Assembly: GCA_964427275.1 (NCBI GenBank)
Contig: CAYRSR010000003.1
Coordinates: forward strand, 168-64,167
Origin: an uncultured Candidatus Saccharibacteria bacterium
GTDB taxonomy: Bacteria > Patescibacteriota > Minisyncoccia > UBA6257 > CAYRSR01
Length of the DNA: 64,000 nucleotides
Direction of reading: 5' to 3'
Part shown: positions 1-64,000 of the stretch, in pieces
Layout: every line of letters begins with the position of its first letter
How positions within the stretch are numbered: the first letter of the stretch is position 1
The notes under the pieces: model-generated
Seen by the model: only the letters and a program-made list of their open reading frames with translations
What the model was told of the DNA's origin: nothing
Database searches by the model: none
Position numbers and translations under genes: made by a program

Positions 1-432
1 TCCGGCCCAGGTCACAGTTTCCACTGGGATTCTGACACTGGAATGTATAGAGATGATGCAGACCATTTGGGCTTAGCTACTGGGGGTGTTTCCAGAATAT
101 ATATAGATGATTCAGGTAACGTCGGCATCGGGACGGTGAATCCACAAGCGAAGTTGGATGTGAATGGAACTATAAGTGGATTGAGTAATTCCATTGAGTA
201 TAAGACCTGTACCGGTAGTGGTTCGAATGTTGCTTCTTGCACAGCAAATTGTTCGCCAGGATATAAGGTTATCGGAGGTGGATGTGAGGTAACAGGTGGT
301 GGGGACTGGAATCAGGTATATGCTACCAGGCCTACTGCTGACAATGATGGCTGGTTTTGTAAAGTTACTGTAGATTGGGACCATGGTGCCAGTATGGCTT
401 GTAAGGGATATGCCATCTGTATAAGAGAGTAA
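1..432 (+). CDS. 5'-partial tail-fibre-like repeat protein; the ORF is open from position 1 and the listed Met at 43 is internal
   Basis: Frame 1 is open from nt 1. It has a GNVGIGT...KLDVNG repeat typical of phage tail-fibre and CPR surface proteins, and a Cys-rich C-terminus. It ends at TAA 430-432. Confidence 0.4.
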   Translation, partial: SGPGHSFHWDSDTGMYRDDADHLGLATGGVSRIYIDDSGNVGIGTVNPQAKLDVNGTISGLSNSIEYKTCTGSGSNVASCTANCSPGYKVIGGGCEVTGGGDWNQVYATRPTADNDGWFCKVTVDWDHGASMACKGYAICIRE

Positions 433-900
433 TTCATGAGAAAGTTGAGAGAAATAAGAAGTGAGACTGTGATACGCAATACAGGCAATGTCGGCATCGC
501 TCCCACATCTAATTTAGTAGGTGTAGGGGCATCGGCACGACGAATCTAGGAGGCTATAAGTTTTATGTTAATGGTACAGCATATTCTACTGGAGGTTGGC
601 AAAGTTCAGATTTGAGGTTGAAAAATATTATTTCAGGTATTGAGAACCCCGTAGAGAAATTAAAGAAGTTAAGAGGAGTTAAATTTGAGTGGAAAACAGA
701 CAAGCATCCAGAAAAAGGCTTACCTCAAGGTGTCCATTATGGACTAGTTGCTTAGGAAGTAGAAAAAGTGTTTCCTAAGGTGATTGGAGTGGATAACGAA
801 GGATATAAAACATTATTCTACAACGAATTAATTCCTATCTTGATAGAAGTAATAAAGAGGCAGGAAAAAAGAATTGAAGCACTGGAGAAAAAAACTTAAT
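433..900 (+). pseudogene. degenerate continuation of the tail-fibre-like gene: a Peptidase_S74 / intramolecular-chaperone-like domain disrupted by a frameshift and an in-frame TAG
   Basis: Frame 1 continues (NTGNVGIAPT...) to TAG 547-549. Frame 3 from 513 reads GIGTTNLGGYKFYVNGTAYSTGGWQSSDLRLKNIISGIENPVEKLKKLRGVKFEWK...GLVA*EVEKVFPKVIGVDNEGYKTLFYNELIPIL...EALEKKT. The SDLRLK autoproteolysis motif and a GLxAQEVE-like motif are present, with TAG (752-754) where Gln is expected. Confidence 0.4.
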
Positions 901-948
901 CTTAAGCCTGTTAATCTAAGAAAGTAATAAATTTCTTAGCTCTAAGTT

Positions 949-2904
949 CTATCTTATTTCTGCTCCAAATTCTTTTTCTAACATTTCTGAGATTTTTTGA
1001 ACATCCTGATCTACTTCAGATTTAGTTAAAGTTTTATATTTAGATCTGAATACTAATCTAAAGGTTAAACCTCGGTTTTCCATCCCAATTTGAGGACTTA
1101 CATATTCATCAATTAAATCTACATCTCTTAAATTGCTTAGTTTCATTAACTGAATTACCTCTATAATTTTTCCAATCTTGTATTTCTTATTAACCAGAAT
1201 AGATATATCTCTAATTGAAGAAGGATACTTTGGTAATGGCTGAAATGAGATTTCTTCTTTAACTAGCTTTAATAATTTACTTAGATTAATTTGAGCAAAG
1301 GATTGTTGCTTTGACCCAGTTACATAGCCAAGTTTCTGGGAATCTCCCTCAATTTCTAAATAGTCTTGCTTAGGAATTAATAAAAATTTTACTAGTCCAA
1401 CTTTTCTAAGCAGCCAATTAACCAGTCCTTTTAATTCAAAAAAAGGCTGGTCAGTGCCGGCTATAGCTAAGCCAAGTTGCCAGCTTTCTTTGGCTTCTGA
1501 ATTTTCCAGACAGAAAGTTTTGCCAATTTCAAAGATTTTAACCTGTCCAAATTCTTTTAAGTTTTGCTTGATGTTTTTATATAAACCATAGATTAAATCT
1601 GGTCTTAAATAGGCAAATTGTTCGCTTACTGGATTTTGAATTTCAATTGGCTTTTTTGTTTCTGGCGGTTTGATTTTCAAGTCGTTTTTAGAGACAAATG
1701 AATAGTTATAAACTTCATTAAACCCAAGGCTTGTCAGTAAATCTCTTATTTTTTGATTGAATAGAATAATCTCTTCAGTTTTAGGTGTTTGAATGAGTGA
1801 TATCGGCGGCTGAGGCTTTAGATTTTGATAGCCATAAACTCTAATTACTTCTTCAGCTAGATCAGCAAATTCTCTAATATCAATTCTTAAATCTGGAACT
1901 TCTACTTTCAGTGAATTGTTTACTCTTTTAACTTTCATTCCTAGCTTGCTTAGATATTTGCAAATGGTTGAGACGGGTAAAGAAATTCCAATTAATTTTT
2001 CAAATCTCTTGACTGAAAAAGTTAGAATTTTTTTGGATGGACGAACACAGATTTTATCAATTAGTTTTCCAGGCTTAGCTCCAATTTCTCTGAGTAGTTT
2101 ATTAGCCAGACTTAATCCATATTGAGGGAGGTAATAGGATAATTGATGAGAAAATCTATTTGAGGCATCAGTAGATAATCTGATTTTTTTAGATGTTTGA
2201 TGAATATTTACTCTATCAAACCAGGCAGATTCTATAATTATTCTTTTGGTGTTTTTGTCTACTTCTGCTTTCTTGCCACCTTTAATACCTGCAATGACCA
2301 AAGGTTCTTTACTGTCAGCTATTAATAAAACTGATGGGTCTAAATTGATTGTTTCATTTTCCAGAGTAACAATTTTTTCGTTTTGATAAGCTCTTCTGAT
2401 TATAATTTTTTTAACTAGTTGGTTTTTAAATTTTACTGTTTCAATTTTATCGTAATCAAAAACATGTAGCGGCTGGCCTGATAAAATCATAGCATAATTC
2501 ATTAAATCAACTAGATTATTTACAGAATTAAGACCAGCTTGAGCTAAAATATCTCTTAACCATTTTGGAGACTGTTTAACTTTAACGTTTTCAAAATATT
2601 GAGCCATATATCTGCGACATAGTCTTTTATCCTTTACTTCTACTTCAAAATTTCCAAGCTTTTGATTTTTTACTAGATTGATTTTGGGATACTTCCAATT
2701 TAAATCTAGCTTAGCTGAAAGTTCTTGAGCTATTCCGTAATGGGAGGCTAAATCAGAATAACGGTTATGAGGGATTTCTATATCTATAGTTCCATTACCC
2801 AGGCTATTAGCTTCAGCAATATAGAGATTTAAAACTTGGACAAGCTGTTTTTCAGATTTAATTTCAGGAATTATTTTTTTAATTAGTTTATAAGAAAACT
2901 TCAT
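949..2904 (-). CDS. pheT: phenylalanine--tRNA ligase beta subunit
   Basis: 651 aa. The N-terminal MKFSYKLIKK..., B3/4 and B5 regions, and a C-terminal ferredoxin-fold anticodon-binding domain are recognisable. It lies adjacent to pheS. Confidence 0.9.
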   Translation of the reverse strand: MKFSYKLIKKIIPEIKSEKQLVQVLNLYIAEANSLGNGTIDIEIPHNRYSDLASHYGIAQELSAKLDLNWKYPKINLVKNQKLGNFEVEVKDKRLCRRYMAQYFENVKVKQSPKWLRDILAQAGLNSVNNLVDLMNYAMILSGQPLHVFDYDKIETVKFKNQLVKKIIIRRAYQNEKIVTLENETINLDPSVLLIADSKEPLVIAGIKGGKKAEVDKNTKRIIIESAWFDRVNIHQTSKKIRLSTDASNRFSHQLSYYLPQYGLSLANKLLREIGAKPGKLIDKICVRPSKKILTFSVKRFEKLIGISLPVSTICKYLSKLGMKVKRVNNSLKVEVPDLRIDIREFADLAEEVIRVYGYQNLKPQPPISLIQTPKTEEIILFNQKIRDLLTSLGFNEVYNYSFVSKNDLKIKPPETKKPIEIQNPVSEQFAYLRPDLIYGLYKNIKQNLKEFGQVKIFEIGKTFCLENSEAKESWQLGLAIAGTDQPFFELKGLVNWLLRKVGLVKFLLIPKQDYLEIEGDSQKLGYVTGSKQQSFAQINLSKLLKLVKEEISFQPLPKYPSSIRDISILVNKKYKIGKIIEVIQLMKLSNLRDVDLIDEYVSPQIGMENRGLTFRLVFRSKYKTLTKSEVDQDVQKISEMLEKEFGAEIR

Positions 2905-2908
2905 AATT

Positions 2909-3892
2909 TTAGAATTGTTTTATAAATCTTAAATCACCAGAGTAAAACAATCTAATATCTGGAATTTTATATTTGAGCATAGCCATTCTTTCTATTCCCA
3001 AACCAAATGCAAAACCTTGCCATAGTCTGGGGTTGTATTTTACTGCTTTAAATACTCTGGGGTGAACCATTCCTGCTCCCATAATTTCTAGCCAATCTGA
3101 GTTGTCAATCTTAATATCAATTTCAAGACCCGGTTCTACAAATGGAAAATATCCTGGTCGATATCTAATATTTACATCTTTGCCAAAAAACTTCTTTAAA
3201 AACTGTTCAATTATATACTTGAAATTAGCTAAGTTAACCTTTTTTTCTACCATTAGTCCTTCTAACTGGTAAAAGTTTATTTGGTGAGATGCATCAATTG
3301 CTTCATGTCTAAATACTCTTCCTGGAGCAATAATTCGAAACGGGGGTCGGTTTTTTTCCATATATCTTATCTGAACCGGGGAGGTGTGAGTTCGGAGTAG
3401 TAGGTTTTTCGGATTTTTTAACCAGAGAGTATCCCACATATCTCTGGCTGGGTGATCTCGAGGAATATTTAGTGCGTCAAAATTGTGGTATTCATCTTCA
3501 ATTTCTGGACCTTCTGCCACGCTAAAGTTTAAAGAAAGAAAAATTTGCCTAATTTCTCGTTTGGTTTGAGTTAAAATATGAAGATGCCCAGGTTCTACTT
3601 TTTTACCTGGCCTGGTAATATCAAATTCCTGAACTGGACCAATCTTTTTTAATTGTTCGACTTTCCAGTCAAGCGACTTTTGGATTTCCAATTTTAACTG
3701 GTTAGCTAAAGGACCAATTTCTCTTTTTTGTTCTAAGGAAAGTTGTTTAAGTCTTCTCAAAACCTTGGTCAATTTTCCTCTTTTCCTACCTAGGTATTCT
3801 ATTCGAACTTTTTCTAAATCATCAAAGGATTTTATTTGTCTTAATTTTTCTAAAAATTCTTGCTTAAGGTTTTCAATATCTCTTTTTTCCAT
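2909..3892 (-). CDS. pheS: phenylalanine--tRNA ligase alpha subunit
   Basis: 327 aa with class II aaRS motifs (FRIIAPGRVFRHEAIDASH, GLGIERMAML). Confidence 0.92.
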   Translation of the reverse strand: MEKRDIENLKQEFLEKLRQIKSFDDLEKVRIEYLGRKRGKLTKVLRRLKQLSLEQKREIGPLANQLKLEIQKSLDWKVEQLKKIGPVQEFDITRPGKKVEPGHLHILTQTKREIRQIFLSLNFSVAEGPEIEDEYHNFDALNIPRDHPARDMWDTLWLKNPKNLLLRTHTSPVQIRYMEKNRPPFRIIAPGRVFRHEAIDASHQINFYQLEGLMVEKKVNLANFKYIIEQFLKKFFGKDVNIRYRPGYFPFVEPGLEIDIKIDNSDWLEIMGAGMVHPRVFKAVKYNPRLWQGFAFGLGIERMAMLKYKIPDIRLFYSGDLRFIKQF

Positions 3893-3957
3893 GTAAGGAA
3901 TTGAACTGGAGATTTTTAAATTTAGGTTGACGACAGTCTGTCACTATTCAAACTTAG

Positions 3958-4033
3958 CGGACCCGATGGGATTTGAACCCACGATCTCCTCCGTGACAGG
4001 GAGGCGCGATAGACCGGACTACGCTACGGGTCC
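3958..4033 (-). tRNA. tRNA-Asp (GTC)
   Basis: Reverse complement folds as a cloverleaf: acceptor GGACCCG/CGGGTCC, anticodon loop CUGUCAC, T-loop TTCAAAT. Confidence 0.8.
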
Positions 4034-4089
4034 AAACTTCTTTATTTAACGGCTGGTAAAGTTCTCTAGTTTATTACAACGTTGCCTAG

Positions 4090-4160
4090 TGCCAGCAAGA
4101 GGAATCGAACCTCTGTCTAGGGTTTATGAGTCCCTCGTTCTACCATTGAACTATGCTGGC
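4090..4160 (-). tRNA. tRNA with a CAT anticodon (Met, fMet or Ile2-lysidine)
   Basis: Reverse complement is GCCAGCA-TA-GTTCAATGGTAGAAC-G-AGGGA-CUCAUAA-ACCCU...GGTTCGATTCC...TGCTGGC-A. The anticodon stem has three consecutive G-C pairs. Confidence 0.7.
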
Positions 4161-4161
4161 T

Positions 4162-4231
4162 TGCGGGGGCAGGAGTTGAACCTGCTCCTAGAGGTTATGG
4201 GCCTCTCGAGGTAACCGTTCCTCCACCCCGC
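4162..4231 (-). tRNA. second tRNA with a CAT anticodon (Met/fMet/Ile2), carrying C instead of U at position 33
   Basis: Reverse complement is GCGGGGU...GAGG-AACGGTTA-CCTC-G-AGAGG-CCCAUAA-CCUCU...GCAGG-TTCAACT-CCTGC-CCCCGC-A. It sits immediately next to the previous tRNA. Confidence 0.65.
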
Positions 4232-4296
4232 ACTGTTATTATAGAAAATAAAATAAATAAATCAAGGTAAGTCTTTAAGCTAAAAGCTTTGGGGTA

Positions 4297-4302
4297 TATA
4301 AT
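4297..4302 (+). promoter_or_regulatory. -10 box TATAAT, 6 nt upstream of the cca ATG (leaderless-type promoter)
   Basis: TATAAT at 4297-4302 and ATG at 4309. There is no Shine-Dalgarno sequence. Confidence 0.4.
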
Positions 4303-4308
4303 TAAAAT

Positions 4309-5784
4309 ATGCAAGTTCCAAAAGAAGTAATGGAAATTGTTAGAAAGCTTACTCAGGCTGGCTTTGAAGCTTATTTAGTTGGTGGGTGTGTAAGAGATAT
4401 TCTACTAAATAAAAAACCTACTGATTGGGATGTAACTACCAATGCCAGACCAGAAGAGATTCAACAGATTTTTCCAGATAGTACTTATGAAAACAAATTT
4501 GGAACTGTAAGAGTTAAAACCAACTCAAAAGATCCAACATTAAAGGTAGTTGAAGTTACAACTTTTAGGTTGGAAGGGAGATACACTGACCGAAGGCACC
4601 CTGACGTAATAAAATTCGCAGATAATTTAAAAGATGATTTAGTTAGAAGGGATTTTACTGTGAATGCTATGGCTGTGAAAGTTTTTCCTAAGTCAGAGTT
4701 TAAAACTCCAAATATCCAGATTATTGATTTATTCAATGGCCAGGATGATTTGAAGAAAAGGTTAATTAGAGCTGTTGGTGATCCTCAAAAAAGATTTGAA
4801 GAAGATGCCTTAAGGTTGATCAGAGCAGTAAGATTAAGCTGTCAGTTAGAGTTTGAAATTGAAAGAAATACCTATCAGGCTATAGCAAAGCAGGCTAAGC
4901 TAATCTCAATAATTGCCAAAGAGAGAATCAGAGATGAACTAATAAAAATAATCAATACTAAACTTGCTGCTCGTGGGATTAATCAGCTGCACAAACTAGG
5001 GTTGCTAAAATTTATTATTCCAGAGTTAGAAGAAGGAATAAAAGTTGGACCAGCTAAGCATCACATTTATAACGTGTATGAACATTCAATTCGGTCTTTA
5101 GACTATGCAGCTAAAAAGGGTTTTTCTCTGGAGGTAAGATTAGCTGCTTTGTTTCATGATATTGCTAAGCCTAGATGCAAAAGAGGAACTGGAAAAACTG
5201 CTACTTTCTATGGACATGAAGTAGTTGGAGCAAGAATGACCAGAGAAATTCTAACTCGGTTACATTTTCCAAAAAAAATAATTGACAAAGTAGCTCATTT
5301 AGTTAGATACCATCTCTTTTATTATAATGTCGGAGAAGTAACTGAAGCTGGTGTAAGAAGGTTTTTAAGAAGAGTGGGTCCGGAAAATGTTGATGATTTA
5401 ATAAAATTAAGACAAGCTGATAGAATTGGTTCAGGAGTCCCAAAGGCAGTACCTTATCGAATTAGACATCTTTTGTACATGATTGAAAAAGTAAAGCATC
5501 ATCCAATTTCAGTTAAAATGCTCAAAATAGATGGAAATCAAGTAATGAAAATTGCCAAAATTCCACCAGGACCAAAAGTTGGCTGGATTCTGACAATTTT
5601 ACTGGATAGAGTACTTGAGGATCCAAGTAGAAATTGTCGAAAAGTTTTAGAATCAGAGGTTAAAAATTTGATGAAATTGAGTGATGCTAAACTAAAGCAA
5701 ATGGCCAATCAGGCTAAAAAGAGAAAGATGGAGTTTGAAAAAGGTATTGAAATTGGAATGAAAAGAAAGTATTATGTTCGCTAG
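4309..5784 (+). CDS. cca: CCA-adding tRNA nucleotidyltransferase with an HD domain
   Basis: It has the PolyA_pol head (LVGGCVRDILL...DWD), an HD domain (HDIAKP) and a long C-terminal tail. Confidence 0.85.
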   Translation: MQVPKEVMEIVRKLTQAGFEAYLVGGCVRDILLNKKPTDWDVTTNARPEEIQQIFPDSTYENKFGTVRVKTNSKDPTLKVVEVTTFRLEGRYTDRRHPDVIKFADNLKDDLVRRDFTVNAMAVKVFPKSEFKTPNIQIIDLFNGQDDLKKRLIRAVGDPQKRFEEDALRLIRAVRLSCQLEFEIERNTYQAIAKQAKLISIIAKERIRDELIKIINTKLAARGINQLHKLGLLKFIIPELEEGIKVGPAKHHIYNVYEHSIRSLDYAAKKGFSLEVRLAALFHDIAKPRCKRGTGKTATFYGHEVVGARMTREILTRLHFPKKIIDKVAHLVRYHLFYYNVGEVTEAGVRRFLRRVGPENVDDLIKLRQADRIGSGVPKAVPYRIRHLLYMIEKVKHHPISVKMLKIDGNQVMKIAKIPPGPKVGWILTILLDRVLEDPSRNCRKVLESEVKNLMKLSDAKLKQMANQAKKRKMEFEKGIEIGMKRKYYVR

Positions 5785-5816
5785 CATTGGTTTAGGTGAT
5801 TTAAGATTTTAAATTC

Positions 5817-5885
5817 GGAGTGTAGTATAGTGGTAGTACGCAGGCTTCGGGAGTCTGTAGTCTGGGTTCGATTCCCAGCACTCCG
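5817..5885 (+). tRNA. tRNA-Pro (CGG)
   Basis: Acceptor GGAGTGT/GCACTCC, anticodon stem-loop CAGGC-UUCGGGA-GUCUG with G37, T-arm CTGGG-TTCGATT-CCCAG. Confidence 0.75.
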
Positions 5886-5890
5886 AATAA

Positions 5891-5929
5891 AAAACCCCAT
5901 AGATTAAAATCTATGGGGTATTTTTTTAA
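5891..5929. terminator. bidirectional intrinsic terminator
   Basis: Stem CCCCATAGAT / ATCTATGGGG. On the + strand it is followed by TATTTTTTT. On the - strand the T-tract comes from the A-run 5891-5894. It serves cca/tRNA-Pro (+) and the patatin gene (-). Confidence 0.6.
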
Positions 5930-6785
5930 GAAAAAAATCTAAAATTCTTTTAAAAAAGTTCTTGGGGTACTTTATTTCAGAAGGAAACTCAGCTTGTCTT
6001 AAGCTTACTTCTCTTACTCCAGCAGTTACAATCTGCTCAATTTTATCAAATTCGAATAACTTAAAACCTGAAACCTTTGGCTTTAAAACAATGTCAGCAT
6101 TTTTCAGACAAGCTTTTATCAGTTGATGCTGGTAAATAGCAATTAAAGAATCTAGCAGTCTATGACTAAAAGTGTAATCTAAGAGCTTTTTCCAATTAAT
6201 TTTTGGTTCAAGTATCTTTATTATTTTTTCATCACTAGTTACATCTACTGCAACTATAAACTCTGCCCCCATCTTTTTGACCACATCAACTGGAATCGGG
6301 TTTGAGAAGCCACCATCAACTAGCCAGTACTTTCCAATTTTTACCGGACTAAAGATTAGTGGGAGACTCATGCTGGCTTTTATAGCTTTAGCCAAGTTTC
6401 CTTTTTTCAGGACAACCTGTTTTTTGTTTTTAAGGTTAGTGGCAATTGCAGCAAATGGGATTGAACAATTTTCAATTTTAATGCTTCCAATATTTTTGAC
6501 TAACAACCTAGTGATTGTCTTATCTCTGAACTGACGGTTCTTCGAATCGCTATTGTCTAATATCTTACCAAATCCGGGAAAGTTTTTCCGGATAAATAGA
6601 AATAACTTCTTTAAGGATTTAACTTCTTTATTTGCAGCATACCATCCTCCAACTAAAGCTCCCATACTGGTTCCGCAAATAAAACTAATTTTTACACCTA
6701 TTTTCTCTAGTGCCTCAATTACTCCAATATGTGCCAGGGCTCTAGCACCACCACCACTGAGAGCCAATCCAACTTTCTTAGACAT
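5904..6785 (-). CDS. patatin-like phospholipase
   Basis: GLALSGGGARA oxyanion motif, GTSMG lipase serine motif and a DGG catalytic Asp. Confidence 0.75.
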   Translation of the reverse strand: MSKKVGLALSGGGARALAHIGVIEALEKIGVKISFICGTSMGALVGGWYAANKEVKSLKKLFLFIRKNFPGFGKILDNSDSKNRQFRDKTITRLLVKNIGSIKIENCSIPFAAIATNLKNKKQVVLKKGNLAKAIKASMSLPLIFSPVKIGKYWLVDGGFSNPIPVDVVKKMGAEFIVAVDVTSDEKIIKILEPKINWKKLLDYTFSHRLLDSLIAIYQHQLIKACLKNADIVLKPKVSGFKLFEFDKIEQIVTAGVREVSLRQAEFPSEIKYPKNFFKRILDFFLKKIPHRF

Positions 6786-7182
6786 AATCTACCTCCTTCC
6801 TTATTTTTTGTTTTTAAGTAACCTATTAAATTTATACCATGCTTTTTTTAGATTTGTCAAAGGTAAACTGCAAAAGACGAGATACATTTTTGACATCTCC
6901 AAAATGCTAGATATTGGTATAATTAGTGAAAGAAAGGGTCGAAAATCATCAAAAATTAGTCAAAATGCACCTCATCAATATAGCAAAAAGAGTATTTTCA
7001 CAATGGTGAAATTTGTTAAGAGATTTTAGATATTTGCCATTTATCAATTTTCAATTTTCAATTACCCAGAAGAATTTAACTTCAAACTATCTCGCAAGCT
7101 TTAGGATACAAAACTCCTATTGAGATAATCTGTGGAAGGAGTCAATGTCAAAAATGTACTCATCTTGTACAAGTACAAGGGT

Positions 7183-7211
7183 TTGACATTTTTAAAATAA
7201 AATGGTAGAAT
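7183..7211 (+). promoter_or_regulatory. sigma70-type promoter TTGACA-17-TAGAAT that ends 7 nt before the GTG start at 7219
   Basis: TTGACA at 7183-7188 and TAGAAT at 7206-7211. Confidence 0.5.
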
Positions 7212-7218
7212 TTTACCA

Positions 7219-8223
7219 GTGTTAAAGTTAAATTTAAACAATACTTTAAGGAAGCTTGATAAGCTTGCCGATGACTTACTAAATCGGCTTTCTTTAAGAC
7301 AGAGAGAGGTATTAATTAAAAGATTTTCTCTTAAGGGTAAAAAATATACCCTGGAAGAAATTGGAAGGGAATGGGGTGTTACTAGGGAAAGGGTAAGACA
7401 GGTTGAAGCTCAGGCTCTAGATAAAATAAAACCAATTATTTCTGAAAAGGATTTTGCTCAAGTTGATAGCTATCTTGATCAGGTGGGAGGATTGTACCGT
7501 GATGATTTGTTGATGAAAGAATTTGAGTTTTATAGCAATAATGTAAATGCTTCTAAGCTAAGATTTTTATTCCAGGTTAGAGGAAAACCCTACTTTTTTA
7601 AAGAGAACCAAGATTTTTATAGTTTCTGGTATTTAAGTCCTGAAATTAAACAAAAAGCCTTTAATCAGATAAAGGCATTTTTGAAATTTTTCTCTAGTAA
7701 TAAAAAGGACATTTTGGAACGAAAAACTTATATTTCAAGAATTAAAGACTGGCTCACAATCAATTGTCTAAGTATTTCTAAGCACTTTGGAATAAATTCT
7801 TTTGGTGACTTTGGGTTGACCAGCTGGCCAGAAATTAATCCTAAGAGAATTAGGGATCGGTCATATCTGGTTTTAAAAAAGGTTAATAGGCCACTTCATT
7901 TTCAAGAAATCAATAATCTGGTTAATTATTATTTTGGTGAGAATAAATCTTCACCGCAGACGGTTCACAATGAATTAATTAGAGATTCAAGGTTTGTGCT
8001 AGTTGGTCGTGGAATTTATGCGTTAGAAGAGCATGGATACAGGAAAGGAACTCTGAAAGAATTGATAGTTGAAATACTTAAAAAGTATCAGACTATGCCG
8101 GCTGAAAAAATTGTGAAGTTGGTTAAAAAACAAAGATTGTTTCAGGAAAGTAGCATTATTCTAAATCTTCGGGATAGAAAACTATTTAAGAAGCTAGATA
8201 ATAATAAATATACTTTAGCATAG
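7219..8223 (+). CDS. sigma-70 region-4-like HTH protein with a C-terminal domain of unknown function
   Basis: The N-terminus (LSLRQREVLIKRFSL...YTLEEIGREWGVTRERVRQVEAQALDKI) closely resembles RpoD region 4.2. The rest (about 250 aa) has no recognisable motif. Confidence 0.55.
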   Translation: MLKLNLNNTLRKLDKLADDLLNRLSLRQREVLIKRFSLKGKKYTLEEIGREWGVTRERVRQVEAQALDKIKPIISEKDFAQVDSYLDQVGGLYRDDLLMKEFEFYSNNVNASKLRFLFQVRGKPYFFKENQDFYSFWYLSPEIKQKAFNQIKAFLKFFSSNKKDILERKTYISRIKDWLTINCLSISKHFGINSFGDFGLTSWPEINPKRIRDRSYLVLKKVNRPLHFQEINNLVNYYFGENKSSPQTVHNELIRDSRFVLVGRGIYALEEHGYRKGTLKELIVEILKKYQTMPAEKIVKLVKKQRLFQESSIILNLRDRKLFKKLDNNKYTLA

Positions 8224-8229
8224 CGGATT

Positions 8230-9471
8230 ATGGTCATAGTGTGGCTATTGTTAGCCTTAGGGGTGGTAATTGTAGTTTTATTTTGGAAACGTATTTCAGC
8301 TAGTTGGCTGGAGTATGTAGAAAGAAGATATCGGCAGAAAAAAAACTGGAAATTATTGGAGGTAACTATACCTATTGAAGTAACCAAGGGACCTAAAGCT
8401 ATGGAACAAGTTTTAATAGCTTTGCATCAGCCAGGTGCTAATATTATTGAGAAAAGATTTTGGTTTAAAGGATTGCAGAATATTTTTTCTAAAATTGATT
8501 GTTTTCTGGACCAATGGATAAGAGGAAAAAGAAAGGAATTTAGTCTGGAATTGATGGGAAGAGCCAGAGAGGTTCATTCTTATATTCGAGTTCCAGGAGA
8601 GTATCGAAATTTAGTAGAATCGGTAATTTATTCTCAATATCCTCAAGCTGAAATTGTTGAACAGAATGATTATACTGAAGATTTTCCAGTTGAACTGATT
8701 GGTTCAGTTTATGACCTGTGGAGCGCTGAATTTGTGTTGGCTAAAGATAGCGTTTATCCGATTAAGACTTATTTATCCTTTGAAGGGAAAAAGGGAAAAA
8801 CTGAAGTGGTTGATCCTTTAAGTCATGTATTTGAAGTAATCTCTGAACTAAAGAAGGATGAGGCAATCTGGCTTCAGATGATAATTAGACCAGCCCCAGA
8901 AAGTTTTTACCAAAGAGGAGAAAAAGTTATTGCTGAACTATCTAAAAAGAAACCTCCTTCAAAAAGCCCTGCTGAAGTATTTATTGATTTTTTAAGTAAC
9001 TTAATTAGAGCTCCCTTTGAGCCGGTTCTTACTGAAAAAGAAGAAAAGAAAAAAGCACCCAGCTTGAGTCAGAGAGAACGAAAGATAATAGAAGCAATAG
9101 AAAATAAGCTTTCCAAACTAGCTTATCAGGTTGGAATAAGATTTATTTATATTGATAGAATAGATGCATTTACAGCTTCTAATGTTTCAGCTGTACGACA
9201 ATTCTTCTCATTATTTAGCAGTTTAGACCTTAATGCTTTTAAGATGAAGCCAATCTCAGTGAAAGTTCCAGTTACAGCTCGAAAATTTTTAAAAAGAAAA
9301 AGAGAATACTTAATGAGTTATAAAGAAAGAAAATTTCCTCAGGAAAGTTCCATTTTAAGTACTGAGGAGCTGGCATCCATTTATCACTATCCTACCGAAG
9401 CAGTTGAAGTACCAATATTTCGGAAGAAACCCAAGAAAGCTAAGCCACCTTCAGAATTGCCGGTAATGTAG
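8230..9471 (+). CDS. hypothetical membrane-anchored protein
   Basis: 413-aa ORF with an N-terminal transmembrane helix and a K/E-rich middle. Its stop is 8 nt before comEC. Confidence 0.4.
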   Translation: MVIVWLLLALGVVIVVLFWKRISASWLEYVERRYRQKKNWKLLEVTIPIEVTKGPKAMEQVLIALHQPGANIIEKRFWFKGLQNIFSKIDCFLDQWIRGKRKEFSLELMGRAREVHSYIRVPGEYRNLVESVIYSQYPQAEIVEQNDYTEDFPVELIGSVYDLWSAEFVLAKDSVYPIKTYLSFEGKKGKTEVVDPLSHVFEVISELKKDEAIWLQMIIRPAPESFYQRGEKVIAELSKKKPPSKSPAEVFIDFLSNLIRAPFEPVLTEKEEKKKAPSLSQRERKIIEAIENKLSKLAYQVGIRFIYIDRIDAFTASNVSAVRQFFSLFSSLDLNAFKMKPISVKVPVTARKFLKRKREYLMSYKERKFPQESSILSTEELASIYHYPTEAVEVPIFRKKPKKAKPPSELPVM

Positions 9472-9479
9472 CGAAATCG

Positions 9480-10652
9480 ATGCTTCCTTATCAATTTCTT
9501 CTTTATTCTATAACTTTCTTTTTAAGTGGAATTTTTATAGCTTCTTTTCAGCTTAGTTTTTTAATTATTTCATTAATAGTTCTGCTATTTTGTTTAATTT
9601 TGATTTTTTTAACATTTTTTTACCCTGAAAAATCGAAGTTTTTCATTTGTTTAGCTGGTTTATCTTTCTTTATTTTAGCTGGAACATCCTACTTTTTATT
9701 TTTTAAGGATTTAGATTTAACTCCAGACTGTCCTGATTTTCTTCTATCAGCTAGAAAATTTATGGTAAATTCGTTTAAGCGAGTTTTGCCGGTGCTGGAA
9801 AGTAAATACCTAACCAGTTTAATGTTTGGAGAAAAATATCAGCTAAGTCAAGAATTTAGAGATTTACTTGCTTCAGCTGGAGTAGCTCATCTGGTAGCTT
9901 TCTCTGGTTTACATCTGACCATATCAACTTTATTGATAACCGGGGTAATTTCTTATTTTTTCTCACCTGGTTTCAGTTTACTTATAACCATAATTTTGAT
10001 TTCATTATTACTTCTAATCACTGGATTTAGAGCTACAGCTTTACGAGCAGGTATTATGATGATTGCTTACCTTCTAGCCAGTCAGGTTGGCCGGAAAATA
10101 AAACCAGTTATCATTGTTAGTTTAACTGCATTAATAATAGTGCTTTTAAAGCCAGCCGCTTTAACTCAGGACTTAGGATTTCAATTTTCCTTTTTAGCTG
10201 TTTTGGGATTGATTTATATTAAAGAACCTTTGCGAAGATTTTTGAAAATGAAAAATCAGCCTGGGATTCTTTCCTGGAGAGAGATTTTTTTGACTACCAG
10301 TTCGGCTTTAATTGCAGTTAACCCGCTGTTAATAATTAAGTTTAATCAAATATCGCTGGTAGCTATAGTTTCCAACTTACTGATTTTAGGATTTGTACCC
10401 CTAACTTTAGTTTTAGGATACCTGATTGGATTTTCTGCTATTCTTTCTAACCATTTATCTATTATACTTGGATGGTTTGCTTATATATTGATAAAATATC
10501 AGATTTCAGTAATTCAAATTTTTGGAAGGTTAAATCAAATTATTCAGAATAGCCTTCCCTTTACTTTTTTCACAAATTTTGGTATAGTAGCCCTGTATTG
10601 TTTGGGAGTTATTATTCTGATTTACAGAAATAAAGCACATGACGCGCTCTAA
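9480..10652 (+). CDS. comEC: ComEC/Rec2-family competence channel protein, core only (no MBL domain)
   Basis: Polytopic membrane protein with the competence-domain motif [20 protein letters not shown]. Confidence 0.65.
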
Positions 10653-10851
10653 GATTTATAAACGGGGAACAGTAATTGAAGCATTACCTGGTTTAACTTT
10701 TAGGGTAAAACTAGACCAGCAAGAAGAGATTTTAGCTCATCTTTCAGGAAAAATGAAAATGTACCGTATTAAGATAGTACCTGGAGATAAAGTAGATGTA
10801 GAAATTTCTCCTTACGATGCTAGTCGGGGTAGGATAATTAGAAGATTGTAA
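10639..10851 (+). CDS. infA: translation initiation factor IF-1
   Basis: S1-like fold. [18 protein letters not shown]...[19 protein letters not shown] is strongly conserved. Confidence 0.9.
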
Positions 10852-10861
10852 GTTAATTATT

Positions 10862-10975
10862 ATGAAGGTGAAAAGCTCGGTTAAAAAAAGGTGTAAGAAT
10901 TGTAAGATTGTCCGCCGAAAAAAGCGGGTTTATGTTATCTGCAAAAATCCCAAGCATAAACAAAGACAGGGATGA
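10862..10975 (+). CDS. rpmJ: 50S ribosomal protein L36
   Basis: Unlisted 37-aa [40 protein letters not shown] (a C-x2-C...C...H zinc ribbon). Confidence 0.85.
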
Positions 10976-11088
10976 TAAAAATTCAAAATTCAAAAATCAA
11001 AAATCAAAATGACAATTTAAAATTCAAAATGAACAAATGTTAAAATGATTTTGAAATTTGCTAATTTTAACATTTTACATTTATTATT

Positions 11089-11472
11089 ATGCGTTTTTTG
11101 GGAGTAAATATACCAGATAACAAAAAAATTAAAATAGCCCTAACTTACATTTATGGAATTGGGGTTAGTTTGGCTTATCAGGCCCTTAAGGCAGTTAAAA
11201 TAGATCCTGAATTGAGAACTAACCAGCTTGATTCAAGCCAGATTAGCAGGTTAAAGGAATATATAGAAAAGAACTATCGAATTGAAGGTGCTTTAAGGCA
11301 GGAAATTAGGCAAAATATTGAAAGATTAAAAAGGATTAATTGCTATCGAGGAATACGTCACATTAAGCATTTACCAGTTAGGGGTCAGCGAACCAGAACT
11401 AATTCAAGAACGGTAAGAGGAAATGTTAGAAGAACCGTAGGAAGTGGAAGAAGAAAAATAGAATTAAAGTAA
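11089..11472 (+). CDS. rpsM: 30S ribosomal protein S13
   Basis: The MRFLGVNIPDNKKI...YGIG signature. Confidence 0.93.
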   Translation: MRFLGVNIPDNKKIKIALTYIYGIGVSLAYQALKAVKIDPELRTNQLDSSQISRLKEYIEKNYRIEGALRQEIRQNIERLKRINCYRGIRHIKHLPVRGQRTRTNSRTVRGNVRRTVGSGRRKIELK

Positions 11473-11478
11473 CCTATT

Positions 11479-11928
11479 ATGGGTAAAAAAAGAGTTGTTA
11501 AAATAGCTGGGCAAGAAGTTATTAAGGAATCAAAAGCTCGAGAAGAAGCGCTAATTAGAAAGCTGGTTAAGAAAGGAAAGAAATTGGAGAAAGGAAGAAT
11601 TTATATTCAGGCCAGCTACAATAATACTAGAGTTACAGTTACTGATGAAAAAGGTGATGTAATAACCTGGGCTACGGCTGGCTCGCTTGGCTTTTCTGGT
11701 CCCAAAAAAACTACTCCGTTTGCTGCCAGTAAAGTTGCTGAAGTGGTAGTCGAAAGGATAAAAAAATTGGGAGTTGGGGAGGTAGATGTTCTGGTAAGTG
11801 GAATAGGTAGTGGAAGAACAGCTGTTTTGAAAGTTTTAGCTAGCCAAAATATAAATATTGTTTCAATCAAAGATATTACTCCAATTCCACACAATGGTCC
11901 TCGACCTAAAAAGGTAAGAAGAGTATAA
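11479..11928 (+). CDS. rpsK: 30S ribosomal protein S11
   Basis: Conserved S11 core (ASYNNTRVTVTD...GSLGFSG...). Confidence 0.93.
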   Translation: MGKKRVVKIAGQEVIKESKAREEALIRKLVKKGKKLEKGRIYIQASYNNTRVTVTDEKGDVITWATAGSLGFSGPKKTTPFAASKVAEVVVERIKKLGVGEVDVLVSGIGSGRTAVLKVLASQNINIVSIKDITPIPHNGPRPKKVRRV

Positions 11929-11931
11929 ACT

Positions 11932-12540
11932 ATGCGGATAATTAGAGCAAAAGAAAAGAAGGAGAGAGCTTTAGGGGTTAAATTACTACTAAAACCGATT
12001 AGAGGACAATCGGCTAAAGCAGCTATTTTAAGAAAGCCTTATCCTCCTGGAGTTCATGGTCTTAAAAGAAAAGCCAGGAAGCTGTCCGGATATGGACGAC
12101 AGCTTCAGGAAAAACAAAAATTACAAATTACCTATGGATTAACCAACAAACAATTGAGGCGAATTTTTCAGAAGCTTCAAGGACCGGATGAAATTCTATC
12201 ATATTTGGAAAGGAGGCTGGATAATGTAGTCTTTAGATTAGGACTAGCAAAATCTAGAGCTATGGCTAGACAGCTTGTAGTTCACGGGCACTTTCTAGTA
12301 AATGGGGTTAAAGTAAAAAGTCCCTCATATCAGGTAAGATTAGATGATGAAATTTGCATTCGGCCTCAAAGTCTTAACAAAAAAGTATTTAAGGACTTAA
12401 CACTGGAATTAAGAGCATATCAGCCTCCTTCCTGGCTGGAACTAGATAAAGAAAAATTACGAGGTAAGATAATTAGCTTACCTGAAAATATTTCTTGCCC
12501 CTTTGACTTAGGTCTAATAATCAATTATTATTCAAGATAA
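11932..12540 (+). CDS. rpsD: 30S ribosomal protein S4
   Basis: S4 N-terminal and S4 RNA-binding domain (RLDNVVFRLGLAKSRAMARQLVVHGH). Confidence 0.93.
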   Translation: MRIIRAKEKKERALGVKLLLKPIRGQSAKAAILRKPYPPGVHGLKRKARKLSGYGRQLQEKQKLQITYGLTNKQLRRIFQKLQGPDEILSYLERRLDNVVFRLGLAKSRAMARQLVVHGHFLVNGVKVKSPSYQVRLDDEICIRPQSLNKKVFKDLTLELRAYQPPSWLELDKEKLRGKIISLPENISCPFDLGLIINYYSR

Positions 12541-12541
12541 T

Positions 12542-13237
12542 ATGGAATCACTAAGCGATATTATCGAGGTTAAAAAAATTTTTGATGATGGAAGACGGGG
12601 AGAGTTTCATATTGAAAAGTTGTATCCAGGGTATGGGATAACTATAGGGAATGCTCTCAGAAGAGCTTTACTTTCTTCCCTGCCTGGAGCGGGAATTACA
12701 AGTATAAAAGTTGAGGGTGTCTCTCACGAGTTTTCTACTATTCCGGGGGTTAAAGAAGATCTGGTAGAAGTTATATTAAACTTAAAGAGAATTCGCTTTA
12801 AGTTTGTTGGAGAAGAACCCCAAATCTTAACTTTAAATGAAGTTGGGAAAAAGAAAGTAAAAGCCAAAGATTTAAGATGTCCACCTCAGGTTCAACCAAT
12901 TAATAAAGATTTTCCCATTCTTACTCTGGTTGATGATAAAGCTAAGATAAATATGGAATTAACTGTAGAAAAGGGGTTAGGGTATTCACCAGCGTCTCAA
13001 AGACCGGCTAAAAAATTACCAATCGGAACTATTCTTATTGATGCCATTTTTTCTCCAATTGAGAAAGTAAATTTTTCGGTTGAGAATATGAGAGTTAGAG
13101 AGAGAACCGATTATAATAGACTGAAATTAGAAATTGAAACAGATGGTTCTTTAACACCAACTGAAGCATTTAGAAAAGTAAGTCAAATTTTAAGAGATCA
13201 CTACGATAGAATAGAGCAACAGCTAACTAAACTATGA
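12542..13237 (+). CDS. rpoA: DNA-directed RNA polymerase alpha subunit, N-terminal domain only (no alpha-CTD)
   Basis: 231 aa with alpha-NTD motifs (GYGITIGNALRRALLSSLPGAGITSIKVEGV). It ends where rplQ starts. Confidence 0.85.
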   Translation: MESLSDIIEVKKIFDDGRRGEFHIEKLYPGYGITIGNALRRALLSSLPGAGITSIKVEGVSHEFSTIPGVKEDLVEVILNLKRIRFKFVGEEPQILTLNEVGKKKVKAKDLRCPPQVQPINKDFPILTLVDDKAKINMELTVEKGLGYSPASQRPAKKLPIGTILIDAIFSPIEKVNFSVENMRVRERTDYNRLKLEIETDGSLTPTEAFRKVSQILRDHYDRIEQQLTKL

Positions 13238-13551
13238 GAAAGCTAACTAAAAAAAAACTTTTAAAAGTGCTGGCTGGCAACTTAATTATCTGGGAGAAAA
13301 TAAAAACTACTGAAGGAAGAGCCAAAAAATTAAGGGTATTTTTAGAGCCACTAATTAGCATAGCAAAAAAACAAACTCTATCTTCTTACAGGTTTCTTTT
13401 AGCTCGGTTACCTAAAACTGCAGCCAATAAACTTTTTTATGAAATAGCCCCAAGGTATAAAAATAGACCGGGTGGTTACTTAAGAATTATCAAACATTCT
13501 AAAAGAAGATTAAATGATGGAGCCAGGATGGCTACTATAGAATTTGTCTAA
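13234..13551 (+). CDS. rplQ: 50S ribosomal protein L17
   Basis: The GGYLRI motif, and it follows rpoA. Confidence 0.9.
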   Translation: MRKLTKKKLLKVLAGNLIIWEKIKTTEGRAKKLRVFLEPLISIAKKQTLSSYRFLLARLPKTAANKLFYEIAPRYKNRPGGYLRIIKHSKRRLNDGARMATIEFV

Positions 13552-13882
13552 AATTATGGAAATTGATGCTAAAAATAAAGTACTGGGTAGGTTAGCTTCA
13601 GAAATTGCTCAGATTTTACAGGGGAAAAATAAGCCCGATTATCATCCTCAACTGGAAGGAAAAGAAAAAGTGATTGTTTTAAATGCGGATAAAATAAAGC
13701 TAACCGGGAAAAAGAAACAGAAGAAGATTTATTACAGTGTTCCAGCTGGTTATGTTGGTCATTTAAAAAAAAGAACCTTTTTGCAAATTGGACCAAAGCA
13801 GGCTTTAAGAAAAGCTATTTATAACATGCTTCCTAAAAATAGGTTAAGAGCAAAAAGGATGAAAAGGTTAATCATAAAGTAA
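13544..13882 (+). CDS. rplM: 50S ribosomal protein L13
   Basis: Conserved N-terminus (IDAKNKVLGRLASEIAQILQGK). Confidence 0.9.
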   Translation: MSKIMEIDAKNKVLGRLASEIAQILQGKNKPDYHPQLEGKEKVIVLNADKIKLTGKKKQKKIYYSVPAGYVGHLKKRTFLQIGPKQALRKAIYNMLPKNRLRAKRMKRLIIK

Positions 13883-13884
13883 TT

Positions 13885-14292
13885 ATGCCTAAAAAATTGG
13901 GAAAAATTAAGTACATTGAAGGAATTGGTAGAAGAAAAGAAAGTACAGCTAGAGTAAGAGTTTATCCTACTAGAAAAACCGGAGAATTTATAGTAAACCA
14001 AAAGAATTATCAGGATTATTTTCCATTAGAAAAGTATCAGCAGATTGTAACTGCTCCACTGAAGTTAATTAATCGTAAAATAAATGTTTCGGTAAAAGTA
14101 AAAGGAGGGGGAATTACCGGGCAGGCTGAGGCAATCAGGTTAGGGTTGGCTCGTGCTTTGGTTAAATTAAATGAAGCCTGGAGGCCTGAATTTAGAAAGC
14201 TGGGATTACTTACCAGAGATCCTAGAATGGTGGAAAGAAAGAAATATGGATTGAGAAAAGCCAGACGAGCTCGCCAGTGGAGAAAGAGATAA
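13885..14292 (+). CDS. rpsI: 30S ribosomal protein S9
   Basis: GRRKESTARVRV...GGGITGQAEAIRLGLARAL and a basic C-terminal tail. Confidence 0.9.
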   Translation: MPKKLGKIKYIEGIGRRKESTARVRVYPTRKTGEFIVNQKNYQDYFPLEKYQQIVTAPLKLINRKINVSVKVKGGGITGQAEAIRLGLARALVKLNEAWRPEFRKLGLLTRDPRMVERKKYGLRKARRARQWRKR

Positions 14293-14311
14293 TTTTACTT
14301 GTAGTTTTCTA

Positions 14312-15991
14312 TTAGTTTAGTGTTGCCTTTATTCTTCTAATTCCTTTTCCGATTCCTTTTTCTTTTAATATTTTGAATTTACCTAATTCGGAAGTATTTT
14401 TCACATGAGGCCCTTTACATATCTCTTTACTGTAATCATCAATAAAGTAGACTCTAACTATATCTGGGTACTTCTGCTTAAAGAATGCCAAAGCTCCAAT
14501 TTTTAATGCTTCTTGTAGGGGCATTTCTCTGTAGTAAACTTTCAAGTTTTGTTTTATTTTTTGATTAACTATCTCTTCTATTTTTTTCAGTTCTGCCTCA
14601 GTTAACTTTCTTGGAAAATTAAAATCAAATCGCAGTCGTTCAGGAGTAATATCTGAGCCCTGTTGTTGAACCTGATTTCCTAAAACATCTCTCAATGCTT
14701 GATGTAAAAGGTGAGTTGCAGTATGAAGTTTTTTGATTCTTGGGTGAGGAATAAACCCGTGTCCTCCAAATTTTGCCTCAACTCCAGCTCTAGAAACTTC
14801 TTGATGTTTTTTTAGTAATTCTTGAAATTCTATCTCGGAGAAATTTTTAAGCTTATCTGGTGCCAGGTATTTGATTAATTCCGGTGATAGACCAAAACTT
14901 TGGTATAAGTTGAATACTGCCTTGGTGTCAATAAACTTGAGTTTACTTATTTCTTTTATTCCTCGTCTCAATGTCTGCTGAAATTGAGATATTTCTGCAT
15001 TTAGGACTTTAAGTATTTTAGGTAACTCTAATTCTTTATAAATTGACTGGTATTTTTCCACTACTGCTTTTACTCCTTCATTGAAAATCTGATAATCAAG
15101 TTCGTATTTATACTGGTAGACAGTTAACTTTCTGATTAGTCTTCGTAAAATATACCCAGCTTCTTTGTTTGAAGGAATTAATCCATCTCCAATTAAAAAA
15201 CTAATTCCTCTAAGATGGTCAATAAATATTCGTTGCTTAGTTTCATCTAAGTTCTTGCCATATTTTTGAACCACTGAAGCTAAAGGGGAAAATAAATCAG
15301 TTTTAAAAACATTGGTAGTTTTGTTGAGTATTGCAGTTAGCCTTTCCAGACCCATTCCGGTATCCACTCCGAATGTTTTCAACTTGGAGAGTTGGCCATC
15401 CTTTTGTTGATAATACTGGTTGAAAACTATATTCCAGACTTCCAGTCCATCAATATATATTTCGGTTGTAGGGCCACAAGGACCTTCAGCACCAGTAGGT
15501 CCCCAGAAATTATCTTCTCTGCCGCCAAATTTTATTTTGTCGGCAGGTAATCCAATTTCCTCTTTCCAAATTCTTAAACTTTCTAGATCTGATTCCAGTT
15601 TTTGGCCTTTAAATACCGAAACAAAGATTCGACTAACTGGAATTTTTAGTTCTTTGATTATAAATTCCCAGGCCAACTTTATAGCTTTCAATTTAAAATA
15701 GTCTCCAAAGGAGAAGTTACCAAGCATTTCAAAGAAGGTTAAATGACTAGTATCTCCAACTTTGTCTAAGTCAGTGGTTCTGAAACATTTTTGAATGGAA
15801 CAAACTCGTTTGGTGTTAAAATCTTTAACTGGATCAAGTAATCCTGAAAAATAAGGCTTGAATTGCTGCATTCCAGCAGTAGTTAAAAGTACCTGAGGGT
15901 CATCAGCCAATAACGATGAAGAAGGAATTATTTTATGTTTATACTCCTTGAAGAAAGTTAAGAATTTTTCTCGAACTTCTTCTGATTTCAT
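14312..15991 (-). CDS. alaS: alanine--tRNA ligase, compact form (catalytic plus editing core, no C-Ala domain)
   Basis: N-terminal class II AlaRS motifs ([23 protein letters not shown]), the editing-domain HTATHLLH zinc motif, and ...GIRRIKA near the C-terminus. Only 559 aa. Confidence 0.85.
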
Positions 15992-16896
15992 AAGTTTTTT
16001 AATTGTTGTATTTTTGGATTTTTTCGCAGTCTACTTAATGCCTTAGCTTCAATTTGTCGAATTCTTTCTCTGGTTACTCCAAATTTTCTACCTACCTGCT
16101 CTAAGGTATGACGATAATATCCTCCTAATCCAAATCGCATTTGAATTACTTTTTGTTCTCTTTCTGGAAGTTCTTTAATAGCTTCGTTTAGGTATTGGCA
16201 TAAAAGTGAATAATCGGCTGATTCTGTTGGAATGTCCGTCTTTACTTTAAGAAATTCCAGCAAAGTAGCTCCCTCTGATTCATCTCCAATTGGTGTTTCA
16301 AGAGACAATACTCTTTGGGAGATTTTTTGAATTTCCTGAGCTTTTTTTGTACTTATTCCCATTTCATTAGCTATTTCTTCTAAAGTTGGTGCTCTGTTTA
16401 GAACTTGAGCTAATTCTTGTTTAGTTTTAGTAAACTTGGCAATAGTTTCTACCATATGAACCGGAATTCTAATTGTTCTGGATTGGTCAGCTAAAGCTCT
16501 GGTAATAGATTGTCTAATCCACCATGTGGCATAAGTGGAAAATTTGAATCCCTTTCGCCAGTTAAATTTTTCTACTGCCTTAAATAGTCCTAAGTTTCCT
16601 TCCTGAATTAAGTCTAAAAAAGTTAAATGGGGAGTTCGGTTAACATAACGTTTAGCAATTGAAACTACCAGTCGTAAATTCGATTCTACCAATTTTCTTC
16701 TGGCTTTAAGTGAACCCTTCTCTTTCTGTTTGGCAAGTTCTATTTCTTCTTGTGGTGTAAGTATTGGAATTTTTCCAATTTCTCTTAAATACATCTGAAC
16801 ATTATCCAGTTGAATAGGCTTGGTTAATTCTGCAGGAAGTTCAAACTTACCTTCTTCTGGTGGATGCTCCGGACTAGTTTGTGTCTTTTTCTTCAT
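15988..16896 (-). CDS. rpoD: RNA polymerase sigma factor, short sigma70 (regions 2-4)
   Basis: Region 2.4 ([16 protein letters not shown]), region 3 and region 4.2 ([24 protein letters not shown]). It overlaps the dnaG stop, as in a dnaG-rpoD operon. Confidence 0.85.
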
Positions 16897-18548
16897 AATT
16901 CTTTTTTGATTAAATTAATTTTTTGATAGGTAGCTTGAAATTCCTTTAGTAGTTTATTTAGTTCATTTAGGTTTCCATTCTGCTGGGCCAGTTCAATTTT
17001 GGATTTTAATTTTTCACCCTGATTTTTATAAAATTCAATTTTTAACTGGTTGATTAGTTCTTGAAAAAGTTTTTCCATTTCAATTTGGTCAATGTTTTGA
17101 AATTTGTAATCTCCTCTTAACTCTAATAAATTAATTTCTTGATTGTTGTTGCCATGTAGAATTTCTTGCCATTTTGGCGGTAAAAACTCCTGATGCTCTT
17201 CTAGGCTAGGCAAGAATTGTTTGTTACTGAATGCCAGACTGAATAAATCCTGGCAAATTAAATCTATTCTCGGTATTTTTTCTTTTGAAACTAAGTTACT
17301 GGATAATGCTGGACTGGTTTTTATTCTTTCCAGTTCATCTAAAAGTATTGATTCTTTAATTTTAGTCTTTAAAGAAAGTTGCTGGATTATATGATACTGT
17401 TCAAGTTGTGAAGAGAGTTGTTTTATTAAACTTAACAGGTGAAGGACATTTTTTTTACGAATTTCCCAGGACTGCTCTGGCTTAATATAGAAATCAAATA
17501 ATACCCGAAATACTGGTTTTGGTTGACTTTTTTTAAAGAAATCTGGCTCACTTAAGATTGCTTCAGCTGGATCTTTAAATTTTCCTAAATCCAGGGCTAA
17601 AATTTCAAAATCCATTTTAGCTAAATTTTCTAGATATTTTTCCAATGCATTTATTCCAGCCTCATCCTTATCAAAACAAACAATTATTTTATTCACTCCG
17701 GTTCTTTTTAATAAGTTTAATTGAATGTTAGTTAGAGCAGTTCCTGAAGTTGCTACCGCGTTTTTAATTCCAGCCTGCCAGCACATTAAAAAATCCATCT
17801 GACCTTCCACCAGAAAAGCATTTTCAGTTTTTCTTATTTCAGCTTTACTTTTGTGAAATCCATATAAAATTTTTGACTTATTAAATATTAGAGTTTCTGG
17901 AGAGTTTAAGTATTTTGGTTGTTGTTTTTCTTTTAAACTTCTTCCACTAAATCCAACTATTTTGCCAAACTGATTGTAAATTGGGAAAATGATTCTATTT
18001 TGAAAGAAATCTGTGGTTTTGGGTTTAATTTTAGCTAATCCAGCTGAAACAATCTCATCTGCTGAGTAACCTAGATTCATTAAATGAATTGTTAAATTAT
18101 CACCGGCTGGAGCAAATCCAAGTTCAAATTCCTGAATTGTTTTTGAGTTTAGTCCTCTGGTTTTAAGATAATTTAAAACTTCTGAATTTAGATTTTGTTT
18201 GAAAAAGTCTTTAGCTTTAGAATTTAAATCATAAAGTAAGTCAATTTTTTTCTGGTCTAAGGTGGAGTACCTAGTGTATTCAATTCCAGCTTTTTCAGCT
18301 AGGATTTTTAAAGCCTCTTGAAAACCAATATGCTCATATTCCATCAAAAACTTGATTACATCTCCTCCCTTTCCGCAACCAAAACAATGCCAGATTTGCT
18401 TTTCTCTTGAAACCATAAACGAAGGAGTTTTTTCTGAATGAAATGGACATAAAGCTTTGTAATTTTTTCCAGCTGGAACTAGACGGATATATTCAGAAAT
18501 AAATTCTACTATGTCTATTTTTTCTTTAATTTGGTCAATTAAAGTCAT
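16893..18548 (-). CDS. dnaG: DNA primase
   Basis: Zinc-ribbon [11 protein letters not shown]...CFGCG and a TOPRIM domain (LVEGQMDFL...DKDEAG). Confidence 0.85.
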
Positions 18549-18559
18549 TTTTCCTTTAG

Positions 18560-18643
18560 CGGAGAGGGCAGGATTCGAACCTGCGAGAGCTTTCGCTCAC
18601 ATGTTCTCCAAACATGCGCTTTAAACCACTCAGCCACCTCTCC
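18560..18643 (-). tRNA. tRNA-Ser (GGA)
   Basis: Acceptor GGAGAGG/CCTCTCC, anticodon stem-loop CAUGU-UUGGAGA-ACAUG, long variable arm, T-loop TTCGAAT. Confidence 0.8.
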
Positions 18644-18701
18644 AAATTTTGCCCTGTTGCAAAACCCACTTTGTGAGGGTTTTGACAAGGCAAGGCAGTT
18701 T

Positions 18702-20366
<1,665 letters not shown>

Positions 20367-20657
20367 TTATTCCAAAATGGCTAGTATTTCATCTTCTTCC
20401 CCAACCAGATACTTTTTATCATTAATTTTAATTTCATCCAATCCGTATTTTTTAAATAGAACTATATCTCCAACCTTTACTTGCATTGGAATTCTCCTTC
20501 CTTCTTCAGTTAATTTTCCTGGTCCAACTGCCACTATCTTTCCTTTGATTGGTTTTTCCTTTTCTGCAGTTTCAGGGATAACTATTCCTGCTCTGGTTTT
20601 TTCTTCTGATTCAATTGGTTCAATAAAGACGTGGTTGGATAATGGTTTAATATTCAT
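20367..20657 (-). CDS. groS: co-chaperonin GroES
   Basis: 96 aa with the mobile-loop region ([29 protein letters not shown]). Confidence 0.93.
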
Positions 20658-20842
20658 AATACTTAACTTTTTCGACCTTTAGTTTAGTAGCAATAGCTAG
20701 GTTAATTCTGCTAAACGATTATAGTTTTATCTCAATTTAATGTCAATATTTTTGAGTAACTTTTTTCAATTCAGTTCGTTTTATCTAATGGAAGCAAAAT
20801 TGAAAGTTATCCACAAGGTTGAGAATTTTTTAGTCGGACTTG

Positions 20843-20922
20843 TGGTATAATATATTAGCCGAGGGTGAGGTCTAAAAATTCGTTTTAGAGTTTTCAGTAT
20901 CTCACCTTTGGTGAGATTTTTT
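20843..20922 (+). ncRNA. candidate short transcript or attenuator: extended -10 promoter, about 65-nt RNA, intrinsic terminator
   Basis: TGgTATAAT at 20843-20851. Stem ATCTCACC / GGTGAGAT (20899-20917) followed by TTTTTT. It lies upstream of the 21057 gene. Confidence 0.3.
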
Positions 20923-21056
20923 AGTTTGAAATTAAGGTTTTAAACTAAAGGTCGAAAGTTTTGCTAGCCTGTCAGGACTTAAATTGACAGGCAAAGGTCG
21001 ATAGCAAAATTAAAACTCAAAGTCCAACTGGCTAATACCTGGTTGGACAAAAAAGA

Positions 21057-24000
21057 ATGAGCAAAAAAATTGTTGCAAGTTTCGTTTCCTTTACCACTGC
21101 AGTCTGGCTATCTGGAGCTGCAGCCATAATTCCGGTTGCTCATGCTGATGAAGTGGCTGATCTGCAGGCTCAGATTCAAATGCTTTTGGAACAGATTTCT
21201 CAGCTTCAGAAAAAGATTGCTGAGTATGAAGGAAAAGAAGCCTTACCAGCAGTTAAATTTGAGCGAGATCTCACCCTCGGCTCAACTGGCGCTGACGTTA
21301 AGGCTTTGCAGGAGTTTCTAAATAGAGATGAAGCTACTAGAGTAGCTGAATCAGGTCCAGGTTCTCCTGGTAATGAAACTGAATACTTTGGTGCTTTGAC
21401 CAAAGCTGCGGTTAAAAAGTTTCAGGAGCTCCATGCTGACGAAATCCTGGCTCCAGTTGGTTTGTCTCACGGAACCGGGTATTTCGGTCCTTCTACTCGG
21501 AGTTACATTAATTCTCTAATAGAAAAAGAAGCTGCTAAAGAGGAAGAAGAGGAAGAAGTAGAAGAAGAAGAGGAAGAAGTTGTTGGAAATGTTTTAGAGG
21601 TAGAAGCTGTTGAGCTAGCCGATGGTGCAGTTCCTAAGAAAGCCACTGCAGTTCCAATGCTAAAAGTTAAACTAACTGCAGGAGATGAAGATGTAACCAT
21701 CGACAAGATGGTGTTTGAGAGAAAAGGCATTGGCTCTCCTGGTGATTTCGATGAGGGTTATCTTTACGAAGGTGATGTTCGTCTAACTGACGGACGCTCA
21801 GTTCGTTCTGATAACACTTTAACTCATCGAAATCTGGACCTGGAAATCAAAGCCGGAGAATCAAGAGAAATAACTTTAGCTCTGGATATTGCTGATGATG
21901 CTGATGTTGGCGATATCAACTACTTCGTCCTGAAAGAAATTGATTGTGATGCTGACGAAGTAGCTGGCTTGCCAGTTGAGGGAGCCAGAATGACTCAAGC
22001 TGCTTCCGAAGTTGGCAAGATCACCGTTTCTGAAAAGGCCATTGATAATCTGGTAAATATTGGTGATGAGGATGTAACTCTGGCCAAACTCAAAGTTGAC
22101 ATTGATGGTGAAGATGCTGAGCTAAAACAAATAACCTTTACTCAGGAAGGCTCAGCTTCACTTGATGAACTGGAGAACATTGAATGTGAAGGAGCTGAAA
22201 TTGAAATCAGCGGAGATAAGTTGGTAGTTAAGTTTGAAGATGAAATAATTGAAGATGGAGATTCTAAAACTTATGAAATTAAAGCCGATATAGGAATTGG
22301 AGTTGATCCTGATGATGATGCTATTAAGTTAAGCATAGACGAAGTTTACGATGTAGTTGCTATTGGCCAGGATTATGGCTATGGTTTGGATGTGGTAAAT
22401 AATTTTGACGCTACTGCCATTGAAGTTGAAGGAGGAGAAATGAATCTGGCTTATGTTGGTCCAAAGACTCAGGATATCTCTGCCGGAGATGACATCAAGG
22501 TATTTGAATTTGATGTTGCCAATGCCGATGAGCTTAAAGTAAAGGAGACCAAGGTTAAAATTAAGGACCTAATTGAATTGGATAGTGCTCTACTCAACGG
22601 TGATGGAGATGGCGACTTAGAAGAAGATGAAGTTTCTCCATACCTGGATAACTTCAGATTAATTGATGTAGATGAAAACAAAGTTCTAGCCAGCACTGAT
22701 GACTTTGAAATTGATAACGCAGCTGCTGGTGATATTGAAATCACCTTCAGCGAGGATTACATCTTAGATCCCGGAGAAACCAGGTTGGCAGTTCTAATTG
22801 ATATTGATGATGGTATCTATGATTTTGCAGGCGCAATAGACTTCTTTGCCGAACTACAAAAGTTTGGTGCTAATAAAGTTAAAGACCTGGATACCGGAGA
22901 TTATCTGGTTCCAGCTGATGATATTGTTCCTAATGATGAAATAGCTGGAAAAGAGCAGACCATTGAAGAAATTGGTTTGACTGTAGCTAAAGCAGTCAGA
23001 CCAGAAAGTCAAACCTATGTAGTCGGCGAAGATGATGCTGAATTGGCCGGATTTGTTCTAAGTGCTGGCCCAGCTGAAGGTGTAAAGATTAATGAAATTA
23101 AATTGAAAGCTCAAGCTGACGATACTGATGATGGTGCAATTGGAGCTAACGCAGTCAAGCCAAGTTTGACTGTATCTTCAGTTTACTTAGTAGATAGTAC
23201 TGGAGCCAAAATTGCTTCCAGCGAAAATCTCTCCAATGACGATATTGCCGAAGTAACCTTCTCTGATATTGATTTGACTTTAGCTGCCAGCGAATCTGAA
23301 ACTATTAAAGTAATTGGTGACATTCGCTCAGATGCTACTGCCAAAGAAATCAGATTTGAACTAGATGATATTGATTATGAAACCTTAGATACCGGCATTG
23401 AAAAAACTGAGGATGCTAATGAGGTTGGTAACATAATGGATATTGGAGAGGGTCAACTTACTGTTAAAGTTGACGCTGACACTCCAGATGAAGATATTGC
23501 CATAGCTGGAGCAAATAAGGTTGCCTTTGCTATCTACGAATTTGAAGCTGAAAATGAAGATATTACCATTGATAAAATTACTGTAAAATGCAGTGGTGCT
23601 GATGAATTGGATAATCTGGAAAAGGTATATCTGGAGTCTTCTAAGGGTTCTGCCTCCGAGACCAGTTTTGCTGATGTAGATATTACCTTCAGAAATCTTA
23701 ACTGGACTGTTGAAGCCGGAGAGAAACTTGATGTTAAGGTTTATGCTGACATCAATGACCTCTCCGATGATGCCTTACAGTCTGGTGAAGACTTCAGCCT
23801 GGCTATCGGTGATAATACCCAACTGTTTGACTTCAGAGCCACTGGTGAAGCTTCCGGTGAAGTTTATGATGAAGCTGCTGTATACACTGATTCTGGTAAC
23901 CCGGATCTAAGAGTTAATCATATGGTTGTCTACGAAGGAAAGCCGGTAGTAGAGTTTAAGAGTGTAAGCACTGACCTGGCTAGAGGTAATAATCCAAACT

Positions 24001-24413
24001 ACATCCTCTACAAATTCGAGGTTAAAGCCGATTCTTCTGGCGATGTAATTTTCCTGAGAGGAGTAAAGTTTGAAATTGATCTTCACGATGATGATGGTGG
24101 AGGCGAACTCGATCTTACTGGTAAAGATACTGAGTTGATTGATTCTGATGGCAATATATTGGCTACCGATGATGATTACACTGATGGTATAGTATTTAAT
24201 ATAGCTGCAGCCGATCAACCAGAATTAGGAACTGTTGGTGATGTATTCAGCGTAAGAGCTGATATTGTGGGTGTTGAAGAGAATGATGCTATATCTATTA
24301 ATATGGTTGATCCTGATGATGATGCTAATGCACTGACCTGGGATGATGATACTGCAATTGGTAATGCTGAACTTATTGACATTCCAGAAGATGTAGTCCA
24401 TCACGAAGAGTAA
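21057..24413 (+). CDS. large, highly acidic secreted/cell-surface protein with a peptidoglycan-binding domain
   Basis: Signal peptide (…AIIPVAHA) and a coiled coil. PG_binding_1-like motif LTLGSTGADVKALQEFLN…GALTKAAVKKFQ. A poly-Glu linker is followed by about 900 aa of D/E-rich beta-repeat-like sequence. Confidence 0.6.
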   Translation: MSKKIVASFVSFTTAVWLSGAAAIIPVAHADEVADLQAQIQMLLEQISQLQKKIAEYEGKEALPAVKFERDLTLGSTGADVKALQEFLNRDEATRVAESGPGSPGNETEYFGALTKAAVKKFQELHADEILAPVGLSHGTGYFGPSTRSYINSLIEKEAAKEEEEEEVEEEEEEVVGNVLEVEAVELADGAVPKKATAVPMLKVKLTAGDEDVTIDKMVFERKGIGSPGDFDEGYLYEGDVRLTDGRSVRSDNTLTHRNLDLEIKAGESREITLALDIADDADVGDINYFVLKEIDCDADEVAGLPVEGARMTQAASEVGKITVSEKAIDNLVNIGDEDVTLAKLKVDIDGEDAELKQITFTQEGSASLDELENIECEGAEIEISGDKLVVKFEDEIIEDGDSKTYEIKADIGIGVDPDDDAIKLSIDEVYDVVAIGQDYGYGLDVVNNFDATAIEVEGGEMNLAYVGPKTQDISAGDDIKVFEFDVANADELKVKETKVKIKDLIELDSALLNGDGDGDLEEDEVSPYLDNFRLIDVDENKVLASTDDFEIDNAAAGDIEITFSEDYILDPGETRLAVLIDIDDGIYDFAGAIDFFAELQKFGANKVKDLDTGDYLVPADDIVPNDEIAGKEQTIEEIGLTVAKAVRPESQTYVVGEDDAELAGFVLSAGPAEGVKINEIKLKAQADDTDDGAIGANAVKPSLTVSSVYLVDSTGAKIASSENLSNDDIAEVTFSDIDLTLAASESETIKVIGDIRSDATAKEIRFELDDIDYETLDTGIEKTEDANEVGNIMDIGEGQLTVKVDADTPDEDIAIAGANKVAFAIYEFEAENEDITIDKITVKCSGADELDNLEKVYLESSKGSASETSFADVDITFRNLNWTVEAGEKLDVKVYADINDLSDDALQSGEDFSLAIGDNTQLFDFRATGEASGEVYDEAAVYTDSGNPDLRVNHMVVYEGKPVVEFKSVSTDLARGNNPNYILYKFEVKADSSGDVIFLRGVKFEIDLHDDDGGGELDLTGKDTELIDSDGNILATDDDYTDGIVFNIAAADQPELGTVGDVFSVRADIVGVEENDAISINMVDPDDDANALTWDDDTAIGNAELIDIPEDVVHHEE

Positions 24414-24453
24414 GGGTGCTTCCTTGACACCTAAACCTGTCTTAGCAGGTTAA

Positions 24454-24489
24454 AGAGATGCCCCAGAAAAGGGGCATCTCTTTTTTTCT
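24454..24489 (+). terminator. intrinsic terminator after the surface-protein gene
   Basis: Stem AGAGATGCCCC / GGGGCATCTCT with an AGAAAA loop, followed by TTTTTTT. Confidence 0.65.
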
Positions 24490-24501
24490 TGAAAAGGTTA
24501 G

Positions 24502-25950
24502 TTAATTTAATAACCAGCTTTTAAGTTTTTTAGTTGAGTCAGTAAGTATGAGTAAACTTAAAAAGTAGATTATTGCTGAAATTAAGATGTTTAAAATTAC
24601 TTTGAATCCAATAAATTTTAGAGTTAAAGTAATTCCAGTCATTATGATTAAGGCTAAAACTATTTTACTTAAATAAGGAAAAATCGAGAAATAATTTATT
24701 CTTTTCATTACAAACCAGGCAAAAATACCACAAAAAACTAAGGTTATTGCAGTTGAAATTGAACAACCTACTGCTCCCCAATTTGGAATCAAAAGTAAAT
24801 CTAAAATAATATTGGCAAATAATCCAATCAAGAAATATTTAACTAGCTGTTTTTCCTGTCTAAAAGCTAAAATTCCATCAGCCAAAAAAGCCAGAGGATA
24901 ACTTATTAAAATAGAGATAATTAAAATTTGAAATGGTAAGATTGAATTGAGGTATTTTTCCCCATAGACCAAACTGATTATCTCTTTTCCTAAAATAATT
25001 CCTCCAACAGTTAGCGGCAAAGCTAAAGCTATTGCCAGACTAATGCCTTTTTCAATTAAATATCTAAATTTTTGATTGTTTTGTTTGGCCAATCTTGCCA
25101 GGTTAGGGAAAAAAGCAGCAGCAAGTAAAGTTGGAATTATTGATAGAAAATGAATTGGTCTGTGAGCAGCTGAATAAAATCCAACAGCTTGAGCGGTTTT
25201 GAAATACCCCAGCATTAATAGGTCAATACTACACATAATTCCTGGTAAAAACCCATATAAAGCAAAGCGCCAGGAAGAATTGAATAATTCATAGCTTGGT
25301 TTTAACCTAAATTGAACTGGGAACTTCAAGTATTCTTTTAAGATTATTAAAAAGGCAACTAATCCAAAGAAACTTCCTGCAACATAGCTTAAAACTAAGT
25401 AAAATGGAGAAGGAAAAAATTTTAGAACAATTAGAGCTAAAATTACAATAGTTGCATTAACTAAAATTTTTATTCCGGCTTCAATTTGCATTTTTTCCTG
25501 AGCTCTGACTATTGGAAAGCAGAATTCTCTAAGAGAATCAAAGATTAGTAAAGCAATAATTATTGGAATTAAACTTGAAACTTCGGGAATTTTTATAAAA
25601 TAAGAATGAAATAAAAGAATAATTAAGGTAATTAAGATTAGCAAAGTAGTTTTAGTAATGAAAGCGCTAGATAAGTAAATCTGTTTTTGTTCGGGCTTTT
25701 TGGATAATTCTCTGGTTAAAATTGAACCAATTCCAATGTCACTGGCAATAGTAAGAAAGGCAGCCAAAGATATAGCGTAAGAAAAAATACCAAATCCAGC
25801 CACAGCTAACAATCTAGCTGAATAGATTACAATTCCAAAACGAATTATTCTTCCTAAAATTTCTCCAAGATTTAACCAGAAAATATTTTTAGCTATTCTT
25901 TGCTTTAATCCAGCATTTTTAAATAAAGCTGTTTTAATTTTTGAAAACAT
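24502..25950 (-). CDS. oligosaccharide/polysaccharide flippase (Wzx / MOP-superfamily-like)
   Basis: 482 aa with about 12-14 transmembrane helices and the N-terminal layout of the polysaccharide biosynthesis protein family. Confidence 0.65.
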   Translation of the reverse strand: MFSKIKTALFKNAGLKQRIAKNIFWLNLGEILGRIIRFGIVIYSARLLAVAGFGIFSYAISLAAFLTIASDIGIGSILTRELSKKPEQKQIYLSSAFITKTTLLILITLIILLFHSYFIKIPEVSSLIPIIIALLIFDSLREFCFPIVRAQEKMQIEAGIKILVNATIVILALIVLKFFPSPFYLVLSYVAGSFFGLVAFLIILKEYLKFPVQFRLKPSYELFNSSWRFALYGFLPGIMCSIDLLMLGYFKTAQAVGFYSAAHRPIHFLSIIPTLLAAAFFPNLARLAKQNNQKFRYLIEKGISLAIALALPLTVGGIILGKEIISLVYGEKYLNSILPFQILIISILISYPLAFLADGILAFRQEKQLVKYFLIGLFANIILDLLLIPNWGAVGCSISTAITLVFCGIFAWFVMKRINYFSIFPYLSKIVLALIIMTGITLTLKFIGFKVILNILISAIIYFLSLLILTDSTKKLKSWLLN

Positions 25951-26084
25951 TTTGTGGATAATTAACTTGATTTTAATGGTTACATTCCATAATATTAAAA
26001 TAGAAATTAAATAACAAGTAGGTTAAAAGCAAAATTTAGTCAATTTGATAGAAAAATTTAAAGGTCGAAAAAAGCAAATAACCT

Positions 26085-26375
26085 ATGAAAGGAATAGAAA
26101 TAGTTGAAATTATTTTAGCTGTATTAATTATAATTTCTCCCTGGCTATTTCCTGATGTTATTACAGTAACCAATGTAGCTTTTGGAGTTGTTCTGATAAT
26201 TCTTTCTATTGTTGAACTCAGTCAGAGTAAAAAAGTTCCCGAAGTAAAACGAGCAGTTGAAGAGATTGTAAAAAAAGAAGAACCAGCTGAGGAAGAGCCG
26301 GTTGAAGAGAAGCCAGAAGAAGCTGCATCAGAAGAACCTGAAAAGAAAGAGGAAGAAACTTCATCAGTTGAGTAG
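26085..26375 (+). CDS. small membrane protein with an acidic E/P-rich tail
   Basis: Two hydrophobic helices followed by EEPAEEEPVEEKPEE. An AAAGGTCGA motif sits 16 nt upstream. Confidence 0.4.
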   Translation: MKGIEIVEIILAVLIIISPWLFPDVITVTNVAFGVVLIILSIVELSQSKKVPEVKRAVEEIVKKEEPAEEEPVEEKPEEAASEEPEKKEEETSSVE

Positions 26376-26381
26376 TTTATT

Positions 26382-26417
26382 AATCCCGCCCAAATTTTTT
26401 TGGGCGGGATTTTCTTT
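26382..26417 (+). terminator. intrinsic terminator
   Basis: Stem AATCCCGCCCA / TGGGCGGGATT followed by TTTCTTT. Confidence 0.65.
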
Positions 26418-26428
26418 ATCTCAAAATT

Positions 26429-27451
26429 ATGGCTAAAATTGCAATAAATGGTTTTGGGAGAATTGGAAGATTGTTTTTCAGGCAAGCATTTGGACATCCT
26501 CAGATTGATATTCGAGCAATAAATGATCTGGGAACTCTAAAAAATTTGGCTTACTTACTGAAATACGACACGGTTTATGGGGAATATGAAAAGGAAGTTT
26601 CCTTTGATGAAGAAAAAGGAGTATTGATTGTGGATGGAAAGGAAATTCGTTTTCTTCAGGAAAGGGATCCGTTAAAGCTTCCCTGGAAGGAAATGGATAT
26701 AGATGTAGTGGTAGAAGCTACTGGAGTTTTTGCAGCATTTTCCAAGGCAGCGGTTCACTTTAAAGCTGGAGCTAAGAAAGTAGTAATTACTGCTCCAGCT
26801 AAAGACCAGGAAGGTGTAGAAGGAGGTAAGACTATTTTAGTTGGTGTAAATGAAAAGGATTTTACCGATGCTAAATTAACTTCTAATGGCTCCTGTACTA
26901 CTAATGCGATAGCTCAGGTAATTAAAATTTTGGATGAAAATATTGGAATAGCTAAAGCAGTATTAAATACTATTCATGCTTATACTGCTAATCAGAATTT
27001 AGTTGATGGAGTGAGCAGAAGTTCAGATTTAAGGAGAGGAAGAGCAGCTGCTCATAATATTGTTCCAACTTCAACTGGTGCAGCAATTTGCACTACCAGA
27101 ATGATTAAAAACTTAGAAGGAAAATTTGATGGAATTGCCCTAAGAGTGCCAGTAATTTGCGGTTCAATTGCTGATATTACTGCAGTGGTTAAGCGAGATA
27201 CTACAGTGGAAGAGATAAACCAGATACTTAAACGAGAATCTGAAAACCCAAGATGGAGAGGATTGCTGAAAGTAAATGAACAGCCTTTAGTATCTTCAGA
27301 TATAATTAAACAACCTTATGGTGCAATTGTAGATTTATCTTTTACTAAAGTAATTGATAAGAATCTGGTTAAAGTACTGGTCTGGTATGATAACGAATGG
27401 GGTTATGTAACCACCTTAATCAAGCATATTCTGGAGTTAGTTGAGAGTTAA
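26429..27451 (+). CDS. gap: glyceraldehyde-3-phosphate dehydrogenase
   Basis: NGFGRIGR Rossmann motif and the catalytic SCTTN block. Confidence 0.92.
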   Translation: MAKIAINGFGRIGRLFFRQAFGHPQIDIRAINDLGTLKNLAYLLKYDTVYGEYEKEVSFDEEKGVLIVDGKEIRFLQERDPLKLPWKEMDIDVVVEATGVFAAFSKAAVHFKAGAKKVVITAPAKDQEGVEGGKTILVGVNEKDFTDAKLTSNGSCTTNAIAQVIKILDENIGIAKAVLNTIHAYTANQNLVDGVSRSSDLRRGRAAAHNIVPTSTGAAICTTRMIKNLEGKFDGIALRVPVICGSIADITAVVKRDTTVEEINQILKRESENPRWRGLLKVNEQPLVSSDIIKQPYGAIVDLSFTKVIDKNLVKVLVWYDNEWGYVTTLIKHILELVES

Positions 27452-27460
27452 TTCTAGCTT

Positions 27461-28450
27461 ATGTTCGATGTCGTAACTGTTGGTACTGCTACCAGGGATA
27501 TTTACATTGAAAAACTGAACTTTCCAATAGTTAAAGTTAAAGAAAAAGGATTTGTAACAAGAAGAGGAATTTGTATTCCTTATGATTCAAAAACTGAGGT
27601 TCCCAGGATTAGTTTTGGCTGGGGTGGTTCTGGGGCAAATACTGCAGTTACCTTTAGAAGAATGGGTTTTAAAGTTGGCTTAATTTCCAGAGTAGGAGAT
27701 GATATTTATGGAAGGGAGATACAGGCTAGTTTTAAAAAGCAGAAGGTTAAAACTTTTATACAAATTGATAAACAATATTCAACTCCAATTGGAGTTATAC
27801 TTTTAGATGTAAGTGGAGGGAGAACTGTTTTAGTTTATCGAGGAGCAGAAGAGAGATTTACGCCAAAAGAAGTTCCCTGGCCAAAAATTAAAACTAGGTG
27901 GTTATTTATCGGGTCTATTGCTGGAAGAGTTGATCTGTTATTGAAGCTTTTTAACTGGGCTAAGAAAAACAAAATAAAAATTGCCGGAAATCCAGGTAAA
28001 AGAGAACTTCAGTTTTTGAAAAAAAATTTAAATCTATTAAACAACTACGATATATTTGTATGTAACCAAAATGAAGCCTCGATTTTAACCGGCGAGGAGT
28101 TTTTTGAAGTAAGGAAAATATTTAAAAGATTAGATAAATTAGTTAAGGGAATAGCAGTAATGACAAGAGGAAAAGATGGAGTAATGGTTTCAGATGGAGA
28201 AACTTTATATAAGTCAGAAACATTTAAACCAAAAAAAATAGAAAATAAAACTGGTGCAGGTGATGCATTTGCCTCAGGTTTTACTGCTGGATACATTTTA
28301 AAAAATAACATTGAATATGCTATTAAAGCTGGCTTAGCCAATGCTTGCAGTGTAGTAGAAACAATTGGTTCTCAGGCAGGAATTTTAACTAAAAAGCAAC
28401 TTGACTCACCTAGGTGGAAAAACTTATCTATTTTAAAAGTTAGGTTGTAA
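27461..28450 (+). CDS. PfkB-family carbohydrate kinase
   Basis: GGSGANTAV and the C-terminal TGAGDAFASGF anion-hole motif. Confidence 0.8.
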   Translation: MFDVVTVGTATRDIYIEKLNFPIVKVKEKGFVTRRGICIPYDSKTEVPRISFGWGGSGANTAVTFRRMGFKVGLISRVGDDIYGREIQASFKKQKVKTFIQIDKQYSTPIGVILLDVSGGRTVLVYRGAEERFTPKEVPWPKIKTRWLFIGSIAGRVDLLLKLFNWAKKNKIKIAGNPGKRELQFLKKNLNLLNNYDIFVCNQNEASILTGEEFFEVRKIFKRLDKLVKGIAVMTRGKDGVMVSDGETLYKSETFKPKKIENKTGAGDAFASGFTAGYILKNNIEYAIKAGLANACSVVETIGSQAGILTKKQLDSPRWKNLSILKVRL

Positions 28451-28457
28451 GTTTTTT

Positions 28458-30293
28458 ATGTGTGGGATAGCTGGATATATTGGCAAAAGGAATGCAGTGA
28501 AGGTCATTTTAGCCGGACTGAAGAAGCTGCAATATCGTGGTTACGATTCGGTTGGAATTTCGATAATGGATGAAGGTAAAGTTAAAACTATTAAAGCAGT
28601 CGGGAAAATATCTAATTTAGAAAAAAAGCTGATTAGATTAAACCTGAAAGGAAATTTGGGAATTGGACATACTAGATGGGCTACCTGCGGAAAAGTAAAC
28701 TTAGCTAATGCTCATCCTCAATCCGATTGTTCTAGAAAAATATTTTTAGTTCACAATGGAATTGTTGAGAATTATTTAGAACTAAAAAGAAAACTAGAAA
28801 AACTGGGTCATCAATTTAGCTCTCAGACCGACACCGAAGTTTTAGCTCATTTAATTGAGGAAGAACTAATTAAAAATCCAGGGATAAAGCTAGAAAAAGC
28901 TACTGAATTAGCTTTACAAAGAGTAATTGGAACTTATGCTCTGGTAATAATTTCAGAATATCAGCCAGATAAGCTGATAGTTGCAACTTGCTCTAGTCCA
29001 TTGGTTATTGGTCTGGGAAAAAAAGAGTACTTTGTAGCTTCCGATCCTTTAGCAATTGTTTCTAGAACTAAAAAGGTTATTTATCTAAAAGATGGACATA
29101 TTGGAGTAATTACTCCCTATGGTTGCCAAATTTATTTTAAAAAGAAACTTGTTAAGCAAGATATTCATAGTTTGGATTTTGATGAACTGAAAGTTAGTAA
29201 AAAACAGTTTCCTTACTTTATGGCCAAGGAAATTTTTGAACAACCAGTTTCAATTGAGAATTCAATTACCGGGAGAATAGATTTAAAAAATTGTAATTCG
29301 AAATTAGGTGGAATAGAGGATGTACTAGATAAATTGGCTAAAATTGAACAATTAATAATTATTGGTTGTGGTTCAGCTTATCTGGCCGGGCTTTTTGGGG
29401 AGTATTTTTTAGAAGAGTATTCAAATATAAGTTGTCATTCTTATTTAGCTTCTGAATTTAGGTATCGAAATCCAGTTTTAAATCAAAACACGGCATTTTT
29501 GTTTATATCTCAATCTGGAGAAACTGCTGACACTCTGGCTGTACTCAGGGAAGTAAAGAAGAAAAATATTTTAAGCTTAGGGATAGTTAATGTAGTTGGT
29601 TCCTCAATTGCTAGAGAAACTGATGCTGGAATTTATAACCACTGTGGTCCTGAAATTGGAGTAGCTTCAACTAAGGCATTTACTTCTCAGTTGACTATTT
29701 TAATTCTTCTAGGAATTCTTTTGGGAAGACAAAGAAAGTTGTCAAAAAAAATAGCCTGCCGTATTTTAACTGAATTAAAGAATTTACCGGGCTTAATTAA
29801 GCAGGTACTTCAACAAAGCTCTTACTTAAAAAGGTTAGCTAAGAAATATTTAAAGTATGATAACTTTTTATTCATTGGGCGAAAATATAATTATCCAATT
29901 GCAATGGAAGGAGCATTAAAACTTAAAGAAATTAGCTATGTTCATGCTGAAGGTTATCCTTCTGGAGAAATGAAACATGGCCCAATAGCTATGATTGATA
30001 AAGGCTTTCCTACCGTTGCGATATGCCCAAAAGATTCGGTATATTCAAAAACTATTTCTAATATTCTGGAAATTAAGACTAGGAGTGGAAAGGTAATTGC
30101 TGTGGCTACTAAAGGAGATAGGAAAATCAAGAAAATAGTTGATGATGTAATTTATGTTCCCAAAATTTTTGAACCAATTCAACCAATTTTAGAGGTTATT
30201 CCTTTACAACTATTTGCTTATTATTTTTCAGTTTTAAAAGGATTGGATCCGGACAAACCCAGAAATTTAGCTAAATCGGTAACTGTAGAGTAA
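28458..30293 (+). CDS. glmS: glutamine--fructose-6-phosphate aminotransferase
   Basis: N-terminal nucleophile MCGIAGY and two SIS domains. Confidence 0.93.
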   Translation: MCGIAGYIGKRNAVKVILAGLKKLQYRGYDSVGISIMDEGKVKTIKAVGKISNLEKKLIRLNLKGNLGIGHTRWATCGKVNLANAHPQSDCSRKIFLVHNGIVENYLELKRKLEKLGHQFSSQTDTEVLAHLIEEELIKNPGIKLEKATELALQRVIGTYALVIISEYQPDKLIVATCSSPLVIGLGKKEYFVASDPLAIVSRTKKVIYLKDGHIGVITPYGCQIYFKKKLVKQDIHSLDFDELKVSKKQFPYFMAKEIFEQPVSIENSITGRIDLKNCNSKLGGIEDVLDKLAKIEQLIIIGCGSAYLAGLFGEYFLEEYSNISCHSYLASEFRYRNPVLNQNTAFLFISQSGETADTLAVLREVKKKNILSLGIVNVVGSSIARETDAGIYNHCGPEIGVASTKAFTSQLTILILLGILLGRQRKLSKKIACRILTELKNLPGLIKQVLQQSSYLKRLAKKYLKYDNFLFIGRKYNYPIAMEGALKLKEISYVHAEGYPSGEMKHGPIAMIDKGFPTVAICPKDSVYSKTISNILEIKTRSGKVIAVATKGDRKIKKIVDDVIYVPKIFEPIQPILEVIPLQLFAYYFSVLKGLDPDKPRNLAKSVTVE

Positions 30294-30327
30294 TTTTATA
30301 AGGAATTGCAAAGTTTTTAATTCTCAC

Positions 30328-30462
30328 TTATCCACAATCAAACCCTTGACAAACTATCTTAATTGAATAACATTAAAAATGGAGCTGGAAGGAAATCTAT
30401 TCTTCGGAATAGAGGACCAACCAGCTCCACTGGGGGACGAATCGAAAGATTTGTCCCCCATT
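30328..30462 (+). repeat. left copy of a 135-bp inverted repeat (about 97% identical to 33166..33300, reverse complement)
   Basis: Base-by-base comparison with the reverse complement of 33166-33300 shows 3-4 mismatches over 135 bp. Confidence 0.8.
30346..30373 (+). promoter_or_regulatory. promoter-like TTGACA-16-TAACAT inside the left repeat
   Basis: TTGACA at 30346-30351 and TAACAT at 30368-30373. The predicted start (about 30381) is the first base of the hairpin. Confidence 0.35.
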
Positions 30463-30465
30463 TTT
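30381..30465 (+). ncRNA. candidate structured small RNA or attenuator: UUCG-capped hairpin plus GAAA-capped intrinsic terminator
   Basis: Hairpin 1 is GGAGCTGG...CTATTC-UUCG-GAATAG...CCAGCTCC (30381-30428). Hairpin 2 is TGGGGGAC-(AATC-GAAA-GATT)-GTCCCCCA (30431-30460), followed by TTTTT. Confidence 0.3.
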
Positions 30466-30738
30466 AATTCAAGAATTGAATAGGCAACTATTTCTAATTT
30501 GCAATTTTTAATTCACAATTTTTAATTTTCAATCAATTTTCAATTTTCAATTACCAATTTATAAATTTTAACATTAAATCATTTTGAGTTTTAAATTGCC
30601 TGCCCGCCAATCGTCCGACGGCTCAAGGCGTCTGGCAGGCGGGTAATTTTTAATTTTGATATTTGAATTTTAAATTTTATTTTGTAGATTGGCATCATAC
30701 ATTGTAAATTCGTTGATAACCTTATATATTAATTTTCA

Positions 30739-30777
30739 AATGCAACGTTGTATGCAACGTTGCATACAACGTGCTAA
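30739..30777. promoter_or_regulatory. cluster of CAACGTTG palindromes (putative operator) about 80 nt upstream of recG
   Basis: ATGCAACGTTGTATGCAACGTTGCATACAACGTGC contains a perfect 12-bp palindrome TGCAACGTTGCA flanked by CAACGTTG half-sites. The whole forms a near-perfect 36-bp palindrome. Confidence 0.4.
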
Positions 30778-30854
30778 AAATTGATAGAATCTATTCCCGC
30801 TCCCTCATATTCTTAGAAATTTACTATTTAGTCAAAATCAGCTAATATAATTAA

Positions 30855-32969
30855 ATGCTTGAATTGAATACACCACTTAATCAAGTTCCAGGTTTAGGTT
30901 ATAGATTTTTAAAAAAATTTAACAAACTGAATTTAATCACAGTTAAAGATTTACTCTGGCATTTTCCTTCTAGGTACGAAGATTTTTCCAGAGTTAAAAA
31001 AATTGCCGATGTTAGAATTGGAGAACAGCTAACTATTCAGGGACAGGTGAAAACTATTTCAGCATTCAGAACTCCTAAAAAAAGAATGAAAATAGTTCAG
31101 GCATTAATCAGTGATGGTAGTGGAACCATCCAGGCTATTTGGTTTAACCAATTTTATATTCGAACTAGACTAAAAAAAGGAACTCTAGTTAACTTGGCTG
31201 GAAAAGTTAGTGTATATAAAAATAAGCTTTGTTTAAATAATCCAACTTACGAAATTCTCAAAAACAAAGTCCCAATTCACACTGCTAGAATTGTTCCAAT
31301 TTATCCTGAAACCAAAGGACTAACCTCAAAAGGAATTCGGCATTTCATTAGAAAGATTTTGATGAATCTTAAGCCAATCCCCGAATTTCTGCCAAAATTA
31401 GCCTTAGTTGAGCTTAACTTCCCAGAAATAAACAAAGCTTTATGGCAAATTCATTTCCCTGAAAATTTATCAGAAATAAATCCAGCTAAAAAAAGATTTG
31501 CATTCCAGGATTTATTTTTACTCCAATTAAACAATTTAATTGAAAGGTGGAATATCAGAAAACATAAAGCCTATCCATTCAAAATTGATTATAAACGAAT
31601 TAAGCAACTTTTAGCCAAGCTTCCGTTTCAATTAACTATTTCTCAAAAAAAATGCCTATTTCAAATTCTAAAAGACTTACAAAATGAATATCCAATGAAT
31701 CGTTTACTTCAAGGAGAAGTTGGTTCAGGAAAAACTATTTTAAGCTTTCTGGCAGCCAATGTTGTAGCTGAACAAAACCAGCAAGTTGCCCTGCTTGCAC
31801 CTACCGAAATTTTAGCATTTCAGCATTATCAAGCTTTTAAAAAATTTTTTCCTAAGTTTGAAAAAGGAGTTTGTATTTTAACTTCCAAACAAAAAAGAAT
31901 TTTTTATTCAGAAAAATTGGAATGTAAAACTACCAAAAAAGAACTATTACCTCTAATAGAATCAGGTAAAATCAAAATAGTAATTGGTACTCAAACTTTG
32001 ATCCAAAAAGAGGTTAAATTTAGTAATTTAGCTTTAGTAGTAATTGACGAACAACATAGATTTGGCGTAAAACAAAGAGCTAAATTACTTAAAGAAGGTA
32101 CTACAAATATCCCTCACTTTCTATCTATGACTGCTACTCCAATTCCCAGAACTCTAGGTTTAGCTATTTTCGGTGACCTGGATATGTCTAGAATTGAAGA
32201 ACTTCCTAAAAATCGAAAGCCAGTAATCACCAAAATAATTCCTCCAAAAAAAAGAAAACAAGCTTATTCATTTATTAGAGCTGAAATTAAGAAAGGAAAT
32301 CAGGCTTTTGTAGTTTGTCCAAGGATAGAACCCACTAATAAAGAAGCTAATAATCTAAATAGAAAAAAATTAATCTGGGCTGAAGTAAAGGCAGTAAAAG
32401 AAGAATATCAAAAGTTATCTAAAAAAATTTTTCCCGATTTAAAAGTTGAAATGCTCCATGGGAAGATGGATTCAGAGAAGAAGGAAAAGATTATAAACCG
32501 ATTTAAAGATGGAAAAATTGATATTTTAGTTTCAACTTCAGTAATTGAAGTTGGAATTGATATTCCTAACGCTACTATTATGGTAATTGAAGGGGCAGAA
32601 AGATTTGGATTAGCTCAACTTTATCAACTCAGGGGAAGAGTTGGGAGAAGAGAAAAACAATCTTATTGCTTTTTATTCAGTGATTTAGAATCAAAAACAT
32701 CCAGACAAAGACTAGAATCAATAATTAAAGCTAAAAATGCTTTTGAGTTAGCTGAGCAGGATCTGAAACTAAGAGGACCGGGTGAATTTTTAGGAGAAAG
32801 TCAAACTGGACTCCCAGATTTAGCAATGCAAGCCTTAAATAATCCAGAATTAGTAAAAGTTTCTAGAGAAATTGCAATAAAAACCTTAAAAATTGACCCA
32901 AGCTTAAAAGCTTTTCCAGAACTAAGAAAGAAAGTGATTGAGTTTTACAAAGAAGTACATCTGGAATAA
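30855..32969 (+). CDS. recG: ATP-dependent DNA helicase RecG
   Basis: Wedge domain plus SF2 helicase motifs (GEVGSGKT, DEQHRFG, YQLRGRVGR). Confidence 0.88.
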   Translation: MLELNTPLNQVPGLGYRFLKKFNKLNLITVKDLLWHFPSRYEDFSRVKKIADVRIGEQLTIQGQVKTISAFRTPKKRMKIVQALISDGSGTIQAIWFNQFYIRTRLKKGTLVNLAGKVSVYKNKLCLNNPTYEILKNKVPIHTARIVPIYPETKGLTSKGIRHFIRKILMNLKPIPEFLPKLALVELNFPEINKALWQIHFPENLSEINPAKKRFAFQDLFLLQLNNLIERWNIRKHKAYPFKIDYKRIKQLLAKLPFQLTISQKKCLFQILKDLQNEYPMNRLLQGEVGSGKTILSFLAANVVAEQNQQVALLAPTEILAFQHYQAFKKFFPKFEKGVCILTSKQKRIFYSEKLECKTTKKELLPLIESGKIKIVIGTQTLIQKEVKFSNLALVVIDEQHRFGVKQRAKLLKEGTTNIPHFLSMTATPIPRTLGLAIFGDLDMSRIEELPKNRKPVITKIIPPKKRKQAYSFIRAEIKKGNQAFVVCPRIEPTNKEANNLNRKKLIWAEVKAVKEEYQKLSKKIFPDLKVEMLHGKMDSEKKEKIINRFKDGKIDILVSTSVIEVGIDIPNATIMVIEGAERFGLAQLYQLRGRVGRREKQSYCFLFSDLESKTSRQRLESIIKAKNAFELAEQDLKLRGPGEFLGESQTGLPDLAMQALNNPELVKVSREIAIKTLKIDPSLKAFPELRKKVIEFYKEVHLE

Positions 32970-33097
32970 ATTTTCGAAATTCTTTTAAAATTAAGGATAT
33001 CGACAGTCGGTTCGATTACTGTTACTATTATTCCAGCCAATATTAGCAAAACAACTACAACTATTAACAATTCAATCAAAGTGAATCCATTCTTCAT
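32945..33097 (-). CDS. short type IV pilin-like protein (class III signal peptide), 50 aa
   Basis: Unlisted ORF MKNGFTLIELLIVVVVLLILAGIIVTVIEPTVDILNFKRISKIYSRCTSL. It has the canonical prepilin cleavage/methylation motif G|FTLIEL with Glu at +5. It overlaps the recG 3' end by 25 nt on the opposite strand. Confidence 0.5.
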   Translation of the reverse strand: MKNGFTLIELLIVVVVLLILAGIIVTVIEPTVDILNFKRISKIYSRCTSL

Positions 33098-33162
33098 TTT
33101 TAACTTTCTTATTAGTATACCACGAGATTGACAAACGATAAGTTGGTAAGCTTACTTTTATA

Positions 33163-33247
33163 AAAAATGGGGGACAAATCTTTCGATTCGTCCCCCAGTG
33201 GAGCTGGTTGGTCCTCTATTCCGAAGAATAGATTTCCTTCCAGCTCC
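33163..33247 (-). ncRNA. second (inverted) copy of the candidate structured RNA/attenuator, upstream of the pilin-like ORF
   Basis: Same two hairpins on the minus strand. The promoter-like TTGACA is at 33277-33282 (minus sense), and a U6 tract follows the terminator hairpin, about 70 nt before the pilin ATG. Confidence 0.3.
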
Positions 33248-33300
33248 ACTATTAATGTTATTCAATTAAGATAATTTGTCAAGGGTTTGATTGTGGATAA
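33166..33300 (-). repeat. right copy of the 135-bp inverted repeat
   Basis: Reverse complement of 30328-30462 with 3-4 mismatches. Confidence 0.8.
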
Positions 33301-33490
33301 CTTTTATAGGTTATCAACCAATTTGCAATATATGATGCCAATCTGCAAAAGTTAAAAATTTAAAGTGTGAAAATCAAAATGTAAAAAGGTCATCAACGAA
33401 TTTACGAATAAAAGTTAGAAATTAGAAGTTAGAAGTTGGAAGTTGATAATTGATTGAAAATTAGAAATTGAAAATTGTAAATTGAATTAT

Positions 33491-33519
33491 TTGCCACTCT
33501 TAGGTTTTTGTGCTAAAAT
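33491..33519 (+). promoter_or_regulatory. promoter TTGCCA-17-TAAAAT that ends 6 nt before the ATG (leaderless)
   Basis: TTGCCA at 33491-33496, TAAAAT at 33514-33519 and ATG at 33526. Confidence 0.45.
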
Positions 33520-33525
33520 CTAATT

Positions 33526-34104
33526 ATGATTATTCAGTGGTACGGAGAAAATTGTTTCAGATTAAAAATTGGAGATACATCAATTCTGACCGACCCTACT
33601 AATAAAAAACTAAAAGGAGATTTAACTATTTACACCTCATATCCGTTTAAGGATTTAGAAAAATTTCAGTCAGCTGGAATAATAAATTACCCCGGGGAAT
33701 ACGAATTAAAAAATATCTTTGTAACCGGGTTTTTAAATCCTGGTTCAAATCAGCAAACTATTAAGACAATTTATCAAATTTCCTGGAATAATTTTTTGAT
33801 TGGAATTTTAGGGTATTTGAAACCAAAAGAATTAAATGAATGGCAGAAGGAACTTGGTAATATTGACATCTTATTTATTCCGGTTGGTGGAAAGCCATTT
33901 ATTTCAATTGAACAAGCGGTTGAATTAGTGAAATATTTTAAACCTAAGTTGGTGATTCCTACTCTATTTAAGCAAATTAAGCAGGTTAGTTTATTTGCCA
34001 AGCAACTTGGAAAATTTAAATTAAAACCTCAACTTAAAATAGCTATAACCAGTTCAGGTTTAGAACGACAGGAATTGGAAATAGGTTGTTTAACCAAAAG
34101 CTAA
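33526..34104 (+). CDS. MBL-fold metal-dependent hydrolase (UPF0173-like)
   Basis: MIIQWYGENCFRL...TDP in the N-terminus, resembling the MKIQWLGHSCF-type hydrolase family. Confidence 0.55.
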   Translation: MIIQWYGENCFRLKIGDTSILTDPTNKKLKGDLTIYTSYPFKDLEKFQSAGIINYPGEYELKNIFVTGFLNPGSNQQTIKTIYQISWNNFLIGILGYLKPKELNEWQKELGNIDILFIPVGGKPFISIEQAVELVKYFKPKLVIPTLFKQIKQVSLFAKQLGKFKLKPQLKIAITSSGLERQELEIGCLTKS

Positions 34105-34108
34105 AAAA

Positions 34109-34342
34109 TTGACTATCTACCAAAAAAAGATCTGGTTAGTTTTTTTAACCGCTGTTACCATGACAATGGTGATAACTATCTGGCTAAAAACTATTGATAT
34201 TGATTTTTCTACAAGCCAGACTAAAGAATTTAAAGAGCTGAAATCAGCTTTTCAAGAAGTTAAGGAAAGTTTTCGAAAAGCAAAAAAAGAATTCCAGCAG
34301 TTACAAAACTTATCAACCACTACTACTTCAACTAGCTACTAA
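34109..34342 (+). CDS. small membrane protein (hypothetical)
   Basis: 77 aa with an N-terminal transmembrane helix and a polar coiled tail, between the MBL gene and gyrA. Confidence 0.3.
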
Positions 34343-34343
34343 T

Positions 34344-36746
34344 ATGAAAAGGCTAAAAAAAGTCAGTATATCAAAAGAATTGCAGGATTCTTACCTGGAC
34401 TATGCTATGTCTGTAATTATATCCAGGGCTATTCCAGATGCCAGAGATGGATTGAAACCGGTTCAAAGAAGAATTTTGTATTCAATGTATAAAATGGGAT
34501 TAACTTTTAGTGCTAAATTTAAAAAGACTGCTACAGTAGTGGGAGAAACCTTGGGTAAGTATCACCCACATGGAGATGCTTCGGTATATGACGCTCTTAC
34601 TAGAATGGCTCAGGATTTTTCATTGAGGTATCCTTTAATTCTGGGGCAAGGAAACTTTGGAAGTATTGATGATCCTCCTGCTCAGATGAGATACACTGAA
34701 GCTAAGCTTTCTCCACTTGGAGAAAAACTACTGGAGGATATTGAAAAGGACACTGTGGATTTTATCCCGAATTATGATGAATCTTTAGTTGAGCCAAAGG
34801 TTTTACCAGCACCTTATCCTCAATTATTAGTAAATGGTAGCCTAGGAATTGCTGTAGGAACTGCTACAAGTATTCCCTGTCATAATTTATCTGAGGTAAT
34901 TGATGCAACCATATATTTAATTGACCATCCAAATTGCTTAACCAAGAACTTGATTAAATTTATTCCTGGACCCGATTTTCCTACTGGAGCAAAAATCTAT
35001 GCTGAAAAAATAGAAGAAATTTATAGTATTGGAAGAGGAGCTATTACAGTTAGGAGCAAAGCTGATATTCAACCAGGTAAAATAGTAATTTTTGAGCTTC
35101 CTTATCAGGTCAGCAAAGCTGATTTAGTAGCTAAAATAGCCAGGCTAGCTCAGGATAATCCAGTACTGGGAATAAAAGAAGTTAGAGACGAAAGCAGTAA
35201 ACAGGGAACCAGAATAGTAATTGACTTAAAGCCAGATGTCATTCCTAAAAAAACCCTTAATTTTCTGTATGCCCGAACTAATTTACAGCAGGATTTCCAC
35301 TTTAATATGGTTGCTTTAAAAGATGGCATTCAGCCAAAAACCTGTAGTCTAAAAGACTTATTAGTTTATTGGCTGGAGCATCGAAAACAGGTGATTACCA
35401 GAAAAACTAAGTTTGATTTAGATAAACTTGAAAAGCGAGCTCATATCCTTGAAGGTTTAACCTCCTGCCTGGGCAAGATTGATAAAGTAATTGCTACTAT
35501 CAAAAAATCCAAGGATAGAAATACTGCTCTGGAAAACTTGATTCAAAAATTTAAGTTTACCAAGGTTCAAGCGGAAGCAATTTTAGAAATGAAATTGCAA
35601 AGTCTGGCTAATTTAGAAAGAAAAAAACTTAGGGATGAATTGGAACAAAAAAGAAAACAAATCAAAGAATTAAAACTTATTCTTAAAAATCCTCAAAAAA
35701 TATTAACTATAATTAAGGAAGAATTGAAACAAATTAAACAAAAATATGGGGATTCAAGAAGGTCAGAGATTGTTCACGGGAAATTAAAAGAATTTAAAGA
35801 ATTAGATCTTATCCCTCAGGAGGATGCAATTGTTATCTTAACCAGAAACAATTATGTTAAAAGATTATCCCCGCTTAGTTTCAGGATTCAAAAAAGAGGA
35901 GGAACTGGAATAGCTGGACTGGAATTAAGAGAAGAGGACCAGGTTAATTTCTTTCTGGCCACTAAAACCCATCACTTAATTTTGTTCTTTACCAATCAAG
36001 GAAAAGTTCTTCAAAGTAGAGTTTATGAAATACCCAAAACTAAACGGACTGCCAAAGGAAAATTGATTTACAATTTTTTGCAACTTTCTCCTCAAGAAAA
36101 AATCAGTGCAGTAAAAAGCTTTGATCCTTCTTTACCTCCAGATTATTTAGTAATGGTTACCAAACGAGGATTTATTAAGAAAACAAAGCTGGATCAATTT
36201 AAAAACATTCGCAGAACTGGAATCAGAGCGTTTAAATTGGCTAAAAATGATAGTTTATCTTTTGTTGGATTTTGTTCTAAAGGTGACCAGATAATTATAA
36301 CTACCACTAATGGTCTGTCGATAAGATTTAAACAAGACCAAGTTAAGGAAAGGGGAAGGACCGCAGGAGGAATAAACGCAATTAAGTTAAAAGGTAACGA
36401 CCAGGTTTGTGGAATGGATATAATTAAAAGTAAAGATTTGAAAACAGGTGCTCTAATGGTGGTTAGCGAAAATGGATTTGCCAAACAAACTCCAATTAAG
36501 GATTACCGCCTGCAAAAAAGAGGAGGAACTGGAATAACTACTGCCAGATTAACTGAATCTACCGGGAAATTGGTTTCTTGTCGGGTAATTAGTCCTGAAT
36601 ATGCCAGTGTACTGTTTATTACCAATCGGGGGCAAATTTTAAAAACCAGTTTAAAAACTATTCGAAAATCAAAGCGCAATACCAAAGGAGTAAAGATAAT
36701 GAACCTAAAGGAAGGTGATAAAATAAAACAATTTATTTGCCTTTAA
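34344..36746 (+). CDS. gyrA: DNA gyrase subunit A
   Basis: [26 protein letters not shown], the active-site Tyr region and a C-terminal beta-pinwheel. Confidence 0.93.
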
Positions 36747-36749
36747 AAA

Positions 36750-37997
36750 ATGGAGTTAAGAAAAAATCAAATAATTATTTTGGGAGCTTTAGGAATAATA
36801 ATTCTATTCCTTGTTTTACTTTTTTCGGGAATTATACCTGGATTAAGACCTATAAGAAGAGTCAGGAAAATAGAGCTAGAATTCTGGGGAATAGAAGATA
36901 TTTCAGTTTATCGGGATTTTATTGATCAATTCTGTGAAAGTTATCCTAACCTAAAAATAAACTATCGAAGAATTCCAGAAAGTGATTATGAAACTGAATT
37001 AATAAACGGATTAGCCTCTTTGAAAGGACCGGATATATTAATGATTAAAAATACCTGGCTTTTGAAGCACTATGATAAAATTTCTCCTCTACCACCAGAA
37101 AGATTTGGAGTCAAAGACCTACAAAAGTTGTTTCCCAAGGTAGTTGAGCAAGATTTTGCCTTGAGCCAACGAGTTTATGCTTTACCTCTGTCAATCTATG
37201 CTTTAAGTTTGATTTATAATCAGGATATGTTAGAAACAGTCGGAATTGCTACTTTACCGGAAACCTGGCTGGAATTCCAGAAAATTGTTCCCAGGTTAAC
37301 TGAATTTGAACATGGCTCTCTGGTTAAAGCAGCTGCAGCTATTGGTGGTTCAAATAAGAGTATTCACAAGGCTACTGATTTGTTATTTGCTCTAATGCTT
37401 CAGAGTGGATGCCCAATGGTTGACAAGAAGGTTACTCGAGCTATTTTTGGTCCCGGGATAGAAGCATTAGATTTTTATACTCATTTTGCTAATGCCCAGA
37501 ATAGAGACTATACCTGGAACGAGAAATTTGGCTACTCTCTTGATGCTTTTTGTAAAGAAAAAGTAGCTATGATTTTTGACTATTCCTATATACTTCCCTT
37601 GCTGGAGCAAAAAAATCCTTATTTGAGGATAGGAATAGCTCCTCTTCCTCAATTGGATCCTGACAATCCGATAAATTATGCTGACTATTGGGGATACAGT
37701 GTATCTAATCAGAGTAAGTATCCAGAAATCAGCTGGGATTTTGTTTTAAGTCTAACTACCAACAAACAAAACGTTTATAGTTATCTTCAAAAGACCGGTA
37801 ATCCTCCAGCTTTGAGAGATTTTATAGAAGAACCCCAAACTTTAACTGCTCGGTCCTGGCCACAGGTTGATGCTAAAAAAATCAGTCAAGTCTTTAGCAG
37901 AGCAATTGAGGAGGTAATAACTGGGAAAAAGACTGTTTCTGATGTTTTAGGAGAGGTTGAGTTGCAGGTTACCGAATTAATCAGAACCAGGTTCTAG
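36750..37997 (+). CDS. extracellular solute-binding protein (ABC family 1, sugar type), orphan
   Basis: N-terminal transmembrane anchor and an SBP_bac_1-like layout. No permease or ATPase is adjacent. Confidence 0.55.
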   Translation: MELRKNQIIILGALGIIILFLVLLFSGIIPGLRPIRRVRKIELEFWGIEDISVYRDFIDQFCESYPNLKINYRRIPESDYETELINGLASLKGPDILMIKNTWLLKHYDKISPLPPERFGVKDLQKLFPKVVEQDFALSQRVYALPLSIYALSLIYNQDMLETVGIATLPETWLEFQKIVPRLTEFEHGSLVKAAAAIGGSNKSIHKATDLLFALMLQSGCPMVDKKVTRAIFGPGIEALDFYTHFANAQNRDYTWNEKFGYSLDAFCKEKVAMIFDYSYILPLLEQKNPYLRIGIAPLPQLDPDNPINYADYWGYSVSNQSKYPEISWDFVLSLTTNKQNVYSYLQKTGNPPALRDFIEEPQTLTARSWPQVDAKKISQVFSRAIEEVITGKKTVSDVLGEVELQVTELIRTRF

Positions 37998-38025
37998 TCA
38001 AAAAACAATTGAAAGTTTTAGTATT

Positions 38026-38415
38026 TTGGTTTATAATCTAAGTATGTATAAGTTTATAATCCTGGCTGGGTTAATGCCTGAATGTCCTGAAACTGGGTGC
38101 ACTTTTTGTAATTTAATGCAGTTGGGAGAAAACATCTTAGATTTTTTAATTGGGTTAGCTATTCCAGTTAGTGTTGGTTTTATTGCCTGGGGTGGAATAA
38201 TATTAATAACCGCTGGTGGTAGTGAAAGAAAAGTAAGTGAAGGTAGAAGGATTGTTACTGGTGCAATAACTGGATTAGTTATTGTGCTTTGTTCCTGGTT
38301 AATTTTAAGTACACTCCTTCAGATAATTGCCGGGCAGGAGTGGTACAAACCCTGGAAAAAAATTGAATGTCTTTCAAGTCAAAAACTAGCCAGGGTTGAA
38401 CTTAAAAGATTATGA
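38026..38415 (+). CDS. small two-helix membrane protein, VirB2/TrbC-pilin-like (paralog 1)
   Basis: Helix-GG-loop-helix layout ending ...LLQIIAG. It shares a motif with the next two ORFs. It has an N-terminal Cys cluster CPETGCTFC. Confidence 0.35.
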   Translation: MVYNLSMYKFIILAGLMPECPETGCTFCNLMQLGENILDFLIGLAIPVSVGFIAWGGIILITAGGSERKVSEGRRIVTGAITGLVIVLCSWLILSTLLQIIAGQEWYKPWKKIECLSSQKLARVELKRL

Positions 38416-38738
38416 TTTTATCAATTGTTCACAAAGTTTTAGCAGTAGAATTACCTAATCCGCTAAGGGCTGAAAGTATTGCTGAAGTGATTGAAAGAGT
38501 TATTGACGGATTAATGTGGGTAGCTACCCCGCTGGCTACCATAATGATTTTAGTGGCAGCTTTTCAGTATATGACTTCTGGGGGAAATCCGGAAAACATA
38601 AATCGAGCCAAAAGAACTCTACTTTGGACAGTAATTGGTTATGGAATAATTTTGGTTTCAAGAGGAATAATAGAAATAGTTCAACAACTATTAGGAGCTC
38701 CAGCTTCACCTCCAACTCCACCATTAATTTCAGTTTAA
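38412..38738 (+). CDS. small two-helix membrane protein, VirB2/TrbC-pilin-like (paralog 2)
   Basis: Shared motif AAFQYMTSGGNPENINRAKRTLLWTVIGYGIILVSRGIIEIVQQLLGA. Confidence 0.35.
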   Translation: MILSIVHKVLAVELPNPLRAESIAEVIERVIDGLMWVATPLATIMILVAAFQYMTSGGNPENINRAKRTLLWTVIGYGIILVSRGIIEIVQQLLGAPASPPTPPLISV

Positions 38739-38806
38739 AAACATTAAACTTGACAAGAGGGTAATTAATGGTTAAATAAGATAAAGGTCGAGAGTTTGAA
38801 TAAAAA

Positions 38807-39139
38807 ATGAAGATTATCAAACAAATTTTACCTCTAGTAGTGTTATTTTCAGTAGTGTCACTTCCCTTATTAGCTATCGAGCATGCTCCTGCACCGGTTA
38901 GAAGCATTGAGGATGTAATTGCTATATTAAACCGAGTTGTTGATTGGTTCTTTACTATACTGATGATAGTAGCAGTAATATTTATTTTTGTGGCTGCTGT
39001 TGGATATTTAACCAGTGGCGGGAAGGAGGATAAGATTATTAAAGCTCAAAGACAGTTTATTTATGCTGTAGTAGCAATTGGCATAGCTCTAGTTGCTCGA
39101 GGAATAGAATTTATTGTTAGACAATTACTTGGAGCTTAA
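38807..39139 (+). CDS. small two-helix membrane protein, VirB2/TrbC-pilin-like (paralog 3)
   Basis: Signal peptide plus AAVGYLTSGGKEDKIIKAQRQFIYAVVAIGIALVARGIEFIVRQLLGA. An AAAGGTCGA motif sits 14 nt upstream. Confidence 0.35.
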   Translation: MKIIKQILPLVVLFSVVSLPLLAIEHAPAPVRSIEDVIAILNRVVDWFFTILMIVAVIFIFVAAVGYLTSGGKEDKIIKAQRQFIYAVVAIGIALVARGIEFIVRQLLGA

Positions 39140-39205
39140 GTTTAATTGGTGTTTTTAGTTGAATTTGAAGCTCTGAATATTTCAGGGTTTCTAGTTTGTA
39201 GTTCC

Positions 39206-39287
39206 GGGCAGATGGCGGAACTGGAATACGCGTACGGCTTAGGACCGTATCCCGAAAGGGGTGAGGGTTCGAGTCCCTCTCTGCCCA
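39206..39287 (+). tRNA. tRNA-Leu (TAG)
   Basis: Acceptor GGGCAGA/TCTGCCC, anticodon stem-loop UACGG-CUUAGGA-CCGUA, long variable arm, T-loop TTCGAGT. Confidence 0.8.
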
Positions 39288-39454
39288 CACTTAGTATAAA
39301 CTTACTTAATTAAACTGGACTTTTAAGGTCGATTTATACCTGTCTTGATTTTAACTTTTTATACTTTCTTTTATGTCTTCCTTGACCGGGAGAGATAAGC
39401 TAGAAAGTATAAAAATAGTAGAGGAAGGCAGGGAAAGTAATTCTCAAGTTCTCA

Positions 39455-39522
39455 AGAACATTAGAATACTAGCAGAAGAAAAAGGACAACTCTTAAGTTC
39501 TTGAGAACATTAGAATAATTTC
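39455..39522. promoter_or_regulatory. two 22-bp direct repeats with a palindromic core GTTCTYRAGAAC (putative ArsR-family operator)
   Basis: AGTTCTCAAGAACATTAGAATA and AGTTCTTGAGAACATTAGAATA. A third copy (GTTCTTAAGAACATTGGAGTA) is at 39863-39886. Confidence 0.4.
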
Positions 39523-39599
39523 ACCTTCCGAAAATATACAAAATAGGTAAAAAATGATATAATTTTAAAAGCAGATAAATTGATAGATGTAAATTAAAT

Positions 39600-39890
39600 A
39601 TGAAATTGCCACTTAATAGGAAATATAATTATCGTCAACTGGAGAGAATAGTGAAAGGTTTTTCAAATCACCGAAGGATTGAGATATTAAGACTTCTGAA
39701 AAAATATCCTGGGCTTTCAGTAGTTGAAATTTTTGAAAAACTCAATGTTAATTTTAAAACAATTGCTGGGCACATTCAGCGATTAACCATTGCTGGTTCG
39801 GTAATGAAAAAATCCTTGGGAGCAAGCGTCTGTCATCGACTTGCAGAAAGAGGAGAGGTAGTTCTCAAGTTCTTAAGAACATTGGAGTAA
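39600..39890 (+). CDS. ArsR/SmtB-family transcriptional regulator
   Basis: Winged HTH (NHRRIEILRLLKKYPGLSVVEI...FKTIAGHIQRLTIAGSV). Confidence 0.65.
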   Translation: MKLPLNRKYNYRQLERIVKGFSNHRRIEILRLLKKYPGLSVVEIFEKLNVNFKTIAGHIQRLTIAGSVMKKSLGASVCHRLAERGEVVLKFLRTLE

Positions 39891-39939
39891 CAAATAATTT
39901 AACACTCCTTTTCTATCTTTTTCTATAAACAACCCAAAA

Positions 39940-40572
39940 ATGAAAATTACTATTATTTACGACAATACTACTTTTAAAAAAGGCCTTCAGGCAAATTGGG
40001 GTTTTTCTGCTCTGATAGAAGTTAAAGATATACCCAAAATTTTATTTGATACTGGTGGAAATGGAAAAATTTTACTTTCTAATATGGAAAAGTTAGCGAT
40101 TGATCCTTTATCAATTGAAGAGGTTTTTATTTCTCATTTACATTTTGACCATATCGGTGGGCTTTCTGAACTTTTAAAAGTAAATCCAAATATTAAAAAA
40201 ATTTATGTCCCTTCTTCAATGGGTCTTGAAAACGAAATAATTTTAAAAGAGCCCACAGAAATTTATAAAAATATCTTTTCCACCGGAGAACTGGAAGGAA
40301 TAGAACAATCAATGGGAGTGATTACAGAAAAGGGAATTGTTTTAATTGTCGGTTGTTCTCATCCTTATATGGGAACTATTTTAGATGCTGGTCGCCGATT
40401 TGGTGAGATTTATGCCATTGTTGGCGGAATGCATGGATTTTCTGAATTTGAGTTATTTAAAGATATAAATCTAATTTGTCCTACTCACTGCACTCAATAT
40501 AAATCAAAACTTAAAGAGCTTTATCCCCAAAAATACATTGAAGGAGGAGTAGGAAGAATAATTGAAATTTAA
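39940..40572 (+). CDS. MBL-fold metallo-hydrolase (COG1237-like)
   Basis: YDNTT...GLQANWGFSALIE...ILFDTGGNG and HxHxDH (HLHFDHIGG). Confidence 0.6.
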   Translation: MKITIIYDNTTFKKGLQANWGFSALIEVKDIPKILFDTGGNGKILLSNMEKLAIDPLSIEEVFISHLHFDHIGGLSELLKVNPNIKKIYVPSSMGLENEIILKEPTEIYKNIFSTGELEGIEQSMGVITEKGIVLIVGCSHPYMGTILDAGRRFGEIYAIVGGMHGFSEFELFKDINLICPTHCTQYKSKLKELYPQKYIEGGVGRIIEI

Positions 40573-40693
40573 AGAGAGCAAAAATGAAAATTACAAAAAA
40601 TAAAATATATTTTTCTTATCATACTAATTGCTATGATTTGCAATTTGGGTTCAGAGATATTTCAAATAGAAAAACCAACAATACTTTTTATGT

Positions 40694-41617
40694 TTGAACT
40701 TATTGCAATCTTGCCAGGTCATTTTAGCTATTTCAGTACTCAAAAATTTAAAACAGCAAAAAATGAAATATAAAATATTTGTTTTAATTATAATTTTAGT
40801 TTTGATAGGAGGAGGGATTTTTTTAATTCAAAAAGAGAAGGTTTCTAAAACAGAAATTTCTATTGAAAAGGAGCTTAAAGTTAAAAAAGAAAAAGTTTTA
40901 AAAGAAGAAGAAAAAGAAAAATCAGAGGTTAGTTTAATTTCTGTCTATGATAATTATCAGGTTAACCCAGAATTAAAAACTGCCTGGGGATTTGGACTGG
41001 TAATTGAAACTTCAAATGAAAAAATTTTATTTGATACCGGAGGCAACTCAGGTATTTTGCTTTTTAATATGAAAAAATTAGGGGTTGATCCTGAATCAAT
41101 TGACAAAGTGGTAATTTCTCATATTCATGGTGACCATATAGGAGGACTTGAAGGATTTTTAAAGGAAAATCCAAAGGTAAAAGTTTTTATCCCGGCTTCT
41201 TTTCCAGATTCAGTAAGGGAAATGATAAAAAGTTATGGAGCAAATTTTATTAATGTCTCAAGGTCTCAAAAAATTTCAGATTTTATTTTTTCAACCGGCG
41301 AACTTTATGGTCCGCCAGATGAGCAATCTTTAGTGATTCTTTCAAAGAAAGGTTTAATTATAATTACCGGCTGTGCTCATCCAGGAATTGTTAATATTGT
41401 TAAAAAAGCAAAAGAAATGTTTCCTCAAAAAGAAGTTTATCTAGTTTTAGGTGGTTTTCATCATCCACCAAAAAAAGTAGTTTCTGAATTAAAAAAATTA
41501 AAAGTAAAAAAAGTTGCTCCCTCTCATTGCTCTGGAGATGAAATTAGAGAATTATTTAAAAAAGAATATCAAAACGATTTCATAGAAAATGGAGTTGGAA
41601 AAATTATTAGTATATAA
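40694..41617 (+). CDS. MBL-fold metallo-hydrolase paralog with an N-terminal transmembrane anchor and a KE-rich linker
   Basis: YDNYQVNPELKTAWGFGLVIE...ILFDTGGNSG and HIHGDHIGG. The true start is probably the Met at about 40763. Confidence 0.6.
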   Translation: MNLLQSCQVILAISVLKNLKQQKMKYKIFVLIIILVLIGGGIFLIQKEKVSKTEISIEKELKVKKEKVLKEEEKEKSEVSLISVYDNYQVNPELKTAWGFGLVIETSNEKILFDTGGNSGILLFNMKKLGVDPESIDKVVISHIHGDHIGGLEGFLKENPKVKVFIPASFPDSVREMIKSYGANFINVSRSQKISDFIFSTGELYGPPDEQSLVILSKKGLIIITGCAHPGIVNIVKKAKEMFPQKEVYLVLGGFHHPPKKVVSELKKLKVKKVAPSHCSGDEIRELFKKEYQNDFIENGVGKIISI

Positions 41618-41644
41618 TAGAAAATGTAAAACAAGGCAGGATTA

Positions 41645-42973
41645 ATGAAGAGAATAAAATATAAAATTGGAGTAATGGAAAAAGCAGGTAGAAGTAAAAC
41701 TTTATCTGAGAAGCTAGTAAAAACTGCAAAAGTTGTGGGAGAAGAGATCGCCAGACAGGGTTGTGTATTAGTCACAGGTGCCTGTATGGGTGTTCCCGAT
41801 GTTGCAGCTAAAGTAGCCTTAGACAAAGGAGGCTTGGTTCTTGGATTTTCTCCGGCCAAGAGCTTAAAAGAGCATGTTGAGCCACCTTTCTCTTATCCTT
41901 ATCCTTCTCAAAATATGGAGTTGATTTTTACTAATTTAGATAAGATTGGCCGAAATGTTTTATCAATAATTGAGTGTGATGGAATAATATGCATTGGTGG
42001 AGGAATGGAAACTTTAAATGAATTTTCTATAGCAGCTCATGAGGGAAAGGTAATAGGAGTATTAGAGGGTTTTTGGGGATTAATAGAGAAAATTCTTCCA
42101 GAAATCGAAAATCAGGTTTCTGAAAAATCTGGTGCTGTTTTAATTAAAGATAGAAATCCAAAAAGATTGGTAAGAAGAGTAATTCAAGAAGTTGAAAAAA
42201 GAAGGAAAAAGATAAGAAAAGAAATTCCTTTAACTTTTGAAAACAAAAGAGGTGAGCAGTTAGTTGGGATACTTCATTTACCCGCAAAAGAAAAACCTCC
42301 TTTAGCAGTTTTAGTTCATGGATTTGGGCAGACCAAATCAAAAAGAAGCCTGGTAAGATTGGCCAGGTCTTTAGAAAGACAAGGAATTGCCGTTTTTCGG
42401 TTTGATTTTTCTGGATGTGGGGATTCACAGGGAGAATTGGAAAATACTACACTCAAAAGGCAGATTGAAGATTTAAATGTGGTAATGAAAGGTATTTTTA
42501 AGCAAGTAAATCTAGATAGTAGAAGAATAGCTTTTGTAGGCGAGAGTCTGGGATGTGTAGCAGCAACATTGTATTACAAAAATTATTCAGACATTTCTTT
42601 AAAGACAATGGTTTTTTGGGCTCCTGCTTTCTGTCAGAAAAAACTTATTCCAATCTGGAATTCAAAAGAACAGTTAAAAGAATGGAAGAAAAAAGGATAT
42701 TTAATAGTTAAGGATAAAAAAATTGGCTTAGAATATTTGAAGGAAAATGAAAATAAAGATTATTCTTCTATTCTTTTAAAGATGCATTTACCAATTTTAG
42801 TTCTCCATGGAAAAGAAGATGAAGTGGTTCCTTTAGAGTTTTCAGAAAAATTAGCAAAAAAATATAAAAACATAAAACTGGTTAAGCTGAACACTGACCA
42901 TAAATTTGAAAATTATTTTGAACAGCAAAAATTAATAAAAGAAACTGTAAGCTGGATTAAAAAATACCTTTAA
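41645..42973 (+). CDS. fusion protein: LOG/TIGR00725-family (SLOG) nucleotide-binding domain plus a C-terminal alpha/beta-hydrolase
   Basis: N-terminal GCVLVTGACMGVPDVAAKVALDKGGLVLGFSP...ICIGGGMETLNEF. C-terminal LAVLVHGFGQ...FDFSGCGDSQG...VGESLG (GxSxG). Confidence 0.6.
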   Translation: MKRIKYKIGVMEKAGRSKTLSEKLVKTAKVVGEEIARQGCVLVTGACMGVPDVAAKVALDKGGLVLGFSPAKSLKEHVEPPFSYPYPSQNMELIFTNLDKIGRNVLSIIECDGIICIGGGMETLNEFSIAAHEGKVIGVLEGFWGLIEKILPEIENQVSEKSGAVLIKDRNPKRLVRRVIQEVEKRRKKIRKEIPLTFENKRGEQLVGILHLPAKEKPPLAVLVHGFGQTKSKRSLVRLARSLERQGIAVFRFDFSGCGDSQGELENTTLKRQIEDLNVVMKGIFKQVNLDSRRIAFVGESLGCVAATLYYKNYSDISLKTMVFWAPAFCQKKLIPIWNSKEQLKEWKKKGYLIVKDKKIGLEYLKENENKDYSSILLKMHLPILVLHGKEDEVVPLEFSEKLAKKYKNIKLVKLNTDHKFENYFEQQKLIKETVSWIKKYL

Positions 42974-42974
42974 A

Positions 42975-43874
42975 ATGCTTCCCAGTTACCTTTTTCTTTC
43001 AGAAAAAGAATGGCAGAAAAGAATAGAAAAACTTTTTAAAATTTTGGAAAAGTGTGAGATTTGTTCAAGAAAATGTAAAGTTAATCGGCTTAAAGGAGAA
43101 GAAGGTTTCTGTAGATTAAAATTTTTACCTAAAGTTTCGGCTTATCATCCTCATTTTGGAGAGGAAGGGGTTTTAGTAGGAAAATATGGCTCAGGAACAA
43201 TTTTTTTAACCAGTTGCAATTTAGCTTGTGTTTATTGCCAAAATTATGAAATTTCTCAACTAAGAATTGGAAAAGAGGTTTCTTTTGAAAGATTGGCTGA
43301 AATGATGCTTGAACTTCAAAGAATGGGTTGCCATAATATCAATTTTGTTACTCCAACGCCGCAAGTGCCCCAGATTGTGAAAGCAGTTTATTTGGCAGTT
43401 AAGAAAGGATTAAAAATTCCTTTGGTTTATAACACTAATAGTTATGATTCGGTTGAAGTTTTAAAGTTACTTGAAGGAATTTTTGATATTTATCTTCCTG
43501 ATGCTAAATATTCGGATGATGGAATTGCTTTAAAATATTCTCAAGCCAAAAATTATTTTGAGATTATGAAAAAAGCCATCAAAGAAATGTATCGGCAGGT
43601 TGGCGATTTAAAAATAGACGAAAGAGGGATTGCCTTTAGAGGAGTTTTAGTACGCCATTTAATTTTACCCAATGATTTAGCTGGCTCTGAAAAGATTTTT
43701 CAATTTTTAGCCAAAGAGATTTCAAAAAATACTTTCTTAAACATTATGGACCAGTACTGGCCAGCCTTTAAAGCTTATAAATTCCAAGAACTTTCAAGGA
43801 GAATCAAAAAAGAGGAATTTGAAAATGTGATTTCTTTAGCTCAGAAATTTGGCTTTAAAAGGATTTATTATTAA
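42975..43874 (+). CDS. radical SAM protein, PflA-like (AmmeMemoRadiSam-type layout)
   Basis: CNLACVYC (CX3CX2C) plus an N-terminal Cys cluster CEICSRKC...GFC. Confidence 0.7.
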   Translation: MLPSYLFLSEKEWQKRIEKLFKILEKCEICSRKCKVNRLKGEEGFCRLKFLPKVSAYHPHFGEEGVLVGKYGSGTIFLTSCNLACVYCQNYEISQLRIGKEVSFERLAEMMLELQRMGCHNINFVTPTPQVPQIVKAVYLAVKKGLKIPLVYNTNSYDSVEVLKLLEGIFDIYLPDAKYSDDGIALKYSQAKNYFEIMKKAIKEMYRQVGDLKIDERGIAFRGVLVRHLILPNDLAGSEKIFQFLAKEISKNTFLNIMDQYWPAFKAYKFQELSRRIKKEEFENVISLAQKFGFKRIYY

Positions 43875-43881
43875 AATTAAA

Positions 43882-44106
43882 ATGATGACATTTTTTGGAA
43901 AAATTTTAATTTTAACCGGTATTTTGCTGGTTATTTTAGGTTTAATTTTTTCTTTCTCACCTAAAATTCCTTACTTAGGAAAATTACCTGGCGATATTTA
44001 CATTAAAAAAGAGAATTTTACTTTTTATTTTCCTCTAACAACCTGTCTTTTGATTAGTATTTTTCTTTCTTTATTTTTTTATCTAGTTTCTAAGTTTTTC
44101 AAATAA
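43882..44106 (+). CDS. DUF2905-like small membrane protein
   Basis: MMTFFGKILILTGILLVILGL...LPGDIYIKKENFTFYFPLTTCLLISI. Confidence 0.45.
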   Translation: MMTFFGKILILTGILLVILGLIFSFSPKIPYLGKLPGDIYIKKENFTFYFPLTTCLLISIFLSLFFYLVSKFFK

Positions 44107-44108
44107 TT

Positions 44109-44795
44109 ATGGAAAAGGATTTAATTTTGGAAGTGAAAAATCTTTGGGTAGAATTAGATAAACTGAAGGTTATAGAAAATCTTTCTTTTAGAGTAAAAGA
44201 AGGAGAAGTTTTAACAATTTTGGGACCTAATGGAGCAGGAAAAACGGTTCTTTTAAAAACTTTACTTGGAATTTTTCCTTATCAGGGAGAAATTATTTGG
44301 AAAAAAGGAGTAAAAATTGGGTATGTACCTCAGAGGTTACCATTCATAAAAAATATCCCAATGAGCGTAAAGGATTTTTTTGAATTGAAAGGAATTTCAG
44401 AAACTGAAATAAAGAGTATTCTAAAAGAGATAGACCTTGAAGAGGTTTTTGAAAAAGGAATAGGAAATCTTTCCTCAGGACAATTTCAAAGGGCTTTGAT
44501 TGGCTGGGCTTTGGCAAGAAATCCTAATGTTTTACTTTTTGATGAACCTACTGCAGAAATTGATATTCCAGGAAAAGAAACTATCTATTCTTTAATAAAA
44601 AGATTGAAAGAAAAAAGAAATCTAACTGTTTTACTGGTTACCCATGATCTAAACATAGTTTATAAATTTTCCGATTATATAATTTGTCTGAATAAAACAG
44701 CAATTTGCCAGGGCAAGCCAGAGATAATTCTTACTCCTGAAAACTTACAAAAGCTTTATCGCCACGAAATAAAATTTTACAAACATACCCATTAA
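44109..44795 (+). CDS. metal (Zn/Mn)-type ABC transporter ATP-binding protein
   Basis: Walker A GPNGAGKT, signature LSSGQFQRA and Walker B LLFDEP. Confidence 0.85.
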   Translation: MEKDLILEVKNLWVELDKLKVIENLSFRVKEGEVLTILGPNGAGKTVLLKTLLGIFPYQGEIIWKKGVKIGYVPQRLPFIKNIPMSVKDFFELKGISETEIKSILKEIDLEEVFEKGIGNLSSGQFQRALIGWALARNPNVLLFDEPTAEIDIPGKETIYSLIKRLKEKRNLTVLLVTHDLNIVYKFSDYIICLNKTAICQGKPEIILTPENLQKLYRHEIKFYKHTH

Positions 44796-44799
44796 AATT

Positions 44800-45564
44800 A
44801 TGAACTTTCAACTTATTTTAAGCTTAGTTTCAGGAATTTTTATTGGGGGAGTAGCTGGACTTTTGGGTACTTTGATGCTTTCCAAAAGAATGGCCTTGGT
44901 TGCTGGGCCTTTAGGACATTTAGCTTTACCAGGAATTGCTTTAGCTTTAATTTATAACTTTGATGTTTCCTTGGGTGCATTTCCTTTTATTATTTTAGGA
45001 ATAATTTTAATATGGCTGTTTGAGATAAAAACAAAGCTACCAGTTGAAGCTTTAACTGCCATTGTTTTTGCTTTTGGAGTGGCAATTTCTTTTTTACTCT
45101 TGCCGATTGAAAAAGCAAAAACTGCATTGGTAGGAGATATTACAAAGATTTCTTTAACAGAAACACTGATGATTATTATTTTATCTATCTTAATTGTTGC
45201 CTTGGTAAAAAGGATTTATTCTAAAATAGTTTTAATCAACATTTCAGAAGACTTAGCTAAGGCAGAAAAAATTAATGTTAAAAGATATAATTTTCTCTAC
45301 CTGGGAATTATTGGGATAATGGTTGCTTTAGGAGTAAAAGTAGTAGGAGGACTTTTAACTGCTGCTTTAGTAGCTATTCCTGCCTCTACTTCTAGGAACT
45401 TAAGCAGAAACTTATTTCAATACAATTCTTTAAGCATCTTTTTTGGTGCTTTTTCAGCTCTTTTTGGGATTTTACTTTTTAAGATTACTCATTTTCCGGC
45501 TGGTCCTTTGATAATTATCATTTCGACATTTTTCTTTTTAACTTCTTTAGTTTTTAAAAGATAG
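44800..45564 (+). CDS. metal ABC transporter permease (ZnuB-like)
   Basis: 254 aa, about 8 transmembrane helices, ABC-3 family layout. Confidence 0.8.
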   Translation: MNFQLILSLVSGIFIGGVAGLLGTLMLSKRMALVAGPLGHLALPGIALALIYNFDVSLGAFPFIILGIILIWLFEIKTKLPVEALTAIVFAFGVAISFLLLPIEKAKTALVGDITKISLTETLMIIILSILIVALVKRIYSKIVLINISEDLAKAEKINVKRYNFLYLGIIGIMVALGVKVVGGLLTAALVAIPASTSRNLSRNLFQYNSLSIFFGAFSALFGILLFKITHFPAGPLIIIISTFFFLTSLVFKR

Positions 45565-45602
45565 TAACTTTCATTTTGTTTTTTTATTGTTAAAATGAAA
45601 AT

Positions 45603-47981
45603 ATGAGATTCTTTCTTTTAGATTTGAATTATATTATTGATTCTTCTGGAAAGACAAAAGCACGCTTGTTTGGAAAGGATGAAAAAGGGAAAGTGGTAAA
45701 GTCTCTTATTGATTTTTCTCCTTATTTTTTTGTTTTGCCAGAGAAAGGAAAGGAAAAACAAGCAATAAGGGATATTGAAAAGTTACTTGCTTTGAAAAAG
45801 AAAAAGGTAGAAAAAATAGAAATTGTAAAGAAAAAATTAAATGGAAAAGAAAAAGCCCTTATTAAAATTACCTGTTTTACTCCTCCTGATACTTCAAATA
45901 TAAGAGACATTGTAAAGAAGCTGGAGAAAAAAAGAGGAGGAAAAGGAACAGTCTTAGAAGAGTATCAATATTCTCTTTCTTTTTCTGATTCTTTTTTGCT
46001 TGAAAATAGGATTTATGAACCTAGTTGGGTTGAAGAAAAGAATGGAAAAATTACTTCTTCTAATATTGAAAAAGAGCCCCAACTAAAGACAATTGCCTTT
46101 GATATTGAAATTAATATTGAAAATGGAAAAGAGAAAATTATTATGATTTCTTATTTTGGAGATAATTTTAAAAAAGTAGTTACTTATAGAAAAAAAGGTA
46201 GATATCCTGATTTTGTAAAACTGGTAAAAAACGAAAAAGAACTTTTGGAAGATTTTGAAGCTACCATTAAAGAAAAAGATCCAGATATTATTCTAACTTA
46301 TAATGGTGATGCTTTTGATTTCCCAATGATAAGAGAGAGAGCAAAAGAGTACAAGTTGAAATTAAAAATCGGAAGAGCTAATGATGAATTCAAGTTTTTA
46401 AGGAGAGGAAGAGCATCAGCAGCTCATATTTCAGGAAGGGTTCATGTTGATATTTTCCCTTTTGTAAATAACATTCTTTCTCCGAGTCTTGAAACTGAAG
46501 TTTTAACTTTAAATGCGGTCTCAGGTGAACTTTTAGAAGATAAAAAAATCGAAATGGATTTTCAGGAGTTGCTGGAGGCCTGGCGAAAGAAAAAAGATTT
46601 ACAGAAGTTAGCCTTATATTGCCTAAAGGATTCTGAACTTACTTTTCGACTTTTCAATTTACTTTCTTCTCAAATCTTTGAACTTTCAAAAATTTCAGGT
46701 CAGCTTCTGTTTGATGTTTCAAGAATGAGCTATTCACAACTGGTAGAAAGCTTTTTAACTAAAAAAGCCCATTATTTAGGAGAGGTAATCCCCAATCAAC
46801 CAAAATTTGATGAGATTTTAAGAAGAAAGCAATTTACCTTTGCTGGTGGTTATGTTAAAGAACCAATTGGGGGAATTCATAAAAACATTGCGGTGGTAGA
46901 TTTTCGTTCTCTTTATCCTTCAATCATTGCTACATTCAATATTTCTCCGGAAACTTTAAATTGTTCTTGTTGTAGGGACAACGGGTTTAAGGTTCCTGAA
47001 TCAAATTTTTGGTTTTGTAAAAAGAAAAAAGGATTTGTTTCTTCAGTAATTAGAGAGCTTTTGAAAGAAAGGTGGGAGATTAAAAAGAGAATGAAAAAGT
47101 TAAAAGAAGATTCAAAAAAATATCATCTTTTAAATACTCGTCAGCAGGTTGTAAAAATTATTACCAATGCTACCTATGGTTATTTTGGTTTCCCTGCTTC
47201 AAAATGGTACTGTAAGGAGTGTGCTCAGTCTGCAGCTTCATGGGGAAGAAGTTTGATTAGAAGAGTAATGGAAAAAGCAAGTGAAAATTTTGTGGTGGTT
47301 TATGGAGATACTGATTCGGCATTTTTAAAGCCAAAAGAAAAAAAGGAGAAAACTCTTAAAAAAGATATTGAAAAGTTCCTAGAAAAAATCAATAAAGCCC
47401 TACCAGGAATAATTGAGTTGGATTTGCAGGGCTTTTATAAAAGAGGAATTTTTATCCCCAGAGGTTTAATTAAAGGCACAGCAAAGAAAAGATATGCTCT
47501 TTTAGATGAAAAAGGAAAGCTCTTAATAAGGGGACTTGAAACTGTAAGAAAGGATTGGTGCAATCTGGCAAAAGAACTTCAAAGAAAAGTTTTAGAATTT
47601 GTACTTAAAAAAGAGGACATTAAAGGAGCTATTAAATATACCCAGAAAACTATTTCAAAATTGAAGTCAAGAAAGATTTCATTAAGAGATTTGGTAATTT
47701 ATGAACAGTTAACCAAGCCAATTGAAAAGTATAAATCTTTATCACCTCATTTAGCCTGTGCTAAAAAAATGAAAGAAAAAGGAGAAGAAGTAGAACCTGG
47801 AACAATTATTATGTTTGTAATTTCAAAAAAGGAAGGAAAAATTTCTGACAAGGCAATTCCTTATGAGTGGGCAAAAGTTTCTGATGTTGATGTAGACTAT
47901 TATATTCATCACCAGATATTACCAGCAGCATTAAGAGTTCTTTCTGTTTTTAAAGTTGAGGAAAAGGACTTAATTGTTTAA
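45603..47981 (+). CDS. family B DNA polymerase with 3'-5' exonuclease
   Basis: Exo I FDIE, Exo II YNGDAFDFP, Exo III YCLKDSELTF. Pol motif A DFRSLYPSII, KKRY motif and motif C YGDTDS. Confidence 0.8.
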   Translation: MRFFLLDLNYIIDSSGKTKARLFGKDEKGKVVKSLIDFSPYFFVLPEKGKEKQAIRDIEKLLALKKKKVEKIEIVKKKLNGKEKALIKITCFTPPDTSNIRDIVKKLEKKRGGKGTVLEEYQYSLSFSDSFLLENRIYEPSWVEEKNGKITSSNIEKEPQLKTIAFDIEINIENGKEKIIMISYFGDNFKKVVTYRKKGRYPDFVKLVKNEKELLEDFEATIKEKDPDIILTYNGDAFDFPMIRERAKEYKLKLKIGRANDEFKFLRRGRASAAHISGRVHVDIFPFVNNILSPSLETEVLTLNAVSGELLEDKKIEMDFQELLEAWRKKKDLQKLALYCLKDSELTFRLFNLLSSQIFELSKISGQLLFDVSRMSYSQLVESFLTKKAHYLGEVIPNQPKFDEILRRKQFTFAGGYVKEPIGGIHKNIAVVDFRSLYPSIIATFNISPETLNCSCCRDNGFKVPESNFWFCKKKKGFVSSVIRELLKERWEIKKRMKKLKEDSKKYHLLNTRQQVVKIITNATYGYFGFPASKWYCKECAQSAASWGRSLIRRVMEKASENFVVVYGDTDSAFLKPKEKKEKTLKKDIEKFLEKINKALPGIIELDLQGFYKRGIFIPRGLIKGTAKKRYALLDEKGKLLIRGLETVRKDWCNLAKELQRKVLEFVLKKEDIKGAIKYTQKTISKLKSRKISLRDLVIYEQLTKPIEKYKSLSPHLACAKKMKEKGEEVEPGTIIMFVISKKEGKISDKAIPYEWAKVSDVDVDYYIHHQILPAALRVLSVFKVEEKDLIV

Positions 47982-48392
47982 ATGAAATTAAACCAGATAA
48001 TTAAAGGGTTTAAAGAATTTGAAAGGTTAAAAGAAGATAAACTAAAAGGAATTTATCTTTTGCTTATTAAAGTAAAGAAAGATACTTCTATTCAAATTGG
48101 TAAATTGAGGAAAATAAGGTTTGATAAAGGAAATTATCTTTATGTTGGTTCAGCTCAAAATAACTTGAGGGCAAGGATAAAAAGACACTTTAGAAAAAAT
48201 AATAAAACTAAATTCTGGCACATTGATTATTTACTTTCCAATAAAAATGTGAAAATTAAAAAGGTATTTTATAAGCTTGCAAAAAAGGAGGAAGAATGCA
48301 AAGCTGCCCGGTTAGCTTTAAAATATGGCAAGCCAATTAGAGGTTTTGGTTGCTCGGATTGTCAGTGTAGGAGTCATCTTATAAAAATTTAA
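47982..48392 (+). CDS. GIY-YIG domain protein (DUF123-like)
   Basis: GIYLLLIK-(~28 aa)-YLYVGSAQNNL…R…H, 136 aa. Confidence 0.5.
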   Translation: MKLNQIIKGFKEFERLKEDKLKGIYLLLIKVKKDTSIQIGKLRKIRFDKGNYLYVGSAQNNLRARIKRHFRKNNKTKFWHIDYLLSNKNVKIKKVFYKLAKKEEECKAARLALKYGKPIRGFGCSDCQCRSHLIKI

Positions 48393-48393
48393 G

Positions 48394-49278
48394 TTACTTT
48401 GATATTTTTAATTTTCTCCTTCTTGTTGCATGAAATGACTGATATACCTGTTTGAGCTGTCGATTGGTTAAATGTGTATATACCTGGGTAGTAGAAATGT
48501 TTTTATGCCCTAAAAGAGCTTGAACTGATCGAAGATCAGCTCCATTAATTAGTAAATCGGTAGCAAAAGAATGTCTTAACTTGTGAGGAGATACTCTTTT
48601 TAGAATTCCCGCTTTTCTGGCATAAAAATCTACAATTCTTTCCACTGTTCTTGGGGATACTGGGAAAAGCTTTGGGCTCACATCCTTTCTTTTGTTTAGA
48701 TACTTTTTTAAGGCTTGTTTAGCTGATTCAGATAAAAAAACTAATCTTAATTGTCCTCCTTTTCCCCTGATTGTAATTTCTCCTTTATCTATATCAATAT
48801 ATCTTTCTAAACTACATAATTCAGATAACCTTAATCCGGTTGAAAACAAAACTTCCAAAATAGCCTTATCTCTTAAGGACTTTAGGTCGTTACCCTGAGG
48901 AGCGTCCAGCAATCTTAAAAGTTCCTGGTAATCTAAAACTTCTATTTGTCTTGGGGGAATTCTTGGAAGTTCTATTTTATCTGGAGATAAAACTTTAAAA
49001 TCTCTTTTAATTAAATATTTTAAGAAATTTCTTAATGCAATTATGTAATAGGATTGGGTATTTTTTTGGAGAGGTTTTCCAGATGCAGTTTTCTTTCTGG
49101 CCAACCACAATCTAAATTCTCTTACTTTATCTTTGGTTATATCCTTTTCGGTTTTAATTTTAGAAAATTTAAAGAAGGTCTCTAGATAATGTCGGTAATT
49201 TCTTCTAGTTCTAATGGAGCGATTTTTTTCAATTTCAAGATAATCTAGATAATCTTTTAAAAGAATGTTGATATCCAT
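48394..49278 (-). CDS. tyrosine recombinase XerC/XerD-like
   Basis: The C-terminal LRHSFATDLLINGADLRSVQALLGHKNISTTQVYTHL matches the Xer catalytic region (R..HxxR...Y). Confidence 0.8.
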   Translation of the reverse strand: MDINILLKDYLDYLEIEKNRSIRTRRNYRHYLETFFKFSKIKTEKDITKDKVREFRLWLARKKTASGKPLQKNTQSYYIIALRNFLKYLIKRDFKVLSPDKIELPRIPPRQIEVLDYQELLRLLDAPQGNDLKSLRDKAILEVLFSTGLRLSELCSLERYIDIDKGEITIRGKGGQLRLVFLSESAKQALKKYLNKRKDVSPKLFPVSPRTVERIVDFYARKAGILKRVSPHKLRHSFATDLLINGADLRSVQALLGHKNISTTQVYTHLTNRQLKQVYQSFHATRRRKLKISK

Positions 49279-49280
49279 GC

Positions 49281-49895
49281 TTAGATTCCAGCTAAAACTA
49301 TGGTTAATTTTCTAATTAGTGAAGCTATGTAAGGAAAAATAAAGAATATCCAGATAGCTATAAAAATTAAACTATGTCTTAAAAGTATTTCTTTGAGCTT
49401 GTAAAATCTAACCGGTAACATTGATAAAAAGATATGGTGTCCATCAAGAGGATAAAATGGAGCCAGGTTAAAAAATGCTAAAAGCAGATTTAAAAATATT
49501 ACTATAGAGCAAAGGAAAACTAATTGAGAAGAAACAATATTAAAAATTGTTAATAATCTAACCAGAAAACTGAATATTAAAGCTAGTCCAATATTTGACA
49601 GAGGTCCGGCTAATGCAGTTAACATAATTCCTTTCTTTTTATCTCTAAAATATACTGGGTTAAACGGAACTGGCTTGGCATAACCAATAACAAATGGACT
49701 TTTAAATATAATTAAAATTAAAGGTAAGATAACTGTTCCAAATGGATCTATGTGGGCAATTGGATTTAAAGTTAACCTGCCAGCATTTTTGGCCGTAGGG
49801 TCGCCCAATTTATATGCCATCAATCCATGAGAAAATTCATGAATTACTATAGCAAAATAAAGAACTATTAATTGAAAGATTAATAAAATATCCAT
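49281..49895 (-). CDS. site-2 protease family (M50) membrane metalloprotease
   Basis: HEFSHGLMA (HExxH) in a transmembrane helix, polytopic. Confidence 0.7.
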   Translation of the reverse strand: MDILLIFQLIVLYFAIVIHEFSHGLMAYKLGDPTAKNAGRLTLNPIAHIDPFGTVILPLILIIFKSPFVIGYAKPVPFNPVYFRDKKKGIMLTALAGPLSNIGLALIFSFLVRLLTIFNIVSSQLVFLCSIVIFLNLLLAFFNLAPFYPLDGHHIFLSMLPVRFYKLKEILLRHSLIFIAIWIFFIFPYIASLIRKLTIVLAGI

Positions 49896-50051
49896 TATGA
49901 CGGAAAAAGTTTTAAGCCTTTACATTGATTATAAGTCTTAAACATTAAAGGTCAAATTAATTATTCCTACAACAGAAGATATTTATAAAACTTCTTTAGA
50001 TAAATTACAGAACTAATCTGGCAAGAGAATAGCAGGTACTTAGAAAGCTTG

Positions 50052-50123
50052 TGGACCGATGGGGACTTGAACCCCAGACCTTCGCAGTGCAAGTGCGACG
50101 CTCTACCGCTGAGCTATCGGCCC
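50052..50123 (-). tRNA. tRNA-Ala (TGC)
   Basis: Acceptor GGGCCGA with the G3·U70 wobble, and anticodon loop CUUGCAC. Confidence 0.85.
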
Positions 50124-50131
50124 AGTTGTTG

Positions 50132-50203
50132 TGCGCACGCCTAGATTCGAACTAGGGACCTCTGCTTTATCAGAGCAGCGTTCTACCCCTGAACTACGTG
50201 CGC
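50132..50203 (-). tRNA. tRNA-Ile (GAT)
   Basis: Acceptor GCGCACG/CGTGCGC, anticodon stem-loop CUGCU-CUGAUAA-AGCAG. Confidence 0.85.
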
Positions 50204-50235
50204 TCTCACTAATTATTTTATTATTTTTTTTAAGT

Positions 50236-50460
50236 TTAATCAAGACTCTTGCCTGGTATCAGATTTAGCTTTTTAAATCGTTCCAGGTCAAATTCAATTA
50301 ATCCGGTAGCTCCAGAGGTAATTTTTTTTAAACTCAAATCTAAATTCCGAATTAAAAATCTTATCGATATTGTAACTAAAGTCATCAGTATTACAAATAG
50401 CACAATTCCAGCTGAGGTAAACATAGCAGTCCAGTAGCGTTTAGAACTAACTTTTTTCAT
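50236..50460 (-). CDS. small membrane protein (hypothetical)
   Basis: 74 aa with a single transmembrane helix, directly downstream of the 50465 ORF. Confidence 0.3.
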   Translation of the reverse strand: MKKVSSKRYWTAMFTSAGIVLFVILMTLVTISIRFLIRNLDLSLKKITSGATGLIEFDLERFKKLNLIPGKSLD

Positions 50461-50464
50461 AAAT

Positions 50465-50989
50465 TTATTGTCTAAAAAAAATTCTTCCCTTGATAGTCAT
50501 AGTTATTCGACCTGAGCCGATATCTCGACTGAAACTTAAACTATCTAAGCTAATTGGAAAGTTAGAATTTTCCAGACTTACAAGAAAATCTAGAATTTTT
50601 CTAAAAACTCCGGAAAGGCTCATAACAAACTCTATTTCTCCAGGGACAGTTCTAGTACCAGCCTTTTCACTACCAAAAGAAAAACTAAAACCTACCTCAT
50701 TTTGTCTGGCTAGTTCTTCTAGTTCTCGGGAAAGCTGTAATAATCTATCTTTTTCTGGTAAAGCATTTTCTAAAATACTGAATAATGTCTGAGCTTTTTC
50801 AAATTGTTTCTTAAAAGAAGCTAGGGAAGATAAAGACTGACTTTGTCTTAAAATTTCCATTCTTTGGGTCACTACTTTTCTGGCTTGGTTTTGAATATCT
50901 TTAGCTAGCCCCCATAATAAGCTGCCTAAAATCACAATTATACCAAGACTAATTGAAAGTCTTTTAATTAACTTTTTATGGAAATCCAT
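50465..50989 (-). CDS. membrane-anchored protein with a PilO-like layout (N-terminal transmembrane helix, coiled coil, C-terminal alpha/beta domain)
   Basis: The call rests on topology and a weak resemblance only. Confidence 0.3.
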   Translation of the reverse strand: MDFHKKLIKRLSISLGIIVILGSLLWGLAKDIQNQARKVVTQRMEILRQSQSLSSLASFKKQFEKAQTLFSILENALPEKDRLLQLSRELEELARQNEVGFSFSFGSEKAGTRTVPGEIEFVMSLSGVFRKILDFLVSLENSNFPISLDSLSFSRDIGSGRITMTIKGRIFFRQ

Positions 50990-51053
50990 AATGGTGTTTA
51001 CAATTTAATCACAGTATCATTATAATAATACGGTATTTAAAGCTATTTAGCAA

Positions 51054-51911
51054 ATGCCTGAAATTAAAAAAATCAATTTAACTGATAGAGATTATCCAGT
51101 TTTTCTTAGAGAGATACCCTATCCTCCATCTCCGCTTTACCTAAAAGGAGTTTTTCCAGCATCGAATTTAATAAAAATTGCCATAGTGGGGACCAGAAAA
51201 CCCACTGAACTAGGGATTCATTTAGCTAAAAAAATTGCTAAAGATCTGGCTAAGCAGGGTTTGGTAATTGTTAGTGGTTTAGCTTTGGGAATTGACAGCG
51301 CAGCTCATCAAGGGTGCTTGGATGGGGGTGGACAAGCCATAGCGGTATTGGGTAGTGGTTTGGATAAAATATATCCTGTTACTAACAGAACTTTAGCTCA
51401 AAGGATTTTAAATCAAAGAGGAGCTTTAATTTCGGAATACCCCCCAGGTACTCCTGCATTACCGCATCACTTTCCAGCTCGCAATCGAATAATTAGTGGT
51501 TTATCTCAAGCAGTTGTAGTAATTGAAGCTCCTAGAAAATCTGGTGCATTAATTACAGCTAAATTTGCTTTGGAACAGAATCGGGAGGTATTTGTGGTTC
51601 CAGGACCAGCAAATCATCTTAATTATCAGGGCTCGCACTGGTTAATTAGAGAAGGAGCTAGGTTAGTTTGTACGGCAGAGCAGATTTTAGAAGATTTAAA
51701 CATTAAACCATTTCAACTAAAATTAAATCAAAAGGAAAAGATTATTCTAGAAGCTATCCAGCAAAGTAAAGTTCCTTTAACAGTTGACAAGTTAGTAGAA
51801 GTTACTAAACTTGACTTTCAAGCGGTAAATAAAAGTTTAACTACCTTGCTAGTTGAAGGATTGGTTGAGGAAACCTTAGCTGGATACCAAATAAATACAA
51901 AATCAAAATGA
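51054..51911 (+). CDS. dprA: DNA processing protein DprA/Smf
   Basis: IAIVGTRKPT...IVSGLALGIDSAAHQG...GSGLDKIYP. Confidence 0.85.
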   Translation: MPEIKKINLTDRDYPVFLREIPYPPSPLYLKGVFPASNLIKIAIVGTRKPTELGIHLAKKIAKDLAKQGLVIVSGLALGIDSAAHQGCLDGGGQAIAVLGSGLDKIYPVTNRTLAQRILNQRGALISEYPPGTPALPHHFPARNRIISGLSQAVVVIEAPRKSGALITAKFALEQNREVFVVPGPANHLNYQGSHWLIREGARLVCTAEQILEDLNIKPFQLKLNQKEKIILEAIQQSKVPLTVDKLVEVTKLDFQAVNKSLTTLLVEGLVEETLAGYQINTKSK

Positions 51912-51917
51912 AATAAA

Positions 51918-53879
51918 TTGATTTTTATATTTACTATCATGGTTTTAATCATTGTTGAATCCCCAACTAAAGCTAATACTATTCAGAAACTTCTAGGAAA
52001 AAGCTACAAAGTGGTTTGTAGCTATGGTCATGTTAGAGATCTTCCTAAAAGTAAGTTAGGGATTGATATTGAGCATAACTTTGAGCCAACTTACGTTATT
52101 CCAGTTAAAGCTCGAAAAAGGGTGAATTTTTTGAAGAAAGAAAGCAAGCAGGCAGAAAAAGTTATCCTGGCTACTGACCAAGACAGAGAAGGGGAAGCAA
52201 TAGCCTATCATCTAGCCCAAATCTTAGGATTAAAGAATGCTCCCAGAATTGTATTTAACGAAATTACCAAGTCAGCCATACTTACTGCTCTTAAAAATCT
52301 GGTTAAGATTAATCTGAATTTAGTAAATGCTCAGCAGAGTCGGAGAATATTAGACCGACTGGTTGGTTATAAACTATCTCCGTTTTTGTGGGAAAAAGTT
52401 GCCAGGAAGTTATCTGCCGGAAGAGTACAATCAGTAGCTTTACGATTAATTGTAGAAAGAGATCAGGAAATTAGAAATTTTAAACCTACTACTTATTTTA
52501 CTATAAGTGGTATTTTACTTACTTTGGCTTCTCCAAAAAGAATTATTGAGGCTGAGTTATCTAAAATAAATAATCGGACATTACCTAAACCTGGCTTTAC
52601 TGACTTAAAGAAAGTCGAAAAAATTGTTAGCGAATTAAAAACTAGAAAATTTTACCTTAAAAATTTGATTACAAAGCTGGTAAAGAAGTATCCTTTGCCA
52701 CCATTTACTACCAGCACTTTAGGACAGCAGGCAGCCAAACAACTTGGATTTTCAATGAAAAAGACTATGTATCTTGCTCAAAGTCTCTATGAAAACGGAT
52801 TAATCACTTATATGCGAACTGACTCAGTAAATCTTTCCAAGGAATCTTTAATTATGGCTGAAAAGTGGATTAAAAGTAATCTGGGTGAAAGGTACTTTGA
52901 ACAACCTAGAATTTTTAAAACCAAAACTAAACTAGCTCAAGAAGCTCATGAGGCTATTCGGCCAACTAATGTTTTTAATACTCAACCAAGTTTAGATGCA
53001 GACCAGAAAAAACTTTATGACTTAATCTGGAGGAGATTTGTTGCTTCTCAACTTCCGCCAGCTATTTTTCAAGCAACCAGTTTAGAAATATCCAGCCTGG
53101 ATGATAAGTATTTATTAAAAGCTTCAGGAAGTGTTTTAAAATTTGATGGGTTTTTAAAAATCTGGCCTAAGGAATTTCAACAAAATCAGCTTCCAGAATT
53201 AACTGAGGGAGAAAAATTAAAACTAAAGAGGACTAAGATTAATAAGCATTTAACTCAGCCTCCACCTAGATATACTGATGCTAGTTTGATTAAAGATTTG
53301 GAAAAATTTGGAATTGGTCGACCATCAACTTATGTCCCAATAATTTCAATTATTCAGGAAAGAAATTATGTTTATAAGCAACAGGGTAAATTCTATCCTA
53401 CTGAAATGGGCTTATTGGTTAATAAGATACTCACTCAACATTTTCCAGAAATTGTAGATATTTCTTTTACTGCTAAATTAGAAGAGAAATTAGACTTGAT
53501 TGCTCAGGGAAAACTTGATTGGCGTAAGGTAGTTGGAGATTTTTATTATCCGTTTGCTAAAAATTTGAAAGAGAAATATAAACAGGTTAAAAAAATTAAG
53601 GTAGAACAGAAAACCAACCTTATCTGTGAGAAGTGCGGTCGGCCAATGGTGATTAAAACTTCCAGATTTGGAGAGTTTTTAGCCTGTTCAGGATTTCCTA
53701 AATGTAAAAATGTTAAGCCGCTAAAGGAAAAAACTTATGGTAAGTGCCCTAAATGTAAGATTGGAGACATTGTAGAAAGAAGAGCTAAAACAGGCAAAAA
53801 GTTCTATGGTTGCTCCAGGTATCCTGAGTGTGACTGGGCTAGCTGGAAGTTAGATCAAAGTAATGAGAAGAGAGGTTAA
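51918..53879 (+). CDS. topA: DNA topoisomerase I
   Basis: TOPRIM N-terminus, active-site region and C-terminal Cys4 zinc ribbons (CEKCGRPM…CSGFPKC; CPKC…CSRYPEC). Confidence 0.9.
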   Translation: MIFIFTIMVLIIVESPTKANTIQKLLGKSYKVVCSYGHVRDLPKSKLGIDIEHNFEPTYVIPVKARKRVNFLKKESKQAEKVILATDQDREGEAIAYHLAQILGLKNAPRIVFNEITKSAILTALKNLVKINLNLVNAQQSRRILDRLVGYKLSPFLWEKVARKLSAGRVQSVALRLIVERDQEIRNFKPTTYFTISGILLTLASPKRIIEAELSKINNRTLPKPGFTDLKKVEKIVSELKTRKFYLKNLITKLVKKYPLPPFTTSTLGQQAAKQLGFSMKKTMYLAQSLYENGLITYMRTDSVNLSKESLIMAEKWIKSNLGERYFEQPRIFKTKTKLAQEAHEAIRPTNVFNTQPSLDADQKKLYDLIWRRFVASQLPPAIFQATSLEISSLDDKYLLKASGSVLKFDGFLKIWPKEFQQNQLPELTEGEKLKLKRTKINKHLTQPPPRYTDASLIKDLEKFGIGRPSTYVPIISIIQERNYVYKQQGKFYPTEMGLLVNKILTQHFPEIVDISFTAKLEEKLDLIAQGKLDWRKVVGDFYYPFAKNLKEKYKQVKKIKVEQKTNLICEKCGRPMVIKTSRFGEFLACSGFPKCKNVKPLKEKTYGKCPKCKIGDIVERRAKTGKKFYGCSRYPECDWASWKLDQSNEKRG

Positions 53880-53921
53880 AAATCTTTGAAATTTTTTAAT
53901 GCCTGATTTAAAATATTAATA

Positions 53922-54587
53922 GTGATTAGTTTTGCTTGCTTTGCTCCTCATCCTCCAATAATTTTACCTGAAATTGGTTCGGCTGAAGATAGAAAGAAAG
54001 TAAAGTTAGTCATTGAAAGTCTGAAAAAGCTGGGAGAAAAGTTTAGAAAAGTAGATCCGGACTTGGTAATTATTTCTTCTCCACATCCGGATTGGGGAAT
54101 AAAAGTGCCGTTATATTTTTTAATTTCAGAAAATCAGAGTTTTAAATATCAGAATTATCAATCTCCAAGTAATCTGAAAATTGAACCATCTTACCGATTT
54201 ATCTATCCTGTTTTAACTACTTTGGATTCTTGCCGGCAGCATTTTGAGTGGGGAAAGAATTTAAAGATTAAGGATTACAAGCTAAAGGTGGCTTTGGTAG
54301 CTAGCGGAGATATGTCTCATTGTCTGAAGTCTGAAGGACCTTATGGTTTTCACCCAGATGGGCCAAAGTTTGATAAGGCTTTTATTGAAGCCTTAAGGAA
54401 AAAAGACCTTGAAACAATTTTTGAGTTAAACGATTTATATCCGGAAGCTGGAGAATGTGGACTCCGGTCATTTTGTTTTGTTTTAGGAATCTTAGAAGGC
54501 TCTGAATTAAACTGGCAACCAAAGATTTTAGCCTATCAAGGCCCATTTGGAGTAGGGTATTTAGTAGTAGAATTTAATCTTACTTAA
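53922..54587 (+). CDS. LigB/Memo-like (class III extradiol dioxygenase superfamily) protein
   Basis: The N-terminus (CFAPHPPIILPEIG) and size fit the superfamily. The match is weak. Confidence 0.35.
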   Translation: MISFACFAPHPPIILPEIGSAEDRKKVKLVIESLKKLGEKFRKVDPDLVIISSPHPDWGIKVPLYFLISENQSFKYQNYQSPSNLKIEPSYRFIYPVLTTLDSCRQHFEWGKNLKIKDYKLKVALVASGDMSHCLKSEGPYGFHPDGPKFDKAFIEALRKKDLETIFELNDLYPEAGECGLRSFCFVLGILEGSELNWQPKILAYQGPFGVGYLVVEFNLT

Positions 54588-54593
54588 ACTAAG

Positions 54594-55055
54594 ATGAGAA
54601 AACAGTTTAAAGTTTTTATTGGTTCTGACCACGCCGGATTTAAATTAAAAGAAATAATTAAAAAATATCTGGATAAATGTGGGTATAATGTTGAAGATTT
54701 GGGAAATTATTCCTTGGATCCGAATGATGACTATCCGGATTTTGCCAAAAAAGTTGCTTTAGCAGTAGCTAAAGGTAAGGGCTTAGGAATAATAATTTGT
54801 GATAGTGGAGTAGGAGTTTGTATTGTAGCTAATAAAATTAAGGGTGTTAGAGCAGTAAATGCTTATAACTTAAAGATAGCTAAAGCATCCAGAGAACATA
54901 ATCATACTAATGTTTTATGTTTAGGTCAGAAATATTTAACTGTCAATTTGGCTAAAAGAATTGTTAGAACCTGGCTCAATTCAAGTTTTGATTTAGCTCC
55001 CAGGCATTGTCGTAGAGTGGATAAAATTAAAAAAATTGAACAGGAAAATCTATGA
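54594..55055 (+). CDS. rpiB: ribose-5-phosphate isomerase B
   Basis: The KVFIGSDHAGFKLKE start and the GVGVCIVANKI block. Confidence 0.88.
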   Translation: MRKQFKVFIGSDHAGFKLKEIIKKYLDKCGYNVEDLGNYSLDPNDDYPDFAKKVALAVAKGKGLGIIICDSGVGVCIVANKIKGVRAVNAYNLKIAKASREHNHTNVLCLGQKYLTVNLAKRIVRTWLNSSFDLAPRHCRRVDKIKKIEQENL

Positions 55056-55696
55056 AAGAAATTATTCCGGCAATTTTAACCAACAACTTACAGGACTTAA
55101 AACAAAAGTTAGAAAAATTAGCTGGGTTGTTTAGCTGGGCTCAAATTGACCTGATGGATGGAAAATTTGTTCCAAATACTTCAATTGGTTTGGAGGAACT
55201 AGCCAGAGTTTCAATCAAACTCAATCTAGAAATTCACCTAATGGTTATGAATCCAGAAAATTTTTTTAGCCAATGTCAAAGAGTCGGAGCTAAACGGGTA
55301 GTTTTTCATCTGGAAGCTACTAAAAATCTGGATTATGTTTTAAAACAGATGGAAAGATTCAATTTTCAAAGAGGAATAGCTTTAAATCCAGAAACTCCAC
55401 CTGAACAACTCAGGCCTTATCTGGATAGGTTGGATTCAGTTTTGATTTTGGGAGTTCATCCAGGATTTCAGGGACAAAAGTTTATTCCTGAAGTGTTAAA
55501 AAAAGTTGAAAAGGTAAAGAAATTGTCTCCAAAAGTAAAAATAGGAATTGATGGTGGGATTAATCTGGAGAATGTAGAGATGGTAGCTAAATTTGATCCG
55601 GATTTCTTGATTATTGGCAGTGCTTTGTTTGCAGAAAGTAATTTGAAACAAACTTTAAAAAAATTTAAACAGAAGATTCAATCAATTAAAAAATGA
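55052..55696 (+). CDS. rpe: ribulose-phosphate 3-epimerase
   Basis: DLMDGKFVPN and the C-terminal GIDGGIN. Confidence 0.88.
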   Translation: MKEIIPAILTNNLQDLKQKLEKLAGLFSWAQIDLMDGKFVPNTSIGLEELARVSIKLNLEIHLMVMNPENFFSQCQRVGAKRVVFHLEATKNLDYVLKQMERFNFQRGIALNPETPPEQLRPYLDRLDSVLILGVHPGFQGQKFIPEVLKKVEKVKKLSPKVKIGIDGGINLENVEMVAKFDPDFLIIGSALFAESNLKQTLKKFKQKIQSIKK

Positions 55697-57528
55697 CTTT
55701 AGAAAAATTAAAGAAGATAGCTAAATTAATCAGGTACTGGATTTTACTGGAGACTACTCAGGCTGGTTCAGGTCACTTGACTTCTTCTCTTTCAGCAGTT
55801 GAATTAATGACCGGTTTAATGTTTGGGGGTATTTTCCGATTTGATGTTAAAAACCCAAAGCATCCTAATAACGACAGATTGATTTTTTCCAAAGGTCATG
55901 CTGCTGCACTATTATATGCTTTATGGGCTATTGCTGGAGTTTTAGATGAAAAAGAATTAGAAACCTTCCGGAGATTTGATAGTTTCCTTGAGGGGCATCC
56001 AACTCCAAGATTTAAATATTGTGAAGCAGCTACTGGTTCGCTAGGTCAAGGTTTGTCTGTTGGGGTTGGAATGGCTTTAAATGCTAAATTTGACCAGCTT
56101 CCTTATCGAACTTATGTCCTTTTAGGAGACAGCGAGATGACCGAAGGTTCTAATTGGGAAGCTATCCAGGTTGCTGCTCATTATAAGCTGGATAATTTAA
56201 CAGCTATCATAGATGTTAATCGACTGGGACAAACTGGAGAGACTATGTATGGTCATAATCTTAAAGCTTATCAAGAGAGAATTTCAGCTTTTGGCTGGCA
56301 AACTATTCTGGTTGATGATGGTCATTCTTTATCTCAAGTTCTTTCTGCTTACATGCGGGCATTAAAAGTCAAAGGAAAGCCCACTGCAATTTTAGCCAAA
56401 ACTATTAAAGGCAAAGGAGTTAGTTTTTTAGAAAATAAAATTGGCTGGCATGGAAAAGTTTTAGATCAGGAAAAATTTGAACTGGCAGTAAGAGAGCTTG
56501 GTAAAATTGATAAACATATTCGGGCTGAAATTAAACCACCAAAGAATCTTAAGCCAGAAAAGTCAATTTCTCGAAAAATTAAGCCAGTTTTCTATCCACC
56601 AGGTACTTTACTTGCTACAAGAAAAGCTTATGGAAATGCTCTGGTTAGAATTTATCCTGGATTTCCTGAAATGGTAGTTTTAGATGCTGAGGTTTCTAAT
56701 TCCACCTTTGCTCAAACTTTTAAACAAAGATACCCTCAAAGATTTTTAGAAATGTTTATTGCTGAACAAAATATGGTTGGGGTAGCTTTGGGTTTAAGTC
56801 TGCGAGGTAAAATCCCATTTGTTTCTACTTTTGGAGCTTTTTTCACCCGAGCTCATGACCAGATTAGAATGTCTCAGTACTCCAATGCAAACATCAAATT
56901 TGTTGGCTCACATGCAGGGGTTTCTATTGGTCAAGATGGACCTTCCCAAATGGGTTTAGATGATATTGCTATGTTTAGAGGAATTTTAAATAGCGTAGTT
57001 TTGTATCCAGCTGATGCAATAGCCTGTGAGAAATTGGTTGAAAAAGCAGCTAAATATCCAGGAATGGTTTATATACGTACTACCAGAAAGGATACCCCAA
57101 TTATTTATTCTTTAGATGAAGAATTTTCCATTGGTGGAAGTAAGGTATTGAAAAAAAGTCGGAAAGATTTAGTTACAGTAATTGCTGCTGGTATTACTCT
57201 TTACCAAGCACTTTCCGCTTACCAGGAATTAAAGAAAAAAGGAATTTTAATTCGAGTAATTGATTTATACAGTATAAAACCAATTGATAAAAAGACTCTA
57301 ATTCAATCAGCTAGGCATACTAAAGCAATAGTTACAGTAGAGGATCACTATCCTGCGGGAGGGTTAGGTGAAGCAGTAAAAACTACTCTTTCTAATGTGA
57401 ATATACCGGTTTATTCGCTAGCAGTGCAGAAAATACCTAGGAGCGGCCTGCCAGAAGAGCTTTTAGATTTTGAGCAAATTTCAAAAGACACAATTGTTAG
57501 AAAGATAAAAGAAATAATTCGTAAATAA
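55693..57528 (+). CDS. tkt: transketolase (compact single-chain form)
   Basis: TPP-binding GSGHLTSSLS…GDSEMTEG and a C-terminal pyrimidine-binding domain. Confidence 0.88.
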   Translation: MTLEKLKKIAKLIRYWILLETTQAGSGHLTSSLSAVELMTGLMFGGIFRFDVKNPKHPNNDRLIFSKGHAAALLYALWAIAGVLDEKELETFRRFDSFLEGHPTPRFKYCEAATGSLGQGLSVGVGMALNAKFDQLPYRTYVLLGDSEMTEGSNWEAIQVAAHYKLDNLTAIIDVNRLGQTGETMYGHNLKAYQERISAFGWQTILVDDGHSLSQVLSAYMRALKVKGKPTAILAKTIKGKGVSFLENKIGWHGKVLDQEKFELAVRELGKIDKHIRAEIKPPKNLKPEKSISRKIKPVFYPPGTLLATRKAYGNALVRIYPGFPEMVVLDAEVSNSTFAQTFKQRYPQRFLEMFIAEQNMVGVALGLSLRGKIPFVSTFGAFFTRAHDQIRMSQYSNANIKFVGSHAGVSIGQDGPSQMGLDDIAMFRGILNSVVLYPADAIACEKLVEKAAKYPGMVYIRTTRKDTPIIYSLDEEFSIGGSKVLKKSRKDLVTVIAAGITLYQALSAYQELKKKGILIRVIDLYSIKPIDKKTLIQSARHTKAIVTVEDHYPAGGLGEAVKTTLSNVNIPVYSLAVQKIPRSGLPEELLDFEQISKDTIVRKIKEIIRK

Positions 57529-57534
57529 AACTTT

Positions 57535-58104
57535 CTATTTGTATTGGGATAGAATAATATCTAAAGCTTTTTGAGTTCTTTCCTCAACTGTTCCAGTTAT
57601 TAGATAGTAATTAATTTTTTTCTGCTCTAAAAGCTGTTTAACTTCTTTAGAAATTTTATAAGTTAATTGCTTAAATATTCTCACTCCATCATCTTTAAAA
57701 TCAAATTCAATTGGCAAAAAGAAATGTAAGTTATAGCTGCTAATTTCTGGTTCTACTATTTCAGTAATTCTTTTTTGGATTAGAAAATATCTTTTATTAG
57801 CTAAATAGTCGGTAGACTTTGGTTTGTATAGCTTGCTGTAAACATAGGTTAAATAACTTGCTGAGTCACAAATGATAAAATCAGGATTTTTTCTTTCTAC
57901 TCTTTTTTCAATTTCAATCTGACCAATAACTATGTTAAGCTGGTCTTTAATGTCCTTTGGTGGCCCATATTGAATAATAAAGCTTCTGGCATATTCACTT
58001 ACTAGTCTGGTCTGGTAGTTCTTTTGGTTAAGTTTTTTAACTAAAGATTTAGCCAGAGTGGTTTTTCCGGTGCTTGGACTGCCGACAATACAAATTTTTT
58101 TCAT
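57535..58104 (-). CDS. P-loop NTPase (NadR/AAA_28-like kinase domain)
   Basis: Walker A GSPSTGKTT, 189 aa. Confidence 0.45.
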   Translation of the reverse strand: MKKICIVGSPSTGKTTLAKSLVKKLNQKNYQTRLVSEYARSFIIQYGPPKDIKDQLNIVIGQIEIEKRVERKNPDFIICDSASYLTYVYSKLYKPKSTDYLANKRYFLIQKRITEIVEPEISSYNLHFFLPIEFDFKDDGVRIFKQLTYKISKEVKQLLEQKKINYYLITGTVEERTQKALDIILSQYK

Positions 58105-58165
58105 TATTTTAATTAAACTTTAATAGGTTAATTTTGTCAAATTGATTTACTTTTCAAAGAAAGTT

Positions 58166-58174
58166 TGGTATAAT
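58166..58174 (+). promoter_or_regulatory. extended -10 promoter TGgTATAAT, 7 nt before the ATG of the small peptide ORF (leaderless)
   Basis: TGGTATAAT at 58166-58174 and ATG at 58182. Confidence 0.45.
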
Positions 58175-58181
58175 CAACCAA

Positions 58182-58286
58182 ATGTTAAATCAAAAGGATT
58201 TTCTAGTTTTTTCAGTGCTTCTTTTTTTAGTTTTGTTTTTTACTTTAGGATTTTACTCTGAGGTTTTTCCTTTTTCATTCAGTTAA
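58182..58286 (+). CDS. 34-aa hydrophobic peptide (candidate precursor or small membrane peptide)
   Basis: MLNQKDFLVFSVLLFLVLFFTLGFYSEVFPFSFS. It is not in the ORF track because it is under 60 aa. It heads the radical-SAM cluster. Confidence 0.35.
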   Translation: MLNQKDFLVFSVLLFLVLFFTLGFYSEVFPFSFS

Positions 58287-58336
58287 GTGTGGTTTAGATT
58301 TTCAAAATTACTAACAGCTTATTTTGAAGAAGATTT

Positions 58337-59371
58337 ATGGGTTATTTACTGCTTAAGTGCTTGTTATTTAGCTTAACAATTGTTTTGGGAATTTTAAGTA
58401 GTTTAACTGATATTAAAAGACATCAGATTAAAAATTCCTTAATACTTTCTGGAATAGCAGCAGGGTTGGTAATTTATCTTATTTTTGTTACTTTTGGTAA
58501 TTTAAGGTTAAGATATGACTTTTTCTTAAATTTGATAATTGCATTTACCATTAGTTTTGGGTTATATCTTTTAAGAATTTGGCCTCCTGGAGATGCTAAA
58601 TTGTTTTTGCTTTTTTCATTTTTGATGCCTTTTTCTAACTCTTTTAAAATTTACCCCTCGCTTTTTTTGTTTTTTAACATTTTTATAGCTGGCGGGCTGG
58701 TGATTTTATTAAGCTTATTATTAAATTTTATTTTTTCTCCAAGACAAGCAATTAAAGCTATGATAACTAAAAAAAGTTTAAGATTTTTTTCAGAAACTTT
58801 TATAATAGTTTTTTCAATTAGCTGGTTATTCTGGTATTTACTAGAAAAACTAAATTTAAATTTTAATTTTTGGTTAATGTTCGTTCTTTACTTAATTTAT
58901 CTTTCGATTTATAAAGCAATTTACAGGCTAAAAAAGATACCTCTGGCTTTAGGAATTATTTTGATTACTGGAATAAGCTTAAGGTTTTTGCTTCAAAGGC
59001 AAATATTTATTCAACCAGGTTATTTATTTTCCAGCTTAAAGTATAGTATTTTTTTTATTTTGGTTTATACCATATTTCAGGGGTCTAAAGATATATTTAT
59101 GACCGGAAGAGTTCCGGTTCAAAAGCTTTCTGCCTATATGAAAGTAGCCGCTGACTTATATGATAAGCAGGGAAATTTATTGTTAAAAAAAGACACTTTA
59201 CTTACTCAAGAAAATATAAAGGAATTAAAAAGGATTGTTTGGGATAAAAAGGTTGACTTTCAAACTATTCCAGTTAGAAGAATAATCCCGTTTGCGCCTT
59301 TAATGCTTCTAGGAGCAGTTTTAAGTTACACTAATTTTCTAGTTTATTTTTCAAATTTAATTCATAGATAA
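58337..59371 (+). CDS. A24-family prepilin-peptidase-like polytopic membrane protein with an extra C-terminal domain
   Basis: TDIKRHQIKNSLIL (D[IL]xxxxI[PK]N-like first Asp motif) and PPGDAKLFLL (GxGDxKL-like second Asp motif). Confidence 0.45.
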   Translation: MGYLLLKCLLFSLTIVLGILSSLTDIKRHQIKNSLILSGIAAGLVIYLIFVTFGNLRLRYDFFLNLIIAFTISFGLYLLRIWPPGDAKLFLLFSFLMPFSNSFKIYPSLFLFFNIFIAGGLVILLSLLLNFIFSPRQAIKAMITKKSLRFFSETFIIVFSISWLFWYLLEKLNLNFNFWLMFVLYLIYLSIYKAIYRLKKIPLALGIILITGISLRFLLQRQIFIQPGYLFSSLKYSIFFILVYTIFQGSKDIFMTGRVPVQKLSAYMKVAADLYDKQGNLLLKKDTLLTQENIKELKRIVWDKKVDFQTIPVRRIIPFAPLMLLGAVLSYTNFLVYFSNLIHR

Positions 59372-60348
59372 TGGGAAGCTATCCAGAAAATATAACTATT
59401 GAAGTAACTACTGTCTGTAATCAAAGATGTGAGTTTTGTTTTTATGCTCAAAAAAAACTAAAAAATTTATTCCTTCCAAAATCTAGAATAATTGATGCTT
59501 TAAATGAAGCTAAAAAATTAAAAGTAGAAAGTATTAGATTTACTGGAGGTGAACCGCTTTTAAGAAAGGATATAGTAGATATTTTAAGTCAAACTAAGGA
59601 TTTAGGATTCTATGTATTTTTAAATACCAATGCTACACTAATTAATGATGATTTGATAAGGAAAATAGAAAACAATGTAGATAATGTTTTGATTTCTCTG
59701 CCAGCAGCAAGCAAGTTGATAGCTAAAAAAATTGGTAATTCAAATATTTCTTTAAAATTAAAAAATATTAGGAAACTGGTTAGGTCACGAATTCCTCATA
59801 TCAGAGTAGGGACGATTATTTCTAGATATTTGCTTAAAAATTTCAATCAGTATTTTAATTTAATTAATTACTTAGGAATAAAACGGTGGGAATTTTATAG
59901 GCCGATGATAGAAAAAAAGATACTTAAAAAACTACCAGAATATAATATTTCCAGGCAAGATATTTTGAAAGTAATGAATTTTTGCCTGTGGCTTAGAAAG
60001 AAGGGGATAGCAGCCTACATTCCCAACGCAGTTCCTTTTTGTATAACCGATGATAAAAAATTGGCTATTTACAGTTTAAAAGGAGGACAGTTTGATGATG
60101 GCAGAGAAAGATTAGTGTTGGATGTTAGAGGATACTTTAAACCGAGCTATTATATCGATATAAACCTGGGAGAAACTATAACCTCAGCTATAAATCATCC
60201 ATTTATCAAAAAAGTTCATAGTGAATCCTGGCTTTCCGAAGTTTGTCAGAAATGTCCATTTGTAAACAAATGTGGAGGGGGAAGTAGATTCTGGGCTTAT
60301 CAAAAGTATGGAGATTATTTTGCTAAAGACCCACTGATGAAACAATGA
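59371..60348 (+). CDS. radical SAM / SPASM-domain protein
   Basis: N-terminal CNQRCEFC (CX3CX2C) and C-terminal CQKCPFVNKCGGG. The start overlaps the upstream stop. Confidence 0.75.
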   Translation: MGSYPENITIEVTTVCNQRCEFCFYAQKKLKNLFLPKSRIIDALNEAKKLKVESIRFTGGEPLLRKDIVDILSQTKDLGFYVFLNTNATLINDDLIRKIENNVDNVLISLPAASKLIAKKIGNSNISLKLKNIRKLVRSRIPHIRVGTIISRYLLKNFNQYFNLINYLGIKRWEFYRPMIEKKILKKLPEYNISRQDILKVMNFCLWLRKKGIAAYIPNAVPFCITDDKKLAIYSLKGGQFDDGRERLVLDVRGYFKPSYYIDINLGETITSAINHPFIKKVHSESWLSEVCQKCPFVNKCGGGSRFWAYQKYGDYFAKDPLMKQ

Positions 60349-61046
60349 AGTTTGTATTTTTAAGAGATGATGATGTTTTTGAGCTGGATTGGAAACTTCG
60401 AAAATTTTGCCAGCTAATTTTAGCTCTGAAAATGCCAGTAATTTTTGGAGTAATTCCCAAAAAGATTACTCCGGCTACAGTTAATTTTTTAAATCAGTTA
60501 AAAGAAGAATATCCCGATTTAATTGATATTGTTCAGCATGGCTATCAACATAAAAATTATAGTCAAAATTCAAATTACAAATACGAGTTTGGTCCGAAAA
60601 GAACTTATCTTCAACAAAAAAACGATATTCTGGCTGGCAAAAAATTGATGGAAAAATATTTTGGTAAAAATTTTACTCCTGCTTTTATTCCTCCATTTCA
60701 TGGATATAATTTAGATACTTTGAAAGTTATAAACGAACTTGGCTATAAAATCTTTTCAGCCGGAAAGAAAACTAACTTTCCAAGCAAATTTTTTTTAGAT
60801 TTACCAGCTAAAATAAGTTTAAATATTTATTTAAAAAATCAGACCAGAACTTTAAATTTAAAAGAAATGATTATAAAGTTTACTAATGCTTGTTTTAACT
60901 CTAAAGTTTTGGGAATAGTTTTACATCATCAAGATTTGGATGACTTTAAATCAATTGGTAAATTTTTTAGATTTATTCAAATGAAAAGTAAGAAAAGCGA
61001 AATAAAGTTAATTAATTTTTCAGCTATACTAAAATTAAGAAAATGA
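60345..61046 (+). CDS. putative polysaccharide-deacetylase-like protein (DUF2334-like)
   Basis: LRDDDV...HGYQH motifs. The call is weak. Confidence 0.35.
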   Translation: MKFVFLRDDDVFELDWKLRKFCQLILALKMPVIFGVIPKKITPATVNFLNQLKEEYPDLIDIVQHGYQHKNYSQNSNYKYEFGPKRTYLQQKNDILAGKKLMEKYFGKNFTPAFIPPFHGYNLDTLKVINELGYKIFSAGKKTNFPSKFFLDLPAKISLNIYLKNQTRTLNLKEMIIKFTNACFNSKVLGIVLHHQDLDDFKSIGKFFRFIQMKSKKSEIKLINFSAILKLRK

Positions 61047-62026
61047 AAACACTACCTATTCAAGATATCACTTTAGAAATTACTAATCGATGCAATTTGA
61101 AATGCAGGATGTGCAGTATTTGGCAAGAGAAAGAAAAAAAGTATCTTGATATAAACCAAATTAGAGATTTGGTTCTTTCTCCAGTTTTTAATAAACCAAT
61201 TGGCTCAATATCTTTAACCGGAGGAGAGCCGTTTATGCATCCGGATATTGGTAAAATTTATAAGTTTTTGGTTTTATGTAAGGCCAAAAAATTAATCAGA
61301 AACATTGGAATTTATTCTAATGGCTATGATACCAGTACTATTTTAGATTTTTTAAAAGAAAATAAAAAATATCTGAGTAATTTAAGTCTTGGAATTAGTC
61401 TTGATGGAAAAGAAAAAATTCATAATTTTTTAAGAGGCAGAAATGATGCATTTCAAAAGACTCTGGATACTATTATGAAAGTATCCAGCTTATATTCGCA
61501 GGTAAATTTAGAAATAAAATTTACCATCAGTCCATATAACTTTGACCAGATTCTGGATATTTATAAGCTTTGCAGGAAAAATAATTTGTTTTTCAGTCCT
61601 AAATTTGCCGAAAGCAAGACTAAGCATTACTATCATAAGGCTGGTTCTAGTAAGCTTAAAACAAGTCTTAATTTAAATCAAAAAAGACAAGTAAAAAACG
61701 ACTTATTAAAAATATTTAAAGCTGAAGGTAAACAAGAAAAGCCAGTGGTTAATCTAAAAGTTATTGCTGTATTAATTAAATTTTTGAACTATGGCCTTGA
61801 TTTTATCAAGACCTGCCATACCCCATCTTTTTCCTTGTTTGTTAGCTCTAGCGCGAAAATTTTTCCTTGTGTGTATATGCCGGCATTAGTCAGTTTGAAA
61901 CAGAAAAATTGGTTTAAAAAATTTGAATCAAAAAAGTATTTAGAAATAGTAAATAGAGCTCTTTCTGGTGCCTGTCCTAAATGTCTGGCTTATCACGGAT
62001 TTTTAAAAGATTTTAATTTGGATTAG
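61043..62026 (+). CDS. radical SAM protein with a C-terminal Cys cluster
   Basis: CNLKCRMC near the N-terminus and a C-terminal CPKC. It is a paralog of 62029. Confidence 0.7.
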   Translation: MKTLPIQDITLEITNRCNLKCRMCSIWQEKEKKYLDINQIRDLVLSPVFNKPIGSISLTGGEPFMHPDIGKIYKFLVLCKAKKLIRNIGIYSNGYDTSTILDFLKENKKYLSNLSLGISLDGKEKIHNFLRGRNDAFQKTLDTIMKVSSLYSQVNLEIKFTISPYNFDQILDIYKLCRKNNLFFSPKFAESKTKHYYHKAGSSKLKTSLNLNQKRQVKNDLLKIFKAEGKQEKPVVNLKVIAVLIKFLNYGLDFIKTCHTPSFSLFVSSSAKIFPCVYMPALVSLKQKNWFKKFESKKYLEIVNRALSGACPKCLAYHGFLKDFNLD

Positions 62027-62028
62027 TT

Positions 62029-63060
62029 ATGAAAGAAATAGATTTAATGATAAGAATTACTAATCGTTGTAATTTGGAATGTAAAATGTGCCGATTCAGG
62101 GAATCTTCTAAAATTCCTAGAATTGACCTGAGTTTTAGTCAGATAAAAAGACTGGTTTCAGGTGTTACTAGTCGATTTTTTATTAGAAATTTAACTTTGA
62201 CTGGTGGAGAACCATTTTTAAATCCAGAAATTGAAAAGATTTATAAATATTTAGCAGCTCAGTGTAAAAACAATAAAATTAGAAGGTTAAAATTGTCAAC
62301 TAATGGGTATTTAACCAAGAAGGTAATTCAGTTTTTGACTCAAAATAAATCCAGTATATCTAACTTATTTTTACATTTTAGTCTGGATGGTCCTTTAAAG
62401 GTTCACAATTTAATTAGGGGAAAAGATGATGCTTATCAGAAAACTGATTTAACAATAAATAAGATTAGGTTGCTTTTTCCAGAACTTAATCTAGGAGTAG
62501 GTTTTACTATCACTCCAGCTAACTATCAACATATTGAATATGTATATGAATATTGCTTAAAAAGAAATATTCAATTCTTTCCAGATATTATGGTAATAAC
62601 TGACTTTGGTGTTGACTTGAGCAGAACTTTAACTAAAAGAAATAAGGATTTGAAGTCTGTTTTTTCAAAAGTTAAGGTGAAATTACCTGAGATTGAACAA
62701 ATTTACACCAGAAATCAGCGAAGTCAAATAATAAAATGCTTATCTGCCATCTTAAAACAGGAAGTTAAAGAAAAGAACCGAATAGTTCAATTAAGTGAAC
62801 TGGTTAGAGTGATTAAGTTAATCAGTCATGGAAAATCAATAATAAAATCATGTAAACTTCCAATGTATTTTCTTTTGGTTAGAGAAAGTGGAGATATTTT
62901 TCCTTGTCCGTATATGTGGAATTTACCAATTGCTAATTTAAATCAGGAAAATTTTGAAAAGCAAATTTTTGGAAAATTACACCTGAATATAATAAAAAGA
63001 GGACTAAAACTTAATTGTCCCAAATGTTTTGGAAATTGTGGTTACTTAGAATTAGAATAA
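62029..63060 (+). CDS. radical SAM protein with a C-terminal Cys cluster (paralog)
   Basis: CNLECKMC near the N-terminus and CPKCFGNCGY at the C-terminus. Confidence 0.7.
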   Translation: MKEIDLMIRITNRCNLECKMCRFRESSKIPRIDLSFSQIKRLVSGVTSRFFIRNLTLTGGEPFLNPEIEKIYKYLAAQCKNNKIRRLKLSTNGYLTKKVIQFLTQNKSSISNLFLHFSLDGPLKVHNLIRGKDDAYQKTDLTINKIRLLFPELNLGVGFTITPANYQHIEYVYEYCLKRNIQFFPDIMVITDFGVDLSRTLTKRNKDLKSVFSKVKVKLPEIEQIYTRNQRSQIIKCLSAILKQEVKEKNRIVQLSELVRVIKLISHGKSIIKSCKLPMYFLLVRESGDIFPCPYMWNLPIANLNQENFEKQIFGKLHLNIIKRGLKLNCPKCFGNCGYLELE

Positions 63061-64000
63061 AACTGATTAATCTTTTGAATTACATATTTGATTTCAGCTG
63101 GCTTAATTAAAGGAAAGATTGGCAGAGCCAGGCCATGTTTATGGTAGTATTTTGCTCCTGGAAAGCATTGTTTTTTGATAAATGGTTTGAAGATTTTAAA
63201 TGTATAAACTGGCTCGAATTGAAATTCTGCTCCTTCAATTCCATTTCTTTCTAAAAATCTAGCCAGTTTGTCTCTTTTTTTTGCGTAGATTAGATAATTC
63301 TGCCAGATGGTCTTTTCATAAGGCTTATCTTTTATTAACTTCACTTGTTTGATTTTACTGAGGTATTTTCCATAGATTCTTGCTGAAAGTAGTTTATTTT
63401 GCTCAATCTTTTTGGCTAGCTTAGTTTTTATTTCAATAAATGGCAGTGAATTGTATGAAAAATAAGGAGTAGGTCTTTTGGTGGAAATAATCAGCTGACT
63501 GTCCAGCTTATAAAGAGTTCTTTTGTGAATTTCAGTTTTTATTTTTTTGGAGTTGAAATTTATCGCTCCTCCTTCGCCAAAAGTTGAGATAGTTTTTCTA
63601 AAATTAAAACTGAAACAGCCAATATCACCAAATGAACCAAGTTTTTTATTTTGATATTCACTCCCATGAGCCTGGCAGGCATCTTCAAGTATTTTTAAAT
63701 TATGTTGCTTAGCTAATTCTAAAATCGGATAGGGATTAAGACTTTTTCCGTACATATAGGATATTATTATCACTTTGGTTTTTTTACTAATTTTTCTTTT
63801 CAGGTCTTTTAAATTTGGACTTAAATCTGGATTTATATCTATAAACACTGGCTTGGCTGAAAGACCCAGTATTGATAAAACCGTGGCTGGATGAGCGGTA
63901 ACTGGTAAAATTACCTCATCATTTTTTTTAACTCCTAAAACTGACAATCCAATCCAGATACAGCTGGTTCCAGAATCAGTAAACACCGAATATTTAGTTT
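63042..64000 (-). CDS. DegT/DnrJ/EryC1/StrS-family PLP-dependent sugar aminotransferase (N-terminus beyond the window)
   Basis: DACQAHGSEY...GSFGDIGCFSFNFRKTIS covers the lysine-region block. The ORF continues past 63986. Confidence 0.75.
   Translation of the reverse strand, partial: TKYSVFTDSGTSCIWIGLSVLGVKKNDEVILPVTAHPATVLSILGLSAKPVFIDINPDLSPNLKDLKRKISKKTKVIIISYMYGKSLNPYPILELAKQHNLKILEDACQAHGSEYQNKKLGSFGDIGCFSFNFRKTISTFGEGGAINFNSKKIKTEIHKRTLYKLDSQLIISTKRPTPYFSYNSLPFIEIKTKLAKKIEQNKLLSARIYGKYLSKIKQVKLIKDKPYEKTIWQNYLIYAKKRDKLARFLERNGIEGAEFQFEPVYTFKIFKPFIKKQCFPGAKYYHKHGLALPIFPLIKPAEIKYVIQKINQFYSNSK

What the first reader, a model, noticed from the sequence alone, without database searches (positions are those of the whole stretch)
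30328..33300. recG is bracketed by a 135-bp, about 97% identical inverted repeat, with permuted accessory segments around it
Positions 30328-30462 and 33166-33300 are reverse complements with only 3-4 mismatches. That is far above background for this AT-rich intergenic DNA, so the duplication is recent or conserved. The 2.7-kb segment between them carries recG and a 50-aa pilin-like ORF. Further shared pieces are present on both sides but in a different order: GATTGGCATCATAyATTGyAAATTsGTTGATAACC and (CAATTTT)n-like tracts. Left is A-S-hairpin-B. Right, read in the same sense, is S-B-A. A repeat of this size and identity could mediate RecA-dependent inversion of the recG segment. Alternatively it is a MITE-like or REP-like element inserted twice.
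Basis: seen in the sequence. Interest (0 to 1): 0.75.

Follow-up and report, generated by a model that had tools for sequence, protein, structure and literature searches.

The report
Dispersed promoter-hairpin-terminator repeat flanking recG
The inverted repeat around recG is real, but its arms are two copies of a roughly 150-bp intergenic unit (promoter, RNA hairpin, terminator) found at five or more places in this uncultivated Patescibacteria genome, so it is not a recG-specific switch.

Summary
Arms 30328-30473 and 33155-33300 are reverse complements (146 nt, 6 mismatches).

The interpretation mostly does not hold. Each arm is a compact transcription-unit-like module: a TTATCCACA 9-mer, a TTGACA-16-TAACAT promoter, a 48-nt imperfect hairpin, and a strong intrinsic terminator. 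The two modules point towards each other across recG.

The same module sits in three other contexts in contigs that co-occur with the window and share its composition:
- upstream of a methyltransferase-macro gene pair
- between dinB and an HhH-GPD-like gene, where it is 100% identical to the left arm
- upstream of grpE-dnaK, where the terminator is missing

A related strain shows a further arrangement. The hairpins are far more conserved than the promoter part (2/79 against 15/53 variable columns).

The module has no terminal inverted repeats and no target duplication. It matches no Rfam family and nothing in representative genomes, viral contigs, phage records or plasmid records. It is absent from the two relatives' recG loci examined.

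No assembly shows recG inverted, there is no recombinase next to it, and inversion would not rewire any promoter.

Best reading: a lineage-specific multi-copy small-RNA-like repeat spread by recombination. Its function is not shown.

The parts
30328..30473 (+). Left arm: copy 1 of the A module (box, promoter, hairpin 1, terminator)
   Evidence: Inverted repeat I1. Aligns with 5 other copies. 100% identical over 132-137 nt to the L014/L022 copy.
33155..33300 (-). Right arm: copy 2 of the A module, transcribed leftwards towards the recG 3' end
   Evidence: 97.7% identical to copy 1 over the 132-nt core.
30328..30336 (+). TTATCCACA, a perfect DnaA-box-type 9-mer 9 nt upstream of the -35. Its twin is at 33300-33292 (-).
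   Evidence: only 4 such 9-mers in the window, all intergenic. Kept as TTAT(C/T)CACA in all 6 copies. Binding by DnaA is inferred, not tested.
30346..30373 (+). Sigma-70-type promoter TTGACA-16-TAACAT. Its twin is at 33282-33255 (-).
   Evidence: 10 of 12 matches. The -35 is invariant in 6 copies; the -10 varies only at tolerated positions (TAACAT, TAATAT, TAGCAT). The same promoter core without hairpins sits about 20 nt upstream of the start codon of a 448-aa gene in L021, 9371-9340.
30381..30428 (+). Hairpin 1: GGAGCUGG-AA-GG-AAA-UCUAUUC-UUCG-GAAUAGA-GGA-CC-AA-CCAGCUCC. It has 17 pairs, two symmetric purine loops and a UUCG cap. Its twin is at 33247-33200 (-).
   Evidence: Folding gives z-scores of -8.8 and -10.8. 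One variable column of 48 among 6 copies, a U-A to U-G change.
30431..30465 (+). Intrinsic terminator: 13-bp stem (7 G-C), GAAA loop, U5-6. Its twin is at 33197-33162 (-).
   Evidence: (terminator scan). Exactly this 31-nt stem-loop is missing in the grpE copy, where hairpin 1 is followed directly by U5.
30474..30501 (+). Linker TAATTCAAGAAT..., shared with the L015/L019 and L021 copies
30502..30580 (+). S: period-7 AT-rich tandem tract (TTTCAAT)n. Its counterpart is at 33406-33484.
   Evidence: Similar tracts lie in other spacers and upstream of the other A copies.
30593..30649 (+). GC-rich hairpin followed by a U-rich run, a second terminator-like structure between A and recG. Left side only.
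   Evidence: (-29 kcal/mol, z -3.8), and (unique among the fetched loci).
30680..30722 (+). B module (GTAGATTGGCAT..ATTGTAAATTCGTTGATAACC) with promoter-like hexamers. Its twin is at 33350-33308 (-), directly upstream of the right A copy.
   Evidence: Also upstream of rpmF-nusB in L026-28 and L021. A diverged form lies upstream of the L013 copy.
33386..33408 (-). Extra partial B motif TTCGTAAATTCGTTGATGAC
   Evidence: (I12). The same motif lies upstream of rpmF in L026.
30740..30772 (+). 2.8 tandem copies of the palindrome-containing unit ATGCAACGTTGC between B and recG. Left side only.
30855..32969 (+). recG, the gene bracketed by the two A copies
32945..33097 (-). 50-aa ORF with a prepilin N-terminal methylation motif, overlapping the recG 3' end. 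Probably a pilin gene fragment. It has its own extended -10 (GTGGTATACT).
   Evidence: Sequence read. No gene with this product is on record.

Best explanation
The two arms are two members of a lineage-specific family of dispersed intergenic repeats, here called the A module, about 150 bp long. Each copy looks like a self-contained small transcription unit.

From 5' to 3', each copy has:
- a DnaA-box-like 9-mer
- a near-consensus sigma-70 promoter
- a transcript of about 85-90 nt that would start within a few bases of the foot of a 48-nt imperfect hairpin
- a strong intrinsic terminator at the end of that transcript

The most likely product is a short, almost fully base-paired RNA. Its sequence, not only its fold, is constrained. 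That fits recognition by a protein better than base-pairing through a single-stranded seed.

Copies appear to have spread, and to be kept alike, by homologous recombination or gene conversion among AT-rich promoter regions. Those regions also share other modules (B and the period-7 tracts). Transposition does not fit.

recG is bracketed because one copy lies in each neighbouring spacer, in convergent orientation. The resulting inverted repeat is a by-product. It could in principle support rare RecA-mediated inversion, but it is not a recG-specific device.

Shown: the repeat, its dispersal, its anatomy, and its pattern of conservation. Inferred: transcription, termination, the RNA product, and the mode of spread.
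For: Dispersal:
- A pattern scan of JGI metagenomes found three further contigs that share only this unit with the window.
- Those contigs recur in the same samples as the window's own contigs: ERZ27248139, ERZ27248349, SRR7051295 and JGI 3300021469.
- Their tetranucleotide profiles correlate with the window at 0.98-0.99, like the window's two halves (0.98). Other Patescibacteria loci give 0.86-0.94.

Anatomy:
- Promoter and terminator scans.
- Folding z-scores of -8.8 and -10.8, with the two-hairpin fold the predicted minimum-energy and centroid structure (20% and 60% of the ensemble).

Conservation:
- 15 of 53 promoter-block columns vary, against 2 of 79 hairpin columns (Fisher p = 2e-5).
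- The -35 is invariant, and changes in the -10 sit at tolerated positions.
- In the terminator-less copy, hairpin 1 is followed directly by U5, so that copy still looks like a promoter-hairpin-U-run unit.

Independence from neighbouring genes:
- recG is separated from A by a second terminator-like hairpin and has its own TATAAT.
- The pilin fragment and grpE have their own promoter-like sites.

Spread by recombination rather than transposition:
- Borders are ragged and modular, with no terminal inverted repeat and no target duplication.
- Linker types are shuffled between loci and strains.

Not specific to recG:
- The left arm is identical to the dinB-locus copy and only 97.7% identical to its partner.
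- RecG loci of the nearest relatives (60-61% identity) share no synteny, bracket or hairpin.
Against: - There are no expression data. The promoter, transcript ends and terminator are predictions.
- The copies are too similar for covariation: 16 of 17 hairpin-1 pairs never vary. An RNA-level function therefore cannot be separated from a DNA-level palindrome function, or from homogenisation by gene conversion.
- The HhH-GPD-like gene starts 17 nt after the terminator with no obvious promoter of its own. That fits a leader or attenuator role better than a free-standing RNA gene.
- Assigning all copies to one genome rests on co-occurrence and composition, not on a closed assembly.
- The census is incomplete. 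The metagenome scan returned neither the window's own copies nor L021, although both match the pattern.
- Two copies landing in adjacent spacers by chance is only about 2-10% likely for 5-10 copies in roughly 800 spacers (my estimate). A local duplication or some selective reason for the bracket is therefore not excluded.
Confidence: 0.6

Rival explanations
1. Invertible recG segment. The inverted repeat exists to allow, or is maintained by, RecA-dependent or site-specific inversion of the 2.7-kb recG segment.
For: - The arms share 86 bp of perfect identity, which I take to be enough for RecA-dependent recombination (general knowledge).
- recG's composition at four-fold degenerate sites, G/(G+C) = 0.34, resembles minus-strand genes (0.36) more than plus-strand genes (0.48). 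This is only p = 0.07, and three other plus-strand genes are as low.
- Short-read contigs break at the arms.
- The related-strain contig L021 differs in gene order from the main strain exactly at the 3' end of an A copy.
Against: - No contig shows the inverted junctions.
- The break at the left arm is explained by the 100%-identical copy at the dinB locus.
- No invertase or integrase gene is next to the segment.
- The arms are ordinary members of a dispersed family and are not each other's closest relatives.
- Inversion would exchange identical promoter units and so change no promoter-gene connection.
- Neither of the two relatives examined brackets recG.
Confidence: 0.07
2. Mobile non-autonomous element (MITE, REP or Correia-like) inserted twice.
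For: - Several nearly identical copies lie in unrelated spacers.
- The sequence is rich in palindromes.
- The size is typical of small bacterial repeats.
- It lies at a gene-order difference between strains.
Against: - The two ends share no inverted repeat, and there is no flanking direct duplication.
- The borders differ between copies. The left arm lacks CCTATAAAAG. Three different 3' continuations occur. One copy lacks only the terminator stem-loop.
- No transposase or RAYT-like gene was seen in the stretches examined.
- Only about five copies are seen.
- Nothing similar occurs in the genome representatives, viral contigs, phage records or plasmid records searched.
Confidence: 0.13
3. Cis-acting leader or attenuator cassette. 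A supplies the promoter and a structured 5' leader whose terminator gates expression of the gene downstream. It could define a stress or DNA-repair regulon (recG, an HhH-GPD-like gene next to dinB, grpE-dnaK), possibly under DnaA control.
For: - In the three informative head-to-tail contexts (glmS to recG, L013 and L015), A points the same way as the next gene.
- The HhH-GPD-like gene begins 17 nt after the terminator with no room for another promoter.
- Three of five contexts involve repair or chaperone genes.
- The conserved TTAT(C/T)CACA box lies next to the -35.
Against: - The orientation bias is not significant. The divergent contexts are uninformative, and the right arm points against recG.
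- recG, grpE and the pilin fragment have their own promoter-like sites. recG is also shielded by a second terminator-like hairpin.
- The two hairpins are independent and very stable, and I saw no competing antiterminator fold.
- groES-groEL and gyrA in the window lack the unit.
- The grouping of genes by function was made after the fact.
Confidence: 0.15
4. Leaderless small protein gene. The ATG at 30379, 5 nt after the -10, opens a stop-free frame (MELEGNLFFGIEDQPAPLGDESKDLSPI...) that runs through both hairpins.
For: - The frame is open in all copies, and at the HhH locus it is in frame with the downstream gene. Gene callers produced fusion proteins P0130 and P0133.
- Other genes here also have a -10 only a few bases before the ATG.
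Against: - The right arm has GTG in place of ATG.
- The C-terminus differs in every copy.
- Both substitutions seen inside the frame change the amino acid.
- A HMMER scan of 1.84 billion protein representatives found only the HhH fusion variant and two spurious tandem-repeat proteins.
- The extreme predicted RNA stability is unusual for coding sequence.
Confidence: 0.03
5. Assembly artefact: a chimeric join or inverted duplication created by the assembler.
For: Contigs of several short-read assemblies end inside or beside the arms.
Against: - The glmS-A junction, and the stretch running from the left A copy through recG and the right A copy to the MBL-fold hydrolase gene, are each reproduced with 0 mismatches by ENA contigs that are separate records from the window.
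- The arms differ at 3 core positions and have different flanks.
- The JGI contig dinB-A-HhH is consistent with that pairing.
Confidence: 0.02

Closest known systems
Multi-copy small RNA gene families (for example Qrr1-5 of Vibrio, LhrC1-5 of Listeria, csRNAs of streptococci; from general knowledge)
   Same: Each copy has its own promoter, a short structured transcript and an intrinsic terminator. Several near-identical paralogues sit in separate spacers. A conserved putative regulator site lies next to the -35.
   Different: Those RNAs expose single-stranded seed regions and have known regulators and targets. Here the predicted RNA is almost entirely base-paired, no target or partner is known, expression is unproven, and no Rfam family matches.
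Correia repeat-enclosed elements of Neisseria, and similar promoter- or terminator-bearing small repeats (ERIC, RUP)
   Same: A dispersed intergenic repeat of about 100-150 bp that carries promoter elements and forms long imperfect RNA hairpins of the kind RNase III cuts. It is found at gene-order differences between strains.
   Different: Correia elements have 26-bp terminal inverted repeats, a TA target duplication, an IHF site and hundreds of copies (general knowledge). The A module has none of these, and only about five copies are seen.
BOX elements of Streptococcus pneumoniae
   Same: Modular mosaics of short intergenic repeat units combined in different orders (boxA, boxB, boxC there; A, B, S here), with stable predicted folds.
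   Different: There is no sequence relationship. BOX elements lack a complete promoter-terminator unit and are much more numerous (general knowledge).
Invertible DNA switches (hin, fimS, Bacteroides invertible promoters)
   Same: Inverted repeats bracket a DNA segment.
   Different: Those switches use inverted repeats of roughly 10-30 bp, a dedicated site-specific recombinase, and a promoter or gene 5' end whose orientation matters (general knowledge). Here the 146-bp arms are copies of a dispersed unit, no recombinase is adjacent, and orientation would not change expression logic.
Promoter-proximal leader RNAs followed by terminators (attenuators, riboswitches, put-type processive antitermination RNAs of phage HK022)
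   Same: The order is promoter, then structured RNA, then intrinsic terminator, then (in one context) a gene immediately after.
   Different: I saw no alternative antiterminator pairing, there is no match to any known riboswitch or leader family, and most downstream genes have their own promoters.

Membership tests
Invertible segment (inverton or phase-variation switch) | Inverted repeats flank the segment | tested here: met
   146-nt inverted repeat, 96% complementary
Invertible segment (inverton or phase-variation switch) | Both orientations are present in the population | tested here: inconclusive
   Only the window's orientation appears in the 2-3 assemblies that span a junction. Reads were not available.
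Invertible segment (inverton or phase-variation switch) | A dedicated site-specific recombinase is encoded nearby | tested here: not met
   The neighbours are glmS, recG, an MBL-fold hydrolase gene, gyrA, a solute-binding protein gene and T4SS pilin genes.
Invertible segment (inverton or phase-variation switch) | Orientation changes which gene is connected to a promoter | tested here: not met
   Both arms carry the same inward-facing promoter unit, so inversion swaps like for like (reasoning from the map).
MITE (including Correia-type elements) | Terminal inverted repeats at the element's ends | tested here: not met
   The 5' end (CCTATAAAAGTTATCCACAA) and the 3' end (GTCCCCCATTTTT) share no inverted similarity.
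MITE (including Correia-type elements) | Target-site duplication and sharp, constant borders | tested here: not met
   Borders differ among copies, and no flanking direct repeat is common to the copies.
MITE (including Correia-type elements) | Many dispersed copies | tested here: inconclusive
   At least 5 copies in about 107 kb of sequence, chosen partly because it contained copies. The whole genome is not available.
REP / BIME / REPIN | Palindrome of about 20-40 nt with a conserved 5' tetranucleotide, tens to hundreds of copies, and a RAYT gene | tested here: not met
   The unit is 150 nt with its own promoter. The covariance model finds no further copies in the window. No RAYT-like gene was seen in the stretches examined.
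Any curated RNA family (Rfam 15) | A covariance-model match at or near the gathering score | tested here: not met
   The gathering-threshold scan found only tRNAs. The E<=10 scan of 30200-33600 gave only weak hits far below their thresholds.
Structured non-coding RNA in general | Base pairs supported by compensatory changes | tested here: inconclusive
   16 of 17 hairpin-1 pairs never vary, and one changes from U-A to U-G. The copies are too similar to test this.
Structured non-coding RNA in general | A discrete transcript with a defined 5' end and a terminator-defined 3' end | not testable with these tools
   The promoter and terminator are predictions. No transcript data were available.
Riboswitch or attenuator leader | Mutually exclusive terminator and antiterminator folds | tested here: not met
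   The minimum-energy and centroid folds are the two independent hairpins (20% and 60% of the ensemble), and I saw no competing pairing.
TIGR guide-RNA array (considered for the AT-rich tracts because the host is a Patescibacterium) | Tandem units of about 36 nt with edge and loop repeats next to a Nop-domain Tas gene (PMC12045711) | tested here: not met
   The tracts have a period of 7, or 14 to 18. No Nop-domain gene is among the neighbours.
DnaA-controlled promoter | A consensus DnaA box TTATNCACA next to the promoter | tested here: met
   TTATCCACA lies 9 nt upstream of the -35 and is kept as TTAT(C/T)CACA in all 6 copies.
DnaA-controlled promoter | DnaA binds and changes transcription | not testable with these tools
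   No binding or expression data were available.

The most novel reading that the evidence does not exclude
The A module could be a new kind of multi-copy structured small RNA, or an RNA-protein recognition hairpin, in a Patescibacterium, transcribed from a DnaA-box-flanked promoter.

Its dispersed copies would then do two things. They would link replication or stress status to genes such as recG, the HhH-GPD-like gene next to dinB, and grpE-dnaK. That link could work by read-through, or by pairing with the antisense copy carried in the recG 3' untranslated region.

They would also act as recombination hot spots that reshuffle gene order between strains, including occasional inversion of recG.
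Probability: 0.15. Interest if true: 0.55.

Novelty: new member of a known kind. Interest (0 to 1): 0.3.

Why it matters
Small dispersed repeats and small RNA genes have hardly been described in the reduced genomes of Patescibacteria, where spacers are short and regulation is poorly understood.

A repeat that packages a complete promoter, a strongly conserved hairpin and a terminator gives a concrete candidate for transcript mapping in these organisms. It recurs next to repair and chaperone genes.

For assembly and binning, it explains why contigs of this organism break at these spacers. It also warns against reading the bracket around recG as a dedicated switch.

As it stands, this is a modest, lineage-restricted finding without functional evidence.

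Tried and rejected
1. Known RNA family. The Rfam gathering scan of the whole window and the E<=10 scan of the locus gave nothing relevant.

2. Wider distribution.
- The hairpin pattern in 185,579 representative genomes gave only 8 chance matches inside coding DNA of unrelated taxa.
- Viral contigs were scanned with three patterns, and phage and plasmid records with blastn. None matched.

3. Diverged copies. A covariance model of hairpin 1 found none in the window, none in the other loci of this genome, and none in two relatives' recG loci.

4. Coding reading.
- The word-indexed protein search with the A-frame peptide found nothing; an earlier try failed because the query was too short.
- The full HMMER scan found only the HhH fusion variant plus two artefacts.

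5. recG-specific conservation. The nearest RecG relatives are only 60-61% identical. They have no shared gene order and no bracket.

6. Historical inversion from composition. The skew at four-fold degenerate sites is suggestive but not significant (p = 0.07).

7. Replication origin. This was considered because of the DnaA box, the AT-rich tracts and nearby gyrA. It was rejected because the unit is multi-copy, each copy has a single box, and cumulative GC skew shows no turning point at 30-33 kb.

8. Sigma-54 promoter in module B. TGGCAT..TTGC has a spacing one base too long, and two of the three versions read TTGT (read).

9. TIGR array for the AT-rich tracts. Rejected.

10. SRP RNA. The 8-mer GGAAGGAA is shared with 4.5S RNA, but it sits in a different place in the hairpin, and no SRP model matches (comparison from memory).

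11. Orientation bias towards downstream genes. I first counted 5 of 5, then discounted it, because divergent spacers are uninformative and the right arm faces the 3' end of recG.

12. Look-ups that failed. The pilin fragment and P0124 are not on record.

Full report
**Observation**

The inverted repeat is real. The repeat finder reports arms 30328-30473 and 33155-33300, 146 nt, 96% complementary, 2681 nt apart. My own comparison finds 6 mismatches over 146 nt.

The 48-nt core occurs exactly twice in the window and in none of 100 shuffles. The pair is the longest repeat of any kind in the 64 kb.

Between the arms lie recG (30855-32969, +) and a 50-aa ORF on the minus strand with a prepilin N-methylation motif.

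The accessory segments also exist:
- B, 43 nt at 91%.
- AT-rich tracts at 77%. These are period-7 tandem repeats that also match other spacers of the window, so they are a generic feature of this genome's promoter-upstream DNA.

**Anatomy of an arm**

Each arm is a compact unit that looks like a transcription unit. From 5' to 3' it contains:
- TTATCCACA.
- Nine bases later, TTGACA-16-TAACAT.
- About six bases after the -10, a 48-nt imperfect hairpin: 8 bp, an AA/AA loop, 2 bp, an AAA/GGA loop, 7 bp and a UUCG cap.
- ACU.
- A 13-bp GC-rich hairpin with a GAAA loop, followed by five or six U.

Folding energies are -52 and -55 kcal/mol, with z-scores of -8.8 and -10.8. The two-hairpin fold is the minimum-energy and centroid structure, at 20% and 60% of the ensemble.

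The left unit is on the plus strand and the right unit on the minus strand, so they converge on recG. No Rfam family matches, either at gathering thresholds over the whole window or at E<=10 over the locus.

**Organism**

RecG's best foreign matches are 55-61% identical. They come from Patescibacteria such as Paceibacteria, Wolfebacteria and Colwellbacteria. The organism therefore has no close sampled relative.

Contigs identical to the window occur in ENA assemblies ERZ27248139 and ERZ27248349 and in Logan SRR7051295.

**The unit is dispersed**

A degenerate hairpin pattern found nothing relevant in 185,579 representative genomes or in viral contigs. In JGI metagenome 3300021469 it hit three contigs that share only this unit with the window, at 90-100% identity over 102-179 nt. 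The contexts are:
- L013: between a 204-aa membrane protein gene and a 504-aa nucleotidyltransferase-like methyltransferase followed by a Macro-domain gene.
- L014: between dinB and a weakly HhH-GPD-like gene.
- L015: upstream of grpE-dnaK.

These loci recur in the same samples as the window. Their tetranucleotide profiles correlate with the window at 0.98-0.99, as well as the window's halves correlate with each other. Other Patescibacteria loci give 0.86-0.94. I therefore treat them as parts of the same genome, without proof.

A related-strain contig, L021 from JGI 3300017593, adds a sixth context. The dinB side and the unit differ from the main strain only by scattered single-base changes up to the terminator's U-run. 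After that the sequence continues into linker-S-B-rpmF-nusB instead of the HhH gene. The main strain's rpmF-nusB upstream region has B and S but no A. This is either a real gene-order difference at the unit or a chimeric join.

**Family structure**

In the alignment of copies, the shared block runs from CCTATAAAAGTTATCCACAA to the terminator's U-run, but the borders are ragged:
- The left arm lacks the first nine bases.
- Three different 3' continuations occur.
- The grpE copy lacks exactly the 31-nt terminator stem-loop, so that hairpin 1 is followed directly by U5.
- There are no terminal inverted repeats and no common flanking duplication.

Pairwise identities show that the left arm is identical to the dinB-locus copy (132 of 132) but 97.7% identical to its partner across recG.

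Variation is concentrated in the promoter block: 15 of 53 columns vary there, against 2 of 79 in the hairpins (Fisher p = 2e-5). The -35 is invariant, the -10 varies only at tolerated positions, and TTAT(C/T)CACA is kept in all copies. The same promoter core without hairpins sits about 20 nt upstream of the start codon of a 448-aa gene in L021.

A covariance model of hairpin 1 finds no further or diverged copies in the window, in the other loci, or in two relatives' recG loci. With so little variation, base-pair covariation cannot be tested.

**Relation to neighbouring genes**

- recG is separated from the left unit by a second terminator-like GC-rich hairpin. It is also separated by module B, which carries promoter-like hexamers, by a triple GCAACGTTGC palindrome, and by a TATAAT four bases before its ATG.
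- The pilin fragment has an extended -10 of its own.
- grpE has its own promoter and palindromes.
- Only the HhH-GPD-like gene, which starts 17 nt after the terminator, would depend on the unit.

I first counted all copies as co-oriented with the next gene. Two contexts are divergent spacers and therefore uninformative, and the right arm faces the 3' end of recG. The bias is not significant.

**Coding alternative**

An ATG (GTG in the right arm) 5 nt after the -10 opens a stop-free frame through both hairpins. Several results argue against a gene:
- The C-termini differ in every copy.
- Both substitutions in the frame change the amino acid.
- A HMMER scan of 1.84 billion protein representatives found only a strain variant of the HhH fusion and two tandem-repeat artefacts.

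**Inversion**

- Every contig that spans a junction has the window's orientation.
- ENA contig k141_12544 ends at 30468 and k141_685204 starts at 30336, so the two overlap by exactly the arm. The 100%-identical copy at the dinB locus, whose contigs also break there, explains this.
- No recombinase gene is adjacent.
- recG's composition at four-fold degenerate sites leans towards that of minus-strand genes, but not significantly (p = 0.07).
- Because both arms are the same inward-facing unit, inversion would not change any promoter-gene connection.
- The nearest RecG relatives share neither gene order nor a bracket.

**Conclusion**

The arms are two members of a lineage-specific, multi-copy promoter-hairpin-terminator repeat. 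It most probably spread and was homogenised by recombination among similar AT-rich promoter regions.

The most likely product is a short, nearly fully paired RNA whose sequence is constrained. A leader or attenuator role is possible in some contexts.

The bracket around recG is best seen as a by-product that could allow rare homologous inversion. I do not see a dedicated switch.

The nearest known kinds are multi-copy small RNA gene families and small promoter-bearing intergenic repeats of the Correia or BOX type. The unit fails the defining tests for MITE, REP and inverton membership.

Novelty is modest: a new member of a known kind, in a lineage where such elements are barely described.

Noticed in passing
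window 20807-20815 (+) and 25953-25961 (-): These are the only other TTATNCACA matches in the window. Both are perfect TTATCCACA boxes in spacers next to promoters or start codons. The one at 20803-20816 shares the 14-mer AAAGTTATCCACAA with the A module and sits 2 nt upstream of TTGAGA-17-TGGTATAAT. This hints that DnaA, or another factor that reads this site, acts as a transcription factor here.
   Followed up: partly
window 30740-30772: The 12-nt unit ATGCAACGTTGC, which contains the palindrome GCAACGTTGC, is repeated 2.8 times between module B and the recG start. It looks like an operator and is found only on the left side.
   Followed up: partly
window 30593-30649: A hairpin of about 70% GC followed by a U-rich run sits in a 31% GC spacer. 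It is absent from the otherwise homologous S-AT-B region upstream of rpmF in L021, so it is an insertion or deletion difference between module copies.
   Followed up: partly
window 39427-39529 and 39851-39889; L026 about 1005-1040; L016 about 2695-2725: This is a second family of palindromic intergenic motifs (TTCTCAAGTTCTTGAGAACATTAGAAT and ATTCTAACAT..ATGTTAGAAT). It lies near an HTH gene and two MBL-fold genes that hit the anti-Pycsar Apyc1 Pfam family.
   Followed up: no
window 7043-7066, 10978-11046, 30491-30597, 33412-33486; L019 9625-9735; L016 2760-2805: Period-7 AT-rich tandem tracts, (TTTCAAT)n and (AAGTTAG)n, recur upstream of promoters across this genome. A period of 7 is not the helical repeat, so their role is unclear.
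   Followed up: partly
window 30843-30857; L026 about 1390-1410; A module 30368-30381: Several genes (recG, rpmF, and the frame in A) have a -10 hexamer only 3-7 nt before the ATG. This suggests leaderless or near-leaderless mRNAs in this Patescibacterium.
   Followed up: no
L021 4600-5423 compared with L022 2600-3420 and L026 958-1577: Contigs that encode the same dinB protein (main strain versus a related-strain contig) differ in what follows the A copy next to dinB: rpmF-nusB-rnc in one, the HhH-GPD-like gene in the other. The break lies at the terminator's U-run. It is either a real rearrangement at the repeat or a chimeric assembly.
   Followed up: partly
window 30855-32969: recG has the third-lowest G/(G+C) at four-fold degenerate sites among the 23 plus-strand genes with enough sites to score (0.34, against a pooled value of 0.48). 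That is close to minus-strand genes (0.36), with p = 0.07.
   Followed up: yes
window 32945-33097 (-): A 50-aa ORF carries a complete prepilin cleavage/methylation motif, but its tail is antisense to the recG 3' end. It looks like the stump of a pilin gene truncated by a past rearrangement.
   Followed up: partly
window 38026-39139: Three consecutive small genes hit the T4SS pilin and TrbC (VirB2-like) families in a Patescibacteria genome.
   Followed up: no
window 4089-4232: Two tRNA-Met (CAT) genes lie directly next to each other with no spacer, followed by tRNA-Asp.
   Followed up: no
Metagenome-contig scan: The scan returned neither a JGI copy of the window's recG locus nor L021, although RecG is listed as held by JGI and L021 carries the pattern. 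The collection is therefore incomplete for this organism, and copy counts are lower bounds.
   Followed up: no

What the first reader, a model, noticed from the sequence alone, without database searches (positions are those of the whole stretch)
30346..30465. The repeat unit looks like a self-contained small-RNA or attenuator gene: promoter, UUCG hairpin, GAAA-capped intrinsic terminator
Each copy contains TTGACA-16-TAACAT. The predicted start falls on the first base of a long hairpin: GGAGCUGG…CUAUUC-UUCG-GAAUAG…CCAGCUCC, with a symmetric 8x8 internal loop AAGGAAAU/AGGACCAA. A second hairpin follows immediately: UGGGGGAC-(AAUC-GAAA-GAUU)-GUCCCCCA, then U5-6. Two ultra-stable tetraloops (UUCG and GNRA) in an 85-nt unit that ends in a terminator is typical of a structured sRNA, a protein-binding decoy or a transcription attenuator. 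It is not typical of random AT-rich spacer. The left copy follows glmS. The right copy reads on the minus strand directly into the pilin-like ORF 32945-33097.
Basis: partly seen in the sequence, partly recalled or inferred. Interest (0 to 1): 0.65.

Follow-up and report, generated by a model that had tools for sequence, protein, structure and literature searches.

The report
Repeated small-RNA-like promoter–hairpin–terminator cassette
A ~140-base unit (promoter, very stable hairpin, terminator) occurs at least four times in one uncultured Patescibacteria population, and its transcribed part is identical in every copy while its promoter and flanks vary, so it is probably an orphan small-RNA gene family of unknown role, real but not extraordinary.

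Summary
At 30328-30466 (+) and 33162-33300 (-) there are two copies of one unit. Each has a TTATCCACA box, a TTGACA-16-TAACAT promoter, a 48-nt irregular hairpin capped cUUCGg, and a 13-bp cGAAAg hairpin followed by U5-6. The fold is -51 kcal/mol (z = -8.8). The two copies are convergent and flank recG.

The unit is not confined to this locus. The same population carries two more copies: one between dinB and an HhH-GPD-like repair gene, and one upstream of grpE-dnaK. The grpE copy lacks hairpin 2 exactly, so hairpin 1 sits directly on the U-tract.

All 7 variable columns among the copies lie in the 53-nt promoter part. None lies in the 80 transcribed nucleotides, and the alignable flanks are only 86-91% identical. 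The tetraloops, a G·U pair, the U-tract and the promoter all agree on one strand. This points to selection on an RNA.

No Rfam family matches. I found no homologue outside this population, so no covariation test is possible. There are no MITE ends and no alternative antiterminator fold.

Best reading: a lineage-restricted multi-copy small-RNA cassette that also terminates and feeds neighbouring genes. Its function is unknown and expression is untested. Interest is moderate to low.

The parts
30328..30336 (+). TTATCCACA box, left copy. It marks the 5' edge of the conserved core, at -53..-45 from the predicted start, and is identical to the E. coli DnaA-box consensus.
   Evidence: Invariant in all 4 copies. 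Perfect boxes in the window: 4. The inverted-repeat arm starts here.
30346..30373 (+). Sigma-70-type promoter TTGACA-16-TAACAT, left copy.
   Evidence: 10/12, best in the region. The -35 hexamer is invariant. One copy has TAGCAT at -10.
30381..30428 (+). Hairpin 1, left copy: 8 bp, internal loops, 7 bp, cUUCGg.
   Evidence: 48/48 nt identical in 4 copies.
30431..30466 (+). Hairpin 2 (13 bp, cGAAAg, one G·U) plus U5: intrinsic terminator, left copy. It is also the only terminator-like site after glmS.
33292..33300 (-). TTATCCACA box, right copy.
33255..33282 (-). Promoter TTGACA-16-TAACAT, right copy.
33200..33247 (-). Hairpin 1, right copy.
33162..33197 (-). Hairpin 2 plus U6 terminator, right copy.
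33308..33350 (-). Upstream segment 'C', directly abutting the right copy. It is 91% identical to 30680-30722.
   Evidence: (I3).
30680..30722 (+). Solo 'C' segment about 215 nt downstream of the left copy. It is possibly the remnant of a second unit upstream of recG.
   Evidence: The remnant reading is inference.

Best explanation
The unit is a dispersed, self-contained transcription unit, that is, a lineage-restricted multi-copy small-RNA gene.

Proposed mechanism:
- A strong sigma-70-type promoter, preceded by a conserved TTATCCACA box at about -50, starts transcription at or next to the first base of hairpin 1.
- The RNA is a 48-nt irregular hairpin capped by cUUCGg. In three of four copies a 13-bp cGAAAg hairpin follows.
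- Transcription stops at the U-tract. This gives an RNA of about 85 nt, or about 55 nt in the short variant where hairpin 1 itself abuts the U-tract.

Hairpin 1 is the selected part. Almost every nucleotide is paired: only a 2-nt linker, small purine-rich internal loops and the tetraloops are free. The RNA therefore more likely works as a protein-binding or structural RNA, or as an RNase substrate, than as a base-pairing antisense regulator.

As a side effect each copy also terminates transcription coming from upstream (glmS on the left). By read-through it can feed the gene downstream, most clearly the HhH-GPD-like gene on L022.

Shown: the sequence anatomy, copy number, the pattern of variation and strand asymmetry. 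Inferred: transcription, the RNA ends and the mode of action.

Copies:
- There are four copies in four different contexts in one population. Two are in the window. One is at L022 3154-3292(-). One is at L023, L029 and L030.
- L029 and the window's own contig L001 come from the same ENA sample.
- Short-read contigs of other assemblies break inside or at the unit: L001 at window 30336, L033 at about 33235, and k141_12544 at about 30468 (coordinates). This is expected for a repeat.

Constraint:
- All 7 variable columns are in the 53-nt promoter part.
- None is in hairpin 1 (48 nt, 4 copies) or in the linker plus hairpin 2 (32 nt, 3 copies). P = 0.001-0.009 if changes fell at random.
- The alignable flanks are only 86-91% identical.

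Strand evidence:
- cUUCGg and cGAAAg exist only on the promoter/U-tract strand.
- The G·U pair makes hairpin 2 worth -23.2 kcal/mol on the sense strand against -18.4 on the antisense strand.

Variant:
- The grpE copy lost exactly 31 nt (hairpin 2) between two CCA repeats, yet keeps a hairpin followed by U5. This is a viable RNA 3' end, but it shifts the frame of the overlapping ORF.
Against: - There are no expression data.
- No homologue was found outside this population, so there is no covariation and no proof that the structure, rather than the sequence or a DNA palindrome, is what is kept. The scans were GTDB representatives, JGI metagenomes, viral contigs, and a covariance-model search of recG loci in three relatives.
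- Identity of the cores could partly reflect recent spread or gene conversion.
- On L022 the next gene starts 18 nt after a weakened U-tract (UUUUGUUU). There the unit behaves as a promoter plus 5' leader, not as a stand-alone gene.
- Hairpin 1 alone folds equally well on both strands.
Confidence: 0.45

Rival explanations
1. The unit is a cis-acting promoter-leader cassette, a factor-dependent attenuator. It supplies a promoter and a promoter-proximal terminator to the gene downstream. A protein that binds hairpin 1, or a processive antiterminator, sets how much RNA polymerase reads through into recG, the pilin-like ORF, the HhH-GPD-like gene and grpE-dnaK. The short RNA is only the by-product, as with lambda PR'-tR' '6S' RNA.
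For: - Every copy points at a gene on the same strand.
- On L022 the gene starts 18 nt after the U-tract with no room for another promoter, and the U-tract is weakened. The N-terminus of that protein matches its family profile, residue 51 to profile position 47.
- The neighbours have a stress or repair flavour: recG, dinB with HhH-GPD, and grpE-dnaK.
Against: - Only two of the four orientations are informative, because the other two copies sit in divergent spacers.
- The distance to the next start codon is 388, 64, 18 and about 150 nt.
- Before recG there is a further terminator-like GC hairpin (30596-30651) and there are promoter-like sites. Before the pilin-like ORF there is an extended -10-like site. 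Before grpE there is a TTGACA inside a partial inverted repeat.
- No alternative antiterminator pairing exists: the MFE structure takes 75% of the ensemble.
- In the grpE copy the 'sensor' hairpin is itself the terminator.
Confidence: 0.28
2. The unit is a selfish or neutral dispersed DNA repeat (MITE-, REP- or Correia-like). Its palindromes are recognised at the DNA level, and its promoter-like and terminator-like features are incidental. Identity among copies reflects recent spread or gene conversion.
For: - There are at least 4 near-identical copies in unrelated intergenic sites.
- Assemblies break at it.
- It was found in no other lineage.
- Hairpin 1 folds equally well on both strands.
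Against: - There are no terminal inverted repeats and no consistent target duplication. The copy edges differ: the left copy starts at TTATCCACA, and the others start 9 nt earlier at CTATAAAAG. The 3' edges are right after the U-tract or about 50 nt beyond it.
- Changes avoid the transcribed part although they hit the promoter.
- Both tetraloops, the G·U pair and the U-tract are meaningful only as RNA on one strand.
- No transposase or recombinase lies next to any copy.
Confidence: 0.17
3. The unit encodes a small, possibly leaderless protein, MELEGNLFFGIEDQPAPLGDESKDLSPI..., starting at the ATG at 30379-30381.
For: - An ATG (GTG in the right copy) sits at the predicted transcription start, and the frame stays open through both hairpins.
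- On L022 it is in frame with the next gene.
Against: - No stop codon precedes the terminator.
- The C-termini differ in every copy.
- The 31-nt deletion in the grpE copy shifts the frame.
- No protein sharing even three 5-residue words with it exists among 5.8 billion proteins.
- There is no Shine-Dalgarno sequence.
- The coding region is almost fully base-paired.
Confidence: 0.03
4. The unit is a replication-origin or DnaA-titration element: DnaA boxes plus AT-rich repeats flanking recG.
For: - A perfect TTATCCACA sits at the edge of every copy.
- The spacers around the copies are AT-rich with 7-nt repeats.
Against: - DnaA-like boxes are not enriched in the window: 20 found at up to 1 mismatch against 17.4 expected.
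- Cumulative GC skew rises through 30-33 kb with no turning point.
- No dnaA or dnaN was noticed among the ORFs near the element, but only eight window ORFs were scanned against families.
- The heptamer repeats also occur elsewhere and in a relative.
Confidence: 0.03

Closest known systems
Multi-copy sibling sRNA genes with a shared upstream regulator site, such as the CiaR-dependent csRNAs of Streptococcus and the Qrr1-5 sRNAs of Vibrio (from general knowledge)
   Same: - Several near-identical copies lie in separate intergenic regions.
- Each has its own promoter preceded by a conserved box and its own intrinsic terminator.
- The RNA is about 50-150 nt with one or two stem-loops.
- The RNA part is better conserved than the flanks.
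   Different: - Those sRNAs expose a single-stranded seed that pairs with mRNAs. This RNA has almost no unpaired sequence.
- Those families are conserved across species and show covariation. This one is seen in one population only.
- The regulator of the box is unknown.
Correia elements (CREE/NEMIS) of Neisseria, and the ERIC, RUP and BOX intergenic repeats (from general knowledge)
   Same: Short intergenic repeats of about 100-150 bp that form RNA hairpins, can carry promoters, can act as terminators, and change expression of neighbouring genes.
   Different: - Those have terminal inverted repeats, a target duplication (TA for Correia) and tens to hundreds of copies.
- This unit shows no TIR or TSD and only 4 known copies.
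- Its internal order (promoter, then hairpin, then terminator) makes a closed transcription unit.
Promoter-proximal terminated transcripts used for antitermination control, such as lambda PR'-qut-tR' '6S' RNA and HK022 put RNA (from general knowledge)
   Same: A strong promoter is followed within about 100 nt by structured RNA and a strong terminator upstream of genes. put consists of two adjacent stem-loops right after the promoter.
   Different: - No phage context and no antiterminator gene were seen.
- Distances to downstream genes vary.
- No sequence or model similarity was found (Rfam scans).
Rfam RF01742 lactis-plasmid RNA, the best though insignificant Rfam match
   Same: The overall shape is similar: an A-rich 5' end, a long hairpin with internal loops, then a second hairpin.
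   Different: The score is 17.2 bits against a gathering score of 70, with E = 1.6 on a 161-nt search. This is shape resemblance only, not membership.

Membership tests
Any Rfam 15 family | Score at or above the family's gathering threshold. | tested here: not met
   The whole window at gathering thresholds gives only 8 tRNAs. Permissive scans of 30200-33600 and 30320-30480 give best scores of 10-20 bits against thresholds of 37-196. There is no SRP, 6S or tmRNA hit.
Intrinsic (Rho-independent) terminator | G+C-rich stem-loop immediately followed by a U-tract. | tested here: met
   13 bp, 7 G-C pairs, a 4-nt loop, then T5/T6, on both copies. The energy is -23.3 kcal/mol, among the strongest of 70 candidates in the window. 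Termination itself was not measured.
Sigma-70-type promoter | -35 and -10 hexamers at 16-18 nt spacing, with a mapped transcription start. | tested here: inconclusive
   The consensus match is 10/12, the best in the region. tRNA genes in the window have similar sites (read output). The transcription start cannot be mapped with these tools.
Structured RNA proven by covariation | Compensatory base changes in the stems among homologues. | tested here: inconclusive
   All copies are identical in the stems. No homologue was found outside the population.
Base-pairing sibling sRNAs (csRNA/Qrr type) | Accessible single-stranded seed region. | tested here: not met
   The MFE structure (75% of the ensemble) leaves free only a 2-nt linker, 2-3-nt internal loops and the tetraloops.
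Base-pairing sibling sRNAs (csRNA/Qrr type) | Several copies, each with its own promoter and terminator and a shared upstream box. | tested here: met
   There are 4 copies. TTATCCACA, the -35 hexamer and the hairpin plus U-tract are kept in all of them.
Riboswitch or classical attenuator | Mutually exclusive terminator and antiterminator folds. | tested here: not met
   A single dominant fold is predicted, with no competing pairing for the 5' arm of hairpin 2. In the grpE copy hairpin 1 is itself the terminator.
MITE / Correia-type repeat | Terminal inverted repeats and a target-site duplication. | tested here: not met
   The alignment of the 4 copies with their flanks shows no TIR, ragged 5' and 3' edges, and no duplication common to the copies. 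A TATAAAAGT on both sides is seen in the right copy only.
MITE / Correia-type repeat | Many dispersed copies per genome. | tested here: inconclusive
   4 copies were found in about 90 kb of accessible sequence, and contigs break at the unit. The complete genome is not available.
Small protein gene | Conserved reading frame with a stop codon, and homologues. | tested here: not met
   The 31-nt deletion shifts the frame. No stop codon precedes the terminator. No protein homologue exists.
oriC / DnaA-box cluster | Enrichment of DnaA boxes and a GC-skew turning point. | tested here: not met
   20 boxes at up to 1 mismatch against 17.4 expected. Cumulative skew rises monotonically across 30-33 kb.

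The most novel reading that the evidence does not exclude
The cassette is the shared control module of a small stress regulon in a Patescibacteria lineage. The TTATCCACA box, identical to a DnaA box and placed at about -50, couples its promoter to replication status or another stress signal. A protein that binds the invariant hairpin 1 decides whether RNA polymerase stops after 55-85 nt or reads on into recG, an HhH-GPD glycosylase gene next to dinB, grpE-dnaK and a pilin-like gene. The same box sits at the same distance from a second promoter at 20807-20851, which precedes another terminator-like hairpin and a 200-nt structured leader.
Probability: 0.12. Interest if true: 0.6.

Novelty: new member of a known kind. 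Interest (0 to 1): 0.35.

Why it matters
Almost nothing is known about regulatory RNAs in Patescibacteria (CPR), which have tiny genomes and few recognisable regulators. This unit is compact and unusually clean: promoter, cUUCGg hairpin, cGAAAg terminator. Its RNA part is kept invariant in four contexts, three of them next to DNA-repair or chaperone genes. That makes it a concrete, easily testable candidate for such an RNA. It also gives a practical warning: the unit breaks short-read assemblies of this organism. If it proves to be only a young dispersed repeat, it is ordinary.

Tried and rejected
- **Rfam, three scans:** nothing near threshold. SRP RNA, 6S and tmRNA are rejected. I also compared hairpin 1 by eye with the SRP domain IV consensus and K-turn rules recalled from memory and saw no fit.
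- **GTDB representative genomes:** scanned with the two internal-loop motifs and a free apical stem. The 18 hits are chance: L004, the only hit with the element's 40-nt span, was read and lies next to a start codon; the others were judged from span and organism, not read. The host genome itself is not in that collection.
- **JGI metagenomes:** 2 real hits (L022, L023), both from this population, and 2 chance coding hits (L020, L021).
- **Viral contigs:** two scans, nothing found.
- **Synteny route:** the closest RecG relatives are only 58-61% identical. Their recG neighbourhoods differ, and the covariance model R1 finds nothing there.
- **Model R1 with filters off on the whole window:** only the two copies. 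The weak hits that could be matched to one search are ordinary terminators.
- **Translated element against 5.8 billion proteins:** used to catch copies miscalled as genes. No hit.
- **Extending the contig:** look-ups of glmS, a protein near the window's right end and an L022 protein found no record; the pheT look-up from the left end gave contig-break positions but no new copy.
- **oriC idea:** rejected on skew and box counts.
- **LexA/SOS operator idea:** the open literature searched did not give the Patescibacteria motif, so I dropped it.
- **Order of the spacer segments:** A-B-C on the left against B-C-A on the right at first looked like a circular permutation. 'B' turned out to be a low-complexity CAATTTT heptamer repeat that also occurs at 7043-7066 and in a relative. 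Only 'C-A' is a real adjacency.

Full report
**1. The observation**

The window is AT-rich (about 33% G+C). Judging from RecG, it comes from a Patescibacteria (Paceibacteria-like) organism. The best named hits are Wolfe-, Colwell- and Jorgensenbacteria-type MAGs, and the closest protein is only 61% identical.

- TTGACA, 16 nt, TAACAT.
- Seven bases later, a hairpin at 30381-30428.
- A second hairpin at 30431-30460, followed by T5.

The promoter-like site is the best in 30200-33600 on both copies, and the hairpin 2 plus T-tract is called as a terminator on both. tRNA genes in the window are preceded by TTGATT-16/17-TATAAT/TAAAAT-type sites (read from the sequences printed), so the sigma-70 consensus is a fair yardstick here.

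The 86-nt RNA folds at -51.2 kcal/mol. Shuffles give -21.8 +/- 3.4, so z = -8.8. One structure takes 75% of the ensemble, and the right copy behaves the same.

The '8x8 loop' is predicted as a 2x2 loop, 2 bp and a 3x3 loop. Hairpin 2 is a continuous 13-bp stem with one G·U pair.

**2. It is a repeat, and not only here**

The unit forms a 146-nt inverted pair, 30328-30473 and 33155-33300, 96% complementary. The two copies are convergent and bracket recG (30855-32969).
- The left copy lies downstream of glmS, which is confirmed as glmS.
- The right copy lies between an MBL-fold gene (33526, + strand) and a 50-aa prepilin-motif ORF (32945-33097, - strand).

An independent ENA assembly contains both copies base for base.

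A JGI metagenome scan with the two internal-loop motifs found two more copies.
- **L022:** a full copy sits between a divergent dinB and an HhH-GPD-like gene. That gene's ATG lies 18 nt after a weakened U-tract, UUUUGUUU.
- **L023:** a copy sits about 150 nt upstream of grpE-dnaK and lacks hairpin 2 exactly. It reads CCAGCTCCA|TTTTT, a 31-nt deletion between two CCA repeats.

The grpE copy is reproduced in two ENA assemblies (L029, L030). L029 comes from the same sample as the window's contig L001, so all four copies belong to one population.

In the short form, hairpin 1 is flanked by A5 and U5. Together they form a perfect 14-nt inverted repeat, AAAAATGGAGCTGG/CCAGCTCCATTTTT, which looks like a bidirectional terminator.

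Contigs of other assemblies start or end inside the unit: window 30336, about 33235 and about 30468 (coordinates). This is what a repeat longer than k does to an assembly.

**3. Pattern of variation**

I aligned the four copies from the TTATCCACA box to the U-tract.
- There are 7 variable columns, and all lie in the 53-nt promoter part: two between the box and -35, one in the spacer, one just before -10, one inside -10, and two near the start.
- None lies in hairpin 1 (48 nt, 4 copies) or in the linker plus hairpin 2 (32 nt, 3 copies).
- If changes fell at random, the chance of this is about 0.001, or 0.009 if only hairpin 1 is counted.
- The box and the -35 hexamer are invariant.

Flanking spacer segments that can still be aligned are 86-91% identical. 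At that divergence an unconstrained 86-nt stretch would be expected to carry several changes.

So the transcribed part is either under purifying selection or is being homogenised more tightly than its own promoter. Selection is the simpler reading.

**4. RNA or DNA?**

Hairpin 1 folds equally well on both strands, at -25.5 and -26.1 kcal/mol. The other features pick one strand, the one set by the promoter and the U-tract:
- cUUCGg and cGAAAg are the canonical extra-stable tetraloops only on that strand. Their complements, CGAA and UUUC, are not special.
- The G·U pair makes hairpin 2 worth -23.2 kcal/mol on the sense strand against -18.4 on the antisense strand.

The hairpin-2 deletion variant keeps a hairpin-plus-U-tract 3' end but shifts the frame of the overlapping ORF, MELEGNLFFG.... 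That ORF has no stop before the terminator and no relative among 5.8 billion proteins. This argues for an RNA product and against a peptide.

**5. What kind of RNA element?**

- No Rfam family comes near threshold. The best match, lactis-plasmid RNA at 17 bits against 70, is shape resemblance only.
- There is no competing antiterminator fold. The distance to the next gene is 388, 64, 18 and about 150 nt.
- Promoter-like or terminator-like sites intervene before recG, the pilin-like ORF and grpE. A classical cis attenuator is therefore unlikely.
- A factor-dependent one is not excluded. On L022 the unit is the only visible promoter and leader of the next gene.
- There are no terminal inverted repeats and no common target duplication, and the copy edges are ragged. 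It is not a typical MITE.
- The RNA has almost no single-stranded sequence, which does not fit a base-pairing sRNA. A protein-binding or structural role is the better guess.
- The purine-rich symmetric internal loops (AAGGAAAU/AGGACCAA) are the obvious candidate contact surface. This last point is inference.

**6. Reach**

Nothing related was found in any of these:
- GTDB representative genomes (chance hits only).
- Viral contigs.
- recG loci of three relatives, searched with covariance model R1.
- The rest of the window, searched with filters off.

Because the nearest sequenced relatives are so distant, this absence says little about the age of the element.

**7. Verdict**

The most likely reading, at about 0.45, is a lineage-restricted, multi-copy small-RNA transcription unit whose hairpin 1 is the functional part. 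It has side effects as a terminator for upstream genes and, by read-through, as a promoter and leader for downstream ones.

The rivals are:
- A factor-dependent promoter-leader/attenuator cassette (about 0.28).
- A DNA-level dispersed repeat (about 0.17).
- A small ORF (about 0.03).
- An origin-related element (about 0.03).

It is a new member of a known kind, an orphan sRNA or intergenic cassette. Expression and function are untested.

Noticed in passing
window 20807-21056 (+): A second perfect TTATCCACA box (20807-15) sits about 50 nt upstream of the start implied by an extended -10 promoter, TGgTATAAT (20843-51). A terminator-like hairpin follows (CUCACCUUUGGUGAGAUUUUUU). In all there is a roughly 200-nt leader with four hairpins (-76.6 kcal/mol, z = -8.2) before a 1118-aa PG-binding/Fn3 protein gene, divergent from groEL. 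There is no Rfam match.
   Followed up: partly
window 30596-30651 (+): A G+C-rich hairpin (-25.7 kcal/mol) followed by T5 is found only in the left spacer. A weak promoter-like site, TTAACA-18-TAAATT (30568-97), precedes it. It could be a second tiny transcription unit or an extra terminator ahead of recG.
   Followed up: partly
window 30741-30775 (+): There is a tandem-like TGCAACGTTGTA TGCAACGTTGCA TACAACGTGC, which includes the perfect 12-bp palindrome TGCAACGTTGCA, about 80 nt upstream of the recG start. It looks like an operator. I could not compare it with the Patescibacteria LexA motif because that paper is not in the library.
   Followed up: partly
window 30502-30580, 33406-33484, 7043-7066; L024 9680-9703: Runs of a 7-nt CAATTTT-type repeat occur in several intergenic spacers, and one 24-nt identical run occurs in a distant relative's spacer. 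This appears to be a lineage-wide low-complexity spacer feature.
   Followed up: partly
window 32945-33097 (-): A 50-aa ORF has a prepilin N-terminal methylation motif (Pfam N_methyl, E = 3e-7). It is far shorter than normal pilins and overlaps the 3' end of recG by 25 nt on the opposite strand. An extended -10-like TGgTATACT precedes it.
   Followed up: partly
window 30680-30722 and 33308-33350; also 33385-33400: The 'C' segments contain AAATT(C/G)GTTGAT(A/G)ACC motifs, whose reverse complement resembles a degenerate DnaA box. In the right copy one of them forms a GATAAC-N9-GTTATC inverted pair with the TTATCCACA box.
   Followed up: no
proteins P0030, P0031, P0075, P0089, P0103 (RecG homologues): Some Patescibacteria RecG homologues are 860-890 aa and carry a PF13366 (GxxExxY/PDDEXK_3) domain, and the window's RecG aligns to only about 60% of its own length in them. 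This suggests a fusion or an insertion.
   Followed up: no
L027 4913-8794: A 3.9-kb stretch without called genes lies in a relative's recG-containing contig. I did not examine it. It may be an rRNA or another RNA locus.
   Followed up: no
L029 9890-9960 (= L023 2330-2400, - strand): Upstream of grpE lies TTAACGCTC-TTGACAAGA-GAGTAAATT, a partial CIRCE-like inverted repeat with a TTGACA in its spacer. It is a probable HrcA-type operator and promoter of grpE-dnaK.
   Followed up: no

What the first reader, a model, noticed from the sequence alone, without database searches (positions are those of the whole stretch)
32945..33097. Unannotated 50-aa type IV pilin-like ORF antisense-overlapping the recG 3' end
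MKNGFTLIELLIVVVVLLILAGII… carries the textbook class III signal: G|F at the cleavage site and Glu at +5. At 50 aa it is little more than the N-terminal helix, so it could be a minimal pilin or a pseudopilin fragment. It sits directly downstream (minus sense) of the right repeat's promoter, hairpin and terminator, so read-through would regulate it. An A24 prepilin-peptidase-like gene (58337), comEC, dprA and a PilO-like gene elsewhere in the window fit a competence-pilus context.
Basis: partly seen in the sequence, partly recalled or inferred. Interest (0 to 1): 0.55.

Follow-up and report, generated by a model that had tools for sequence, protein, structure and literature searches.

The report
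Orphan 50-codon prepilin-like ORF beside recG
A 50-codon open reading frame next to recG in a Patescibacteria genome carries a genuine type IV prepilin signal but nothing after it, has no relatives and no pilus genes nearby, and is most likely the leftover front end of a lost pilin gene, or less likely a helix-only mini-pilin.

Summary
The ORF is real: 32945-33097 on the minus strand, MKNGFTLIELLIVVVVLLILAGIIVTVIEPTVDILNFKRISKIYSRCTSL. Its N-terminus is a significant class III (prepilin) signal. TIGR02532 scores 32.8 bits (E 4e-8, cut-off 16.3) and PF07963 scores 30.1 bits. It is the only such motif in all six frames of the window, and none appeared in 100 Markov surrogates.

Similarity to any pilin stops at about residue 26-30. 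The 22-residue tail matches nothing among 1.84 billion representative proteins. Its last 8 codons are simply the antisense of recG's conserved EVHLE* end. Only 25 nt overlap recG; the rest is intergenic.

No gene caller on record called the ORF. Its codon usage resembles spurious ORFs more than real genes. The nearest recG relatives (at most 61% identity) share no synteny and have no prepilin ORF nearby. No pilus ATPase or platform gene lies in the 64 kb.

The upstream "promoter-hairpin-terminator" is a self-contained, duplicated sRNA-like module with a strong terminator. It is not a leader for this ORF.

Best reading: a 5' remnant of a pilin gene (about 0.5). Main rival: a functional helix-only mini-prepilin (about 0.35-0.4). 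Interest is low.

The parts
32945..33097 (-). 50-codon ORF plus TAA stop, encoding MKNGFTLIELLIVVVVLLILAGIIVTVIEPTVDILNFKRISKIYSRCTSL
   Evidence: PF07963 30.1 bits; TIGR02532 32.8 bits
33086..33097 (-). Leader peptide MKNG (4 aa) ending in the invariant Gly(-1). The predicted prepilin-peptidase cleavage site lies between G4 and F5.
   Evidence: Read directly from the sequence. HMM alignment to TIGR02532 positions 2-23.
33014..33085 (-). Hydrophobic alpha1N segment FTLIELLIVVVVLLILAGIIVTVI, with Glu at mature position +5. This is the only part with significant similarity to pilins.
   Evidence: hydropathy; best solved match: Geobacter PilA-N, residues 2-25
32948..33013 (-). 22-residue tail EPTVDILNFKRISKIYSRCTSL (net charge +2, one Cys). 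It has no homologue anywhere and is predicted to continue the helix.
   Evidence: Exhaustive phmmer against 1.84e9 representatives gave only two hits, both confined to residues 3-33. AlphaFold helix 2-48. P(no stop in 22 random codons) = 0.21.
32945..32969 (.). 25-nt convergent overlap with the recG 3' end. The last 8 ORF codons and its stop are the antisense of recG ...FYKEVHLE*.
   Evidence: The recG C-terminus EVHLE* is conserved in relatives.
33114..33122 (-). Extended -10-like motif TGGTATACT, 16 nt upstream of the ATG. It is a possible own promoter giving a ~10-nt leader with no Shine-Dalgarno sequence.
   Evidence: The motif is expected 0.07 times per 45 nt by chance and is present upstream of 7 of 56 genes. 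This is weak evidence.
33155..33300 (-). Repeat module A, right copy. It comprises a promoter-like site TTGACA-16-TAACAT (33282-33255), a 53-nt hairpin with a UUCG loop (33250-33198), and a terminator hairpin with a GAAA loop (33197-33168) plus a U-run. It is an sRNA-like unit immediately upstream of the ORF and is not part of it.
   Evidence: (z = -7.7)
30328..30473 (+). Repeat module A, left copy (97% identical), facing recG. No prepilin ORF follows it.
30855..32969 (+). recG (704 aa), convergent with the ORF. No intrinsic terminator-like site was found between its stop and the ORF, so its transcript probably runs antisense through the ORF.
58337..59371 (+). Context only: a 344-aa membrane protein with a Peptidase_A24 domain (residues 14-123). 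Both catalytic Asp motifs are visible (TDIKRHQIKN, PPGDAKLF). There is no PilD N-terminal domain hit. It is followed by three radical-SAM genes.
50465..50989 (-). Context only: PilO-like protein (PF04350, 27.1 bits against a cut-off of 22), with no PilM/PilN neighbours.

Best explanation
The ORF is the intact 5' end of a former full-length type IV pilin or pseudopilin gene that once lay convergent to recG. That 5' end comprises the start codon, the MKNG leader, the G|F cleavage site, Glu+5 and the hydrophobic alpha1N helix. A deletion or rearrangement in this repeat-rich intergenic region removed the part encoding the amphipathic alpha1C helix and the globular head. The frame now runs through unrelated sequence and 25 nt of recG antisense until the first chance stop. 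If it is still transcribed and translated, the product would be a 50-aa prepilin. An A24 peptidase could trim it to a 45-aa single-helix membrane peptide, but it is not a conserved, dedicated pilus subunit. Shown: the motif is genuine, similarity ends at about residue 28, the tail is orphan, no relatives or pilus neighbours were found, and the locus is flanked by rearranged repeats. Inferred: the truncation event itself, and the lack of function.
For: (1) Every pilin model and structure matches only residues 2-24 to 2-30. Full-length models all fall far below their cut-offs: ComGC 18.6 against 75, GspG 21 against 88.85, ComGD 22.6 against 70.
(2) An exhaustive HMMER search of 1.84e9 representatives finds nothing that shares the tail. 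A word-index search also finds nothing.
(3) The last 8 codons are dictated by recG's conserved C-terminus. A 22-codon stop-free run has P = 0.21 by chance in this genome, so the tail needs no selection to explain it.
(4) The codon score is 0.09 bit/codon. Real 50-codon gene windows score 0.37 +/- 0.14, which puts the ORF at the 2.6th percentile. Spurious ORFs score -0.01 +/- 0.18. The synonymous-only score is at the 7.5th percentile of real windows.
(5) No pipeline on record called it as a gene.
(6) It stands alone. No pilus machinery gene is adjacent, and none of the PilB/C/T/M/N type is in the 64 kb. In contrast, the pilins of the studied Patescibacterium TM7x sit in T4P loci and have globular heads (PMC11623550).
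(7) The locus shows recent rearrangement. The A modules are 97% identical and inverted. The B/C modules are permuted, giving A-B-C-recG on the left against B-C-A-ORF on the right. Three assemblies break contigs inside A.
(8) No prepilin motif occurs within 4-5 kb of recG in 20 related loci.
Against: The start codon and signal are pristine (32.8 bits), which would not be expected after long neutral decay in a genome with a 6.9% stop-trinucleotide frequency. The genome is about 90% coding, and streamlined genomes usually purge dead DNA. An extended -10-like motif sits at a plausible distance upstream. An A24 peptidase gene is present. Very short prepilin ORFs of 54-76 aa recur in phage genomes and form PHROG families with 59-72-aa profiles. 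No donor or full-length paralogue, and no deletion scar, could be shown, because only this window of the genome is available and all public copies are 100% identical.
Confidence: 0.5

Rival explanations
1. It is a functional minimal prepilin. The ORF is expressed from its own extended -10 promoter, inserted N-in/C-out, and cleaved after Gly4 by an A24 peptidase. The resulting 45-aa alpha1-only peptide either co-assembles into the competence or type IV filament as a minor subunit, or stays in the membrane and modulates the assembly platform or the peptidase.
For: The class III signal is intact and above the cut-off. The first possible start codon gives a canonical leader. AlphaFold predicts one continuous helix 2-48 at pLDDT 83. 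TGGTATACT lies 16 nt upstream. A24, PilO-like, ComEC and DprA genes are in the same genome. T4P are nearly universal in Patescibacteria (PMC11623550). There are precedents for very short pilins: Flp pilins may consist only of alpha1N (PMC4471445), the mature Geobacter PilA-N is 61 aa, and 54-76-aa prepilin ORFs occur in viral contigs and short PHROG families. Short ORFs are systematically under-called, so absence from protein databases is weak evidence.
Against: No homologue of the tail exists anywhere. Codon usage is atypical. The ORF is isolated from any pilus gene. recG transcription runs antisense through it. The tail is net positive, which is unusual for a translocated segment. It lacks Gly14 and Pro22 of classical T4a pilins. 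It scores lower on the phage mini-pilin profiles than those proteins do (24 against 31-40 bits). The only A24 gene seen is atypical: no PilD N-terminal domain, and it sits in a radical-SAM operon.
Confidence: 0.36
2. It is a small membrane-toxic peptide of a type I toxin-antitoxin-like module. In this reading a 50-aa single-pass hydrophobic peptide with a basic C-tail is kept in check by antisense RNA, namely recG read-through or the neighbouring sRNA-like module.
For: The size, the single TM helix and the basic tail fit. The ORF is adjacent to a highly structured sRNA-like gene. Convergent recG transcription overlaps its 3' end.
Against: The match to the prepilin motif is far too specific to be incidental (E 4e-8). 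The sRNA module is co-oriented with the ORF, not antisense to it, and a second copy has no such ORF beside it. No convincing sRNA-mRNA complementarity was found (uninformative). No known type I toxin family was hit in Pfam or NCBIfam.
Confidence: 0.05
3. It is a chance ORF in AT-rich intergenic or antisense sequence with a fortuitous G-F-T-L-I-E string.
For: AT-rich sequence favours Ile/Leu/Val/Phe-rich translations. The ORF is short, uncalled and orphan.
Against: TIGR02532 gives E 4e-8, about 3e-5 after correction for 731 open stretches. None of 100 Markov surrogates contains the strict pattern. The motif sits exactly behind the first available ATG with a proper Lys-containing leader.
Confidence: 0.02

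Closest known systems
Prepilin-type N-terminal cleavage/methylation domain proteins (class III signal peptide; TIGR02532 / Pfam PF07963), i.e. type IV pilins and T2SS/Com pseudopilins
   Same: It has a hydrophilic leader ending in Gly, Phe at +1, Glu at +5 and about 24 hydrophobic residues. It scores above both curated cut-offs.
   Different: It has no alpha1C or globular head; only 22 residues follow the hydrophobic segment. The leader is 4 aa, against the 6-26 aa quoted in PMC4471445. It is not in a pilus locus. Every full-length equivalog model (ComGC, ComGD, GspG, GspH, PilA) falls far below its cut-off.
Geobacter-type truncated pilin PilA-N (geopilin domain 1; PDB 2M7G, 9EGP, 7TGG)
   Same: It is the best solved-structure match (residues 2-25; E 0.003). 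It is also a pilin reduced to the alpha1 helix, thought to have arisen by loss or fission of the C-terminal domain (PMC5174107).
   Different: The mature Geobacter PilA-N is 61 aa, has conserved aromatic and charged residues, and has an adjacent PilA-C gene in the same operon. Here the mature length would be 45 aa, those residues are absent, and the downstream sequence is recG antisense. There is no sequence similarity beyond residue 26.
Flp/Tad (type IVc) pilins
   Same: The mature size is comparable (about 45-60 aa), and they may consist only of the alpha1N helix (PMC4471445). The A24 protein in the window lacks a PilD-type N-terminal domain hit, which is how I recall TadV-type peptidases to be (from memory, not tested).
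   Different: From memory, Flp pilins have long leaders and a G/xxxxEY motif, with Tyr after the Glu. This ORF has the T4a/T2SS/Com-type G|FTLIEL. No Flp family was hit at E <= 10, and no tad genes are in the window.
Short prepilin-like ORFs of phages (PHROG 10597, 13280, 11263; IMG/VR loci L027-L032)
   Same: They are 54-76 aa and begin MKNGFTLIE..., so they are very short prepilin-type proteins outside pilus operons.
   Different: Their tails are Gly-, Pro- and Cys-rich and are unrelated to this tail. The match is confined to residues 2-26 and is weaker (24 against 31-40 bits). This locus is flanked by housekeeping genes (recG, an MBL-fold hydrolase, gyrA), not phage genes.

Membership tests
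Type IV pilin / class III signal peptide (TIGR02532, PF07963) | Hydrophilic leader peptide ending in an invariant Gly at -1 | tested here: met
   MKNG|F is read directly from the sequence. The leader is only 4 aa, shorter than the 6-26 aa range given in PMC4471445.
Type IV pilin / class III signal peptide (TIGR02532, PF07963) | About 21 predominantly hydrophobic residues after the cleavage site, interrupted by Glu5 | tested here: met
   FTLIELLIVVVVLLILAGIIVTVI has E at +5; hydropathy.
Type IV pilin / class III signal peptide (TIGR02532, PF07963) | Profile score above the curated cut-off | tested here: met
   TIGR02532 scores 32.8 against 16.3 bits. PF07963 scores 30.1 against 21.2 bits.
Type IV pilin / class III signal peptide (TIGR02532, PF07963) | Cleavage (and N-methylation) by a dedicated prepilin peptidase | not testable with these tools
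   An A24-domain gene exists at 58337-59371 (31.4 bits) with both Asp motifs visible. No PilD N-terminal domain hit was found, and processing cannot be tested in silico.
Type IV pilin (structural subunit, 'lollipop' fold) | A ~50-residue alpha1 helix whose C-terminal half packs on a globular beta-sheet head | tested here: not met
   The mature length would be 45 aa. AlphaFold gives a single helix 2-48 with no head. No model aligns beyond about residue 30-41.
Type IV filament system component | Encoded with or near the assembly ATPase, platform protein and other pilins | tested here: not met
   It is the only prepilin motif in 64 kb. No PilB/C/T/M/N domain occurs in any of the 56 large ORFs scanned. 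The nearest pilus-related gene (PilO-like) is 17 kb away. The rest of the genome could not be examined.
Bona fide conserved gene | Orthologues in related genomes or homologues covering the whole length | tested here: not met
   There are no whole-length homologues among 1.84e9 representatives. No prepilin ORF is near recG in 20 related loci. The relatives have at most 61% recG identity and are not syntenic, so this test has low power.
Competence pilins ComGC / ComGD / ComGE / ComGF | Equivalog HMM at or above its cut-off | tested here: not met
   ComGC 18.6 against 75; ComGD 22.6 against 70; ComGE 19.1 against 49; ComGF 18.2 against 80. All align only to residues 2-30.
Geobacter-type truncated pilin (PilA-N) | Adjacent PilA-C-like gene, and conserved aromatic/charged residues (F24, Y27, R28, K30, Y32, ...) | tested here: not met
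   Downstream is recG antisense and upstream is the sRNA-like module. Alignment to 9EGP/7TGG ends at residue 25-26. The features are taken from PMC5174107.
Flp/Tad type IVc pilin | Flp motif (G/xxxxEY, from memory), a long leader, and a Flp family HMM hit | tested here: not met
   The sequence reads G|FTLIEL, with Leu rather than Tyr after Glu5, and the leader is 4 aa. No Flp family was hit at E <= 10.
Type I toxin-antitoxin (small membrane toxin) | A cis- or trans-encoded antisense RNA that pairs with the toxin mRNA | tested here: inconclusive
   Only recG's 3' end overlaps, by 25 nt. The adjacent sRNA-like module is co-oriented. The duplex search was uninformative.

The most novel reading that the evidence does not exclude
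The ORF is a functional, stand-alone, helix-only mini-prepilin. At 45 aa mature it would be shorter than Geobacter PilA-N and of non-Flp type. It would be processed by the A24 peptidase and would either prime, cap or poison the pilus or competence filament, or titrate the peptidase and platform. That would link it to the so far uncharacterised 54-76-aa prepilin ORFs seen in phage genomes.
Probability: 0.3. Interest if true: 0.45.

Novelty: new member of a known kind. Interest (0 to 1): 0.2.

Why it matters
If it is only a remnant, its value is practical. It marks a recently rearranged, repeat-flanked recG locus in an otherwise streamlined Patescibacteria genome. It also warns that TIGR02532-only hits should not be counted as pilins. 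If it is expressed, it would be among the smallest prepilin-type proteins known. It would then suggest that alpha1N-only peptides can act as accessory or regulatory parts of type IV filament systems in ultrasmall bacteria, which rely on such filaments for host attachment. Either outcome is of modest general interest. The adjacent duplicated sRNA-like module may be the more interesting object at this locus.

Tried and rejected
1. An exact-product look-up of the ORF found nothing on record.
2. A word-index homology search gave 2 candidates and no hits. The index evidently does not serve such common or low-complexity words.
3. An exhaustive phmmer search of 1.84e9 representatives gave two generic pilin N-terminus hits only.
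4. recG was used as an anchor to find relatives in GTDB genomes, JGI metagenomes and the 5.8e9-protein set. The nearest is 61% identical, none is syntenic downstream of recG, and none has a prepilin motif within 4-5 kb.
5. I looked for strain variants in other samples. All public copies are 100% identical, and contigs from other samples break inside repeat A before reaching the ORF. No population-genetic signal is available.
6. I checked for a frameshifted continuation of a pilin in the other two frames and beyond the stop. None was found; that region is recG antisense.
7. Rfam at E <= 10 over 32900-33540 gave nothing credible. The riboswitch or attenuator idea was rejected because the module is duplicated without the ORF and has no visible antiterminator.
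8. The RNAduplex test of the sRNA against the ORF mRNA was uninformative.
9. The GC content of the ORF (28.9%) does not discriminate coding from intergenic sequence here.
10. A Moraxella/R64-type pilin inversion or shufflon was considered and rejected. The ORF's truncated end abuts recG rather than a repeat boundary, and the constant N-terminus lies inside the repeat-bracketed segment, not outside it.
11. A look-up of the window-end gene 62029-63060, meant to extend the contig, found nothing on record.
Full report
**Observation.** The window has an ATG-initiated 50-codon ORF on the minus strand at 33097 to 32948, with its stop at 32947-32945. It encodes MKNGFTLIELLIVVVVLLILAGIIVTVIEPTVDILNFKRISKIYSRCTSL. 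The ATG is the first start codon after the upstream in-frame stop. recG (30855-32969, plus strand, 704 aa) converges on it. The overlap is only 25 nt, which is the last 8 ORF codons and the stop. The title's "antisense-overlapping recG" therefore overstates the case, because 128 of 153 nt are intergenic.

**Is it more than chance?** Yes.
- Pfam N_methyl PF07963 scores 30.1 bits (E 3.1e-7, cut-off 21.2).
- NCBIfam TIGR02532 scores 32.8 bits (E 4e-8, cut-off 16.3).
- The six frames hold 731 open stretches of at least 30 codons, so the corrected expectation is about 3e-5.
- A regular-expression scan finds this as the only prepilin motif in the window.
- A stricter pattern (Met leader, G-x-[TS]-x-x-E, then at least 13 of 15 hydrophobic residues) occurs in 0 of 100 second-order Markov surrogates.

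The leader ending in Gly, Phe+1, Glu+5 and the hydrophobic tract fit the published definition of a class III signal peptide (PMC4471445). The one departure is that the leader is 4 aa rather than 6-26 aa.

**What the rest of the ORF is.**
- All pilin-family models align only to residues 2-24 or 2-30, and every full-length equivalog is far below its cut-off: ComGD 22.6 against 70, GspG 21 against 88.85, ComGC 18.6 against 75.
- The best solved-structure matches are Geobacter PilA-N chains, aligned over residues 2-25 only. A nominal extension to residue 41 against PilE1 has almost no identities.
- An exhaustive HMMER search of 1.84 billion cluster representatives returned two proteins. Both matched only residues 3-33 through their own prepilin motifs.
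- The tail EPTVDILNFKRISKIYSRCTSL is therefore orphan.
- Its last 8 codons are the reverse complement of recG's ...FYKEVHLE*. That end is conserved (EVHLE*) in the closest recG homologues, so it is fixed by recG and not by the ORF.
- With a stop-trinucleotide frequency of 6.9%, 22 stop-free codons occur by chance with P = 0.21.
- AlphaFold without an alignment predicts one helix, residues 2-48, at mean pLDDT 83. The product would be a "stick without a head".

**Coding evidence.**
- The codon log-odds score is 0.09 bit/codon. Fifty-codon windows of the 56 confident genes score 0.37 +/- 0.14, and only 2.6% of them fall lower. Short spurious ORFs inside genes score -0.01 +/- 0.18.
- A synonymous-only score places the ORF at the 7.5th percentile of real windows.
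- No gene with this product is on record in a collection that includes NCBI, JGI, ENA and Logan calls.
- The calls on the identical ENA contig skip it.
- Most genes here lack a Shine-Dalgarno sequence, and several look leaderless, with TGnTAnAAT 6-7 nt before the ATG.
- The ORF has TGGTATACT 16 nt upstream. That motif is expected 0.07 times per 45 nt by chance, so this is weak support for an own promoter.

**Relatives.** The organism is a Patescibacterium. The recG homologues are named Paceibacterota, Minisyncoccia, Wolfebacteria and similar. The nearest recG is 61% identical. In GTDB representatives and JGI metagenomes the best is 43-48%. In every related locus examined, the genes downstream of recG differ: valS, a glycosyltransferase, rpmF, rpsT, purM-like and pheT. 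None of 20 related loci has a prepilin motif in any frame. All public copies of this genome segment are 100% identical. Contigs from other samples stop inside the neighbouring repeat.

**Surroundings.** Immediately upstream on the minus strand lies repeat module A (33155-33300). It has three elements:
- a promoter-like site, TTGACA-16-TAACAT, matching 10 of 12 positions;
- a 53-nt hairpin closed by a UUCG tetraloop;
- a 13-bp hairpin with a GAAA tetraloop (-24 kcal/mol) followed by six U residues.

The fold gives z = -7.7. A 97% identical copy lies at 30328-30473 on the plus strand, between glmS and recG. The similarity ends exactly at the terminator's T-run, so the ORF is not part of the repeat, and the left copy has no such ORF after it. 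AT-rich modules B and C accompany both copies but are permuted and only 78-85% identical. The order is A-B-C-recG on the left and B-C-A-ORF on the right, read on the minus strand. Module A looks like an autonomous ~90-nt sRNA gene with a strong terminator. I see no antiterminator alternative, so "read-through would regulate it" is not supported. Module A has no Rfam match at E <= 10. No intrinsic terminator-like site was found between recG and the ORF, so recG transcripts probably run antisense through it.

**Pilus context.**
- Peptidase_A24 at 58337-59371 (31.4 bits; both Asp motifs visible);
- PilO-like at 50465-50989 on the minus strand, and DprA at 51054-51911;
- ComEC at 9480-10652.

They are dispersed 17-25 kb from the ORF. 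The other ORFs are housekeeping or unrelated genes, with no PilB/C/T/M/N. The A24 protein has no PilD N-terminal domain hit and heads a cluster of three radical-SAM genes plus a deacetylase. In the one Patescibacterium studied experimentally, pilins lie in T4P loci and have globular heads (PMC11623550).

**A precedent that cuts the other way.** Scanning IMG/VR with the ORF returned six viral loci. Each encodes a short prepilin ORF of 54-76 aa beginning MKNGFTLIE. The seed pattern biases the N-terminus, but not the length. PHROGs holds several "unknown function" prepilin-like families with 59-72-aa profiles. Very short prepilins are therefore a recurring gene type, at least in phages. Flp pilins and Geobacter PilA-N show that helix-only pilins can function. 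The present ORF shares only the signal with any of them, and it scores lower on the phage profiles (24 against 31-40 bits).

**Verdict.**
- The most likely reading (about 0.5) is a 5' remnant of a pilin or pseudopilin gene truncated against recG's stop in a recently rearranged, repeat-flanked intergenic region. It may still be translated into a cleavable 50-aa membrane peptide.
- A genuinely functional alpha1-only mini-prepilin remains a serious rival (about 0.36).
- A type I-toxin-like peptide is about 0.05, and a chance ORF about 0.02.

The ORF belongs, by its signal, to the prepilin-type N-terminal domain class. It fails the tests for a structural pilin, for ComG, GspG, Flp or Geobacter-type membership, and for a conserved gene. 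Interest is low, at 0.2. The decisive data are the rest of the MAG, read-level evidence for inversion, and expression data, none of which these tools provide.

Noticed in passing
window 30328-30473 (+) and 33155-33300 (-): Two 97% identical, inward-facing copies of a ~146-nt module bracket recG and the ORF. Each has a TTGACA-16-TAACAT promoter-like site, a 53-nt hairpin with a UUCG tetraloop, and a 13-bp terminator hairpin with a GAAA tetraloop plus a U-run. It looks like a duplicated ~90-nt sRNA gene. There is no Rfam match at E <= 10, no match in IMG/VR, and none in relatives' recG loci.
   Followed up: partly
window 30495-30726 and 33305-33484; also 7043-7066 and 10978-11046: AT-rich intergenic modules B and C (AATTTTCAATT-type repeats) are 78-85% identical and in permuted order relative to module A on the two sides of recG. 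Shorter pieces recur in the long intergenic gaps that precede the genes starting at 7219 and 11089. They may be a dispersed promoter or UP-element-like repeat family.
   Followed up: partly
window ~30336, ~30470, ~33235, ~33457: Contigs from three independent public assemblies (ERZ27248139, ERZ27248349, SRR7051295) start or end inside or next to repeat A. Inversion of the 2.7-kb recG segment between the copies cannot be excluded without read mapping.
   Followed up: no
window 30745-30772 and 30600-30645: A 28-nt perfect inverted self-match (GCAACGTTG... palindrome) and a GC-rich hairpin (CGTCTGGCAGGCG...) lie in the otherwise AT-rich recG upstream region.
   Followed up: no
IMG/VR loci L027-L032 (e.g. 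L030:3001-3165, L029:2995-3231): Viral contigs encode very short prepilin-type ORFs of 54-76 aa, all beginning MKNGFTLIE. PHROG families 10597, 13280 and 11263 (59-72-aa profiles, 'unknown function') are prepilin-like. This is a possible uncharacterised class of phage mini-pilins.
   Followed up: partly
window 58337-63060: An A24-family peptidase-like membrane protein (344 aa; the domain covers only residues 14-123) heads a co-directional cluster of three radical-SAM proteins and a DUF2334/polysaccharide-deacetylase protein. This is an unusual context for a prepilin peptidase.
   Followed up: partly
window 38026-39139: Three consecutive small genes have T4SS-pilin/TrbC (VirB2-like) domains and weak matches to the Mbov_0395 conjugal pilin-like family. 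They follow a solute-binding protein gene.
   Followed up: no
window 45603-49278: A family-B DNA polymerase (792 aa) is followed by a DUF123/GIY-YIG protein and a tyrosine recombinase on the opposite strand. This may be a mobile-element remnant, or an unusual replicative or repair polymerase for a Patescibacterium.
   Followed up: no
window, gene starts (e.g. 30855, 33526, 4309, 7219, 45603): Most genes lack a Shine-Dalgarno sequence. Several have TATAAT or TGnTAnAAT ending 3-7 nt before the start codon, which suggests frequent leaderless mRNAs.
   Followed up: partly
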